Shown piece after piece: positions 1-64,000 of a stretch of DNA of 64,000 nucleotides. The first letter of the stretch is position 1, and each line of letters begins with the position of its first letter. Origin of the DNA: Parasitella parasitica NRRL 2501 (lineage: Eukaryota; Fungi; Mucoromycota); assembly GCA_025201805.1 (NCBI GenBank), contig MU619288.1, forward strand, positions 16,833 to 80,832, read 5' to 3'. The notes below the pieces were generated by a model. The model worked only from the letters and a program-made list of their open reading frames with translations, had not been told where the DNA came from and searched no databases. The position numbers and the translations under genes are program-made.

Positions 1-589
1 ATGTCATACTTGTAAAATGGAACCATTATATACATTTTTCTCGGAGATATAATGACTTGCTCAAGACCACATTCACCTTGGACTCGCTAATGCGGCAATA
101 ACAAGTAACTGCGTAAAATGGGCAATTAAACTACACTATGCAGTACAGAAAAGCATACAGTGAAGCCAAGAATAGTGATCATTCTTTAGTTTGGTTACAG
201 GGCAACAATTTTTCACTTTCAAGAGAAAAATCTGCAACTGTCAATAAATGCTACTGATACCGATACGCTCCCAATGTAGGACAAAAACTGCTCTAATAAT
301 ATCGTCATGAGGACGCCATAAACTAGTTACTGAGCTGATTTGATTTGTACAACTTTGAAAGTCTAATACACAGACTCAAGTGCTCGATACCACACCAAAC
401 GGTTTCCCAGAGCTCATGGGTACAAGGGAAAATGTATATCAAATTATCTTACTTCCAATTTCTTTTTCTTGTATGCTTACTTTGTGTCAACAGGGTGATT
501 CACTCGGTGGTGAGTTGTAGTGGTACAAATAGTGCTCAAAGAATCAGACTCAATCGTCGACAGGGCTCATAGCCACAAACATGGAAGAT

Positions 590-860
590 GTATTTTTGGT
601 TTCCTTGTCCATGTAACGCCCATTGATTTTCAATATATCTGTGTATAAAGTCCCACTCTGTTTGCGTCTCACTGACATGAAGGTTGGTGTTTGCTTGTCG
701 TGTGGCTCTTGGTTGCTTTACTTTTGCCTGCGACTTTGATCAAGCGTTCTGTTCTCATCCGCTGATCAATGCGGCAAAACTTTGAAGTATCTAGCCCTGG
801 TCACTTCGTCCCAGATTCTTTGATAGCATCGTGACATAATCTTTCTCCTTCAATCTATAC
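590..860 (-). pseudogene. Degenerate fragment of a Mucoromycota-type hypothetical (possibly restriction-endonuclease-fold) gene
   Basis: Minus-strand translation gives IEGERLCHDAIKESGTK*...KFCRID...LYTDILKINGRYM with stops; resemblance to the other degenerate copies is by eye only. Confidence 0.25.
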
Positions 861-1604
861 AATGAGTAATCATGCCTTACTCCGTCGCAGATACACAAGC
901 TAGAAAAATTTTAAACTTTAGATAAAGCAGTTTCCCCCCAGTAGCATATTATAATAAAGTGGTAGTCTGCCTGTGCTTTGAATATGCCAGGAAAAATATT
1001 TGATATACATTAGCACTAGTCGAAAACACCTATTCGACTCTACCTTTTTGACATACAACTACCTTTTTAAGTAATTTAATGCAAAATTTGAATAACAAAC
1101 AACTCATTTTTAAAATTATTTAAAAAAACTTTATCAAAGATTAAACCATTTGGGTGTTCAATTAAGAATCTGAAAACGTATTTATATTGAATGTATGATT
1201 TTTAATATGATTTAGAGTTACTTTTTTGAGGAGATGATAAAGATGACATAATAATACTCGCCTCTCCCAAATAATGTTCTAATGCCAACAAAGTCGCTCT
1301 AACTGTCGAAAATGGTCGTAGATTATGATAGCGTCAGTTTTTTTTTTACTTGAGATAATTCGACATGAACATCATCAAGTAGTTTTCCTGGCTGTCTACA
1401 TCCATTTGATGGTTCGTTATTTTTAATGTGAACGGCGAACAAACAAAAAAAAAAGCCAAAACATTAATTCTCAAGTGTGTTTTGTTGGGTATAATTGATT
1501 AATATTTCGTACCCACTCCCATGACGTGGTACGAGTCTACATGGATAAATAACTCCCATTCTTTGCCTTTTTCTTCCTCTCACATCAAAACAAAAAGAAC
1601 AATA

Positions 1605-2426
1605 ATGAGTGGTCAAAAGAAAGCTATCGTGTTTCTGTGTGAAGGTGCTGAAGAAATGGAGTTCACAATTACGGGTAATTCAAAAAAATTCGCTGGTATT
1701 TCCAAGCACATTCAATTAAAATTGATTCATATGCAATAGTCGACATATTGCGTCGTGCTAAAGTTGAGGTCACTGTAGTCGGTGTAGAGATTGCTAACGA
1801 AGTTGCTGTCTGCAGTCGCGGCGTCAAGATTGCTCCTGATGTGAAATTCAGCAAGAGTTTGAACTCTGTACGTTGTTCAACAATATGTGTCAGAAGTTTG
1901 CTTACTGAAATTTAACGTCTACTGGTAGGAAAACTATGATGCAGTTATCATTCCTGGTGGTAATGGTAGCGCAAAGACTTTATGTAGTCATGAAGATGCC
2001 AAAAAATTGATTATGGATTTTTACAACAGCAAAAAAATTGTCGCATTTATCTGTGCTGGCACACTCGTTGCAGAGAAAGCTGGCATTCCTCACAAACACA
2101 CTGTTACCTCGTATCCTGCCTTTAAGAAACAATTAGAAAAAGGTAACCGTTGACCCTTATCTAAAGACATGCATTGCACCAACAATGTTTCTCTCCATGT
2201 AGTCTATACTTACTCTGATGATCGTGTCGTGGTTGATGATAACGTCATTACTAGTCGTAGCCCCGGGACAACATTTTTGTTTGCATTGACGATTGTCGAA
2301 AAATTACTTGATGTTGGGGTATGTACAGTATTCTTCCCATATATGAAACATTGAGCTAACGCTTTTCCTTATTGGTAGACTGCAAACTCGCTTAGAGATG
2401 AAATGCTCACTTGCTCTGCTCTCTAA
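1605..2426 (+). CDS. DJ-1/PfpI family (class I glutamine amidotransferase-like) glyoxalase/deglycase, 5 exons
   Basis: [23 protein letters not shown]|[11 protein letters not shown]...[14 protein letters not shown]...AFICAGTL...[24 protein letters not shown]; conserved Glu (EEME) and nucleophile Cys (ICAG); four GT-AG introns. Confidence 0.92.
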
Positions 2427-2859
2427 AATGAAAACTAATAAAGTCATATTTTGAAATTCTGACATAGGCTACAAACTCATTTACTCGCTTTTTTTATGCT
2501 CGCAAAATCCGTCCCTGAGCGGAGGTGTAATACCAATGATCAACTGTATCACGGAAGGGCTTTTCATGTTATTTGTACAGTTGATCATTATGCCTTTTAT
2601 TTTGTACATTTGCTCCAAGATCCTTCTAAAGCAACATTCTTCATCGGATCAGCACAAAATTAACGTAAGCATCCGAATGATATCCTGTGGTCCATAATTA
2701 AAGTATACATTGATGTTACTCAAGAAACTTGACAAGTGAAAAAAGGAAAAAAATCCGAGAAAAAACAATACAATGTTAAAGAAATGAGCCAAGTTTTTGT
2801 TTCAGATATTTAATTATAATGAATAATAAAAAAAAAGAACGTTCAAGATACTACAACAT

Positions 2860-3624
2860 TTAAGCATCCTTGATCTTTTTGGTACCACGGAGGAGACCAG
2901 TACGACGAGCAGCAATTAAACCAACCTTTTGACCAGCAGGAGAATCACGAGCCATGGTAGAAGCCTTACCAATATGTTGATGGTTACCACCACCGTGAGG
3001 ATGGTCAACGGGATTCATGGCAACGCCACGAGTCTTGGGCCAGCTGTTACGCTTAACTCTATACTTGTGGAAAGCACGACCAGCCTTCAAGAGAGGTTTA
3101 TCAATACGACCACCACCAGCAACGATACCAATGACGGCACGGGAAGTAGAAGGAATAACCTTCTTGGAGCCAGAGGGAAGACGGATACGGGTCTTGCCAT
3201 CATCACCATGGCCAATGATAGTGACATAGTTACCGGAGGCACGGGCAATAGATCCACGATCACCAACCTTTTCCTCAACATTACAGACAACGGTACCTTC
3301 GGGCACAGAAGCCAAGGGCATAACGTTGCCAATGTTCAAGGTAGCCTTCTTACCGGCGTAGATGAATTGGCCAGTATACATACCTTCAGTAGCGATGAAA
3401 GTCTCGGTACGGAGCTTATACTTGTAGGGGTCACGGAAGACAACCTTGGCAAGAGGAGCGCCTCTTCCAGGATCGTGAACAATATCCTTGACAATACCAC
3501 GAACATAACCATGACGTTCAGCGAAATCAAAGACTCTGAGCTTGGCAGCACCCTTACGACCAACGGTGTGAGAGCGGAAGATGCTTCCAGCACCCTTTCT
3601 TTGAGCACGAATAACACGACCCAT
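2860..3624 (-). CDS. RPL2: 60S ribosomal protein uL2 (yeast L2 / mammalian L8)
   Basis: 254 aa [19 protein letters not shown]...[23 protein letters not shown]...RRTGLLRG, the uL2 signature. Confidence 0.99.
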
Positions 3625-3639
3625 TCAAGATGATTAATT

Positions 3640-4023
3640 CTATACAAATAAACCTGTTAAATACGACGTTTTGTGAATGCAAGTGGAGATATCAATAATG
3701 AAAAGGGGTCGACAGGAGATAATAAATTGGAGAATCGAGTGAGATGTATGTTGCTATAGCGACATGATGATGCTGAATTGAAATGTTGAACATGTGTAAT
3801 TGAGGTAGCTTCACAAGTGAAAGTCTTTGTTTAGTGGGCTGATATGCAAGGTATTCCATCCGAATTATTTCATTCTTCTTCCATATTCATTCATTTATCC
3901 ATCCATCCATCCATCCATCCGACTAAAGCATCCATCCATCCACTCTCACTACTCGATTCTCAGCATAATTCATATCGTTGCCTCTATATTTTCAATATTG
4001 AGATCTTATTGCTTAAAACATAC
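3640..4023 (-). other. Putative 5'UTR intron of RPL2 containing an (ATCC)n microsatellite
   Basis: GTATGT donor at 4023; TTAAC branch and TAG acceptor at 3640, 15 nt upstream of the ATG; ATCC repeats at about 3897-3941. Confidence 0.65.
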
Positions 4024-4859
4024 CCTATTTGGGGAGAAGAGAAGGGAGCTACACTGATCAGTCTTACTTTACTATTTCTGCTTGATCAGGGAGCCACCAA
4101 ATTTGAGTTTGAAACGGGTCGCGGTAGCAGAAGCACTTCCTGCAGTACATAAAAGATGGCAGATTGCCTCTGTTATTACAGCCTGAGGAAACCTTAATTA
4201 TTCACAAAAGATGTGGGATATTTAATTTCAGAGAAGAGGAATAAATTTTTTAAAAAAAGTGTAATCTTTATCAGCTAAGCGAATTCTAGTAGGAATATGT
4301 ATATTTTATGGTTGTAAACTCGATTAGTGCAGTATGATTGGCCAATTCCTATTTTAACGCTTTCTGATTGGATGGTTCATCTAATTAGAGATTAACATCT
4401 CCAACTTTACAGAAAAAAAAAAGAATAAGCATGCAAGTAGACAATTATAATAATATGATAAAATTACTTTTTCTTTTTTCTGTAGTAGCGCATGTTATCT
4501 TCGTTCTACCATGAGGAACATAATTACTGCCTTCCATATGTGCGCGCTTTAGCTGCGTTTATTTTATGGACATGGAGATATGGCCCAAGAATTTGATAGT
4601 GAGTATCGTCCTCTCTTATGACAAATATTTTCATCAATTAACATCAAAGAGTTTGATGAAATGTCACCAGCTAATCCTCAAATACCTTTGTTGTTGTTGT
4701 ATACATAGTGCTCATTTACTGCCTTCTACATATCTACATATTTCTGATATGCGCACCTGCATTACAGCATCTGCTCATCAAGGCACATCTATCAGGAATA
4801 GCCAACCATAGCTAATAAAGGATTGTATATTAAATCAATGCAAGCTACTCTGAGACATG

Positions 4860-5550
4860 TCAAGTGCATTATTACTCAGGAACAAGAGTCTTTATTATGA
4901 AAAAGAACGCCTTCCAAGCGTAAATAAAAAGGCAGATTTTATATACAGTGAGAAACGGATACTTCTCGTTTATTTTCGTTTGTTTATTTTTCAGTGTGCA
5001 ACTTTACTCCTATATTGTTGAATACATCAGTTGTGTCAATCGCTACATACTGAAAATATTATATACATTATCTTGCTATATAACTATTATTACTCCCCTT
5101 ATGTTACCTCGCTTTATAGCCTAAACTAATATTCCACCGTAGTAGCCTCGCTAATATATATAATATGAATTCCAAACTGTATACTACCTGACTTATCACA
5201 ATTAGGAACATTTTGAACTCTTTTTGGACCAAGCCAGCTTTAACATAAACATGCGTCGCTCGACAGCTTGGTCGCGTCGTGGAACACAAGCACTTATAGA
5301 ATCACCTTCTGTGAGGAGTGTTTCTCATAATGTCATCAGTGCTGTCACCACATTTAGTACAGTAAATGTGAGCATGAGAGAGATAGGAAATGTTAAGAAA
5401 AGAATGATTGTAGGCACAACAAAACGAAAGACATCTGGAAATGCGGGCGTGGCTACTCCAAAAGGCACTACAGCTGACCATTATCTACGGTTCATCAGTA
5501 ATACGTTAGACATTATGGATGCATTTCCCAACATGAAGGGTTTCTGATCT
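4860..5550 (+). mobile_element. Tc1/mariner-IS630 transposase remnant (region of the first catalytic Asp)
   Basis: DQASFNINMRRSTAWSRRGTQALIESPS...GTTADHYLRFISNTLDIMD, a degenerate version of the DESGF...GWS motif also seen at 58718 and 61347; stops present. Confidence 0.8.
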
Positions 5551-5919
5551 GCTATAATTGTAGATAGGAGATTATGGCAATGTACTTCAATGGAAGATTG
5601 AAGGTTGTCCATTGATGTGATGTAATACACCTGTGTAGATTGGAGAAAAAAAAGTCTCTGTTTTAACACGGATCTGTGCAATAGGATACAGGTTGGGGCA
5701 CTGTCAGATCAAAGACGTGTAGCCTTTGTCGTATAATTTTACATCGTACCCTGTCAAGTAGATTGTTACTGGGAATTAGTCCTGTCAATTAGTAATATCA
5801 ATAATTCACAATAAATTTGTGTAGTTGTAAAAGGTATAGATAGCAGATGCAATTTCGATCTTAAAGTATCATAAAGTTTTCGTATCTCGTTAGCCTCTTT
5901 TTTTTTTTTTGTTTTTGTT

Positions 5920-6393
5920 TCTGATAGTTTCCATATCGTCATGGACAATGCTCCAATTAATTTTCCTGATGTAATTGATCCTATCATAAAGGGAAGAGAG
6001 TATAAACCTGTCTGCCTTTCACCCTACTCACCTGAGCTAAATCCGATCGAGATGTTCTGGAAAGTTTAAAAGATAGAGTAAAAAGAGGCAAGCCAAGCGA
6101 CGTGAAAACCTTTACTTCTAGAGTTGTTAAAGGAAGTGATGATGTTCCAATTGAGCATTTGCAAAATGTCATCCAACATTCTATAGATAGTTTACCTAAA
6201 TGGCTTAATAAAGAGCCTTTATAATCATTTTGACATTTGACCAAAAATTGGTCAACTTGATAAAAAAAAAAAAAAAAAAAGATGGTGAATATACTCTCAA
6301 AAAGCTGGGCAAGTTGAATTCAAACACCTGGTCATTATTTTGGCAATTTACGAATGTCCAAAAGAATTCAAAAAAAAGAGTAGAAGCACAGTA
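5920..6393 (+). mobile_element. Tc1/IS630 transposase C-terminal remnant with possible terminal end
   Basis: IVMDNAPI...PYSPELNPIEMFWK...LQNVIQHSIDSLPKWLNKEPL* across frameshifts; ends ...GCACAG|TA at about 6391, compatible with a TA target site. Confidence 0.75.
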
Positions 6394-7334
6394 CTGTTTA
6401 TTTGTTATGGTTTTGTAGGCAACAAATAATACTAAATGGGCTTTTCAATTCCGGGTACCGGCCTTGTATATCACAGTAAATAGAATCAGTTACTTTGCTT
6501 GATTGTTTGTTATATGAGAATTTCGTTCAGGAGAAGAGGGGTAACTATAGCTATATGAGCAACCATCAAGTTCTATTCCCAATAAAGTGACTTGAGGCAT
6601 TTTATATATTTTATACGATTGATTTTCTCGGAGATGTGGTCAAATTAGGTGTCTTTCAAAGTAACTGCATTAATATTTTGAACATCTTAAATGGAAAAAC
6701 AAGAAACAAAGAAAACGACCATGGCATATCTAAATTCTTTGCAGAATGATGTTATGCGTATGAACGTCGACGTGATATTATTATAACATACGGGTTCCAG
6801 CCCTGAGTCGCAATTACAGTCTTGTTTAGAATGAAGTTGTGTTCCAAATTGTTGGGAAAAATATAAGAAAATGTCGTAATTTGGTTGTGGGTTGTTGCTT
6901 GAAATATATTTTGCGGCGATGACTAAAAAATGCACTTGCCTGTCGTCATTTTTTCTTCATTGTACGTTAAGGCCATTTGTATAAAACTCGCCTCCTTACT
7001 TATATGATATAAAGGAATCAAGTAGAGCTTTAACAAAAAACAGTTTATAACTGAAAAAAAAATCTCTGTAAGCCTTCACCTTCTCAAAAAACATTTTATC
7101 AATATGAATTGTTCACCTTTCAAAAATGATACTTGGATGATAATTAAAATGACGTAAGGGGTTGCCTGTATAGCCAATCACCGTGAAGTGCTACGCCAAA
7201 ATGCTACAAATTATCTGGGGTTCAAGATCGACAGTTTCCTAAACGTAAAACATATAAAAGGAACCTCAATCTGTCGCATTCTCGTACGTTAACTTTTTCT
7301 TTATCTTGAAAAAAAATAGTGTATGCCCTAAAAA

Positions 7335-7790
7335 ATGATATGCGATACAAATTGGTGTACCTTCTGTGATAATGCCATTAGTCCTTACTCTGATTCCCTC
7401 TATTGCTCAGAGGAGTGCCTACGTCAAGACGCTCTGATGCATCATCCGATGCTTGGTTATGACTACGCAGATCTTGAAGGATTTCCGCATAGCAGAAAAA
7501 TGCCATCACTTGTTGGAAGAAAATCATCTGTTCCTGCTTCATCCATCAACGGCAGCAATAATGATTTCATTCAATTACAAAAAATCCCATCCTTGTCACC
7601 GTCATTGTCATCGTCAATTTCCTCCTACTCTTCAAATCATCTTTGTGATACAACTTCGAATATAGACAAAAGCAATAGCAACGATAACTTTGCTTCTAAT
7701 GTCACCTACTTTCACCCAAAACTACGGAGCAAAATTTCCTCATCTATTCCTTTCATGGAACAGTTAAATCAAGCATTACTTCAATCTTAA
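7335..7790 (+). CDS. Ecl1-family (extender of chronological lifespan) zinc-binding protein
   Basis: N-terminal WCTFCDNAI...SLYCSEECLRQD (C2-C2) motif followed by a Ser-rich tail; TATAAAAG at about 7253 and a TGACGTAA CRE-like site at about 7150. Confidence 0.8.
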   Translation: MICDTNWCTFCDNAISPYSDSLYCSEECLRQDALMHHPMLGYDYADLEGFPHSRKMPSLVGRKSSVPASSINGSNNDFIQLQKIPSLSPSLSSSISSYSSNHLCDTTSNIDKSNSNDNFASNVTYFHPKLRSKISSSIPFMEQLNQALLQS

Positions 7791-9421
7791 AGAGCTCTTA
7801 TTTGTTGACATTCGATCATATTACACATCATTTCATGCCATATATAAAAAAATCTCACACACAGACACAGACACAATATTCATTAACATATAGCATATCT
7901 CTCCTTTTTTTTATTTTTTTTTATTTTTATTAAACTGTAAATACTAAAACTCTAAAAGAAGGCTAGTGAAACTTATGATGAAATTCTTCTAGGCAATTTC
8001 AGTTGAAATTTATAAATTATAAGACGTTAGTGTCATGTTAATTGAGTCATCATCACTAAGGAAGAAACTGTTCTAGTGCCTTGAATTAGAACGCAACGAG
8101 ATTTAGCCGAGATGTATCAAATCTGCAATAAATATAGATTGAACCGGGAACTGAGTTGTGCGTAGCTTTAAATTATCAACAACAAATATTCAGCCATGGC
8201 AAATTATTTCTGTTGCCATAGCGACCAATTGTCATGCAAAACACTTGAATCTCTCTTGGTATAAAGGAGAATAATGGGTCAAACAGAAATGAATCGATAT
8301 CTGACAAGACAATCAATACAACATGGATCAACTTCTAAGGAGAAATACATAGCAAAGGAGGAATGGGGAAGAATCATTTTCTGTCCTGTAAGATGCGTGT
8401 TTAAAATTAAGGAGAAGGTGATCGCATTCGTAACGAGGAGAAGGAGGCTGAGAAGAAAGCGAGGGAGTGCCTCTATACCGTACATATTATTTTTGTGGCC
8501 ATCTATTCGCGCAGATCAAGCTAATTTACGAGAAGCTTTCAAAACGATTAATAAATTGTAAGCTCATTCTAATTGAACATTATAGCTATCCATAGCAGAT
8601 TAGTACTTACAGAAATGTAATCATTTAGAGTGTAAGGCTGCGATGTATATTATAAAATAATTATTGCATTAGCCTTCCTTTGGACAGCTCAATAGTGCAG
8701 CGGCGCTTCCTCGTAAATTTCGTCGTACGTTTTATGTCATAATAGGTTTGTTTTAGCAAGACACATGTGTATTTTTATCTCTTCGAATTCAGGTAAAAAT
8801 TGGTTTTATATATGCCATTACGTTATTCACTCAGCTCAGTCTTATTTTTAGCTTCAAGCATCAAAATGCAAATGTGTTTATCTATATACTCAATTGAAGT
8901 TGGGCGCAGCTTTTAGTATTTGGATGTTTTCACATAATGGAACAAAAGAAGGAACTATGACTTTGTGTCCCTTGCCCGTATCCAACTCTCCTTGAAAACA
9001 CAACTTTTTTTTTATTTTATTTATAAGATAATAAACTAACAAAGCCTGAATAATAATAGCAGTTTCCGTTAAATGTGTTGTCCCAAATCAGTGACATTAT
9101 TTTACAAAGTTACAGAGTACAAATGTTAAAAATAAATAGTTATAAAGTAGCACCGATGTAACAAACGAATCCCAGCTTATTAACCAAGCTTGTTTATGCC
9201 GAGTGTAACTGCAGGTATTGTTGCAAATGAAGCAGTAGCCCACAAGCTGGTTGCCTGTTTTGTCTACTTCGTCTTGCATGCTTGTAAAAAAAAAAAAAAA
9301 AAAACCAGCTTATAAAGCCAATTCTCGAAAAACCTCATCCCTTTGATTTCTTCTTTTTATCTCGTAAATTGTACATTTACTCTTGATATTTATTAATTGA
9401 CCTTCCTTTAATACAACGATT

Positions 9422-10396
9422 ATGGTTTCATTCAAGACATTCCTCGCTACATCAGTTACTCTCATTCTCGCATTTGCCAGTGTGGAAGCTGCTGTTTCGC
9501 CTACCTATCCTTCTCCTGGGACAATTCAAATTGAAGGCCAATCCTATGATATTACTTGGAGTAAGCTAAACTATGTTAGCTACTGAGATCTATTCATTAA
9601 ATGAACAATTGGTTATTTAGCTTTCGACGGAAAGGATCCCAAAGTCACCTATACTATTGGTACATATTACAAGAGAATTTTACCAGAATTAACTTCTAAC
9701 AAACAAATTTTATAGATTTCATGACAGGCTCAAATGATGTTCAAACTAAATTGGAAACTGTAGCCACTGTAAATTGTCATTATCATGCCATGTCAATCAA
9801 AGAGCTAACGAATATTTTATAACGTAGAATGTATCTGCCAGTGCTTTGAAATATACTTTTGTTACCCCTCAAGTAACACCTAATTCTGCAATCTATTTCT
9901 TTATGTTCACAAGTACAGTCTATAATCGCACAAGTCAAGTTAGAGTCATACTGACGATTTATTTCTAGGTTCTGATGGTGTCGCTTCCTGGACTACTCGT
10001 TTTGGTATTGCAGGTGCTGACGGTAAGCTTACCAAGGAGACTGAAAGCACTCAACCTAACGGTGATGCTATTCCTTGGGGTACTGGTAAGCTCATCAGTA
10101 GCGATGCCGCGGCTAATGCCACCAATGCTTCATCAAATGTACCTGCCACGGCTGCTGCTTCTTCCACTGCTGCTGCAGCCTCTTCAGCTTCTTCATCCGC
10201 AACCGGTGCCACCGATGTTGCTGTCTCCGTTGCCTCTTCCAGTGTTGTTGATTCAGATGTGGCTAAATCTTCGCCAAACGCTCCCGTCCCCTCTGCCGCC
10301 CAAATTGTTTCTAAAAAGGACGCCAACAGCGGCTCCATGGTTAAACCGGCTCTTACTTTGGTTTCGGCTGCTGTCGCTGCCTACCTAAGTCTCTAG
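9422..10396 (+). CDS. Secreted Ser/Thr/Ala-rich GPI-anchored cell-wall protein with a Kre9/Knh1-like N-terminal domain, 5 exons
   Basis: Signal peptide MVSFKTFLATSVTLILAFASVEA; PTYPSPGT...YDITW...DFMTGSN...YFFMFT...WTTRFGI...IPWGTGKL; Ala/Ser-rich linker; hydrophobic C-terminus SGSMVKPALTLVSAAVAAYLSL*. Confidence 0.85.
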
Positions 10397-11043
10397 ATCT
10401 TGATCCTCTAACTTATTGTAACAACCCTACTATTATATCTCTTTTATTAAATCCCTGTATTTTTTTTATAATATTTTTATAATTTTATTTGTGTCTATAT
10501 CAAGACAATGTGGCATAAGTGTTATGTCTTCACAGCCACACTGCATTGTCAACAATAAACATTCCAATAATAGACCAAGCTTTCTTGGGTCATTAGCATT
10601 GAAAAACATGAGGTTTAAAGGTGATACCGTACAACATTTGATCTGTGAAATCAAAACCTTGTGCTTCTTTGAGAATATTAAATTTTATAAATTTAACCCA
10701 TACTGAGCTGATATATACTCATTGGCAATTTATCAGTGAGCTAATGATATAAAAAAAATAAATAGCACAATAAAGAGGTGCAAAGTTTTGAAACGCTAAA
10801 GGTAGAATTAAAAACTTTGATTTTCGAGAGATTTTGTTTGCGCCTTGTCAATAAGCAGGCAACAGGATTACATGTTGAGCGAAAATTATAAAAATGCAAG
10901 TTTATTTGAAATTAAAAGTATAAATATTATATGGGATTAAGATTTTCAAGGAAGTAATGATCTCTATCTATCTGTTCTATGCAGTAAAGTGTTCAAGTGT
11001 TTGCCAACGATCGGGTATATTTAATGTACTTGAGAAAAACTTT

Positions 11044-11307
11044 TTAAGCGCCAGTGTTGGTGGTATCAATGCCATGATTATTACTGAATTTACAACCCAT
11101 AGGGTCATAATAGTGACCGACAACGTCGGGATAATTACCACATCGCATGGGATCACGACTGTAAGCACTACTGACAATGGAAGGCGCAGGAGACGCATAG
11201 CTGCTATAAAGTGAATTGGCGGGAGTAGATCTTTCGTCTTCTTCTTGAATTTGTTTTTGGGCAAATGCCTTTTTGATAAGCTTGGAGAGATGCATATGGA
11301 GACCCAT
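11044..11307 (-). CDS. Small hypothetical protein (87 aa)
   Basis: ACAATG start context, TATATAAG about 65 nt upstream, uninterrupted ORF; no recognised domain. Confidence 0.5.
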   Translation of the reverse strand: MGLHMHLSKLIKKAFAQKQIQEEDERSTPANSLYSSYASPAPSIVSSAYSRDPMRCGNYPDVVGHYYDPMGCKFSNNHGIDTTNTGA

Positions 11308-11911
11308 TGTTATACGTATGTTTGTAAATTTGAGAAAAAAAAGAGGGTGTTTCGTTCAATCTCGAGTCCTTATATAGCGTAAAATATTCTGTCAAAACTG
11401 TTAGCCGTGCTTTCCGTACTTTTCCCTAATCATGTTATAATTGGCTCAAACACCCTATTAACTGTCTATATTTAGTAATCCTCGGACGTAGAAGATAATA
11501 CGACACGCTTCAAAAGTGATTTACATCGGATCTGATCCTCATATCGAGGTAAAAGGCCCATTAGCGTCATATGTGATCAATGAAGAGCCTTTATACCCAT
11601 CCAATATAGCTGAGAAGACCTCTAACGCTCTTCAGAAATTTGCTAAGGACCACTTTTCATAGCTTGAATAGTGTATTTTTTTGTTAGTAGTTTGATATAT
11701 TTCTTCAATTTTGTATATTCCTGTTAAGGCATTATTTTTTTTGATCCCAAGGAATACTGAAATAGATTATTCTCTTTAGAACTTGGCCAAAGGATAAACG
11801 TATATGCTCGACAAATATAATATATTTTTATTGGACAATCATGCTGAGGATTTTTTGGTATTGGTTAAATATGCTATGATACAATGAATTTGGATATACA
11901 CGGAATAATGT

Positions 11912-13094
11912 TTAGACTGTTGATGCAACTGGAACTGCTGCTGCCGGTGGGGGCGGGAGAGCACCTGCTCTTTGCAACCAGTTAGGTCTCCAAAGAACTG
12001 GCATAGCAGGCATGTATCTTCCAAAAGGCTGTTTAGTTATGTATCGAGGATCATTTCGAGTTGACATGACCAGAGAATGTTGCATTCGAATATGCTTCAA
12101 GATTGTCTTGTAAGAAAAATAATCACAGCCACATATTTACAATGCTTACCTCTGAATGATGGCCAATAACCTGAACTACAAAAAATACAATAAACGATAT
12201 CACGATACAAGCCTGCATAATGTAGACACCACGATACATTTTGTACTCATGTTCTATATTCAATTGTGTTAATGAATCATGAACCATGAACCATACGTTA
12301 TCCGATCTCTTACCATGATTTCTGTCTAGTGTTGTAGTAAGGCAATAATTAAAGCCAGTATGAAAGTATATGTCTAATCCCATGAAAACAATGTAAGAGC
12401 CACCGAGTGCTGCTCCCAACTGGTGCCAGAAACACGAATAAAGCGATAAAATCATAAAGACCACGACAAGTACAGTGAGCAAGATAGCTCTTCCAGAATT
12501 TGATGTAATTGATAAATTATCCTTCCAGCCCAAAATCCACAGACCTATTGTGAGACCTCCGAAACCACCGATCAACATGAGGTATAACTGGATCGTAACT
12601 GACATACACGTAGTTACCACTATTCCCACTATAAATGGTACAATAAAGTATATAGTTTCACGATTCTGCCCATAAGTTTGTTCAGGTTCAAAATTTGCGA
12701 GCATAATCCAGGTAACAAATCCCATGGTTATGAAACCTGCTAACTCTTGTGTACGAGTGCCAGCAGCGGTTTTATCCCACACCGGACGACATGCAAGTAA
12801 TAAACCACATACAATCATGACAATGCCCCCCAAAACACCCTGGATACTTAGATTGTATCCATCATCTAGGTTTGAAGAGTAGATAAGTACACAATATGTA
12901 TAATTGACAGGCAAGTTGCATCTACCTAAATTGATGGCTTTGTCTGGCAAATATAATACGCCTGGCTTAAATGTGGGTGTATCGACTGCTGGGGCTGCAC
13001 TACAGCACTGAGCTACAAATACCAAGATTAACGTCAACAATATTTGCAGCATGCTGGCTGTTGTTGATGCTGACAGGATATTTCTTGGAGGCAT
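11912..13094 (-). CDS. DUF4203 / TMEM198-like multi-pass membrane protein with signal peptide, 3 exons
   Basis: Signal peptide, about 7 hydrophobic helices, IGGFGGLTIGLWILGWK and ALGGSYIVFMGLDIYFHTGF motifs; GT-AG introns near 12256-12313 and 12110-12149. Confidence 0.8.
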
Positions 13095-13901
13095 TTTTCG
13101 AAGAGAAAGGAAAAAGAAGGATTTGCAGCAGACATTCTATATAAAAAGGAAGCTTATAAACAATAATAACAACATTTGAATCAAAAAAGTCAAGGTATAA
13201 TAATAACCCTAAATAGGCAATTGTCAAAGCCTTGTTGTACGCCCTGTTTTTACTATACTAAAAGGAATGTTTTGATTGTAAAGACCAGAAATAGTAGCTT
13301 TTTCGTTCGATCGACACCACCCCATGTCCACTGCCTTCTGAACGTATGCAGCTTTCACTCCTTTTTTTTTAAAAAAAAAAGAAAAAGAAAAGTACCCCAG
13401 ATATTCTACCATATGTGGAGGCATCGACAAACAATAAAACAAGACATGCATAGACAGGATAACCAGATATTATGTTTCATACTTGACCATCTCTCACGTC
13501 TAGAATCAAAAAAACTTAGTAGATGAGGACTTTGTAGCAATATAATGATGGCCCCAATATCGTTACTGTTACAAGTGTTGCTGATCTTGTTGAGTTTACA
13601 ATAGGAAACAAACTTGCTGCTCGACGGCATAAACGATAAGCAATGTCCGAAAAGATCTGTATGCCATCATGACCTTGACTCTTGCACACAAATACACAGA
13701 AACTACCCCGAAAATAAGTATTTTTTACCTTTTTTTTTTTTTATTACTATTTCCTTTGCTTGTATCAGTATATATGTATATGTGATTGTGTGATATTGTT
13801 GATTGTGGAGGTGAGGGCGAGGGTGAGGGCGAGAAAGTGTATTTTTGTGTAAATGTGTATAATTTCAAATTCTGAGGAGCATATATAATCCTTTCATGAA
13901 C

Positions 13902-15170
13902 TCATTGAACATCTTGCATGTGTGTATCATCTTGAGACTTTGATTTTGTATGTTGAGGATCAATGAAAAGAGTTTTCCAGCTTCTCATTAAATGCTGACA
14001 GCGATCCTTGATCACGGTATCGTCCTCAAATGGGTAGGAGCAGGCAGCTTTTACAACTTTACCAATCTTAGTATCCTAAAAGTGCGAATTAAGTGTTTGT
14101 CCCCCTCCCGTACTCTCCCTCTCCCGTATACACTTACTTTAAGAACGTTATAGGTCATTGGTGCCTCTTCGATCTCTTTGATGATTTGCAATATCTTGGG
14201 ATAATCCTCATGTGGAATTTCACCCTAAGAATGAGGGTAAATTTCCTCTTTTTCCAGCGAGAACACACACAACCCAGACATACCTCTTTCTTGTTGTATA
14301 CTAATCTTTGCAACTTGTGTCTAATATGATACATTTTCTTATATTCTGGTGATTTCTTGTTATCATCTTTTGAGGGATCATGAGTGATGGGAGATTCGTG
14401 GCCTTCTTCTTTTTCAAGTGACATGGATTTACGCTTCAAATAAAAATAGATTTTAGAACCCACAAACAATACAAAAGAAAAGCACACTACTTACTCTTCT
14501 CTTTCTATCCAAACTATCGCCAACAGCAGTGTCGCCTACAGCATCTTCCTCGTCTCCCAACGCTAGCTTACGACTTTTTCTTTTTTGCGCTGCTGATTCC
14601 ACTGTATTTACCTTTCGTTTTGTCGGCTTACCATTTGCCACCGGCTTCTTCCTGTTAGCCACTGGCGTTGATGCCTTTTTTCCCTTCCCTTTCTTCACCT
14701 CTTCCTCATCTTCCTCTGCATCTTCACCGTCTTTATCTTCAAGCATTTGCGCTACCACAGAAGGATTCAGCGCTTGACGTACTGCCATTTCCAAGTCTTT
14801 TGTTTTGAACTTCTTTGCTTTGAGGTCATTTTCGACATGTTCATTATCAAAAGGCCTAATAGCATCAGGACCAAAAAATCCACTGAACCAAAATAATCAG
14901 CACCTGCTTCTTGCTTTGTTTATAAGAGACTTACTAATCTCTTGAGCCATAAAAAAACACGGTATACAAAGCGTTCTTTGTCTTGCTCTTTTGCTTCAGT
15001 ACTTTGGCTGGCACATTTGAATCCACTTCGATCTGTAAACTATTTGTAAATACATTTGGTTATGGTAAGGTAGCCTTCTTAATTACCCTGGCTGGCCACC
15101 AAGGATATCCTTTCAGCTTTGCGAATACAGTTGTTCCAGGTAAATACTCTGTTCGTCCTTGTTGACGCAT
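13902..15170 (-). CDS. PWWP-domain chromatin protein with a C-terminal TFIIS-N-like helical region, multi-exon
   Basis: Exon 1 MRQQGRTEYLPGTTVFAKLKGYPWWPAR; LYTVFFYGSRD; acidic/basic linker; last exon DTKIGKVVK...IKDRCQHLMRSWK. Confidence 0.88.
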
Positions 15171-16799
15171 GGTTTTATATAGTTTCTCTGTAACGACTCG
15201 TTTTTTTTTTTTTTTTCTTTTTTTTTTTTGGCTTGGGTTAATGATTGATAGAAGCAGAACGGTGAAAAGAAGAAAGGTGAAAATGCGCGTTTAGCTGCAA
15301 AGAAAGAAAGAAGGAAGAAATGTGGTAATCCAAACACTAAAAAAATATGGGAATTTTTTTTCAAACCATCATATGATTTGCCGTCTTAATCTGGTTCAAT
15401 TAGCTGCATTTCATTGCTTGCTTTTTCGCCTGGCTTGACAGCACCGACATTTGATTGCTGGGCTTTAGTTTTTTTAGGATTAGAGTCCATCCTGCTTTAT
15501 TCTGTCAAAAAAAAACATTCCCCAAAAGCATCGTTTTTAAACGGAAAAATCGATGGTGGGGCGTGAAAATGTGTGGTTTTATTTATGTCTTTTAGTGATG
15601 GTAGTACGAAATCAATTACAAGATAAATAATACAGAAAGACATGTTTTATTCGACAAGTAAAAGTCATACATATGATTTGCTTAATCTTGTTCTATTTAC
15701 AGCGTATGGAACAGGCAGAGTGAGAGGCTAATGTTAATCTTGTTTCTTTTTTTTTTTTTTTTTTTTTGCTCTCACTTATTTTTCTGCTTGTTTGAAGATT
15801 GATGTTTATTTATAGCATTCTCAAAATGACGACATTTCTTCCAAATTCCATGCTTTTCATTATTCCATGGAGGCATCTCTTGACAGATCAAATAGCCTAA
15901 TATGTCACTATGCACTTTTGACAGCTTTGAATTTATTTTCTCCTTGGCGATACCGGAAGAAGTATCCTTACACTGTCAAAGACAGCCCCCCCCCAAGTCT
16001 CAAGCAGAGCTGTGATAGCCGGTAGCCAACAAATTGTTATAATCCTTGCATTTCCACGAATTTTTCTTTTACAGAATTTTGGTAAGACTAGAAAGGTTCA
16101 GCAGATATCAATATTGTTAATAAGCCTGTGTTGAACTTTCACTGGGTGAGCTGATGTTCCAATTTTCTATGTTTTTATTTGTATCTTTTATACCTCTTTT
16201 GCTTTTTTGGCACGGCTGGGGTTTGTGGTGATGATGTCTGGGCTTCTGCTTGTGCTGGCGCTGGTGATTGTCGGTTTGTATTCTGTAATTGAAGAAAAGA
16301 ACGGGAAAGCATACAAGTAACTCATTACTTGTTTATAATAGTCTTCTGTATCAAGTACTTGAATTTTTTTTGTTACAATCTGCTGGTAATAGACAATAAT
16401 ATGCTTGTATTGAAGAGAATTTGCTTTCGCTTGAAAGTAGATTGAAGATGCTTTGTGTGTGTGTCTGCTTGATCTTTGGACTTGGAAGCTTATCCTAAAG
16501 CATCAACAAACGCTTGCTCTGTTATAGTATTGCTTACCACAAACTTTCTATTAATAAGCGAGTTAGTTAGAGATCAATATTGTCCTTCTCTCCCAGTGTG
16601 TATGAGGTCCTTTTCTTTCGTCCTATATTGGATTGTCTTGGTTTCTGGCTTGCATTATATCTTGACTCGATTGACATTATAAACTGATTTGGCTCCCTTT
16701 TAATGTCAAAATTACCCTGTGGTGTTCATCGTTGGTATGTATTGAAATCCCAAGTATATATCGAACACGCTAGACATTGTAACAAGGTCTCACTAAGAA

Positions 16800-17350
16800 T
16801 ACTATTGGAAACAGAAGAGCTTTTGTTGTTATTGGAACACGGTCGATATCATTATTGCTGACAGTAAGGTGATGTTGAGATTTTTATCGATATAAACTTG
16901 ACCAAGTTTTGCGTTAATTTATGAGGTTATTGTCGTCTATTTGATGGAAGTCAAGGCTAGGCAAAGAGTGTCTACAGTTCGATATTAAACGACTTGAAAG
17001 GAGAGAGAAAAGCATATGATTGCAAAGTTAGAAAGTCTAATAAACGTTTAATGCTTGAAACGGCATCTTCAACGCACTTCTCAGCCTGTTAAGAAAGAGC
17101 AATAAACAAAAGCATAACTAGTGTCTCTTTATAGAAAGTTACAATTAAGCACATCATGATAAAGTTGGGAATCTTTATTTGGACGAATTTTTATAAGCTC
17201 AAACGATTTACCTGATAGAAGATATGAGAACTGTGATGCTCTGTGAATAGGAAGGTAATGAACGAGGTGGGAGTACTTTGAGACTGCGGACACCAGTTTT
17301 ATTATGCAAAAGCTCGAGCGAGAATTCTATTCTACAGCTGATAGATGTCA
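16800..17350 (+). pseudogene. Heavily decayed hypothetical/TE-associated gene remnant
   Basis: Short stop-interrupted coding-like segments (e.g. DKVGNLYLDEFL); family assignment tentative. Confidence 0.2.
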
Positions 17351-17730
17351 TATACAAACAAGGGTGGCAATTGAAGATTATAAATGGCTTTGTTATTTGG
17401 CCGACAAAAAAGCTTGCCGCCTAAAATGCTTTTTTTTTTTTTTTTTTTTTGGCTTGTCCAAGTATTTTTCGGCTAGTCGCCCAGGTGTTTATTTTTTTGG
17501 TTTCTGAGTGAAAGACAGAAATTTGTCGCCCAAAAAAGCAATATTCAAACTTGGTGCTAAGCATCAAAACAAAATTTCGAAAACACCAATGATTTGCCAG
17601 CACTGTACACTCACAACTTATTGATACACTATTATAAAGGTAGCCGCGCTGGTGCGAGTCGAGGAACGTGAATGTGGACAGATAGAATTTTTTCATGTGG
17701 CCCGCGACTCTTTTCTTGTACGGACGATAG

Positions 17731-18573
17731 ATGATGAATACAGTGCTTACCATATTAATTTTCATAGCATTTGTATACCTAGGAAATGCACTGCCTGTGC
17801 AAATCAGCAACGAATTATCTTCAGAGCACGCTTATCGCTGGCCTTCTTTGCTCAGTGCTCCAATGGTCAAGTTGCTAGGCGATGTTTGTTACGAAAGTCT
17901 ATTCGAAGAATTTAATATGGATGTTCCTTGCTTCAAGCTACTCATCTCGAAAGGGCTCGGAATAGGCATTGTTATTGGAGGAGCCGTCGTAAAGATACCT
18001 CAGATCGCAACCATTCTCAAGCATCGTTCAGCACAAGGTTTATCGTTGACATCGTTTTTATTAGAAACGTGCGCTTATCAGATTGTCATGGTGTACAACA
18101 TGCGATTACATAACCCATTTAGTACTTATGGTGAAGTTCTATTCATGACGTTACAAAATATCGCTATTTGCATGCTGATTGTTTGGTATACCAGAGAAAG
18201 ACATCTTTCTGGAGTTACGTGCCTTGGGTTTATCTGCATTTTTGCAATGCTGGTACTTGTGCCTAGCTGGTGTATGGCGCTTTTGTACGCGTTGCAGATA
18301 CCTATTGGATTAGCAAGCAAAATTCCTCAGATTCGAGCCAATTATTTGAATCAGTCTACAGGGCAACTGAGCGTATTTGCGGTTCTAAATTACTTTGCGG
18401 GAACAACAGCACGAGCATTTACGACATGGGCTGAATTAAACGACCTCGTTATGTTGGGAGGTAATCTGTTAGCAAGCATACTAAATGGCATTTTGGTGTT
18501 ACAGCTGATTATATATTGGAAAAAGCAGCCGTTGTCAGCTAATAATGGTAGTGAATGGACCAAAGCAGATTAA
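17731..18573 (+). CDS. MPDU1: Mannose-P-dolichol utilization defect 1 (MPDU1/Lec35) PQ-loop protein, intronless
   Basis: LLISKGLGIGIVIGGAVVKIPQI...SAQGLS...PFSTYGE...SKIPQIRANY..STGQLS; two PQ motifs. Confidence 0.92.
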   Translation: MMNTVLTILIFIAFVYLGNALPVQISNELSSEHAYRWPSLLSAPMVKLLGDVCYESLFEEFNMDVPCFKLLISKGLGIGIVIGGAVVKIPQIATILKHRSAQGLSLTSFLLETCAYQIVMVYNMRLHNPFSTYGEVLFMTLQNIAICMLIVWYTRERHLSGVTCLGFICIFAMLVLVPSWCMALLYALQIPIGLASKIPQIRANYLNQSTGQLSVFAVLNYFAGTTARAFTTWAELNDLVMLGGNLLASILNGILVLQLIIYWKKQPLSANNGSEWTKAD

Positions 18574-18745
18574 GAAGGCTTCCTGATCTTCCTTTTACCT
18601 GGTCTTTTGGGGGATTGTGTGATTACAAGAGAGGAGCGGCAAATCTCAAGCTGGCCTTGAACGTGAAAGAAGCTTACAAACCGTTTCTATAAATTTGTAC
18701 AAAAAAAAGATTTTCTATTCTCAGTTTTTTCCGTAAATTAAACAA

Positions 18746-19527
18746 ATGTTACCACAACTTTTTTATAAAAAGCCAATTCAATTAGCTTCCTTTACCTCTT
18801 TTTTAAAACGTAATAAATTTGCTACCATGAGTCCTGCTGTGGAACAAGAACAACAACGGCCCGAGATCTCTGTCGAAGAGCAAATTAGACTCGCTGAAAT
18901 TGAAAGAGATGATCTGGACATTGTCAAGATCAACCGTGCTGACCCTGCCATTATTGAATATGAAGCTTACAGCCATTCATCTGAAAGCGAAAAGAAGCAC
19001 TCTTTGACTGTTTCCGTAAGTAAGATAGACAAAGTCGGCTGGAAACCATGTATTAATTCAGGCACATTTAGACTTTGAGAGGTCCCGGTATGATCATTGT
19101 ACCTCCTGTCATGTTCTACAACAAGACATACACAGAATTGACTTCTGTTCTCCATCTTGGCAAAAACATTTGTGGCCACGATGGAATTATTCATGGCGGT
19201 TTGGCCGCCACAATCCTTGATGAAGCTTTGGCTTGTGTCGTAAGTATATTTGGCACGGTGTTGTGATTCAATCTTTTGACACATTTTCCCATATAGGCAG
19301 TCCCTGCGTTGCCCAATATGTTTGGTTTCACTGCCAACCTCAACATTAACTATAGAAAACCTATCATGTCAAATCAATGGGTTGTTATGAAATCCAAGTT
19401 GGATAAGAGCGAAGATCGCAAAGCATATGTTTCTGCCTGGATCGAGAGTTTAGATGGTAAAACTGTCTTTACTGAAGCAACTTCCTTGTACGTTTCTCCC
19501 AAAATGCCTGTCAAGAAACCCGAATAA
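18746..19527 (+). CDS. Hotdog-fold acyl-CoA thioesterase (PaaI/THEM4-like), probable mitochondrial presequence, 3 exons
   Basis: HSLTVS|TLRGPGMI...HLGKNICGHDGIIHGGLAATILDEAL...FTANLNINYRKP; HGG-D/E catalytic motif. Confidence 0.88.
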
Positions 19528-20039
19528 TCTATTTAAACACTACACATTTATACAATAACATATTTAATAATTATTAGCTTTTGTTCGGAAGAACATGCAG
19601 ATCAGGTAATAATAACATTTTCCTTTTTCAATCATTAATAAAGACCCTACGTTCTCCGTGATATAATCGCTTGTAGTCTTTTTATTTAATTATGTTTGGA
19701 AATAATCGTTACTCACATTGAAATAACTCAAAGGCCACATGAAGGATATACCTTACGTAGTATTAACAAGCAAAAAAAAAAAAAAAAACAAACGACAGCT
19801 ATTTCCACAACTACGTTAAAGAATCTTAGATCTAAGGGATCTTTACAAATATATCGTACATAGCGGAAGAAAGGCTAATTTTGACCAACTTGAGACTTTG
19901 TCACACGGAGAGAAGCTCTTTAGTTTTCTATTTCAAAAAGAAAAGAAAAGGAAAAAAAGCCAAATATACCAGAAAACATGAAGTATCTTGGAGCTGCCAT
20001 CACTAGATTACCTGACATTTGGAGATCTAAAAAAGACTG

Positions 20040-20680
20040 AACGACACAAACGGCGAGGGTTGGTTGAGATCAAATTTGTACAGCTTTATCTGGAAACTTT
20101 TCATGTAAAGAGAGCCGAATGCTATTCTTGCGGTAATCAAGAAGTTGTAGGACTACAATGAGAATTTTGCTCAGCAGCGTGTAGATTTTATCCTGCGTGG
20201 CAATCATGATGGAACGGACTATTTGGCCTTGGAGGAGAAGTCAAACAGATCAAGAAGCTCACTACGACTTTAAAGAGGGGAAAAGAATGCAACAGCATAT
20301 GCTTAAATTTTGGTTAGATTGGGTTGCTTCAGCAATGTTAGTTTGGGAGTTGGAGCCCGTAGCTTTGCCAATGGCAGCAAACAAAACTCATTGTGTTTAG
20401 AGCTCGCCTTCTTCCGTCAGGCCACTTTATTGCCTACGAAAACGCAACTGCCTCCGGTCATTATGCTGCTGCTGCCCGATTGCTTCATATCGTACTCTTT
20501 ACCAAGCGCCTCGTCAATTTGAACCATTTGAAGCTAATAGCCATGATCAATGTAATAGAAAAGTACTCGAACGAACGTCTGGATTTATCGATCAACACCG
20601 ACCAGCCCTATGTCGCCTTCTACGGATCAAGCCAGGAATCGCAAAAGAGCACGAAAGGAAGGGAAAAATTACGATGACAA
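20040..20680 (+). pseudogene. Frameshifted PD-(D/E)XK (restriction-endonuclease-fold)-like hypothetical gene
   Basis: Stitched translation QQRVDFILRGNHDGTDYLALEEKS...YDFKEGKRMQQHMLKFWLDW...KLIVFRARLLPSGHFIAY...RLLHIVLFTKRLVNLN, with a D...ExK arrangement; stops and frameshifts. Confidence 0.45.
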
Positions 20681-20754
20681 CTGAATTGAAATATAATGAT
20701 AACCATGGTTATTCTATGGATGCAACACTAATATGCGATAATATTTGTTGAATT

Positions 20755-20786
20755 CGATCAGGAACGGTTGCCATGACAACTGAGTC
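20755..20786. repeat. Dispersed repeat copy A (matches 49461-49492) with an X-box-like palindrome
   Basis: CGATCAGGAACGGTTGCCATGACAACTGAGT versus CGATCAGGAACGGCTGCTATGACAACAGAGT. Confidence 0.75.
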
Positions 20787-21179
20787 CTAGCTATGGAATT
20801 CTATGGATACAGCATATACACACTACAATAAAATTTCATTTATTTTGGAGACTGCAACCTCGCAGAGCGAGATGGACCCCGCGGAAACAAAGGTAGCGTT
20901 GTGAAGGTGCAAAGATAACCAGGGTGGACGGGGTTACCAGCTCGTTATTACATTATATTAAAAAATTGAATACTTGCTATTACTCAATCTGCCATGGCAT
21001 TTGAAGCATTTTATTTTGATTGATTTCTAAAAAAAAAAAAAAAGTAATAGTGAGAAACCTTTATGATTGAGCTAAAAATAATTTGATTGGCCAGCAAAAA
21101 GTTTGAACACTATAAGAAATTCTTGATTGGCCAAATCAAAAAATTGACCTCTACTTAATGCAAATCGCTGTATTTGAGA

Positions 21180-22160
21180 TTATAAAACAGAAGCAAAGAA
21201 ACCAAGAGTTTCTACATGCTGTCCAAGCTTCTTTTTTTCTAAAACCCTATTCTCATCGCTCACTAACTTTGAATCGATGCGCTCTATCAGCGGTTTTGCT
21301 AATGCAGTGGCTGTTCCAATCATTTCATTCAGTAAACTAGGCTCGATACTGCCAGTTTGACCTTTCTTTATGCCACACACAAGCCCTTGCTTATTCACAC
21401 CAACTGTCAATGTAACTTGAGAGCACAATTCTTCTAAAATTGTGGGATCGATGATATAACGCTCTCCAATTTTATAGAGTGTCACGCTGATAGGCAGATT
21501 CTCCCAGCCTTTGATGGGCACAGCGTCGTCTACGTCGTCCACAACCTCGAATTCGAATTCTCCATCTCCCAAGTCTTCGATTTCGGTTTTAGGAATGCGT
21601 GTATTGTAAAGTGCTGCTCGAGCGGTCATGATGATGCAGTCCAGCAAGTTGCCAGCTGCATCCATGACCATAGCATCGATATAAATGACCCAGCATTGCT
21701 GATCTGGAATGATACATAGACTCTCCAAATCCAGTCCACTTTGTGAGCCGTTGAACAGTCGATCCATAGCAAGCGTAAGTGAATTATTCAAGTCATCCGC
21801 GCCACGGCCTTCAAATTGCTGTGAGGCACTCGGTGAGCTAAGGAGAATAGTATCAATACATGCTCATTTTCTTGACGCATTTTTTTTTTTTGCCATGGAT
21901 AGTTACCACTCGACATTACAGAAAACACGCCCTTGTCTTGGTTTGGCAGGTTCAACCTGGCCAATTTCAACCTTAACACCTACAAGGACATCACTGTCGC
22001 CTAAACGACAGCGAGCGCTTCCAGATGCTTGTGATAAAAGGCCGTTTTCCAAAACGACATGGCGGTACTCAAGACAAGCTCTTCCGTCAGCGCGACAGTC
22101 TTGCGCAACGCCTTGTTCAATGTAATTCTTTTCTGCTGGTGATATGAGAGGTGCTGGCAT
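21180..22160 (-). CDS. RRP42: Exosome complex RNase PH-like subunit Rrp42/EXOSC7, 2 exons
   Basis: ISPAEKNYIEQGVAQDCRADGR...QASGSARCRLG.SDVLVGVKVE...SPSASQQFEGRG...LDLESLCIIP..CWVIYIDAMV..AGNLLD. Confidence 0.93.
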
Positions 22161-22433
22161 GGTTTTATAGCAAAATGTTTGGGAACAAGAGCAAATTTAT
22201 TAGGAATTCCAAGTCTTTCTTTCAAGCCGAGAGTGGCTTTTCAACGAGACACGACTGGAAGATTTTAAAATACAGAAGACAGTTTGAGCAAAAGGTATGA
22301 TTATAGTGGGATTAAAATCAATGAAAGCAAAGAAAAGAAATACTATTTACTATTATAAAATGGGAGAAAAGAAAAAGAAAAAAAAATAATACTAGATATA
22401 TTAATGGAAAACGACAGACTACGTAGTAAAAAT

Positions 22434-24159
22434 TTATGCGTTTGATGAACTAACAATCAAACCATTATTGTCACCTCTAAATAACTTTTCTGATGTGATA
22501 TACTTTTCCTGTCTGTTCAATAAGCGTTTAACACATGCCAAGGTCGACGGCAATGTCATAAATAGCCAAGCAGCTACTGGCAAGTTGATGTAATCAATCA
22601 AATGAGACCATTTGCGACTTTCTTGTTTGGATTTAAACAGAAATTCACGGTCAATGGCACGATGCAGTTGCTCGTAAACGGCCAAGGTGCCAAACAACGG
22701 CAAAGGCAGACATAGTGTAATAATGCGAATTAGACTCCATAAATGTCCAAAGAACTCACTGGTTAAAATCGGGTTATCAGAGGGAGCAATCAAAGCCAAG
22801 GAAGCAAAAGGTGGGAACAAGATGAATTGCATCAAGGGGACAGCGGCAAACATGAGCCAGCCGGAAGTAGCAGGAACCATGTGAGCTTCCAGAATAATAA
22901 AACAAACTTTAAGACGTTCAAACAAACTGATTGAAGAGGAGGACGATTGGAATGCATTCTTGAGAGTATAGGCAACATCTGCCACTCCGTTGTAGTGGCG
23001 CTTGGCCTGCACGTAACGAGCGCTTACATTACTCAAGTAGCTTTCGGTCTGAACATTGGTCAAGTTGATGGGTACATAGATGGGGGCAGTACGCACTTGA
23101 CCTTGCGTTTTCCAGAAGCATTTCAACCACATATGCATATCTTCACCTACTGCATCTGCATCTGTATCCCAATAACCTACTTTATCTGCCAACACCATAG
23201 AGAGGGAATAATTGCTGCAAGGAATACACATGCCTCTGCTGTTGCTCAAGTTGGACATGACCATGGCAGACCAAGTAATGTCTGTAACACGCACAGCAGC
23301 GGGTACGTCAAAGCAGTTGCGAGAAAAGAAGATGGGTGGGGCACACAAGAGGTGGTAGGGATCTTCAGCTTTGTTCAACGCTTCTTCCACTTCACGAATA
23401 TACAGCTCGGGAATAGCTGAGTCCGAATCAGACACTGTGATGATGATTCTGCGACGATCGATACCTTGCTCAGTGAGCTCCATACAGCCATGACGAGCAG
23501 CATAAGCGACGTTGGAGCCCTTGCCGCGACTCTCACCAGGAATGTCAGAGGGATGGCCAGTGATGACTATATGAGCAAAGCGATCGCTGAAATACGATTG
23601 GAGACGACGAGCCTTGGCTTCCCAACCAGGTTCAGATTGCTCCATGGCAAGGATCAGACCATAATGAGTTTGAGCGGTACTAATGAGGTAATTTTAATAT
23701 GCTGACTTTTTGTTTTTTTTTTTTTTTTTCTAGTTACCTATGGCTTGCAATGCGCTCAATTGTATCCTTCAAGAGGCCCTCTGGTTCAGAGTAGTTGGGC
23801 ACAATAAAAGCATGAAAGTAATGTGTGCCTTGGTAATATTGCAGCTTTTCTTCTACATCTTCCAGTGTTTCATCATCACTGTTGCTATGTGTGATGATCT
23901 CCGTATCCTGCTTCTTGTTGCCAGTGATAGTTTTATCCAGTCTTTTGTTCCATTTGCGAATAGTCATTCTGATTTTGCGAGATGTTAGAAAGAATTTGCA
24001 GACATGGTTAACTTGAGTGTACAGGAAGACTGTGAAATACAGAAACAGAACTACAAGATAAGTACGGGGAAAGAAGAGTGGGCCCAAAGGAAGCACTGCT
24101 AATGAAGCTATAGGCACTAGAGGTGCGACCCACTCTGAGGGTGACAAGAGACGAGACAT
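22434..24159 (-). CDS. Membrane-bound glycosyltransferase family 2 (processive-type) protein, 2 exons
   Basis: HAFIVPNYSEP, GKGSNV, DSDS (DxD), GEDMH and QAKRH (QxxRW-like) motifs; N- and C-terminal TM helices; intron about 23677-23737. Confidence 0.85.
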
Positions 24160-24324
24160 GCAAAGAAGAAGTGGTGAAAAAAAGTGGGCGATGGAAAAAA
24201 AGGGAAAGAATTAGTCTAAAATCAAAAAATGCGGTTTATAATGATTCAACCACCTTTCGCCCCACATGTAAATCAGAGTATCGACACACCCACACAGGGT
24301 AACACACATGTCTTTTTTTTTTTT

Positions 24325-24694
24325 NNNNNNNNNNNNNNNNNNNNNNNNNNNNNNNNNNNNNNNNNNNNNNNNNNNNNNNNNNNNNNNNNNNNNNNNNNNN
24401 NNNNNNNNNNNNNNNNNNNNNNNNNNNNNNNNNNNNNNNNNNNNNNNNNNNNNNNNNNNNNNNNNNNNNNNNNNNNNNNNNNNNNNNNNNNNNNNNNNNN
24501 NNNNNNNNNNNNNNNNNNNNNNNNNNNNNNNNNNNNNNNNNNNNNNNNNNNNNNNNNNNNNNNNNNNNNNNNNNNNNNNNNNNNNNNNNNNNNNNNNNNN
24601 NNNNNNNNNNNNNNNNNNNNNNNNNNNNNNNNNNNNNNNNNNNNNNNNNNNNNNNNNNNNNNNNNNNNNNNNNNNNNNNNNNNNNNNNNNNNNN
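24325..24694. other. Assembly gap (N run)
   Basis: Run of N following a poly-T tract. Confidence 1.
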
Positions 24695-25259
24695 GTACAC
24701 AGCTGACTGCAATTAGCAACTCCCTGGCCATTATGCCATTATGTTGATTTGACTCGATTGTGTTGCGTACTATTTTTTTTTTTTTTTTTCTTTTTTTCCA
24801 AAACTTTTATATCCAATAAAAAATGTCTGCTACTTTGATTGTTCGATATCGTTAATAGGAGAAAATCCTGTACGATTTAGTCAATCAGTCTCTCTGTGAT
24901 AGTGTACAAGACATCCTTCTTTTCTTTTAAAAGCATGTTTTCTTAACAATTGTACACTGAGTGCATCTCTGGTTTTTTTTTTTTTTTGATTATTTTGTTT
25001 AATGGAATGTACAGTGTTATCTTGAACTGCTGACAATTGAGAATGGCATCTCTTCAGTTCAAATTCAAGACAAAAGCATTACATACCTTAACAATGCTTT
25101 GCCCCTGGTTAGATGTATAGCCATCGCACTATGCTGTTTATTGACGTCTATGGGCAATGCCTACAGCAGCAATAAAGAAACAACTCTGTTTTTGCTTTTT
25201 AAAATAAAAGAGCTCTGACAAAGTATTAATTACCTGTGTTCAAAGAAATTCAAGGCAAC

Positions 25260-26480
25260 GAAAGCATTGAACACACCTCAAACCAACTGGCCGAATACAA
25301 CAGGACAGCCGATCACAAAGTGGTAGTCGTCTGCATCAGCACTACAAATAGCACATAACCGAGTAGTAACCTTGTCAGGAACAATTTTATGCAGCCAGGA
25401 GCAGACAGCAATGCGGCTGCGTAATAACCGCCACCAGGGCGTACACGTCTTTGGAGAATAGCCGCCAGAAACGAGATAGAAAACGCAAATGAACAGGAAG
25501 ATTGAGGGGGGGGGGACGCATACGAGAGGTAATGGTAACCCGAGAGGGATGCCAATATCGACGTAGACCACCCAGAGAAACACGAGCAAGAGGAGCAACA
25601 GAACGAGGCGAATTAAAAGTATTTCAATGATTACAATTGGGCACCCAAGAAGTGGCGCCAGTAGACCGAGACAAAGTGGCAATCGCATTGTCAGCCAGCG
25701 CAATCTTGGACTCAATAAGAGGCAAGACCGAGAGACTGGGGGGGGGGGACAAGGCCCCATGGCATGAACCCCCCCCCACTGAAGAGTGCAAAGGGCTGGT
25801 GACAGTTGATCATACCAGCCAGCTACCTCAACTACTCCCTCAAAAACTAACCAGGAGTTGATAGCAGAGGGGAGGAAGAGACACAGGTTTGGTAAAAGCA
25901 GCAGCAGGGCGAGGAACCAGAATACAACACAGAGGAACACCCAGGAACCACCGAGAGGACCAGCAAGAGGCTAGTTACAAGAATGACAGCTCCAACAACA
26001 ATTTGGACGAATGGGAACAGCACAGAAACAGATCAAAGCAAAGGCTAGATATATATATCCGGACGGACAGTGAGCGAGAGACGCGAGAGTGAGGCATGAG
26101 TTAGATGGAGAACGGCTGTGGTAGTTATTTAGAGATGAAGAAGTATCCCAATGTTCGTGGGGGAACCGTGGAGGCTGGTTGTTCAAAGAAGTGATCTAAA
26201 CTAATGCTTTAACGATGTAATCATTCTCGGCCTGTTGAAGGTTGGCACGCCATAAACCTGGTCCCTGTTGGGGAATTAAAGAACTGGGAAAGCATGATGA
26301 GAACAGAATGTCGATGGAAGAGGAATGGCGATGTCAGAATAAGATGGGAAAACAGAACAGGTACAGTAGCTAATGGTGGATGTGGACATGTCCTGCCGAA
26401 AAGTTGGAAGGAATTGTCCCTCATGTTGAGTGTGAGTACACTTGGATAAAGTGTTCATTGAGGAGTTGATGCCACTGCTG
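25260..26480 (-). mobile_element. Rearranged L1/Tx1-like non-LTR retrotransposon remnants
   Basis: C-terminal WWRLLRSRIAVCSWLHKIVPDK...CAIC...DDYHFVIGCP (zf-RVT CCHC-like); PTFRQ...STI motif resembling the end of the APE domain; GC-richer than flanks. Confidence 0.7.
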
Positions 26481-26599
26481 TTGTAATGTCTCTGCGGAAT
26501 GTAAGGTCACTCGAAAAGGACTTGAGAGATTACAATATAAATCCATCAAATGTTGCCGATCCTACTGAGACATCTGATTTGTATTTAATTCAAGTATTC

Positions 26600-26810
26600 A
26601 ATGAATAAGGCTTATGTGGTGGTTGTATCTGGTATTGGATAATGTAGCTATCCATAAGCCTGCTGTTATCAGAGCATTAGTCGAAGCAAGAGGCTGTTGG
26701 TGTATTTATTTGTCTGCTTACCCTTCCTGTCTCAATCCAATTGAAGTGTTCTGTGGCGTAAAAGTAAGGTTGGAATCAAAGAAACTCATGATCGTTTGGC
26801 CCCTTGGTGT
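26600..26810 (+). mobile_element. Tc1/IS630 transposase fragment (second D to E)
   Basis: YLVLDNVAIHK...ARGCWCIYLSAYPSCLNPIEVF. Confidence 0.8.
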
Positions 26811-27347
26811 CGGTTAGAAAATGTAACACTGCCGGATTGTTGTGAAGGGATTTGTCGCTCGGCTAACTTTTTCCCTCGACGTTTTGCCATGGAAACAATG
26901 GTTTGACATTAGCCTGTCTTTTAAGAACTCTCTGTGTACCCTACTCCTCATTTGAAAAATGTAGGTCTCACTTGGGATCTTGATAAATATGATCAGGTAA
27001 CGGGCTCCATGAATCAACCAGATGTCGTAATGAACGAAACCTTTGATATTACAGCAACGAATGGACAAATACATCCAACTAGCTGCTTTGATGTAATTTG
27101 AGTTTTAGGGATTACAGGCCACTAGACAGCAACAACTGCCCAGAGTACCCGGAAGGCATTGGTTGATGCTCATTGTTTTTTTTTGCTTATCCCGGCGTTT
27201 TATCAAGTGAAAAAGAGGTGGTCCGAAAAAATTTGAAAAAGGTCCGAAAACCAAGTAAAAACACTTTCCTTCCCCCATCTTTTCAAATAAGAAACCCCCT
27301 TCTCTTTATTGCATTTTTTTTTTTTTTCAACATTGCGATATTTACCC

Positions 27348-28383
27348 ATGTCTTTATTACGCTTATTCACAACTCATAAAGTCTTTAAACCTAATCACAT
27401 CAACTCTATCAGAAGCTTTTCGGCTGCTCCCGGTAAATTCGAGATTTTTTTTTNNNNNNNNNNNNNNNNNNNNNNNNNNNNNNNNNNNNNNNNNNNNNNN
27501 NNNNNNNNNNNNNNNNNNNNNNNNNNNNNNNNNNNNNNNNNNNNNNNNNNNNNNNNNNNNNNNNNNNNNNNNNNNNNNNNNNNNNNNNNNNNNNNNNNNN
27601 NNNNNNNNNNNNNNNNNNNNNNNNNNNNNNNNNNNNNNNNNNNNNNNNNNNNNNNNNNNNNNNNNNNNNNNNNNNNNNNNNNNNNNNNNNNNNNNNNNNN
27701 NNNNNNNNNNNNNNNNNNNNNNNNNNNNNNNNNNNNNNNNNNNNNNNNNNNNNNNNNNNNNNNNNNNNNNNNNNNNNNNNNNNNNNNNNNNNNNNNNNNN
27801 NNNNNNNNNNNNNNNNNNNNNNNNNNNNNNNNNNNNNNNNNNNNNNNNNNNNNNNNNNNNNNNNNNNNNNNNNNNNNNNNNNNNNNNNNNNNNNNNNNNN
27901 NNNNNNNNNNNNNNNNNNNNNNNNNNNNNNNNNNNNNNNNNNNNNNNNNNNNNNNNNNNNNNNNNNNNNNNNNNNNNNNNNNNNNNNNNNNNNNNNNNNN
28001 NNNNNNNNNNNNNNNNNNNNNNNNNNNNNNNNNNNNNNNNNNNNNNNNNNNNNNNNNNNNNNNNNNNNNNNNNNNNNNNNNNNNNNNNNNNNNNNNNNNN
28101 NNNNNNNNNNNNNNNNNNNNNNNNNNNNNNNNNNNNNNNNNNNNNNNNNNNNNNNNNNNNNNNNNNNNNNNNNNNNNNNNNNNNNNNNNNNNNNNNNNNN
28201 NNNNNNNNNNNNNNNNNNNNNNNNNNNNNNNNNNNNNNNNNNNNNNNNNNNNNNNNNNNNNNNNNNNNNNNNNNNNNNNNNNNNNNNNNNNNNNNNNNNN
28301 NNNNNNNNNNNNNNNNNNNNNNNNNNNNTGCTAATGGCACTAAAAAAAGACAAATCTTTGTCCAAGCAGATGAAAACCAATAG
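27348..28383 (+). CDS. Partial gene spanning the assembly gap; probable mitochondrial protein
   Basis: MSLLRLFTTHKVFKPNHINSIRSFSAAP (presequence-like, RSFS), then a GTAAAT donor; possible last codons ANGTKKRQIFVQADENQ* after the gap. Confidence 0.5.
27454..28328. other. Assembly gap (N run)
   Basis: Run of N. Confidence 1.
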
Positions 28384-29075
28384 ATCAACTTTAAAGGAAT
28401 AAATGTACATGAATATGATTACTTTGGTTAAAACTTTTCAACTTCTTAGGTATCCACACATACCATTAGATCCAGTTCTTCCTTTACATTTGATTGGTGT
28501 GGTCATCTTTTGGAAACAGATACATATATCACATTGATGGTGCCTGGTGCAAGGCACAACTGCGAACGTTTAACTCGGCTATGTCAAATTGATGTGATGT
28601 TGAACAGTACAAGAAAGTAATAGGTTCTAGGTATTTTGCATTAAGCAATAAATTCTGTATCGATTATAGGGCCAAGTATTTCTTTCAGGTATTAAATCTT
28701 GGTTTTTTTATTCAACAGTAAACATTGCGTTCAATCATAGATAACAAAGCAGCTTTACACAGCTTCAAGCAGCATTCACTAATTTCGATTCGGTGTGCCA
28801 TTGTTGAACATGCTGCTCGCATATCACTTGTATGTAAAACATTAAATTTCATGAAATCAAACGATTTAATAACTGTGCTTATACTTTTTGAACTATCGGA
28901 ATAATATTAATAAATAAAAAAAAAAGACAATGATAGTATATTATTCGTAAATTCATTATAGATCTGCTTTGTTTTTTGTTTTGTTTTGCTTGTCATACAT
29001 TTCAACGAGAAGAAAGAGAAAATAAAGTATATATATAAGGGGGGGAGCGTGTTGGAAAGATAATGAAAAAGCGAC

Positions 29076-30877
29076 CTAATGGATGATTTGAAGGCGAGAA
29101 TTACTGACTTGCCAGACATCTAAACCAGCGTATTCACGAACAGCTTCATCCCATTGAGCTTCAGTATAACCTTTGGAAGCAACGCGACGTTTAATTGTAG
29201 ATAAAGCCAAGCTGCTCTCACCACGTTCCTGAGCCATTTCTCTTACGATATTAAATATGCCAGTCATGGGAGATGTATCATGACGACCGCTACGTCTTTG
29301 GCTGTCGTCGTTCAACGACGATTTAGAAACGTCAATCAATCTCAATGCTTCGTCTACATCTCTAGGTTCTACGACATCTGCTAAGCGAATACGAGCCAAA
29401 GCCTGGGCCATACGGATTATACCCAACAAAGTACGCGCTGAAGCATAGGTGAACTGTTGCTGGCGGTCCTCATCGAGTTTATACTGTCGTCTTAATCCAA
29501 CATAAGCACTTGTAACATATTCTGAGACTTCTGATGTGAGAACAGGGCGTTTGGTTCTGGCATGAGCAACATAATGTCGGATCATATGAGGCTCTAGCGC
29601 ATTGAAATCCATTCGAGGTGGCTTGTTGTGTGTATGAACATAAGTGACATGCTCAGCCAGAAGACGATCCATCTCATCTGAAGGCTTGTCCAACATCAGA
29701 TAGAGGATATCAAAACGAGAGAGCAAGGCAGCAGGCAAGTTGATATTTTGTGTAGGAGAAATGCGGGTATTATAACGTCCATACAGAGGATTAGCAGCAG
29801 CCAGAATGGAAGCACGGGCATTCAGTGTAGTGTTGATGCCAGCCTTTGAAATACTGATAGTTTGTTGTTCCATGACTTCGTGAATAGCGGTTCTATCGGA
29901 ATCGTCCATCTTGTCAAATTCATCGATACAACAGATGCCGTTATCTGCTAGAACCAAAGCACCACCCTCCAAAATCATTTCGTCGGTAACGGGCTCTCTC
30001 ATCACAGCAGCTGTCAAACCCACCCCAGAAGAACCACGGCCGGTTGTATAAACACCACGAGGAGCCACTTTGGCAATGAACTTGAGCAACTGAGATTTGG
30101 CGACACCAGGATCACCCATCAAACAAACGTTGATGTCACCACGGATCTTCATACCGTCACCGACCGTCTTGTTGACACCACCTACCAGCAAGAGCAACAA
30201 TACTTTCTTGACGTCGTCATGGCCGTAAATTTCAGGGGCAATACTACGAGCCAAACGACTATAGGCATTGGAATCTTGTTTGAGTTGATCGATAACCTCT
30301 TGATCGGCAGGAGTAATTTCGATTTCATCGTATTGTTTTTTGAGACGGTGCACATATTGCACCTCTAAATAGGTGTCTGTCAAAAGTCCAGCACGGAGAG
30401 CTCTGAAACCTGTGTACGGCATAGGCAGGAAGATGCCTGTGACATTGGCGACATCGCCAGGAGTTAGCTGACGGCAGGCAGCACCATACATGTGCAGCGT
30501 CATAGTACGAGGGATATGGCCAACAGGTACTTGGTCAGTTAATTCCTGCAGCTTTATTTCCTGGAAGGCCAGAAATTTAGAAGCTCGAGTTTGCATGTAT
30601 AATCTGCCCTTGGTCTGGTTCTTTCTGCACTCTTCAGAAATACATTCAGTCAAAGGTGTGAACTGTCTCTGTTTGATCTCCTGGAAGATTTCGTAGCCGC
30701 AAGAATCGCAACTGTAGGTGTTGACTTGAAGGAAAGGCTTGACATCAGAGACACGGGTAATGATACCACGCACGGTGACAAGGTTGCCCAATGAAGACCC
30801 CTTTATTTCACGAACAGCGAATCCAGTGGCGGTGCGTAATGGCTTGAAGAAGACCTCGCTATAGGCAACTGTTAGTA

Positions 30878-30942
<65 letters not shown>

Positions 30943-31555
30943 GCATATTTACTATCGACGTGTTAACGAAGGGGGGAAATGCTCCTCAGCGTCATTTGTT
31001 CTGTTGGCGTCACGGTTGCTTCTTTGACGGATGATAACATCAAGCACACTGTCCTTGTAACTCAAGTCGGCATTTGTAGGCGTCTTTTCCTTGCAGATAT
31101 CATCAATGACGGAGCAGGCGATATCAATGTAGTGTTTGGTATTTCGGATGATGCGTGCTACGATGCCAGTGTCGCTGTCGTAAAACTACAGGCTGCTTGT
31201 TAGATGACTGAGTGTACGCGCATGTCGCTACTCTGAAACAAACCTGTGCCAAATCATCTAATTCAATGACAACAACAGATTGCTCTCTATCGACTACATT
31301 TTGCTAGATGAACGATTAATGTGTGCTGTGTTTCTGTCTAAGTGCGCATATGTACCAGTTTGCAGTCGTATTTTGCACTGATTGCATTTTCGCCTGTTGC
31401 ACTAGTTACAGTCTCCTTGAAATTTCTAAAGAAATCGCTGAGAGAAACTAAATGATTTGCGTTAATTCTTTTTTCGTCAGTAGGGCTTAGGGGATAATAC
31501 CCTTGTCTGCGTCATAGTCGACATTGGTAAGGTTTACAGGTAAAAGAGCTGCCAT
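29076..31555 (-). CDS. MCM7: DNA replication licensing factor MCM7, multi-exon
   Basis: [18 protein letters not shown] start; zinc finger CDSC...C...C; Walker [10 protein letters not shown], Walker B IDEFDKM, SRFD arginine finger; QVPVGHIPR motif typical of MCM7. Confidence 0.97.
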
Positions 31556-32132
31556 TTTTTGTTAACGGAAACAAGCAAAGGAAAGAAAAGGGACTCTTTT
31601 GCTCGGCAAAATTTTGTGTTCCTTTTATTCAGGATCGCGTCCACAGTCGCGAGGGGGGAAAAAAATTTCTCCAAGAGCAAGATTCCATTGGACATGTGGA
31701 TTCAGTGTTTGGTTGCAATCAAGCAAAAATCATTAGGATTAAGCCATGTACACAGCATGAGTTTCTGGCGTGTCAATGTTCAAAGGGAACGTGGGCAGTT
31801 GCAGCAATTTCGTCCAATATTTACTTGATCAATCACTCGGTCAGCAAGCCCAGTTGTTCTGTCAAATCAAAGAGGTTTGATATGCAGATTGCAAGACATG
31901 TACGCATCGCTTTGGTCACGTATACTGTGCTGGTATTAAGAGTAAAAAGAGGCGAGTTTTTTTATTATTATTATTCTTGTTCTTATAGTTGATGTTGCTG
32001 TTTTTGCTTGGCATGGCCTCTATTTTGTAAACTCAAGCAAGAGGTTTACCAACAACATGCAAACTATGAAAGACAGCAACGAGGATCCTGATTTTGTATA
32101 TAAATCTCCAACACTATATCCCTGGTTTGAGA

Positions 32133-32189
<57 letters not shown>

Positions 32190-32948
32190 NNNNNNNNNNT
32201 TTTGTACATAGACGATGAGCAAGTTGGTTGGCATTTGGTGACGAATCAGACTTACAAGCTTTTTTGTGGGGTATTGAGAGTCGTAATTTGTGTAAATTGT
32301 AGTTGTTGTGTGGGCATCATTCGCCGCAAGCTGTGAAAATCGATGAGTAAATAATAGCAGGTTACCGTATATTTTCTCTCACGTTAGATTTTACAGTTTC
32401 TATAATGCTTGCCAAGGTCATTTTTTTATTTTTTGAAAAAGGAGCGTCAAGAGGGATGAAAAAATAAAAATTAAAAATAAATAACAGAGTCTGCACCCCC
32501 TCTAGTCAACTTGAATATGCGACATCATGTGAAGAACAGACCCAGGGATAAATGCTTTAAGCTTATGATGTGATGTAGAATAAATTGACACGCCTGCACA
32601 CGGTACTTTATCAAGAGATACCGCTCAATTAATGCTACATTGCTCTCTGGAGGGGCTGCAGGGTTTGGAAAGCGAGAAAACAGCATACACAAATATGAAC
32701 ACTTTAAAATAGTTGTAACTCAATCGGCTGAAATTCCAGATAGTAGTAAGTTTTATTCATTTTTTGTTACAGATTGTCAAGAAACAGCATGTTGACTGAA
32801 TCATGTGTATTGCATAGTAGACGGCATATTTAATACATATAAACAAATTTCATAAATGTAGCATAAAGATTACAAGTAAAGTATGAAAAAGTAAGGAATG
32901 GAATTGCAAAATGGGGAATAACGTGTAAATGTTTTTCAAGTCAAATCC

Positions 32949-34339
32949 CTAATAACGTCGATAATTGTGGTTTTGATAATATCCATTATTTGACCCTCTT
33001 CCATGGTCATCACCCTCTTCTTCTTCCTCGTCGTCGTCTTCGTGTTCACCATCTTCTTGGACTCTTTTGTAACTATTACTGGGCATCACTAGATAGTCTT
33101 TGTTTAGCAATGAAGAGGGAAAACTGGTGGTGGCGGGAAGGTCTGTAGAGGTGTATGGTCTTTCACCCACAAGTTGCTCGATTTTGGCCTCGCTCTTTTC
33201 CACAACCAATGCCTTTAGCCATTTAATCTCTCTTTCTAACTCATGCACTCTCTGCTCCATACGCTGAGCTTTCTCTGTCATTTCAGAAGCGGTATTTTGC
33301 AGTGCTTGTTCACGCATCTTCTTTTTAATGCGGAACCGTGCTGATGCCGCTGTGTTGCGACGTCTTTTATCATCCCTGCTTAACGGCTGCGATGTGCGAC
33401 TACTGTTGCTGCCGATGCTGCTATAACTCTGAGCCCCATCGCCAATGACAGGCACATCGTCATCATTGTTATCATCGCCGTCCTCTTGTTGTGCATCTCT
33501 ATCGAGCTCATCTTCGAATGTTAGTGTCTGTTTCTTGGTCGTCTTGTTTTTACTTTTAGGGTGCTTTAACCCAGATAGTTTGTTCTGCTCCCTGTTGTGC
33601 TGAGACAGTATTCGTGAATCTAAGGGCTGTTTATCGTCTTTGAATCGAAACTTCTGCGCATTGTTCTTTCCTTTACTGTTAGAAGCGACAGCAGCTTTGG
33701 GTGATGCGAACAAGGACGTGGTTTCAAATTTATCCGCTTGTGCACTGTAGCTGCCAAGAGGCTGTTCAAAATAATTGTGGTGGAAATTCACAACAGGTGA
33801 AGTTGGCGTTGAATTGGCAGGTGTGCTACTACCCGAGTAAAGCGATTGAAGTGATCTCTGATGCTGTTTCAGCGATCCTGGCTCTATGAAGTACACAACA
33901 ACATTATGCTCATGTCCGTACTTGTGCAAGAAAATGTATCTTTACCATGTGCTAAAAGCAATGAGCCATCATTTGATGTTTGCTGCTGGTTGAATAACAA
34001 GGAGGCATAATTGCGATCGTTTAAATACTGATCTGTACTGTATTCCTGATGATGGCTATTAGAAATATTCAAGCTGTCAAAGAAGGGCGGGTCTGCATTG
34101 GTAACAATTGGCGTGGCTGCAGTTGATGCTGTGGTCGTGGTGCTTGGCTCATTGAGCTTCATCTGTGCTGTAGTATAAAAGCTCAATTCTTGTTGTAGTG
34201 AACCGTCGTTTATCATTGGAACAGGTGTCATGATTTGATTCAATACGTCCAAATGAGACCATGTTGATCCTCCTGCTGCTGTGGTATTAATAGATGTCGG
34301 TCGGTTCTTTCCGCTTCCATTACTCTTTAGCTTGGCCAT
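32949..34339 (-). CDS. bZIP transcription factor of the CYS-3/MetR/Zip1 sulfur-regulator type, 2 exons
   Basis: DDKRRRNTAASARFRIKKKMREQAL...LEREIKWLKALVVEK basic region plus zipper; GTAAAG...CATAG intron at about 33885-33944 joins the two ORFs. Confidence 0.88.
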
Positions 34340-35089
34340 TTAAGCATCAACAACCAATAAAAAAAAACAAAAAAAAAACAAAAAAAAAAANNNNNNNNNN
34401 AAAAAAAAACAAAAAAAAAACAAAAAAAAAAAGAAAAGAGAAAGCTGCTTTTATTTGCTCTGCATACGGTATATATAAACAGCTTATTGTAGATCAGTTA
34501 CAATATAAAGAGCATCGTAAACAGAATGTTACACCAAATGTCGCAATAAATGCGAGATAAATGCTATAAATCACGTCATTCGTACAGTTCTGGCTTTACA
34601 TCCAAAATCCCAAATCTTCACTTCCCTATCATCTGAAGCTAACAAGATCTTACCATCACTTAAAGAAGCTAATGTTAATGGTCCATTATGGCCTTCCGAA
34701 GCATACAGACAGGTTGCAGTTTCTGTGGCTATCCCAAACAAAACTCCCATGTGTTTGTCGAGGAGTCAGAAATAATGCAAAGCTTATCAAAAGTAAGCTC
34801 CCAAATTCCTTGAACATGACCAAGCATCATTTTTAAACATGCGCCTGTAGTTGTATTCCACATTTTGATGTTATTATCCAGCGTGTTTGAGATGATGATA
34901 GGGTCAGATGCTTCTAATGTTGCTTTTGCGGATGAGAATGGCTAAACGCATTTGTATTGTAGATCAAGTATTTATTTGTATTTGTTATGGATGCCCAGTC
35001 TGAGCGTTGTAATAAAACGGGTACAATAGTAGCAATATTAGTAACAGCATTTGTTGTAGAAGAAGCCGTTGACGTTGGTAGCAATCAGT

Positions 35090-35410
35090 CCTTATTAGAC
35101 GATGATGTACCGGCAGTCGATGAATGAGGTGATGACTGATTTTCCAGCTTGCTTCGATGAGCACTGAGGCGATTTGTAGAGTCATGTGGACTAGAGAGTG
35201 TGCCTTGAGCTTGGCCAACATGACCACAATAGACTTGGACACAGGAGAGACTTTAAAAATCTCAGTAACGTTGATTTCTGATAATGCAGCTTTTTTTTTT
35301 TTTTTTTTTTTTGAGAATGGCTTGGCCATGTTACAAAGGAAATTGAGAATTGAAGCAAGCAACATGTTGATACTACCTCCTACATTATGAGGGTTTTCGT
35401 TCGACCGATG
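35090..35410 (+). mobile_element. Possible non-LTR ORF1-like remnant
   Basis: Short coding-like stretch ENGLAMLQRKLRIEASNMLILPPTL interrupted by poly-T; weak resemblance only. Confidence 0.2.
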
Positions 35411-35757
35411 CAGCTGTAAATGGTGACAATATGTGAGATGTTGCTACTTTGTAGTAGCTAATTAGCAAAATAATGCGTATTCCTACTAAATCTCACATCT
35501 TGTATTTTTTGTGCATTGATTACCTCAATTTTAAACCAAGTCTCGTTGATGCCTGTAGCATTCACATGTTTAAAGCTATAAAAAAAAAAAAAAAAAAAAA
35601 AAGGATGAGCAGTAGGTAACATTTGTAGCAGAATTTCATATATAGGCAAAGATAAACAACGACATGTCGAGATAACTAAAGGAGTTGATCACTTGTATCT
35701 TTGTGTTATGAATCCAAATGTTGCAAAGAATCAATGACATGGTATTTTATTGTCATT

Positions 35758-37015
35758 TTACAAGAACGAGCTTTTTCCGTAACCAAACTTGGAACCTAGT
35801 TCAGCCGATTTTCTCAAGAACTCGTCTTTGTCCTTTTTGTTAATTTTTTTATAGCTGACCAAGTCTTTTTCACGATCAAATGCACGTTTGGTGACATCTT
35901 CCTCTGCACTAAGGCCATTTTGTCTTCTATCTTTTTTCTTCTTTTGCTGATGCATCTCCAACAGTGTTAATGGCCTTGTTTGCATCTAGTGGAAGAGAGT
36001 AAAATGAATTAGACTAGGATTAAACTTGGTATATAAACTGAAACCTACGTTATACTGTTGAACGTTGCGATGTCTCTCTATATCCAATTCAGATGGTCCG
36101 CCAGTATCTTCAATGGGCGCCTTCCTCTTCCCTAAACGTTGTTCTTCTAATCGGCGTTGTTTTTCAGCGGGTGTCTCAGTCCAACCAGAAGAGTCAAGGT
36201 CTTCAGGGGCCATAGTTTTGTTTGTGAATTGTCGAGATTTACCAGAACTAGCATTTTTTAGATAATCAACTTCGGGAGGCACCAACATCCATGCAGGCCG
36301 TTCAACTTTGTTTTTGTCTGCTTCTTTCTACAATGCCTTGGTCAGTATTTTGGTGTTTTTTTTTTTTTTTTTTATTTACCTGCTCCATTGCTTCCTTTGT
36401 TGAACGGGCACGCTCTTCAATGGCTTGAATTGCAGAATATTTGGCCTCTTCTTCCACGTTATAGTCCTTTGGTAACGCTGGTCCAACTAGAAAATCATCG
36501 TCATCGGTAGAGGAAGGTATTGGTCCTGATGGGAGGCTGGGACCAACAGGTCTGCGCCTTCTACCGACTGCAGGACGCTGATTTGGTTGTTGTTGTTGTT
36601 TCTGACGCTGCTCCAAAAGATCTGGAGGAAGTGCTGGCGCAAAGTCATTTGGATCCTCTTCCTCTGTGGATTTCTTTTGATCCACAATGTGCTGGGGGAT
36701 CTGAGGGCCTGCTTCTATATCTTCGTCATCAGAGATAGCGATTTCGTCAGTATTTATGGTGGATGTAGATTTCTTTTGTTCAAAAATATGCTGAGGTATC
36801 TGAGGGCCTAAGGATAGAGGCATTTGAGGACCAATTGCCTCAGAATCAACCTCCTCACTGTTACTTTGCCTCTTTTTTTCTAACAAATGTGCAGGGATCT
36901 GAGGACCAGCAGTGGGCATGTGTTCCTCTTCTTCATCGTCAGAATGAAAAGTGGTGACCTCAGCTTCCTTTTGGGGTTTCTTCAATACAGCTTCGGGTAT
37001 AGTAGGCCCTATCAT
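35758..37015 (-). CDS. GPALPP1: GPALPP motif-containing protein (DUF3752), 3 exons
   Basis: Repeated IGP/AGPQIP/GPALP motifs; RPAWMLVPP, SSGWTETPAEK and RAFDREKDL motifs of DUF3752. Confidence 0.88.
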
Positions 37016-37176
37016 TGTTGCGAGTTGAATTTAACAAAAAAAAAAAAAACCAAAAAAAACGAGCCTTTTCTCGTTGTGCTTCTTCTTTGTCAAGTTTCTA
37101 ACCCCCCTCGGCATAAAACATTTGAGCAGTCTTGTTTGCTTCAAATTTCAGTTTTCCACTTGTTTTATATATTTGC

Positions 37177-39134
37177 ATGGCACCTCGAATATCACAAGCA
37201 ATTTTAGTCATCTCAGGTGCGCTTACTGGACTCGCAGCTGTTGCAGCATTGTCTTATTTCAGAAATAAGCAAGACGCCAATTCGAATGGGTCCTCATCAT
37301 CTTCGACAGTCCACAACAACAACAATAACAACAACAACAGCAGCACATCGACAAATGTAGCAACCGAAAGCACATCCGCAAACAATCGACCAAATAGACT
37401 GCGACGCTCTCGCACAGTTCGTAGACGACGCAACAATAACAACCGAAACCCCGTAGAAAACAGCGATATAGATCCAAGCGCTCTCATGTCAGAAACTGAA
37501 GAAGACGCTGATAATCGAAAAATGCTATCATTATTCAAAGAGTGGGGAGAAGATGACAATCGAAATCTATTAAACTTGCTACATGCTATATCTGAAAATC
37601 AATCACGCAAAGGTATAGAAAAAGAAGAAAAGCTAGGCTATGCTTTAAAACTAAAACTGCACATTTAGAAGGATTCATTCATCGTAAGTTGCGAGCGTTT
37701 GTCCAATTTTACGGCATAACAAAAAACTGTCTACAATAGGGGGTATTACTTGCAATAAATGCAACATGTCACCTATTCGAGGCGTTCGATACAAGTGTGC
37801 GAATTGTGTAGACTTTGATCTGTGTGAAATGTGTGAAGGTACAAATAGTCATGTCAATACGCATGTATTCTTGAAAATACGGATTCCCATTCCACCACTT
37901 GCGAATCCGAGAAGTGCATTGCTACCAGCATTTTATCCTGGAAAATACCATAATAAACCCCCAATATCAGCAGAGAAATATCGAGAGTTGCAACACACAT
38001 CACATTGTAAGTTTTTTTTTTTTTTTTTTTTNNNNNNNNNNTGGGCATGTAACAATGCAGATATTAAATACTTTTTCATACAGTTGATCAAGTGGAATTA
38101 GAGGCTTTATATGAGCAGTTTAAATCGCTTTCGACGGTGGATAAAGACGAGGGTGGCATAGACAGAGAGACATTTGAGCAGTGTTTAGGACCTTTGGGCT
38201 TGGAAAAAAACCTCATTACAGAACGAATATTTGCATTTTTTGATCAGGATGGGGATAATATCATCAATTTTCCCGAAATCGTAGCGGGGTTAAGCGTGCT
38301 GTGTAAAGGAAATTTGGATGAAAAGATAGGGCGTAAGTTTCTTCCATGCTAATATGTTGGGCATAACTCAAATTTTTTTTTTTTTTGCAAATAGATGCAT
38401 TCAAGGGCTATGATTTAGATGAAGATGGGTATATTTCTCGAGACGAACTATATCGAATGTACAAATCGTATTTTTACCTATCAATGGAGTTGGTTAGAGA
38501 TGTTGTGAGTGCTATGGAGGATGAGATGATGGACACTTTTGAGTTTTCTGCATCTCAGCCAGTAAGCGCTGCATTCAACGTAGCCATGCCATCAACGCCC
38601 ACTGACAGGAATTCAAGTGAAGATGAGGATGATGACAGCGAAGAAGAAGCGACTGGTAGTCAAAGCAATCAATATGTGGCAGAAGCAGGGCCTTCCAATA
38701 GCAAAAAAATCAAAAAGAAGCGATATCCGTTAAAAGAAGATCACTTTTTACGACAGTATGCGATGGAAGCTGAACAAGCACAAGCGCTCTCTACTGCCTC
38801 GCATGCTCAGGTAGATGATATGGCAGATAATGTGTTGCGTTCAGATAGTCAGCGACTGTCAATGTCCTCAAAGTCCAACGAGTATGAAAGACCACCAGCA
38901 GCGTCGCAACTCTCGTTAGAACAGCAACAACCGCAAGGCAAAAAAGCATGGGAGGAGAAATTTCCCATTATGGAAACCATGTCTCAAGGAGCTATCAATG
39001 AGATGGTCGACAAGACATTTAAAAGCATCCAAACGGAAAGAGAAGGATATATCAACTTTGAAGAGTTTAAGGAATGTGTTCAAAGCGATTCAAGTATTGT
39101 GAGTTGGTTTGAAGCTTTAGGCACAGTATTTTAG
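37177..39134 (+). CDS. N-terminally anchored ZZ-type zinc finger plus EF-hand (NCS/recoverin-like) protein, multi-exon
   Basis: Hydrophobic N-terminal anchor; HRGITCNKC...RYKCANCVDFDLCEMC ZZ finger; EF hands DQDGDNIINFPE and DLDEDGYISRDE. Confidence 0.9.
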
Positions 39135-39162
39135 TGAATAATAAACAGACTATCCAAACATC

Positions 39163-40442
39163 TTATTTTTTGTAAACTTGGCCGCTTTGATCTTCCTGAA
39201 CTGTTTCTGAGACATCACCATAAAGGTCAAATCTACGCTGATGATAAAGAGGGATGTGTTGGCGGGTACTCTTGATCAATTCGGGGTCTATTTTTGTTAC
39301 ATGTTAATTCATGTATATTATCGATTTGGGTATTTCTCACCGATATCAGCATAAATAATAGTTTCCTTCTCATCACAGCTAACAACAACATTTCCCTTTG
39401 GATCAACAACGGTGGAGTGTCCCCAAGCTACATAATCAGCATCTTTATCACGAGCTGGAGCACAAGCAGCAACATACATTTGGTTATCAACAGCTCTAGG
39501 CGAAAAGATATGAATTCCAAATTGATATCATGGCGTTTTTTTTTTTTAGTGTTTCACCTTGCACGCTGCAATAATTCCCAGTGCAAGGGCCCTGTTGTCA
39601 TGTTGAATGCACCAGGATAAATCATTGCCATGCAGCCTTTACGAGCAGCAATAGTAGCCATCTCAGGAAATCTCATGTCATAGCAAATGCCAACGCCCAA
39701 TTTACCGTATTCTACCATATTGTGCATGTAAGTTTTAGTCGTGTTTTACTCGAGCATTTCATACTTGTATCGATATGAGTAAGCCAGTCGCCTCTAGTTA
39801 GTACATCACTTTCCTGTTAAATACAATGAGCGTGTTTTAGAGGGCAAGGATTTTTTGCATCATAAATACCTTGAAAGTAACCCCTCCAGGAATATCGATG
39901 TCAAAAAGATGAACCTTGCGATGCTTTGCAATCATGTTTCCTGAAGGATCGTAGGCCGTCAGCGTATTAAAGATTTTTCCGGCCGTTCCTCTCTCAGGGA
40001 TTGAACCTTTGTAAAAGCATTAATTCTAGTGATTTCGTGCAAGACTTGGCACACACATTACCACCAATAAGGTATACATTGGCTTCCTACATGCAATCAG
40101 GTTAATGTCATTCATATTTCAAATTTTAATATGCTAATACCTTCGCGGCAGCAGACAACATGCTAGTTGAGTCTCCTCCCTCCAAAGGCTCGGCGTATTC
40201 GGGAAAAAATTTTGTGCCATAGGGTGAGTTGAAGCATTCCTGCAGTAATGTAAAATCAGTAATGCATTGAAAAATAGCGCTTTATTACACACAGGCAACA
40301 CAACAACTTGGGCGCCATTTTTAGAAGCTTCCATAATCTTTTCGTGGGTATGCCTCAAGTTTTTGGATTTATCAGCACCAGCGCCGATTTGAATAAGGGC
40401 AAGCTTGAATGGAGAGCATGCGGACAAAACAGCTTCAGACAT
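39163..40442 (-). CDS. Nitrilase-family omega-amidase (NIT2/Nit3-like), multi-exon
   Basis: FKLALIQ...[13 protein letters not shown]...GGSIPE...[17 protein letters not shown]...ICYDMRFPE...[14 protein letters not shown]; E-K-C triad; alternative upstream ATG at 40466. Confidence 0.93.
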
Positions 40443-42049
40443 TTTTCTTGAGAAATTCAAGGACATGAGAAAGTCGTGAAAGAGAAGAATAAAACAAGTT
40501 GTATTGGAGACCGGAAGAGCGGAGATGGTGCACAAAGATCTTCCACCTTATCCAATGTGCAGGATTTTGGTCTTAATGGGTACGCTTGGAATTTTTTTTG
40601 TCAGGTTTGATCACGGCAAGTAAAGCAACCACTCTTTTTATGTTGTCAAAAGACATTTTTGTTTTGTCTTTATTCTGAAAGGAGTCAGATGTTTCCAATA
40701 ATAAAATCTCCCAAACCACACTGTATCATTTAATTACCCCTGGCCGCGATAAATGTGCCTCCAGCAACAGTTACCTTATCTCGTTCTCTGCGAAGTCTAC
40801 CTACTTCTACTGCTTATAGCATTGCTATTGATACTCTATGTCTTTGTCCAAAGCTATTTCTGAACTTTGTTGCTCTCCTCGTTTAAGCCGTCGTTTTCTA
40901 GCATTGATCCAACAGAATGTCATCCATCTCCAAACTTTTTTTTTGTCCGAGCTTTCATCCCCTCAGAACTGGCTAGCGTAGGTCTCAACCCTTTTACTCG
41001 GGTTGATTACAGGCTGGTCAATGTGGATCTCTTTGTACGACTTTTATTATTCTCCTTTCCAATTCGACCTTAGTCTCTGCTATACTCTATGGCCAATTTT
41101 GAACTCGTTATCAAAATCAATTCAGAAGACCAAGTTTTCATTGGGTGAAAAGAGATTAAAAGCTGTATCACCATGGTTAAATTGCCACAGATTTACATCA
41201 AAAAAATCAAGTCATATGCAAATCAATAGTTCACCAACTAGATCAGATAGCAGTAGTTAAATAATTAGGGCATATATATCGCTTGTCCTTTTGAAGCAAG
41301 AGAAATTGTCACAAGCTAAATCAAATTGACCTAAATAATAGTTCTTTCTTCATTTTGAATTCTAGACAACTTCTTTTATATTTTTATACTGAAACTATGG
41401 CAAATACTTTTTTTACGAGAACTTCAATCATTCAAAGAAGAAGTGTAACTACTCAGACAAGAAGTGCAGCTGCTATGGAAATAAGACAAATAAGAAAAAT
41501 ACAGAATATTTTATTATTTATTGTGTGATTGAGAATTCCATAAAAATGAGGGGAATAGGTAAGTCTTATTTATATTAAATTGAGAGTAAATAAATGTTGT
41601 TACTGCTATGAATATAATTGATATCTTTGTCATTATTTATTCTTGTTCTGAATGATTATTGTGTAAGGGAAAGCGCTTTGATCAGGAGTGTTTTCCTTCA
41701 CACGACATTCATTGCTAAGGTCTTAAATTGTATTTGTAATGTGTTTTGATTTATATGACTTTATACGTTATGCGAACTCGAATGGCATGAATTGACTCTG
41801 CGTGACATTTGAGTCTTATTTTTTCAGTTATGCGCTTTTAGCTATACTATTTCATTGCAAAGGGCAAAATAGTAAATTATTTTGGACTAGGTCAGAGAGG
41901 AGAGAGTGCTGCTTTCATGTTCAGACATAACTAAATAATTTCACTCGACGCATTACTAAATAAGAGCATTATATGAAAGCAAAGGTTTATGTGCTAGCTT
42001 ATTTAGAATACAGAATTTACAAAGTTATAAAGTGCTTATAGCTGAATGA

Positions 42050-44190
42050 CAAAGTTAACCTATTCATCATCAAGCTTCAGCAGGGTTACAGTCGGTTCAA
42101 ATTTTTTGTAGTTATCGCTGTAAAGATACGGCTTTTCAACATCAGAAGTTGAAGCAATACTTTTGGCCATCAATTTCTAATGAAATTAAAGGCTTAATCT
42201 AACCCATTTCCACCTTAACTATAATCCCTATTTTTTTTCCTTACCTTGAAATGAACTAAAGATTCTAATGAAAGTGACATGTGGCTAAAAGTTTTGGGGA
42301 AAGTGGGAAGAATCGAGTTTTTCAAAAGCCGAAAGGTATACTTTTTTGCGTTGTCAATTCCATCTCTGCTTGCCGCTGTTGATTCTTGAGGCCTATACTC
42401 ATGGATAAAATATTCAATATCATTGCCTATTTGTAGAAGTGTCAATATAGGGCAAACCTATATAATAGAAAAAAAAATCAGCATTTACTTGCAATCATAA
42501 TGGCAAAGGTATTTAACTCTTTTTCACTCTTTGCAGCTAAAATCCTTTTATGAAGCATTTTTTTGCTGATCTCCGCAAGTCGGATTCGATCTGCTTCAAC
42601 TATGTGTTTTACACAACAAAAACATTGTCAGTAATATAACAGCTTACCAATAAACAACTAATTTATCATTCACATCAAAGCAGCATTCACAAATGGGACT
42701 ACATATTTGATTTTGAAGTTGTTCTCCATGTTTTTTAATTCCTCAAGTGCTTCATAGTACCAGTAGTTATATTGGCAAACGTCGCTTTCTTTACAGTTGT
42801 TAAAAAGGCTACATATCATCAAAAAAGAAGAATGGGTCATTATACATTTAATCAATGTTCCAACGTTTTAAATATTTTGCAAAGAAAATATTTTACCATG
42901 TGTTAAGCAGAGAAACAATGTTGATATACTCAATTTTGGTCGGTAAAAGAAGCATGTCCTTCGTGTGGTATTCAACAGCCTATAAATATACGTAACCAAA
43001 CTCTTTTTAGTTTACTTATTTATTACTGTAGCAAAGTGCGGCTTACGCGGGTAAACTTATTTATCATATTTGTAACATCATTATCCAATGCGTCAGGTAA
43101 AAATCAACTATCGTTGGTGCTGTTCGCAAAAGCGATACCAGATATGTTCCTAAAAAATAGTAAATGTTTATTAGCCATCATTTTGCAGCATAAGAATCGG
43201 TGTGTCAATAAAATGTTCCTTACAATCTTTCAACAATTGGTAAATTGCTTGATATGTATGCCATATTAAAGAGGTTTTCTTCATTGATTGGAGATAGTTC
43301 ATCGAAGCTAGTGATGTAGGCGAGAATTGGACTATCGCTCTTCTCAACAGAGCCACTTTGATATTCGTACGTTCCACCAGAAGTTGTTGTTATAAAAGAA
43401 GTGTCTAATTGAGAAAAAGAAAAATGTTACTTACAAATGACACTACTTAGAACAGTTGGAGATTGACCAAACCATTATCCTCTTCTTCTAATGGTGCCGG
43501 TGACACTGTTTTTGCTTTTGTTCTTCTTTTGCCTTCTTCTTCTACTGCTCTTTCTTTGCCTTTTCCTCTTTTTCTTCCCGTTTCTTGAGATATTTGGGTT
43601 TGTAAATCGGCTTGGATTTCGGAGAAGCCTTTTTCAGCGGCAAGGTAGGCAATCATTTTTCCATTATGGAGCATCTTGGCATTTTCTTCTTTTACTTCTT
43701 CCTGTCTTCTGATTCTCTCTCCTTCTTTTCGCTTTACTTCTCTTGCTTTGGCATACTGGAATAAAAAATTGCCTTTTATCGTTGGGCTTGGTAAATATGC
43801 TTTCGTACTCCTGCAATAATCCATGAGTAGCTTTGCTTGTGAGACCACTATGATTAAATCATTAATCTAAACCAGGCGATCAGCGCCACTTTTCTTTTGC
43901 TGTTTTTTGTTTTCATCAATCAGTTTTAGCTCGCTGAGATCATCGAGAGTACTAAGCATAGTATTGAATAAATCATTTCCTTTCAAGTTATAATCCTCAA
44001 CTTGTTCGAAGTATTGATTAACAAGAAAATTTATATTATTCCAATTTTTTACTTCCCCAGTCAACACTCCTTCATATATTCCTAATGCTTCTCTGAGGTG
44101 AGGCGAAATTACTGTGCATCCTTTGAGAGAGTTTAATTTAGGCTTTTTTGGCAGCTTCATTTTAAGTTTCTCGAATGCGCGCGAAACCAT
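42050..44190 (-). pseudogene. Multi-exon lineage-specific hypothetical gene, degenerate; possibly mobile-element-associated nuclease-fold family
   Basis: Chain of same-strand ORFs (43867-44190, 43447-43848, 43171-43377, 42670-42855, 42215-42445) with splice-like junctions plus internal stops/frameshifts; ends ...PTVTLLKLDDE*. Confidence 0.5.
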
Positions 44191-44249
44191 CAGTTAAGAA
44201 TTACAAAACCTGGGTCCAAAGGCACTGTAACTTGTTGAAGCAAAGAAAT

Positions 44250-44590
44250 CTCTCCATTCGGGGAGCTGGACTTGTGGCTAACTCGTTGCTTTTGGTTGTC
44301 CAAGGTTTATTATGTGTTGTGTCTTGTTCCTGGTGGCCCTGCTACTGAGTCGTGGGTGATGGCTCTCAAGAAAGTAGTTCGGGAGTATTTGGTGTCGTTT
44401 CGTCCTGGTGTTGCTTGGTCAACTTTATATCTTCCTCGCAAATTTGGTGGTGTTGGTTAGGTGGATATAACAGATCAGAGCTTGGCTCTGTATCTTGTCT
44501 ATTTGCAACGCCTGTTGCGTCCACCTTCTCATTCTAATTTTGTCACTGCTTGGTTGGTTTACGCTTTCCAAGTACCGGTATACCACGCCA
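44250..44590 (+). mobile_element. L1/Tx1 non-LTR ORF2 fragment (post-RT region)
   Basis: LSKVYYVL...LKKVVREYLVSFRPGVAWSTLYLPRKFGGVG*VDITDQSLAL, matching the W..LC.P...GGLG motif downstream of the RT domain. Confidence 0.8.
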
Positions 44591-45233
44591 GCAAGTTTAA
44601 TAATTAACCTTTTGCCTCAATATCATTCTTTTTCTTTTTACTATTTTTACAAAAAAACAAAACAAAAAAAAAACTTGATTACAACATTAACACGCTTATG
44701 AGCGATATGCATATTCAAAAGGGAGGAGAGGAATCAGCTAAAGAGGTTTATGTTAACTTACATCAAAAGCACAGAGGAACCGCCGAAGAAAACGTCAGTA
44801 CAGCAATTGAGTGTGACGAAGAGCTAGCTGATGAGTAGCTAATTGTTTCTTTCTCAATTTTAAGTAATAGGTACCAAAAAAAATTTCCAAGCGTACCAAC
44901 TAAGACTAAAATCCTATAGCAACAAAATTAATGCAAAAATAGCTATCCAACCTGTATTCTCTTATCTTGAAAGTAAAGCATGACTGCCACCGATATCAGT
45001 AATAGCAAAAATAATCGCAGAAACTGCAAAATTGTATTTACCAATATGCATAAACTAAAAATGAACGACCTTGAAATGCATTATGTAATTCATTCTTGAT
45101 GAAAACTGTTCACAGCAGGATATGATTGGCTCCAGTTGGGAGAGAGAGGTCATCACTGCATGATTCAATTTAAGAGATACCACTCTTCTCTTCTCTTTTA
45201 GTTTTTTTTTTTTTTTTTTTTTCTCATTCTCAA

Positions 45234-47913
45234 ATGCAAAAATACGATGACCGTTTAACATTCCTTTTACCGAGACCTGTTTGGGTCAACGACATGGATG
45301 TTACTTACTGCTCTTCTTGTAATAACGCTTTTGGGCCATTAAAAAGAAGGGTAAGGAGGAGCTATAAAAAACGTATCTATTTTAACAAAATCTCATCTAC
45401 TTTGTACAGCATCACTGTAGAAACTGGTAAATCATGATTGCGTTATATACTGACAACTAGCAGCTAATATTATTTGCGACAAGCGGAAACATATTCTGTC
45501 ATGATTGCTCAACTCGCAAGGTTCCCTTACCTCAACTCGGCTATGGCACAAAACCAGTTCGAGTTTGCAACGGATGTTTCGATGTTGCTTACCTTGTAAC
45601 TTATGCTATTGATGAAGATCATGGATTAAGCACTCAGGTAATGCTACGTCGATTAATCATATATACTGGTATTCATATCAACGTTTATAACATGCTACCA
45701 TAGATGCACGGTGTGCGAGGGTTATTAGAACTAACCGAAAAGGATGATGGTAACAAACTCCAAAAATCAAGGGGAAATTTCGTTTCACTCAACGTTGATA
45801 ACTAATAGAAAAAGATTTACACAACATGGTGGCATATGGTGGTGTTGATGCTCTTATTTGGCTGTGTCGCTCATCAAAAAGCATCCAACTCCATCATTTG
45901 ACTACGACTATTTTAGCCATGCTGGCAGAAAAAGGTTCGAAAAAAAAAAAAAAGAATGCAACACCAAGCTATTAAATTTACTGACATTTCCCAATGTAGA
46001 GTCAATCCGACCTGTAATTATCACCAAATGGGCTCTACCCCCATTACTATTCCTAATTCGATATTATACCAATGTTGAATCATCTCTAAGGAACAAGAAA
46101 TCACCTGCAAATTCAACTCACTTAAGCATCAAGACACCCAGTCTAACCAGCAACCCATCGTCCATCTCTGCTGCAGACGAATCCACTGCTACCAGCCCAG
46201 TTGAATCTCGTCAAAGCATCATCTTGGAAATTGTAATCAACTGCACACACATTTTGTATCAACTTTCGAGGGCTGGCATTCTTAGCTTAAAAGAAGTAGT
46301 TTCAGATGGTGTGTTCGATACACTGTTCATGCTGGCTTCTTTTAATATCCATAATTTACAATTGGAAAAGGGTACTTGCTCTGACGAAATTCCTTCAACA
46401 GTAGAGGACGAGCAGCAAGTGCTGGATAGAGTTGTTATCATACAAAATCTTGCTGCAAAGGCGATATCTGCGATTAGTTCACTGGTTTCATTTCAAGCGG
46501 ATATTATAGAATTAATCCAAAAAACAAATCATTTATCAAGTTTGCTGAGATACTCTAATGACGAAGTTTGCAAATACATGGCAAAGACTGTAGCTTATTT
46601 GTCACTTCGCAATGGTAAGGAGGACAAGTTCAATAACTGGGGCTTTTTTTTTTTTTACCAACTTTTGACTATTTTGCGTCTTCACAGATAAATACAAACC
46701 TGTTCTTTTGTGTGGTGATGGGGCCAAGTCCCTTGTTTCAATTCTTGTAGTCTTACCGCAGAAAATCAATGGCAGCAGCAAAGGAAAAACAAGAGCTGCT
46801 GACCTAGCGTATTATTTATCAAAGAATGTAGCAGATGTTGAAAAGTTTGATGATGATAAAAGAAAGGAGCAAGAAGGCAAATCTCAAATACAGGCCTTGA
46901 ATCCAGCAGCAGTTTCACATGCATGTTGTGCATTGGTAACGTGCAACAAGTTGTCAATCTGATACGGTCTTGACTTATTCTTTACTTTAGGCAAACTTCG
47001 CTACAAATAGTGAGTTTTGTTTTGTATCAGCATGAGCGAAACATTAATAATGTATCATTTTAGATGAATCACAAATTAACTTGATGTCGCAGCCTCACCT
47101 CCTTGAGTATATATGTAATGTGTGCCATGTTTTTCCGCAAAACATTGAAATACATCGTCATGTAGCTCGTTGCCTCGCAAATCTAGCTCTCTATGGTATT
47201 CTTTTCATTTGGATTTTTTTTTTCAACTATTTTATTAATCACGAAATTAGAGGAAAATAACGAAGCCATGCTTACAAATGTCAAAAAATCAGGTGAAAAT
47301 CAAAAAGATTGCTTTAATGTGCTTCCCACACTGTTGTTTGTGGGGAAAGACTCAAAACCTGGAGTGCAACGTCATATCGTACGAGCAATTGATAATCTTA
47401 ACAGTAACGGTAAGTTCTTGAAGAAGGAATTGATACTGAAAATTATTAATATGTTCTCTAGTGCCGATCAACTCGTCTGCTGATCATTGGCTTGAACTTT
47501 TCGATGACGCTTATGCATATATCAAGCAGGTTTTATTGATGCAGGAAGGAGATGAGGATAATACCATAGATGTTGATACTGTCAAAAGAGCAAATAGTAT
47601 TCTCTCAAGAAAAATCCCTGAAACTACAGCAGCCAAGACTATTGTTGCTGATGAGGAGATAGCAAACGATATCACCAAGGAAGACACATGCATATCTAAG
47701 GATTTAGAAAAAGACATTAATTACTCTCCCCCTCCTACTGCGGAGTCCGTTACAACAACTAGCACGACAACTACCACGACAACAGAGGCTTTTGAAAAAC
47801 CATTGAATGAAAATGATGAGGAGGATCAAGAGGATGTTGACGGAAGCGACGAGACTATTAAAAAGGCTCCTAAACCTTCCAAAAATAAGAGGAAATCAAA
47901 GAAAAATAAATAA
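45234..47913 (+). CDS. FYVE zinc finger plus armadillo-repeat protein, many exons
   Basis: WVND...CSSC...RRHHCRNCGNIFCHDC...VRVCNGC FYVE motif; ARM-like repeats (GGVDALIWL, HACCALANFA, RHVARCLANL); acidic tail ending in a basic cluster. Confidence 0.88.
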
Positions 47914-48619
47914 GGGGAAATACTAAGGTATGAAGCAATCCTTTTCGCCCGAATCTTCATCTGAGCATTAGTACTTGATGGTATTCTGCAGAAACTCGGT
48001 CCACTAAGGTATATTGGACGACCTAATTTTGAATATACTGCATGATTTAGAAAAGTTTAGATAAGCCAAAAAAATAATTGCGTCTACATAAACTAATTCT
48101 TAAAAATAATTGAAAAAGTATCGTCGCATACAGAATCTGAGCCTGCGCAGGCATAACCCATTTCTAGTCATACTTCTTAATCACTCAAACAAAGCAACTT
48201 TGTATATTCTGTTACAATTGTAAATTGATTTTGTGGTGCCAATTGATCATCCGCACGTGATCGAAGTTTGAGCCAATGGAAGCCATGTTCCTGAATTTGA
48301 TGTTGCATACTGGGAACGTCTCACCTTAGATATATATAAATATAGAATTATGCTTTGTATTTCAACTAAAGCGAGCTTTCTTACGTTTAAATTCTGTAAT
48401 ATATACTTACTTGCTATTCTATCGCTGAGATACTATACCATCTTAGTTATTCGACAGAATATACACTTAGACAACAGCAAAACAGTCGAATTAGTCTCGC
48501 ACTTGACCTGTTTACTGCAAGATCTTTCCATAACATCGCTACAAATTTCACAAAACCCGCACCGCAGGGTATCAATTTTGATACGTACCGTGAGCTATGA
48601 TGTTCAGATTACCAAAAAA

Positions 48620-48790
48620 GGAAGCATCTGATTTGAGAGGATACACAAGAAGTAGTCTGTCCAAGAACTCGGTACCTGAGATATCAAAAGTAGAAGTTGA
48701 TCTTCAAATAAAACATTAAGCTTTTCTTTCGTAATTGCCTTTACTGTTTGTTGCCTGCTGCCATTAGCAGAACAGATCATAAACATAGGA
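48620..48790 (-). pseudogene. Short remnant of a hypothetical/TE-associated gene
   Basis: KAITKEKLNVLFEDQLLLLISQVPSSWTD isolated in AT-rich intergenic DNA. Confidence 0.2.
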
Positions 48791-49460
48791 ACTCATCAGG
48801 AACAACTACTCAAATCAACTGCGAATATCTTTTGTAAAAACATTCTGTCTCGGGAATTCGAACTTGGGAGAACAACTTGCTTCATCAAAAAAAAAAAAAA
48901 AAAACTCATTTCACAACTTACCAGCACAAACGTAGCAATTTTGTTAACAGTAAACTCTAGTAGTAGATAATTAATGAATACAATACAGAGTAAAACACAT
49001 GACATAAATCTATTATGTAATGTTCGGATGAGTGTTGAGTAAGGTATGAGACTTTGATCACTAGAATAATGATGATATTTTATTTAATAAAATTCATGTT
49101 ATATTTATACTAATTTTAAACTGATTTTAGAAGTTGCTGTTGTGGCAGATCTTGAAAATAGCACAGCAGGTGATTTTATATGATAAAAGAATATAAGAAA
49201 GTGTAATAAAAACTTTATTTACCAGATACAAAACTATTAATTTATTGATTGATAAAAAGCTATTTATTGGCATTTATTAATATGCAATATTATTAAGAGC
49301 AAGACATATCGATATTCACACAATTATATTATTATTGTAAATATTTGAGTTATTCATGAATAAGTTTATAGTTAACTTCATAATTTAGAATACGTGAAAC
49401 ATGATTTCTTTTTCGCTTTACGCTTGATTTTATTTATCATGAACTTTTAAATCTTCGGTG

Positions 49461-49492
49461 CGATCAGGAACGGCTGCTATGACAACAGAGTT
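49461..49492. repeat. Dispersed repeat copy B (matches 20755-20786)
   Basis: 28 of 31 nt identical by eye; downstream sequence also resembles 20674-20745. Confidence 0.75.
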
Positions 49493-49779
49493 CAAATGAT
49501 AATTATCATTGTATTCAATGGAACAACAATATCATTATTCGATAATACGATTTCAAAAGAGATGCCTCCAACTAATGATGGGGAGGGTATTACTTGCACA
49601 TGTTTCTCGGTTTCCTAGGGGGGGGGGATTTCCCCTACTTTCTCTATCCATTTATTTTATATATTTACTTTAACATACAGTCTTTACATACGCAACAGCT
49701 AGGATTGTTTTGCTCATATATTCTGACTCAAACACAACACAACTTATTACATCGAATTCTGGTATCGCTCGACACTGAA

Positions 49780-50100
49780 TCCAACTTTACCAGATGAGAT
49801 ATGTGGCGGACGCAGGTCGATTAAAAGCTCATTATAAAACCGCTCCAGTTGCTGGATGCATGGCAATATTCTGCATGAGCTGAAGAATCTGCTTTGTAAA
49901 TAGTTCATCTTTCGGAATGGTCTGTGCCGGCTGTTGCGGAAATCTATCATAGGACCGAAGTGAGTAAGTGGAGAACTGGGAAATGTGCTAAATTATTGGG
50001 CGCTGATCCCAGCCAGTAGGTACCTGGGTGGGAGGTTCGGGATGTAAGTCCTAAACATATCCGACAACATTGGTAAATCCAACAGTGGTCAGGTTTTGGA
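49780..50100 (+). mobile_element. Possible L1-like ORF2 remnant
   Basis: HGNILHELKNLL and EVRDVSPKHIRQHW* segments; degenerate. Confidence 0.3.
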
Positions 50101-50798
50101 TTTGTTGGGCAAAAATATTTACATCTACTAAATCTCGAGTAAATCTGCGGCCGAACTAAAATTCTATATCTTGCCCAAGATAGTTAGAGTTGAAGTAAAA
50201 TGGAATATTTTCAATTAGCATATACCATTACAAAATACAGCCAAACTTGACAAGTTGTGTTTTTAATCTATTTAGCCGTATGGACCTTCAGTGAGATCGT
50301 GATTTTTTTTAATAAGCGGTGGAAATACATCAGAAAGAGTATATACGAGGTTTGGGAAATCATTTGGCGTCGCTCCGAGGACTTGAATCGGGTGGTAGAA
50401 AGAGAGTACAGATTTTAGTCTTCAAGCAGCAATTCGGGGGTATTTCTACTGATCTAATGCACTTTTAGCACCAACAGGCCAAGGGCTTTCTAAAGGCTCA
50501 AGTTGATGTAAATATTACCAAACTGCTTTGGATGTTGCACACTGAGTTTATTAATGATCTTGCCATGGCAATGTCCAAGCTATGATGAAAGAGTACTAGG
50601 GGTCAATAGATTTCGGCACTTTATAATGCACGGAAAATTTTTTTTTGTCAAGAGCCTTAAAAATAGGATATGCAGTGCAACAATTGAGCCTTTCAATATA
50701 TAATAGTCATACTGATAGGCGTACTATTTTATGGATAAATAATAGCCATATGGTTCAAATTACATTGCGACATTAGAATATTAATCTTCATAATTGTC

Positions 50799-50842
50799 GC
50801 ACGTGCATTACGAGTATTATTCACCCGCAAGTACCGCACGTG
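50799..50842. promoter_or_regulatory. Two CGCACGTG E-boxes (Pho4/NUC-1-type bHLH sites) upstream of GDE1
   Basis: CACGTG at 50800-50805 and 50837-50842, about 170-210 nt before the ATG of an SPX-domain phosphodiesterase. Confidence 0.6.
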
Positions 50843-51010
50843 AAGAAACAAGAAGCTTTTCAGGTACTTTGTGTTGGCATGATAATGTGCTTCGGTCGTC
50901 CAATTTCCGACTTGTCTGATTAGCGTTTAAATTCATTATGATTCCTTCTGTTTCCTTTCCCTTTTCCTTTTTTTTCCTTTTAAACTTTCTCTCTCGCAGT
51001 TGCATTCTAG

Positions 51011-54000
51011 ATGAAGTTTGGAAAGACATTGTTGTCGAACCAAAGGCCAGAATGGTCAAGAAACTACGTAGCGTATAAAGCTCTCAAAAAGGAAATTAAA
51101 GCTGCATCAACGGAATTACCGCCGCCTGAAGAGCAAGTAACAGGTATAGATCGTCTTGTCACAAATAAGACTAAATCTAAAGGTATTCGGTAGCTATATT
51201 CTTTCGGTTGGACAGAGAGCTGGAGAAAATCAATACCTTTTACGTATACAAGCAAGCCTTGATCCATCGTCGGCTGTGGATTCTGCGAGAAAAGCATGAG
51301 AAATACCATGACGAAAGCGACGAACTCGCCTCCGCATTGAAGGAAACCAGAAGCCAAATGAACAAACTCATGTGGTTTGCCGAATTGAACTCGAAAGGGT
51401 TTCGCAAAATACTCAAAAAGTTAGTAGAATAACAAACATTGATGTTTGTTTATATTATTCTTTTCTAACGCAGTTGCATGCCAGACTAGACAAGAAATTA
51501 GGGCTGGATTTCCAAACTGTTTATTGGGAGACAAAGGTTAGTCTACAAACTATAGTGGGGTTTCAGCAGCAGCTTGTACAAACATACCCTGTAGGTTGCT
51601 GTTTTGCCATTCGCAGCCCCTATTCAGTTACGACAGGAGCTGGATCAAGTTACGGATTGGATTTCAACTCTGTCCTCTTCTGACAGGCAGCAAGACAGCA
51701 GCAACAAGTCGACCTTGAAATTGGCTCGTTATACGTCGAAAAACGAGGATATATCAAACGCAATCAAACAGGACGACCAAGCCAAACTAGCATCCCTGCT
51801 GAAAGAAGGCTCAAGAGTAAGCATCCTGCTTTTTATTACATCTCAAATGACGGAGGTCACTAAATATGAAATGTAGACCAATGACACCATACTAGAATTA
51901 GCAGTGGAGCATGGTTCTGTGCAGTGTCTCAGATATCTCGTTTCATCGGTTGGGTTGTCCCTTGTCACCATCAGAGACATCAACGAACGCAACTTGCTTC
52001 ACCGTATTTGCATCAGACCTCCACCGTCGATGAAAATTGTAGAATCCCTGCTTGAGCTAGAACCTTCGTTGTCCGTTCAGAAAGATTTCGCCGGACGCAG
52101 AGCTCTTCACTATGCTGCAGAATCAAACAACGCACACCTTATTCAACTTTTGCTGCGACACGCAATCGACCATGACTATTATGCTTTGCATGAAGGCTTT
52201 GCCAACCCCGTGTGGCAAGATCGTGAGGGCTTTACGCCTTTGTTCTTTGGCATTATCCATGGTAGCACAGTGGCTGTCAAGGAATTAATCGAAGTCGGGC
52301 AAATTGACAACATTGACGACCTGATGTCATCTGCACACAAATCCCCCACCATTTCCAACGCCTCATTGTCTTCGGAAGAACTTGTGTCCAATGAAAACGA
52401 ACCGCTGCCTGATTTCGCACGCTCACTCCATCACCCCTCGTCCGTCGCCTTGGCTTGCAAACTAAGAAACTTGGAATTGCTCAAACTGCTGATTAGCAAA
52501 AATGCCTCGGTTGATCTGGCAGATGAAGACGGTGAAACGCCTCTACTGTTTGCAATCAGAAGCCATTTTTTGGATGGGGTCAAGGTACTGATCTACGACG
52601 GTCATGTGGATGTAAACTTGGCCGAGAAAGTGAATGGCTGGACACCTCTGATGATTGCCTCGATAGAAGGATTCAAAGATATAGCCGAGGCGTTACTGGA
52701 TGCAAAAGCCAACAAGGATTTAGTAGACCAGAGTGGATGGTCTGCTTCTGAACACGCCGTATTCCGTGGATTCCTCGATATCGGTCGACTCACGTTGCCC
52801 AAGGACGCCAAGCTCCACTTGGATCCAGCTGTTCGTGCGAAACTCACAGGCACGTCGGATGACGAGAGTGGTCAGTCGACACCAGTATCGTCAACTTCCC
52901 CTACTAGTACCACAAAGTCAAGAGCTTCCAAAGCTGTTTCAAAGGCCAGCCGTCTGTATGGTCACAAGTATTTGACTGATCTTTCTATGATCATCATCAC
53001 GCTTGGGTCAAATGACGTCCGAAACCCTCTTTGCCACAAGTTTATCGAGCTTGCTGAAAAGTTTCAGGGCGACGACCAACAACAGAGATTGTCTCTTTCC
53101 GTGTCCGCCACCAACGCATCTGGCGAGTTCCCCATCATCGACTTGCCATCAGAGTTTTCAAATGCATTTTACGCCGAGCCTATAGTCCTGTTCACCGCTA
53201 AACCTGAAGAGGTTACATTAAGATTCGACCTGATTGAAACATTCGGTTCCTCTCGAAATAGCAATGTCTTGGCCCGTGGCACCTCTGTATTGGCCGGCGA
53301 CTTTATATTTACAAAATCAAGAGGCTTCAAGGGTCCAACTGAGAAGGCTTCTTTGAGAGGCCAGCAGACCGTTCCGTTAGTGCAAGCCAAAGATTTGGAC
53401 TGCGTGGGGACCTTGGGCTTTGAATACTTTGTCATCACGCCTTTCGAAAACAAAAACATGAAAATTGGCGATCGCTATACGTACTACAAGTCTGTCGATA
53501 CTCAAGTTATCGGTCACCGTGGTTCTGGCATGAATAGGAAGGGGTCCAAATTGCAAGTTGGTGAAAATACCGTGCTGTCATTTGTCACAGCTGCCTCTCT
53601 GGGTGCCGAATACGTAGAGTTTGGTAAGTTCTACATGTGCTCTTGTTTGGTGGTCTGTGCAACGCACTCATCGTTTTTCTGTCTGTAGATGTTCAATTGA
53701 CCAAGGACCTGGTTCCAGTAATTTACCACGATTGGACAGTGACAGAAACAGGCTACGATGTCCCACTAAACGCCATTACATCAGAGCAATTTCTCAACCT
53801 GAGAAGATCTGGTCAAATCAAAGAATACCACACAGGTGTCAGTGATGGCGAACATGGGATACTCGTTCCTACTTCATCAGAACCCCGCCCAAAGGAGCCT
53901 CAAACAACACAATCGCCCTTGATATCCAACGGACTGCCGCACAATGGCAGTGGCCATAGCACACCTAACGGCGTGCGTACCAACAGATCACATTCGTTCA

Positions 54001-54713
54001 GTGCCAGCAGCCCCAATCGTCTTGATCTGTCTGATCCATTTGAACAAACGAGAACATCCAAATCAGGCAAGATGAAGGGCAACGGGCCGGAGACCATCCA
54101 GGGGCCCTTTACTACGCTTGCCGAGGTATTGAAGAGCGTGCCTAAATCGGCAGGTTTCAACATTGAAGTGAAATACCCCATGATCGATGAAGCAGAGCAG
54201 GACGAGCTGACACAATTTCAGGAACTCAACATCTATGTCGACACCATCTTGGAGTGTGTTTACAACAATGTGCAGCACGACCGTCATATCATCTTTTCCT
54301 CCTTCCACCCGGAAATCTGTTTGGCATTGAACTTGAAGCAGCCCAACTATCCAGTCTTCTTTTTGACCGATGCAGGCACTCTGCCTATGGCGGATAAACG
54401 CTGCAATTCGCTCCAAGAAGCTGTGCGATTTGCCAAGCAAGCTGACCTTTTGGGAATCGTTGCCGCAAGTGAGCCCATTTTAGAAGCTCCCCGAATGGTG
54501 CAGGTTATCAAGGAGATGGGATTGCTTCTGTTTACCTACGGCATACTGAATAACGAAGTTGAGAATGCCATTGCTCAAAAGCATTACGGAGTTGATGCTG
54601 TTATAGTGGTACGTGCATTTCCTTTATAGCGTGCTTGATGTTTCATTTGCTTACTTGTTTTGAATGTGTAGGATTCTGTCTTGCCTGTGCGTAAAGGATT
54701 GCGCGGGGACTAG
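51011..54713 (+). CDS. GDE1: Glycerophosphocholine phosphodiesterase Gde1 (SPX-ankyrin-GDPD), multi-exon
   Basis: MKFGK...YVAYKALKKEIK SPX start; ankyrin repeats (GRRALHYAA, GETPLLFA, GWTPLMIA); GDPD motifs IGHRGSG, ENTVLSF, EFDVQLTKD.VPVIYHD, NIEVKYP. Confidence 0.95.
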
Positions 54714-55028
54714 ATGTATAGTTTACAGCTTGTTTATCAATATTTAAGAGAATTAACATCAAAATCGTGTGCTGTGGATATTATTTAATAAAGTATTTAT
54801 ATTCGTGTGTTCTGAACTGAGCAGGGCGCACTGTTGTACTTTTGTCCAACAGGTTGGCAGGTACATGCATTGGATTATACATATATATATATACCCAAAA
54901 GATGGATCAGGTGCAAAAAGAATCCCATAGTAACAAAAACAAAAAAAGGGAGGGATGGGGGAGGGGGCTTTTTTTCAACGATCGATCAATAAATATAAAT
55001 ATATAAATATATTAAATGCATTTAGGAA

Positions 55029-58000
55029 CTAGTAATGATGGTTTTGCTGAGAATAATAGTATTGACTTGCAGGCGACTTTCTATGCTGAAAATCATTTTG
55101 CGGTGGTTTAGTGGCCCATTGCTCTTCGGTCTCCACAGTTTCTGGGGTTGGGCCCCAGCCGTCTTCGTCTTCCGCTTGATCGTAATATTGATGGCGCTGA
55201 GGTGACAACGAGGGATGTCCCACAACATGGTGGTCATCAGTATATGGCTGGCTGTTTACGGGCGGTGCGTAGTAGTAATAGGGTTGTGGCGGTGGATACA
55301 TGGCAGACGGATCCATGCCATAGTAGACCATGCCGTTCGCTTCGTATCCAGGTGGCAACTGGTGCACATTTGATGGTGGTGGTGGAGGAGATGGGGTGTA
55401 ATATTTATGGTGCTGCTGTTGCAAGTTAGGAGGCGGGCTCGTACTTGAAGATTCACCGAGCTGTAGCGGACTCACAGATCCGCCTGAAGGAGACGAGTGC
55501 ATAGGGAATGGCATGGCATACATGGGGTTACCATTGCCAGTGGGAATCATGGGCATATAGGTTATATTTCCATTTATAGGAGGTGCTGAATGATGAGGGG
55601 CTGGGTAATACGTTGAATGGTATGTTTCTGGTTCTTCTCGTTGTTGGCGCCAGCTCTCCTCAAAGCTGCTGCGAGGGGGTTTTGTGCCGCTGCCATTATT
55701 GCTGGGGCGGCCATTTGTTTTTCGGCTGAATTCCGGACGAGGGCTACTTTGGCCACTGTCATGTCGAAGGTAAGGTTTTGAGGCAGTTCTAGGCGAAAAG
55801 GAGGGTTGGTGATGTTGACCTGGCGCAGTCATGCCAAGCACTTGTTCGTCTTTTATCCAGCCAGGTTCCTCTTCTGCCTCGAGAATGATTTCTACGTCTG
55901 AATCATCGTCACCAGTGCTTTGAAAATTGCCCCAAGCCGAGGCTTCAGGAGAGTCGCTTTCTTCGAACGTATTAATTGATTCAGGAGCATGAGATCCCAC
56001 CCTTGTAGAGAAATAACCTCGGCTCTTCTTCTGTTGCGGTTGCTGCTCATGTACGGCGTTGCGAATTTTCTTACTACTGTATTCTTTATCTGCATTCCAG
56101 TTTGTACTGCTGCTTGATCGAGTATTGTTCCATCCGCCCTTGCCTCCACGAACAGACGAGGACGAAGAAGAGTGTGATTGATCAAAGCTAGCAGCAGAGT
56201 CATTCCAACCTGAGGTTTTAGCGCTCTCTGGTGCTTCCGTCGCATTCCATGACGCATTGGGGTTCGTCTGTTCTAAAGCTGGCTTTGCTCCCCAACCATC
56301 TTCAGCTGCAATAAACGCCTCAGCTTCACGACTACTTTTAGCAGTTGGTATACACTTACCGCTCTTCTCGTCGTTGTCCTTTGGCTGAGCAGACGGTTCT
56401 GCCCATCCGCTTTTTTCAGATGTTTCGATAGCCACGCCATCAATAGTGCCGCATCCATTAGTACTTGCTGCTTCAGGTGTAGGTGCAGGCGCAGATGCAA
56501 GTGCAGGCGCAGGAGCAGGTGCAGTCCAGTTCCCGTCAGTAACTTGAGCAGCCTTTCGATCCACCTTGAGGGGCTTTTGTTGCTTGCCATATGATGATGG
56601 TTTTGACTTGTGATTAGCCTCTTGCTGGTGGTAATTGCTGCGACGAAAGGAGCCAAAATTATCATAGCTTCGGTTGTAGACAGTTTTGTTCAAGTCTGAA
56701 GATGCTGCTTTGTTGATACTGGCCCAGGACGAAGATGCCCTTTCTTCGCCTGGTATTTCTTCTTTGTGCAGTCTCGATTTATTCCACCCTTCTTTCTTTT
56801 GAGTATCGTCGCTCTTGCCACTGGTTGCAGCACCCCATTGAGATGCTGCTGATGTTTTCCAATCATCAGCTTCATTTGCAGCCGAACTATCCATTGCAGA
56901 TATATCTTTTTTGGCAGTGCCCCATCCATCTGTTGCTGCTTCTTGGTTCTTGTTGATTTGCTCTTGATCTGCATTACCGTCGGCAATGGTTGATTGCTCT
57001 GTATTGAATTCAGCAGTTCCCCAGTTGCTGCTAGACACGTTTTTATCTGCTGGCGGTTTTCCCCAGCCATCGCTGTTGGAAGGCGTGTTGAGCGTTAGTG
57101 TTTCAGCTTTGCGGCCATGACTGGATTCTGCGGTGGCAGGAGCCAGAGACTCAATAGCAGCAGGCGCTTTCCAGCTGTCATCTGCGTTGACTTCCGGCTT
57201 TGCTCCCCACCCATCACTTGTATTTTTAGACAATGGCTCTTCTTGGGCTTTGGCTGGGTTGCTCCAGCTATCGTTGGTGTTGGAGGCCTGTGTATCTGCG
57301 TTCGGTTTGTTGTTTGGCGGATCTCCCCAGCCGTCAGAAGATTTTATCGTCAACGGAGCTCTCCATCCTTCCGCAGCCATCTCGCCTTTGACTATAGGTT
57401 CTATTTCCTTGGCTCTGTCAACTGAACCCCAAGCGTTCACCCTTGATGTGTCAGGAGTATCCGATGAAGACTGATCTACTGTGTTACCGGGGCTTGCAGA
57501 AGTTGATAATTGCGGCCATTCTTCATTAGCACGCTTCTGAAACCTGCCAGGTCTATCTTGCTGTTGATGGAAGCTGCCTCCTCCACCACCACCCCGTCCG
57601 CCCCGTCCTCCTCCTGCTCCTCCTCCTACTCCTCTGCCTCTGCTTTTGCTTCCTCTTCCGTTAAAGTTATGGTATCCGTTGGTATTGTGTCTTGGTTGAC
57701 TGTGATGGATTTGTGATTCACCAGATTCCAGCATCTCTCGTTTTCGTCTCTCGTCCTCTTCATCCATTCTCAACAGCTCATCGTAGCCACTGTGATCCCA
57801 TTTTTTGTACATCAGAGGGTCTAAATTGCGATCGTGGGCCTGCTTCTTGGCAAAGGAACTAGCAGTGCTGAAATGTGGTACTGCTTCACGCGTCTCGGTC
57901 AACGCATCTTCTCTGTAGCGATTGTCATGGCCCCAAAATAGTCCAACGTAGGGAACAAAACTTGGATCTTCTGCAAGTTTTCGTCGATACTCACGAAGTT

Positions 58001-58394
58001 CATGGACAGTCTTTTCCTTTCCTTGTTGCTGCAATTCTTGATAGTCGATTTCAGCGGTGGCGAGCGGCTGATCCTCTTTGTCCAAGGCGGTGGCGTTTGT
58101 GTCCTGAATCTCTTTCTCTTGCTCGTCGTTAATTACTCGATCGTCTGATCCTAAATCCGAGTCCTCGTCAGAATCCTCGTCCGACTCTTTGTCTGAATTA
58201 TCATCACTTTCGTCTTCTTCAGAATCATCGTCATCGGCTGTGGAAGAGCCTTCATCGTCATCATCGTCATCATCGTCTTCATCGTCTTCATCGTCATCGA
58301 TATCGGTGGTGATTTCGGTAACGACGGAGCCTTCTTCTTCGTCGTCATCGTATTCGGAATCGTGTCCTCTTCGTCTATGTAATAAATGCGACAT
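55029..58394 (-). CDS. Barentsz/CASC3 (Btz)-domain protein with acidic N-terminus, RGG box, GW/WG-rich region and Pro/Tyr-rich tail (intronless, about 1121 aa)
   Basis: DPSFVPYVGLFWGHDNR...KWDHSGYDE matches the Btz eIF4AIII-binding pattern (P...G.F..HD.R ... W.HD.F); the ORF-track start at 58433 is TTG, so the first ATG is 58394. Confidence 0.8.
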   Translation of the reverse strand: MSHLLHRRRGHDSEYDDDEEEGSVVTEITTDIDDDEDDEDDDDDDDDEGSSTADDDDSEEDESDDNSDKESDEDSDEDSDLGSDDRVINDEQEKEIQDTNATALDKEDQPLATAEIDYQELQQQGKEKTVHELREYRRKLAEDPSFVPYVGLFWGHDNRYREDALTETREAVPHFSTASSFAKKQAHDRNLDPLMYKKWDHSGYDELLRMDEEDERRKREMLESGESQIHHSQPRHNTNGYHNFNGRGSKSRGRGVGGGAGGGRGGRGGGGGGSFHQQQDRPGRFQKRANEEWPQLSTSASPGNTVDQSSSDTPDTSRVNAWGSVDRAKEIEPIVKGEMAAEGWRAPLTIKSSDGWGDPPNNKPNADTQASNTNDSWSNPAKAQEEPLSKNTSDGWGAKPEVNADDSWKAPAAIESLAPATAESSHGRKAETLTLNTPSNSDGWGKPPADKNVSSSNWGTAEFNTEQSTIADGNADQEQINKNQEAATDGWGTAKKDISAMDSSAANEADDWKTSAASQWGAATSGKSDDTQKKEGWNKSRLHKEEIPGEERASSSWASINKAASSDLNKTVYNRSYDNFGSFRRSNYHQQEANHKSKPSSYGKQQKPLKVDRKAAQVTDGNWTAPAPAPALASAPAPTPEAASTNGCGTIDGVAIETSEKSGWAEPSAQPKDNDEKSGKCIPTAKSSREAEAFIAAEDGWGAKPALEQTNPNASWNATEAPESAKTSGWNDSAASFDQSHSSSSSSVRGGKGGWNNTRSSSSTNWNADKEYSSKKIRNAVHEQQPQQKKSRGYFSTRVGSHAPESINTFEESDSPEASAWGNFQSTGDDDSDVEIILEAEEEPGWIKDEQVLGMTAPGQHHQPSFSPRTASKPYLRHDSGQSSPRPEFSRKTNGRPSNNGSGTKPPRSSFEESWRQQREEPETYHSTYYPAPHHSAPPINGNITYMPMIPTGNGNPMYAMPFPMHSSPSGGSVSPLQLGESSSTSPPPNLQQQHHKYYTPSPPPPPSNVHQLPPGYEANGMVYYGMDPSAMYPPPQPYYYYAPPVNSQPYTDDHHVVGHPSLSPQRHQYYDQAEDEDGWGPTPETVETEEQWATKPPQNDFQHRKSPASQYYYSQQNHHY

Positions 58395-58599
58395 GATAAA
58401 CTCGCAGGGTTTCAATGATGAAAGAAAATGCAAATGGGTTGTTTGAAAAATTTAAACTTTCCTGCACATGCTTGTTTAAAAGAATCAAGAAGAAAAAAAT
58501 TGTGGTAACCATAGTGACCTTTTTTTTTTTCTATGGTTACTTATTGTTGTACCTTTGATATCATTTATATGGTATCCGCGAGAAAGGCATCTCTTTTTC

Positions 58600-59300
58600 T
58601 GGCATTTTTCGCCATATCACAGAACACATCTGATTCACGTTAAAAAGATCAAAGCCCATTGAAGAGAAAAGGAACGATCCGGCTACCATTGCCTCAAGAA
58701 AAAAATTTGTCGAATCCTTGCAAGACCTAGGGATATCCTACAAAACTAATTGCATCTCTGTAGATGAATCAGGTTTCAACGTAAATCTGATCCGTCAACT
58801 AGGATGGTCTCGAAAAGGTGAAAATGCTGCGATAACTACCAAGACGAAGAGAATCCTGAACGTTACTATCATCTCGGCAATCTCGAGCAAAGGTGTTGAA
58901 GGTGTTTCCGCTAAAATTGTAAAAAGAAGGTTACAACTTGAGCAATTTTTATCGACTTTCCAAAACCGTTGATCAAAAGACTCGATGATAGCAATGCTGC
59001 ACCGCATTATTTCATTATGGACAGTGCTGGGATCCATACTCCCCATGAAGTCAAAAATTTCATCCAGACAACAAGGCATAAAATACACTTCTTGCCTCCA
59101 TATTCGCCTTTTTTTGAACCCAATCGAAGAAAGCTTCTCCAAGCTTAAAGCTTTGACAAAAAAGAAAGCCAGGCTTAGGCAGCAATGAGTTTTTGCAGTA
59201 TATTGGAGATTGCAGTAGAGAAATTACCAGAGAAGATTGCAAGGGTTGGCACAGCATCAGCTTTTTTTCTGATTGCCTTGCCTCCAAAGAAATCTATTAA
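58600..59300 (+). mobile_element. Tc1/IS630 transposase pseudogene
   Basis: TLKRSKPIEEKRNDPATI...CISVDESGFNVNLIRQLGWS...FIMDSA.IH...PPYSPFLNPIEESFSKLK across frameshifts. Confidence 0.88.
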
Positions 59301-59619
59301 AGAATAAAGATAAATTTTATTTCTACTATCAACCCATTATCCACCAAGTTAAATCAGTAAAATCACTGCTTTTATTTTGCAATTTCTGAAAAAAAAAAAA
59401 ATCCAAATAAATGATAAAGGTCATGGTGATTTCGATAATAAATATTAGGATTTCTGGTAAAAAAAAACCTTTTATTTCTGATAAAAGCTAACAAGTTTCT
59501 GAGGGAAGAGAAATGTCTCCCTGAAAAAATTTCAAGTGGGGATTTCCATATTTAGAGAAAAAGAATAATTGCTTTGTTTCATTCTAGTGAAAATACAAAG
59601 AGAATATGTCATATCTTTA

Positions 59620-59800
59620 AGTCCAAGGTAGTCTTTAGAAAAGGTTACGGTTGTCTACTGGCAAACATCTGCGATTCTTGGCGTAATTGTGTCTGTTGAC
59701 TTTAGATCAATAAACCTTTAATTGGATTCAGGAACGGAGAGCAAGGTTGAAGATAAACACATCTATGTCCTTGAGACTTCATAAGTTTCTATATTAATAA
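59620..59800 (-). mobile_element. Tc1/IS630 transposase C-terminal remnant
   Basis: LMKSQGHRCVYLQPCSPFLNPIK, a degenerate YLPPYSPFLNPIE. Confidence 0.65.
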
Positions 59801-61033
59801 TTTTTTATGAATGGGTGTGTTATCCTGGTGGCAGATTGATTCATTTTCTCTGGCATTTTTTTTTATACCCTCAGTTGATTTGGCATTTTCTAATGTAAGA
59901 GGTTTTGTCAGACATATATTAAGCTGGGTTCTCTATATCCAGTTGCACAGTAGAACAGCTAGTCAAACCTATGTCATCTTTTTCATAATACTGGAATGGT
60001 TTAAAAGTGTGTGCCTTTGCAAAGCCATAGTAGATTTTAGGCGCCTGATTTTTTTTTTTTTGTCTGCGCGACCACCAACTTCAGCGTATTATTGTCAAAA
60101 AAAGACAAAAAGTGTAAGAAAATAATGTTTAGCGATCTCAAACACAAAAACAAGTAATGCAAATTAATGCATTAGACTATAAGGCATCTTTTGATTACAT
60201 AATTGCATAGTTTAGAGCAAGTTTTTGTACTTTTCAATTTGAAATCAAATGAAGGTAGCGACTTTTCTGACTTTTTTCGGAAAAGTATTTTTCAAAATTG
60301 GAGCGTGAGATTGTCAGGCCAGGTACAGGCATGCAAGTACTACCATTAAAAATCCAAAAAGCACACTATTTAGGTGAACGAGACGCAAATGTTTTTCGCT
60401 TGAATTGGGTAAGCTATAGCTTCTCAAAGCTAATGCTTCCTTCAAAAAAGCACAATTTTTCTTCGATAGCGGAGATTAAACGTGTCCAAAATTAGGAAGG
60501 AAAAAGTTCTTTCAGAAACTCCATTTGGACAATTCGAAAACAAAATTACTCGTTTTAGGCAAAATATCATCCTCTGATATTATGCATACCACGGCTGTCA
60601 GTCTATGATAATAGCTGTAATTTTGGACGCTCTACACGATGGTGTCATTTTGATAATCCCCGCATATTCATGGAAGGAATTATGTCGAGAAACCCTCAAA
60701 AACAGATCAAGAGGAAAAAGTCGACATTTTGCTTAATCACAGCGCATTTCCACTCTTTCAGACCAAAGGACGGTCTTTTACGATCATTTTCCTCCAATAT
60801 ATGCTATAGTAAAAAGTTGCATTTTTGAGGTCGAAATCGAGGATAATACATAATCGATGATTTTGGATGTGTGGATACAAGGAAAAAATCGAAAATATCT
60901 GCCATTTTGCATCGAAAAAAAAATCATGCTCAAATTGCACCAAAATCATATATAACATAGTCTTTTCCCAATGGATACTACAGTCGACGAAAAAAGATTG
61001 GCTCAATAAATAAAATGATTGGTCAATTCGAAA

Positions 61034-61125
61034 TGGAAATGGGTCACTGATTCTGAAAATGGATCACCAAGACAAAAATTGTCAGTTTTGAAAATGGATC
61101 ACTCAGTATGAAAATAGATCGTCAA
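61034..61125. repeat. Four copies of a TGAAAATGGATCAC-like motif (spacing 20/35/20 nt)
   Basis: Copies start at 61034, 61054, 61089 and 61109, at the 3' end of the transposase; candidate subterminal transposase-binding repeats. Confidence 0.6.
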
Positions 61126-62444
61126 TACAGAAATACAGTGCATGCACTTTTTTTTTTGCTTCTTGTAGTCCTTTTTCGCAATTCAAGCATCTTTGCCAGA
61201 ATGTCAAGGAATGCTTTATCCAATTCTCGCAATCTTTTCTGCTGATGTGAAGTAATGCGTTGCGAGTACGATCAGAGATTTTTTCATTCTGCCTGACAGA
61301 AGAAGGATCGTTATTTACAACAGTCTTCAGTTTGGACCAAAACTCCTCAATTGGATTCAAAAAAGGAGAATAAGGGGGGCAAAAAGAGAAGTTTATAGCC
61401 ACGCTGCTCAACCCAACTTCCAATAAGTGCAGCCTTGTGAATGGATGCATTATCAAGAACTAGATATTTATAGCTCATGTTAGCCGCATCCAGTGTCGTA
61501 AGGACTTGTTTAATGTATTCAGGAAAGTCGCTGCTGGTAGTGCCCTTTTTCTTGGAGGCTTGAGCCTTCTCGCCAGTTCGAGTTCGTTTTCTGCTCCTAT
61601 CACCAAGTACAACTTCTTTTCTAGATATTGTGATTAAGCCACTCTTGCAAATGGCACCCAAGTTGCTGACATTTGCTCCCTTCGTTTGAACATCAATTTT
61701 GCAAGGTGTTTCAGCCTCAGGCCATCCATATGAGTGATGCATGCTCCTATTGAAACCAGCTTCATCCAAGAATACACATTTATTCATAAAGTCTATGTTC
61801 TGACTAATCCAGTATGCCACCGCATCTCGTCTTTTAGCAATAGTTTCATCCGTATTTCTGCCATAATATCTGGGAATGATACGCTTGTAGGTCAAGCAGC
61901 ACTTCTTCTTCATGTGGTTTTCAACTGATCTGGGGGCGATCTGTATATCTCTGAATTTTTTTGACAGGTGGTCTGTAACAGCTTCAACTGTCAATGTTGG
62001 CTCATGAGCCAGCAGTTCAAAGATAAATACAGTATGTTCATCTTGTAGTATTGTTGGCCGTCCCTTTCTTTCTTTGGCCACGACAGAGTCAGGGAATCCT
62101 CTTTCTCCTACTTCGCTTGTCATTTGATGCCACTGCTTGATTTTACGAATAGCTGTTGATCTGGGAAGCCCTACCTTTCTACTCGCTTCACTGATAGACA
62201 TACTCTCAAATTCTTGCAACAGATTGATCAAATTGACTACCTTTGTTTGGTTCTTCGTAATGTATGATCCCCTTTCTTTTTTTACTACATCAAGAGAGGT
62301 CTCTTTGGAGTGAGGTTTAGTTTTTTTCTTAGCTTCCCTTTGTGCTGCATTTACTGCTGCAGTCTCTTCCCAGTCCATATATGATTGAATCATTACAGGT
62401 ACTATCTCAATGTCAAAATTGTATTCTTCATTCATGTTTAGCAA
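61103..62444 (-). mobile_element. Near-intact Tc1/IS630-type DD34E transposase with one +1 frameshift
   Basis: HTH (SISEASRKVGLPRSTA), GRP, DEAGF, LDNASIH, then LPPYSPFLNPIEEFWSKLK in the other frame; 34 residues between the second D and E; extra C in the C-run at about 61374-61379. Confidence 0.93.
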
Positions 62445-62629
62445 TATGAAAAAATCAAGAAGAGAAAAAGAGGAGAAGATTTAGCTAATCCTCAAACTGT
62501 GTTGTCATGGTAGATTTGATTGTTTATTCAAGATCTTCGTTCAATCCGAGCTATCTGCTAATGAATATCCATGTGTTGTACACATACACACACATAAATT
62601 TAGGTATCATAAATTGCTTATATGCACAG

Positions 62630-62935
62630 AGGAGATAAATACGACCGTCCAATGATAGGCAAAAAACAGTAGTTGCATGTGGATCATCAGGTTTAAAAGG
62701 AACATACAAAAATAACACTCCTGTACCAGTAAAGGCAGGTTATTCACCCTTCATCTTTTTTGTTAGTACATTGAAACTGACATCAATTTACAAGTAGAAA
62801 GTGCAAGGAGCCATCGCTGAACGTGCTGTTGTAATCCCTGTGGATGAATTCCGTACTACTATGACATGCTGTCATTGCCATGGTAGAGTTGAAAACGTTC
62901 TTCGTCTTGCACACCACCCTTGTGAGCACAAGTAA
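62630..62935 (+). pseudogene. Fanzor (eukaryotic TnpB) RuvC-II/zinc-finger fragment with a GC-AG intron
   Basis: Spliced translation (intron 62735-62797) NDRQKTVVACGSSGLKGTYKNNTPVPVK|KVQGAIAERAVVIPVDEFRTTMTCCHCHGRVENV; hallmark VDEFRT(S)xxCxxC. Confidence 0.8.
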
Positions 62936-62942
62936 GTAGGAA

Positions 62943-63650
62943 GAGAAGTATAGAAATCTTTTAAAAGAATTACAACGTCATATTGATAACAAGCTTGCAA
63001 CCACCTTCACAAAACTTGCCACAGAGTCCCACTTTCAAGTAATTTCTCACAATGTACAAAATTTGAAAGCTCACATCGACCAAATTGAAAATGATCCGGT
63101 ATATCTTAGCTCTAGTGTCATTTTACTCTACGAAACTTGGACTTTGACTTCAAATACTTTACAAATTCCTGATTTCCAAATGGCATCTGTAGTCCATTGT
63201 CCAAGTGAAACTGTACGTAAAGCCATTGGCTCTTGTTGTTACATTTCTACCACAATAACAGACAGCGTTTCTACTCATTCCAAGCTTTTGGTTTAGAACA
63301 GCAGCAACACATCTGTCAGTACATCTTGGGTAATTATCAACAATGAACTTTACTGTAGTGTTTATGCATCTCCTGGTGTCCCTACTACGTTGTTGTTACA
63401 AGCAATTAGGCACATCATCGAACAATGCGCAAGCAAAATTGTTATCGCAGGTGATTTCAACATTAACTTTAACGAAGAATCCTCAAAAAAGACGGCGTAT
63501 GAATTTATTGCATGAAAATGGACTGCAAAGCTCTTTGCCCAATGCAGTCCAGTCGTCTACTAAAGAAGGCACTTTAATTGATAATATCTTTACAGACAAA
63601 CAAGTATATAATTCAGGAAGATACATCTCTCTTACCAGTGAAATAAAATA
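62943..63650 (+). mobile_element. AP-endonuclease (EEP) domain remnant of Helentron/Helitron Rep-helicase type
   Basis: VISHNVQNLKAHIDQIENDPVYLSSSVILLYETWT...VYASP...VIAGDFNIN...STKEGTLIDNIFT; stops and frameshifts; truncated before the SDH motif. Confidence 0.72.
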
Positions 63651-63713
63651 TGTTTATAAGACAAATAACTTTGGAAAAAAAAAAAAGAATTGTCTTATTT
63701 ATAACGTCAACAG

Positions 63714-63828
63714 ATGAGCCGCCGGGCACTGCGTTTTTTTTCCCGCAGCGAAGCGGAGGGCAAAAAAAAAGTGGTCGGGGGCATCCGTCTAATAGCCAAG
63801 CAGGCCGTGGGTCTGCGGCCTTTTTTTT
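63714..63828 (+). other. GC-rich hairpins, putative rolling-circle element terminus
   Basis: Imperfect stem 63714-63785 around a GCGAAGC mini-hairpin (63748-63754); second palindrome AGGCCGTGGGTCTGCGGCCT (63802-63821) followed by a T run. Confidence 0.55.
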
Positions 63829-64000
63829 CTTTTGTAGCAATAGCGAAGATCATGTTATTTTGCAAAGATGAATGCATTCGGCTGGATTATGGCCATCAAC
63901 ATAGTCTTGTCGTCGTCTATTCTAGACTGGCGGTATCCCTAGGGTTTACATGCATTCGCCTTCTTTGCAAAGTATTGTTTCGAGTATTTTTCAGAGTCGG

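What the first reader, a model, noticed from the sequence alone, without database searches (positions are those of the whole stretch)
62630..62935. Hidden intron-containing Fanzor (eukaryotic TnpB, RNA-guided nuclease) fragment, absent from the ORF track
Seen: removing a 63-nt intron (AAG|GCAGGT...CTGAC...AAGTAG|, 62735-62797) gives KTVVACGSSGLKGTYKNNTPVPVKKVQGAIAERAVVIPVDEFRTTMTCCHCHGRV. Established: 'VVAxG...G..P.P....L......V..VDEfrTS..C..C' is the RuvC-II-to-zinc-finger segment of Fanzor1/TnpB proteins, which are omegaRNA-guided endonucleases carried by eukaryotic DNA transposons. Inference: this copy is a truncated relic (upstream frameshift near GDKYDR, no RuvC-I or RuvC-III visible), implying that a spliced Fanzor family exists or existed in this genome and may have intact copies elsewhere.
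Basis: partly seen in the sequence, partly recalled or inferred. Interest (0 to 1): 0.85.

Follow-up and report, generated by a model that had tools for sequence, protein, structure and literature searches.

The report
Dead Fanzor1 fragment in nested transposons
This is a real but dead 77-codon scrap of a fungal RNA-guided DNA cutter (Fanzor1) caught inside another transposon; the scrap is ordinary, but it points to an uncharacterised mould subfamily whose intact members carry an extra, probably zinc-binding, insert next to the cutting site.

Summary
Confirmed as Fanzor1. Window 62639-62734 and 62798-62931 match residues 808-883 of 985-aa Mucorales proteins that keep the DPG / E / RD RuvC triad and fold like SpuFz1 (Z 16). 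The 63-nt gap lies exactly at an intron of Helicostylum and Rhizopus homologues, and the next ancestral donor survives at 62932. Correction: RNA contigs of a related strain splice 59 nt (GT at 62739), not 63, which breaks the Fanzor frame, and join the fragment to a downstream endonuclease remnant. About 8% of the gene is left; RuvC-I, RuvC-III and the conserved 3' flank are absent. It starts a 7.8-kb single-copy block that splits one Tc1 copy. No intact copy of this subfamily was found in the genome, only two more scraps; the scan has already noted many other Fanzor relics here. Intact-looking kin occur in Mucor circinelloides, Helicostylum pulchrum (in MULE transposons, one with a transposase) and Lichtheimia ornata. 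They carry a 60-70 residue zinc-finger insert with a conserved C-x-H..C..C motif that solved Fanzors lack. Verdict: ordinary relic of a known family; modest interest as a pointer to that subfamily.

The parts
62639..62734 (+). Fanzor1 exon A remnant (32 codons; RuvC strand and lid-proximal segment, = P0031 808-839); conserved YGDA decayed to CGSS
   Evidence: 53-70% identity to best kin; YGDA in 52 of 56 kin
62735..62797 (+). Ancestral phase-0 intron (63 nt, GC donor); RNA of a related strain uses the GT at 62739 instead (59 nt)
   Evidence: same site, GT, in homologues; joint
62798..62931 (+). Fanzor1 exon B remnant: RuvC-II Glu (62846-62848) six residues before the first CxxC (62867-62878), and the C-x-H that opens the subfamily insert (62921-62929)
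62932..63024 (+). Second ancestral donor (GTAAGT at 62932); Fanzor homology stops here; in RNA it is spliced to an acceptor inside the endonuclease remnant (93 nt)
62604..62658 (+). 55-nt GT-AG intron seen in RNA; removes part of the former coding sequence, so probably a new, cryptic intron
62988..63639 (+). Broken EEP (APE-type) endonuclease remnant, Helitron-like by my reading; stop at 63294, frameshift near 63497
   Evidence: (PF14529 E 0.0024, below cut-off); Helitron origin is inference
63716..63825 (+). G+C-rich double hairpin after the endonuclease remnant, single copy; possible Helitron-type 3' end
   Evidence: (z -2.2); no Rfam match
62476..62494 (+). Left copy of an imperfect 19-nt direct repeat (16/19) bounding the 7,779-nt block; right copy at G000:C52:87106
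60979..62494 (-). Tc1/IS630-type element: TA, TIR from 60981, DDE_3 transposase 62444-61347 with frameshifted tail to 61103; its other TIR lies at G000:C52:87106-87343

Best explanation
A non-functional internal fragment of a Fanzor1 gene. Shown: it encodes only the RuvC-II glutamate region and first zinc pair (about 8% of a 985-aa protein), keeps two ancestral splice sites, has drifted at conserved positions, and forms the left end of a 7.8-kb single-copy block of transposon debris that interrupts one Tc1 copy. Shown in a related strain: the region is transcribed on the + strand and spliced with sites that destroy the Fanzor frame. Inferred: the parent was an omegaRNA-guided RuvC DNA endonuclease carried by a DNA transposon (MULE in the homologues where ends could be defined), which cut vacant or target sites next to a TAM; this copy was cut down at both ends by deletions, and the block entered the Tc1 copy after it had inserted, probably as a repair-type insertion that duplicated about 19 nt. 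It makes no nuclease and no guide.
For: Homology and triad. Intron sites. Absence of RuvC-I, RuvC-III and 3' flank near the locus. Decay (CGSS for YGDA; TTMT for TSVT in 48 kin). Out-of-frame splicing. Tc1 ends belong together (first 85 nt of TIRs 84/85 identical, TA duplication, flanks rejoin to the empty site of a multicopy repeat) while other Tc1 copies lack the block. Junctions bridged by contigs of other samples, so no assembly artefact.
Against: The 19-nt repeat has 3 mismatches while the TIRs are nearly identical, so it is not a clean target duplication; how the block arrived is unresolved. Splice joints rest on single contigs from one run whose RNA nature is a guess (supported by three GT..AG joints) and from another strain (about 97% identical). 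1,235 nt of the block and parts of other Fanzor loci read N, so an intact copy in withheld or unassembled DNA cannot be excluded. No activity has been measured for any member of the subfamily.
Confidence: 0.88

Rival explanations
1. The Fanzor was original cargo of the Tc1 element (a composite Tc1-Fanzor transposon like ROr-1, ROr-2, MCi-1), later wrecked by further insertions.
For: The fragment lies between the two TIRs of one Tc1 copy, divergent from the transposase; Mariner-Fanzor1 elements are known in Mucorales (PMC3627910).
Against: Four other Tc1 copies run straight from the junction into the TIR with no cargo; the block is single-copy; homology starts mid-gene about 145 nt from the junction; kin are linked to MULE, not Tc1.
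Confidence: 0.08
2. The block is a 5'-truncated Helitron2-type Fanzor element: Fanzor plus EEP endonuclease, flanked by a long target duplication as in Chlamydomonas CRe-1/2/3.
For: 5' truncation, short extra sequence after the left repeat and a 19-nt repeat resemble the CRe pattern (7-19 bp TSDs, PMC3627910); EEP remnant and hairpin follow directly; the only other EEP relative in the genome also abuts a Fanzor, of another family and on the opposite strand (L051).
Against: CRe copies keep their 3' ends, this one does not; none of nine homologous loci has EEP sequence; the block's right end is an unrelated truncated ORF with no terminal hairpin.
Confidence: 0.1
3. The relic has been co-opted as 5' exons of a functional chimeric transcript; an ATG at 62880 in another frame splices in frame onto the EEP remnant.
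For: Three splice joints and shared junctions in other strains; the EEP part is less decayed there (+2 nt at 63497 restores a frame; 38 extra nt at 63639).
Against: The ORF stops at 63294 after about 107 codons in this strain, and no change at that stop is listed for the other runs (some differences not shown); low contig depth; cryptic splicing of AT-rich transposon debris is expected.
Confidence: 0.04
4. Not a Fanzor: a chance or unrelated zinc-finger match.
For: Exon B is below the Pfam cut-off and finds nothing relevant in PDB on its own.
Against: Both exons independently hit adjacent segments of the same proteins at E 1e-10 to 1e-16 in a local set; those proteins fold like Fanzor1.
Confidence: 0.01

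Closest known systems
Fanzor1 (SpuFz1, PDB 8gkh; PpFz1, 9cf0; GtFz1, 9cer; PMC10432273, PMC11423790)
   Same: Full-length kin have DPG RuvC-I, Glu six residues before CxxC, RD RuvC-III and the same fold (Z 16.1, rmsd 5.0 over 255 residues for 8gkh).
   Different: The window holds only 77 codons. Kin are 13-17% identical to solved Fanzors, have 60-70 residues between the two zinc pairs (20-30 more than SpuFz1/PpFz1 in the profile alignment) with an extra C-x-H..C..C motif, and several have a long helical, Gln-rich N-terminus.
Mucorales Fanzor1 elements of Bao and Jurka 2013 (ROr-1..4, PBl-1..3, MCi-1..10; PMC3627910)
   Same: Multi-exon Fanzor1 genes in fungal DNA transposons, including Mariner and MuDR (9-bp TSD) types.
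   Different: MCi-1..10 and PBl-2/3, read by eye, lack this subfamily's motifs, and text search found no TPIPVK/TPVPVK. Their MuDR-type elements encode no transposase; H. pulchrum L035 encodes a MULE transposase beside the Fanzor.
Chlamydomonas CRe-1/2/3 Helitron2-Fanzor1 elements
   Same: Spliced Fanzor1, 5' truncation, long variable direct repeats.
   Different: CRe copies keep an intact 3' end and are high-copy; this block is single-copy and 3'-truncated.
Other Fanzor1 families of this genome (79 PF07282 matches)
   Same: Same superfamily, same host, mostly broken.
   Different: 25-38% identity over the shared segment and a short zinc finger.

Membership tests
Fanzor (fingerprints of PMC10711439) | RuvC-II Glu six residues upstream of first CxxC (E-alt) | tested here: met
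   Window 62846-62878 reads E-x6-C-x2-C (definition)
Fanzor (fingerprints of PMC10711439) | RuvC-I DPG motif | tested here: not met
   Absent from the locus; present in kin, Asp in 77 of 80. Lost by truncation.
Fanzor (fingerprints of PMC10711439) | Second CxxC and RuvC-III RD | tested here: not met
   Homology ends at 62931; RD Asp in 54 of 57 kin
Fanzor1 lineage (descent) | Sequence and fold closest to Fanzor1 rather than Fanzor2, TnpB or Cas12 | tested here: met
   Kin profile: PpFz1 E 6e-15, SpuFz1 3e-10; model pLDDT 87, top 7 Foldseek hits all Fanzor1, Fanzor2 rank 12
Fanzor1 lineage (descent) | Eukaryotic gene with spliceosomal introns | tested here: met
   Two intron sites shared with H. 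pulchrum and R. microsporus genes; joints in RNA contigs
Functional Fanzor1 system | omegaRNA region 3' of the ORF up to the element end | tested here: not met
   A ~110-nt 3' flank conserved in three genera has no match in the window or the unmasked next 9 kb
Functional Fanzor1 system | RNA-guided, TAM-dependent DNA cleavage | not testable with these tools
   Needs biochemistry on an intact homologue
Mariner/Tc1-Fanzor1 composite (ROr-1 type) | Fanzor lies between the TIRs of a TA-flanked element | tested here: met
Mariner/Tc1-Fanzor1 composite (ROr-1 type) | Several copies share transposase plus Fanzor | tested here: not met
   Other Tc1 copies lack the block
MuDR/MULE-Fanzor1 element | TIRs and 9-bp TSD around the Fanzor | tested here: not met
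   Not at this locus; met in H. pulchrum kin (28-bp TIR 24/28, TSD GTATAAAAT in L034)
Helitron2-Fanzor1 (CRe type) | ATIRs, terminal hairpins, intact 3' end, RepHel | tested here: inconclusive
   EEP remnant and hairpin only; no RepHel seen in the unmasked block

The most novel reading that the evidence does not exclude
The fragment marks an undescribed Mucorales Fanzor1 subfamily whose TNB domain carries an inserted second zinc site (C-x-H..C..C, kept in Lichtheimia even where the canonical C4 finger has changed), spread by autonomous MULE transposons, still active in L. ornata, H. pulchrum and M. circinelloides, and with a distinct omegaRNA; the insert would change target-strand handling or cut position.
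Probability: 0.3. Interest if true: 0.5.

Novelty: new member of a known kind. Interest (0 to 1): 0.27.

Why it matters
The locus itself matters little: it is a dead scrap among dozens of Fanzor relics in this genome. Its use is as a pointer. The subfamily is annotated only as hypothetical proteins, falls below the Pfam TNB cut-off, and its long CxxC spacing would escape regular expressions that allow 12-18 residues (PMC10711439). It offers intact, multi-copy candidates for Fanzor biochemistry and an apparently autonomous MULE-plus-Fanzor element in which the role of Fanzor in transposon spread could be tested. The locus also shows that a predicted GC-AG intron in a relic need not be the one the cell uses.

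Tried and rejected
Word-index search with exon B found nothing (query too short). Exon B alone gave no relevant PDB hit. First structure model (16 rows, pLDDT 49) was discarded. A tree of the short segment was unresolved and placed exon B in no supported clade. DNA homology upstream of 62660 did not beat shuffles, so I do not claim the upstream frameshift. Folding of the conserved 3' flanks was not better than shuffles (z -1.7 to 0.2), so omegaRNA status rests on position and conservation only. No Rfam family near the locus. M. circinelloides P0031 and P0044 had no contig on record. Metagenome scan gave only distant loci. Supplement searches of three Fanzor surveys found no accession or motif of this subfamily, but files were cut or missing, so prior inclusion in those surveys is not excluded.

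Full report
Observation. The + strand frame starting at 62639 reads IRPSNDRQKTVVACG...TPVPVK, then 21 codons ending in TAG, then KVQGAIAER...DEFRTTMTCCHC...CEHK and a stop. The E-x6-CxxC-type motif is found once in the window and never in 100 shuffles. One script translated the RNA-supported joints locally, only to read their frames.

Identity. Exon B scores 17.9 bits on PF07282 (E 0.0035, under the cut-off). Against 1.84 billion proteins it returned 19 hits; 16 of the 17 I read carry the same motif, one is a C2H2 repeat, and all nine motif-bearing clusters looked up are Mucorales hypothetical proteins. Full-length members (M. circinelloides P0031 985 aa, P0057; H. pulchrum P0025; R. microsporus P0024, P0059) have RuvC-I D (77 of 80), RuvC-II E (104 of 106) and RuvC-III D (54 of 57). 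Exons A and B match P0031 808-839 and 841-883 at 53% and 59%. A profile of 85 kin hits PpFz1 (E 6e-15) and SpuFz1 (3e-10); the model of P0031 630-975 (pLDDT 87) has Fanzor1 structures as its top seven Foldseek hits and Z 16.1 to 8gkh. The E-alt spacing is one of the two Fanzor fingerprints in PMC10711439. So the fragment descends from a Fanzor1 gene.

Introns. Homologues open a 21-codon gap at 62735-62797. Two H. pulchrum families and one R. microsporus family have a GT-AG intron at that P-V-K| site and a second one two bases after the C-x-H codon; other kin have neither. The window has GC at the first site and GTAAGT at the second (62932). Contigs of run X1 (a related strain, about 97% identical; RNA by the tool's guess and by three GT..AG joints) remove 62604-62658, 62739-62797 and 62932-63024. 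The middle joint uses the GT four bases inside the ancestral intron, so exon A runs into a stop within eight codons and has no upstream ATG. The simplest reading is a GT-to-GC donor change followed by use of a cryptic site. Each joint rests on one contig.

What is missing. No RuvC-I, second zinc pair or RuvC-III lies near the locus. A ~110-nt non-coding flank conserved after the stop in R. microsporus, T. elegans and M. circinelloides, the likely omegaRNA and element end by analogy to SpuFz1 (PMC10432273), has no match in the window or the unmasked downstream 9 kb. Conserved positions have drifted: CGSS for YGDA (52 of 56 kin), TTMT for TSVT.

Context. Left lies a Tc1/IS630 copy (DDE_3, E 2e-14) from TA|CAGTCGACG at 60979 to 62494, 84-88% identical to seven other copies. 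Its missing end is at C52:87106-87343: the TIRs match 84/85, TA is duplicated and the flanks rejoin into the empty site of a multicopy repeat. Between lies a 7,779-nt single-copy block bounded by a 16/19 direct repeat: the Fanzor fragment, a broken EEP endonuclease (62988-63639; PF14529 E 0.0024), a hairpin, a withheld stretch and further debris. Other Tc1 copies lack the block, which argues against an original Tc1-Fanzor element. Contigs from other samples bridge the 62494 and 62932 junctions, so the mosaic is real and shared between strains.

Rest of the genome. G000 has 79 PF07282 matches of other Fanzor families. For this subfamily only two more scraps were found: a RuvC-III end with part of the conserved flank on C122 and an internally deleted piece on C66. 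Masked stretches limit this negative.

The subfamily elsewhere. It spans Mucor, Rhizopus, Helicostylum, Thamnidium, Choanephora, Benjaminiella, Blakeslea, Cunninghamella and Lichtheimia. The two CxxC pairs are 60-70 residues apart and enclose C-x-H..C..C, conserved in 66/74, 67/77, 54/62 and 53/60 sequences and kept in L. ornata, where four 828-aa copies are on record and the canonical finger has changed. A second zinc site is my inference; I could not inspect coordinates. In H. pulchrum the genes sit in 5.3-7.9 kb elements with 28-bp TIRs and a 9-bp TSD; L035 also encodes a FAR1-MULE-SWIM transposase, and a MULE remnant lies upstream of the R. microsporus gene. Bao and Jurka (PMC3627910) described Mariner- and MuDR-borne, multi-exon Fanzor1 in Mucorales, the MuDR ones without transposase; their MCi-1..10 proteins are not this subfamily. 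Introns in Fanzors are published (PMC10530073). I could not exclude that the 2023 surveys contain members.

Mechanism. Parent (inferred from family knowledge): a RuvC endonuclease loaded with an omegaRNA from the element's 3' end, cutting DNA beside a TAM and helping its transposon persist. This copy (shown): 8% of the gene, no guide region, spliced out of frame; no nuclease can be made. Arrival of the block (inferred, unresolved): insertion into an existing Tc1 copy.

Verdict. Real, correctly named, ordinary relic; new member of a known kind. Earlier scan notes record many Fanzor relics on other DNA of this genome. Interest 0.27, carried mostly by the uncharacterised subfamily.

Noticed in passing
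L039 (H. pulchrum) 8919-20632: Two different Fanzor genes of this subfamily face each other tail to tail, separated by the 5' part of a MULE transposase, with ~750-nt inverted repeats upstream of each; L034 and L038 carry the same inverted transposase stub, suggesting recombination between two MULE-Fanzor families.
   Followed up: partly
L038 7695-7782 and L039 9695-9782: An 88-nt palindrome (perfect in L038) upstream of the Fanzor start in H. pulchrum elements.
   Followed up: no
L035 13690-15929: In the transposase-bearing MULE only ~70 nt separate the Fanzor stop from the transposase frame and ~15 nt its last frame from the element end, leaving no obvious room for a standard right-end omegaRNA.
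   Followed up: no
L036 11526-11625, L037 11554-11672, L078 13739-13848: Conserved 3' flank in three genera ending at ATACGTAGGT, after which similarity stops; no TIR found in L078; candidate omegaRNA scaffold and element end.
   Followed up: partly
L079 10244-10355: G+C-rich hairpins directly after the stop of the second R. microsporus family; unrelated to the flank above; z-score not significant.
   Followed up: partly
P0089, P0178-P0180 (Lichtheimia ornata): Four 828-aa copies with DPG/E/RD intact, canonical zinc finger changed to C-x-H / C-x2-H, extra C-x-H..C..C kept.
   Followed up: partly
L051 444-2115 (G000:C190): The only other EEP remnant related to 62988-63639 lies head to head with a Fanzor of the abundant family.
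   Followed up: partly
window 59616-60980: Multicopy non-coding repeat (over 30 copies at 90-94%) into which the Tc1 copy inserted at a TA.
   Followed up: partly
window 58574-59148 (+) and 26614-26712: Further broken DDE_3 transposase remnants of a related Tc1 family.
   Followed up: no
window 63862-64000: Start of a repeat with high depth in run X4, running into a withheld stretch beyond the window; not pursued.
   Followed up: no
L053 6642-7067 (G000:C52 about 86641-87066): Truncated Cys/His-rich ORF at the right end of the block, resembling a transposase DNA-binding domain by eye; no Pfam hit.
   Followed up: partly
L054 3212-5585 (G000:C64): Long Fanzor of another family with an intact-looking C-terminus; its middle is masked, so integrity is unknown.
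   Followed up: no
window 55029-58433 (-): 1134-codon ORF rich in GW/WG repeats with an acidic N-terminus.
   Followed up: no
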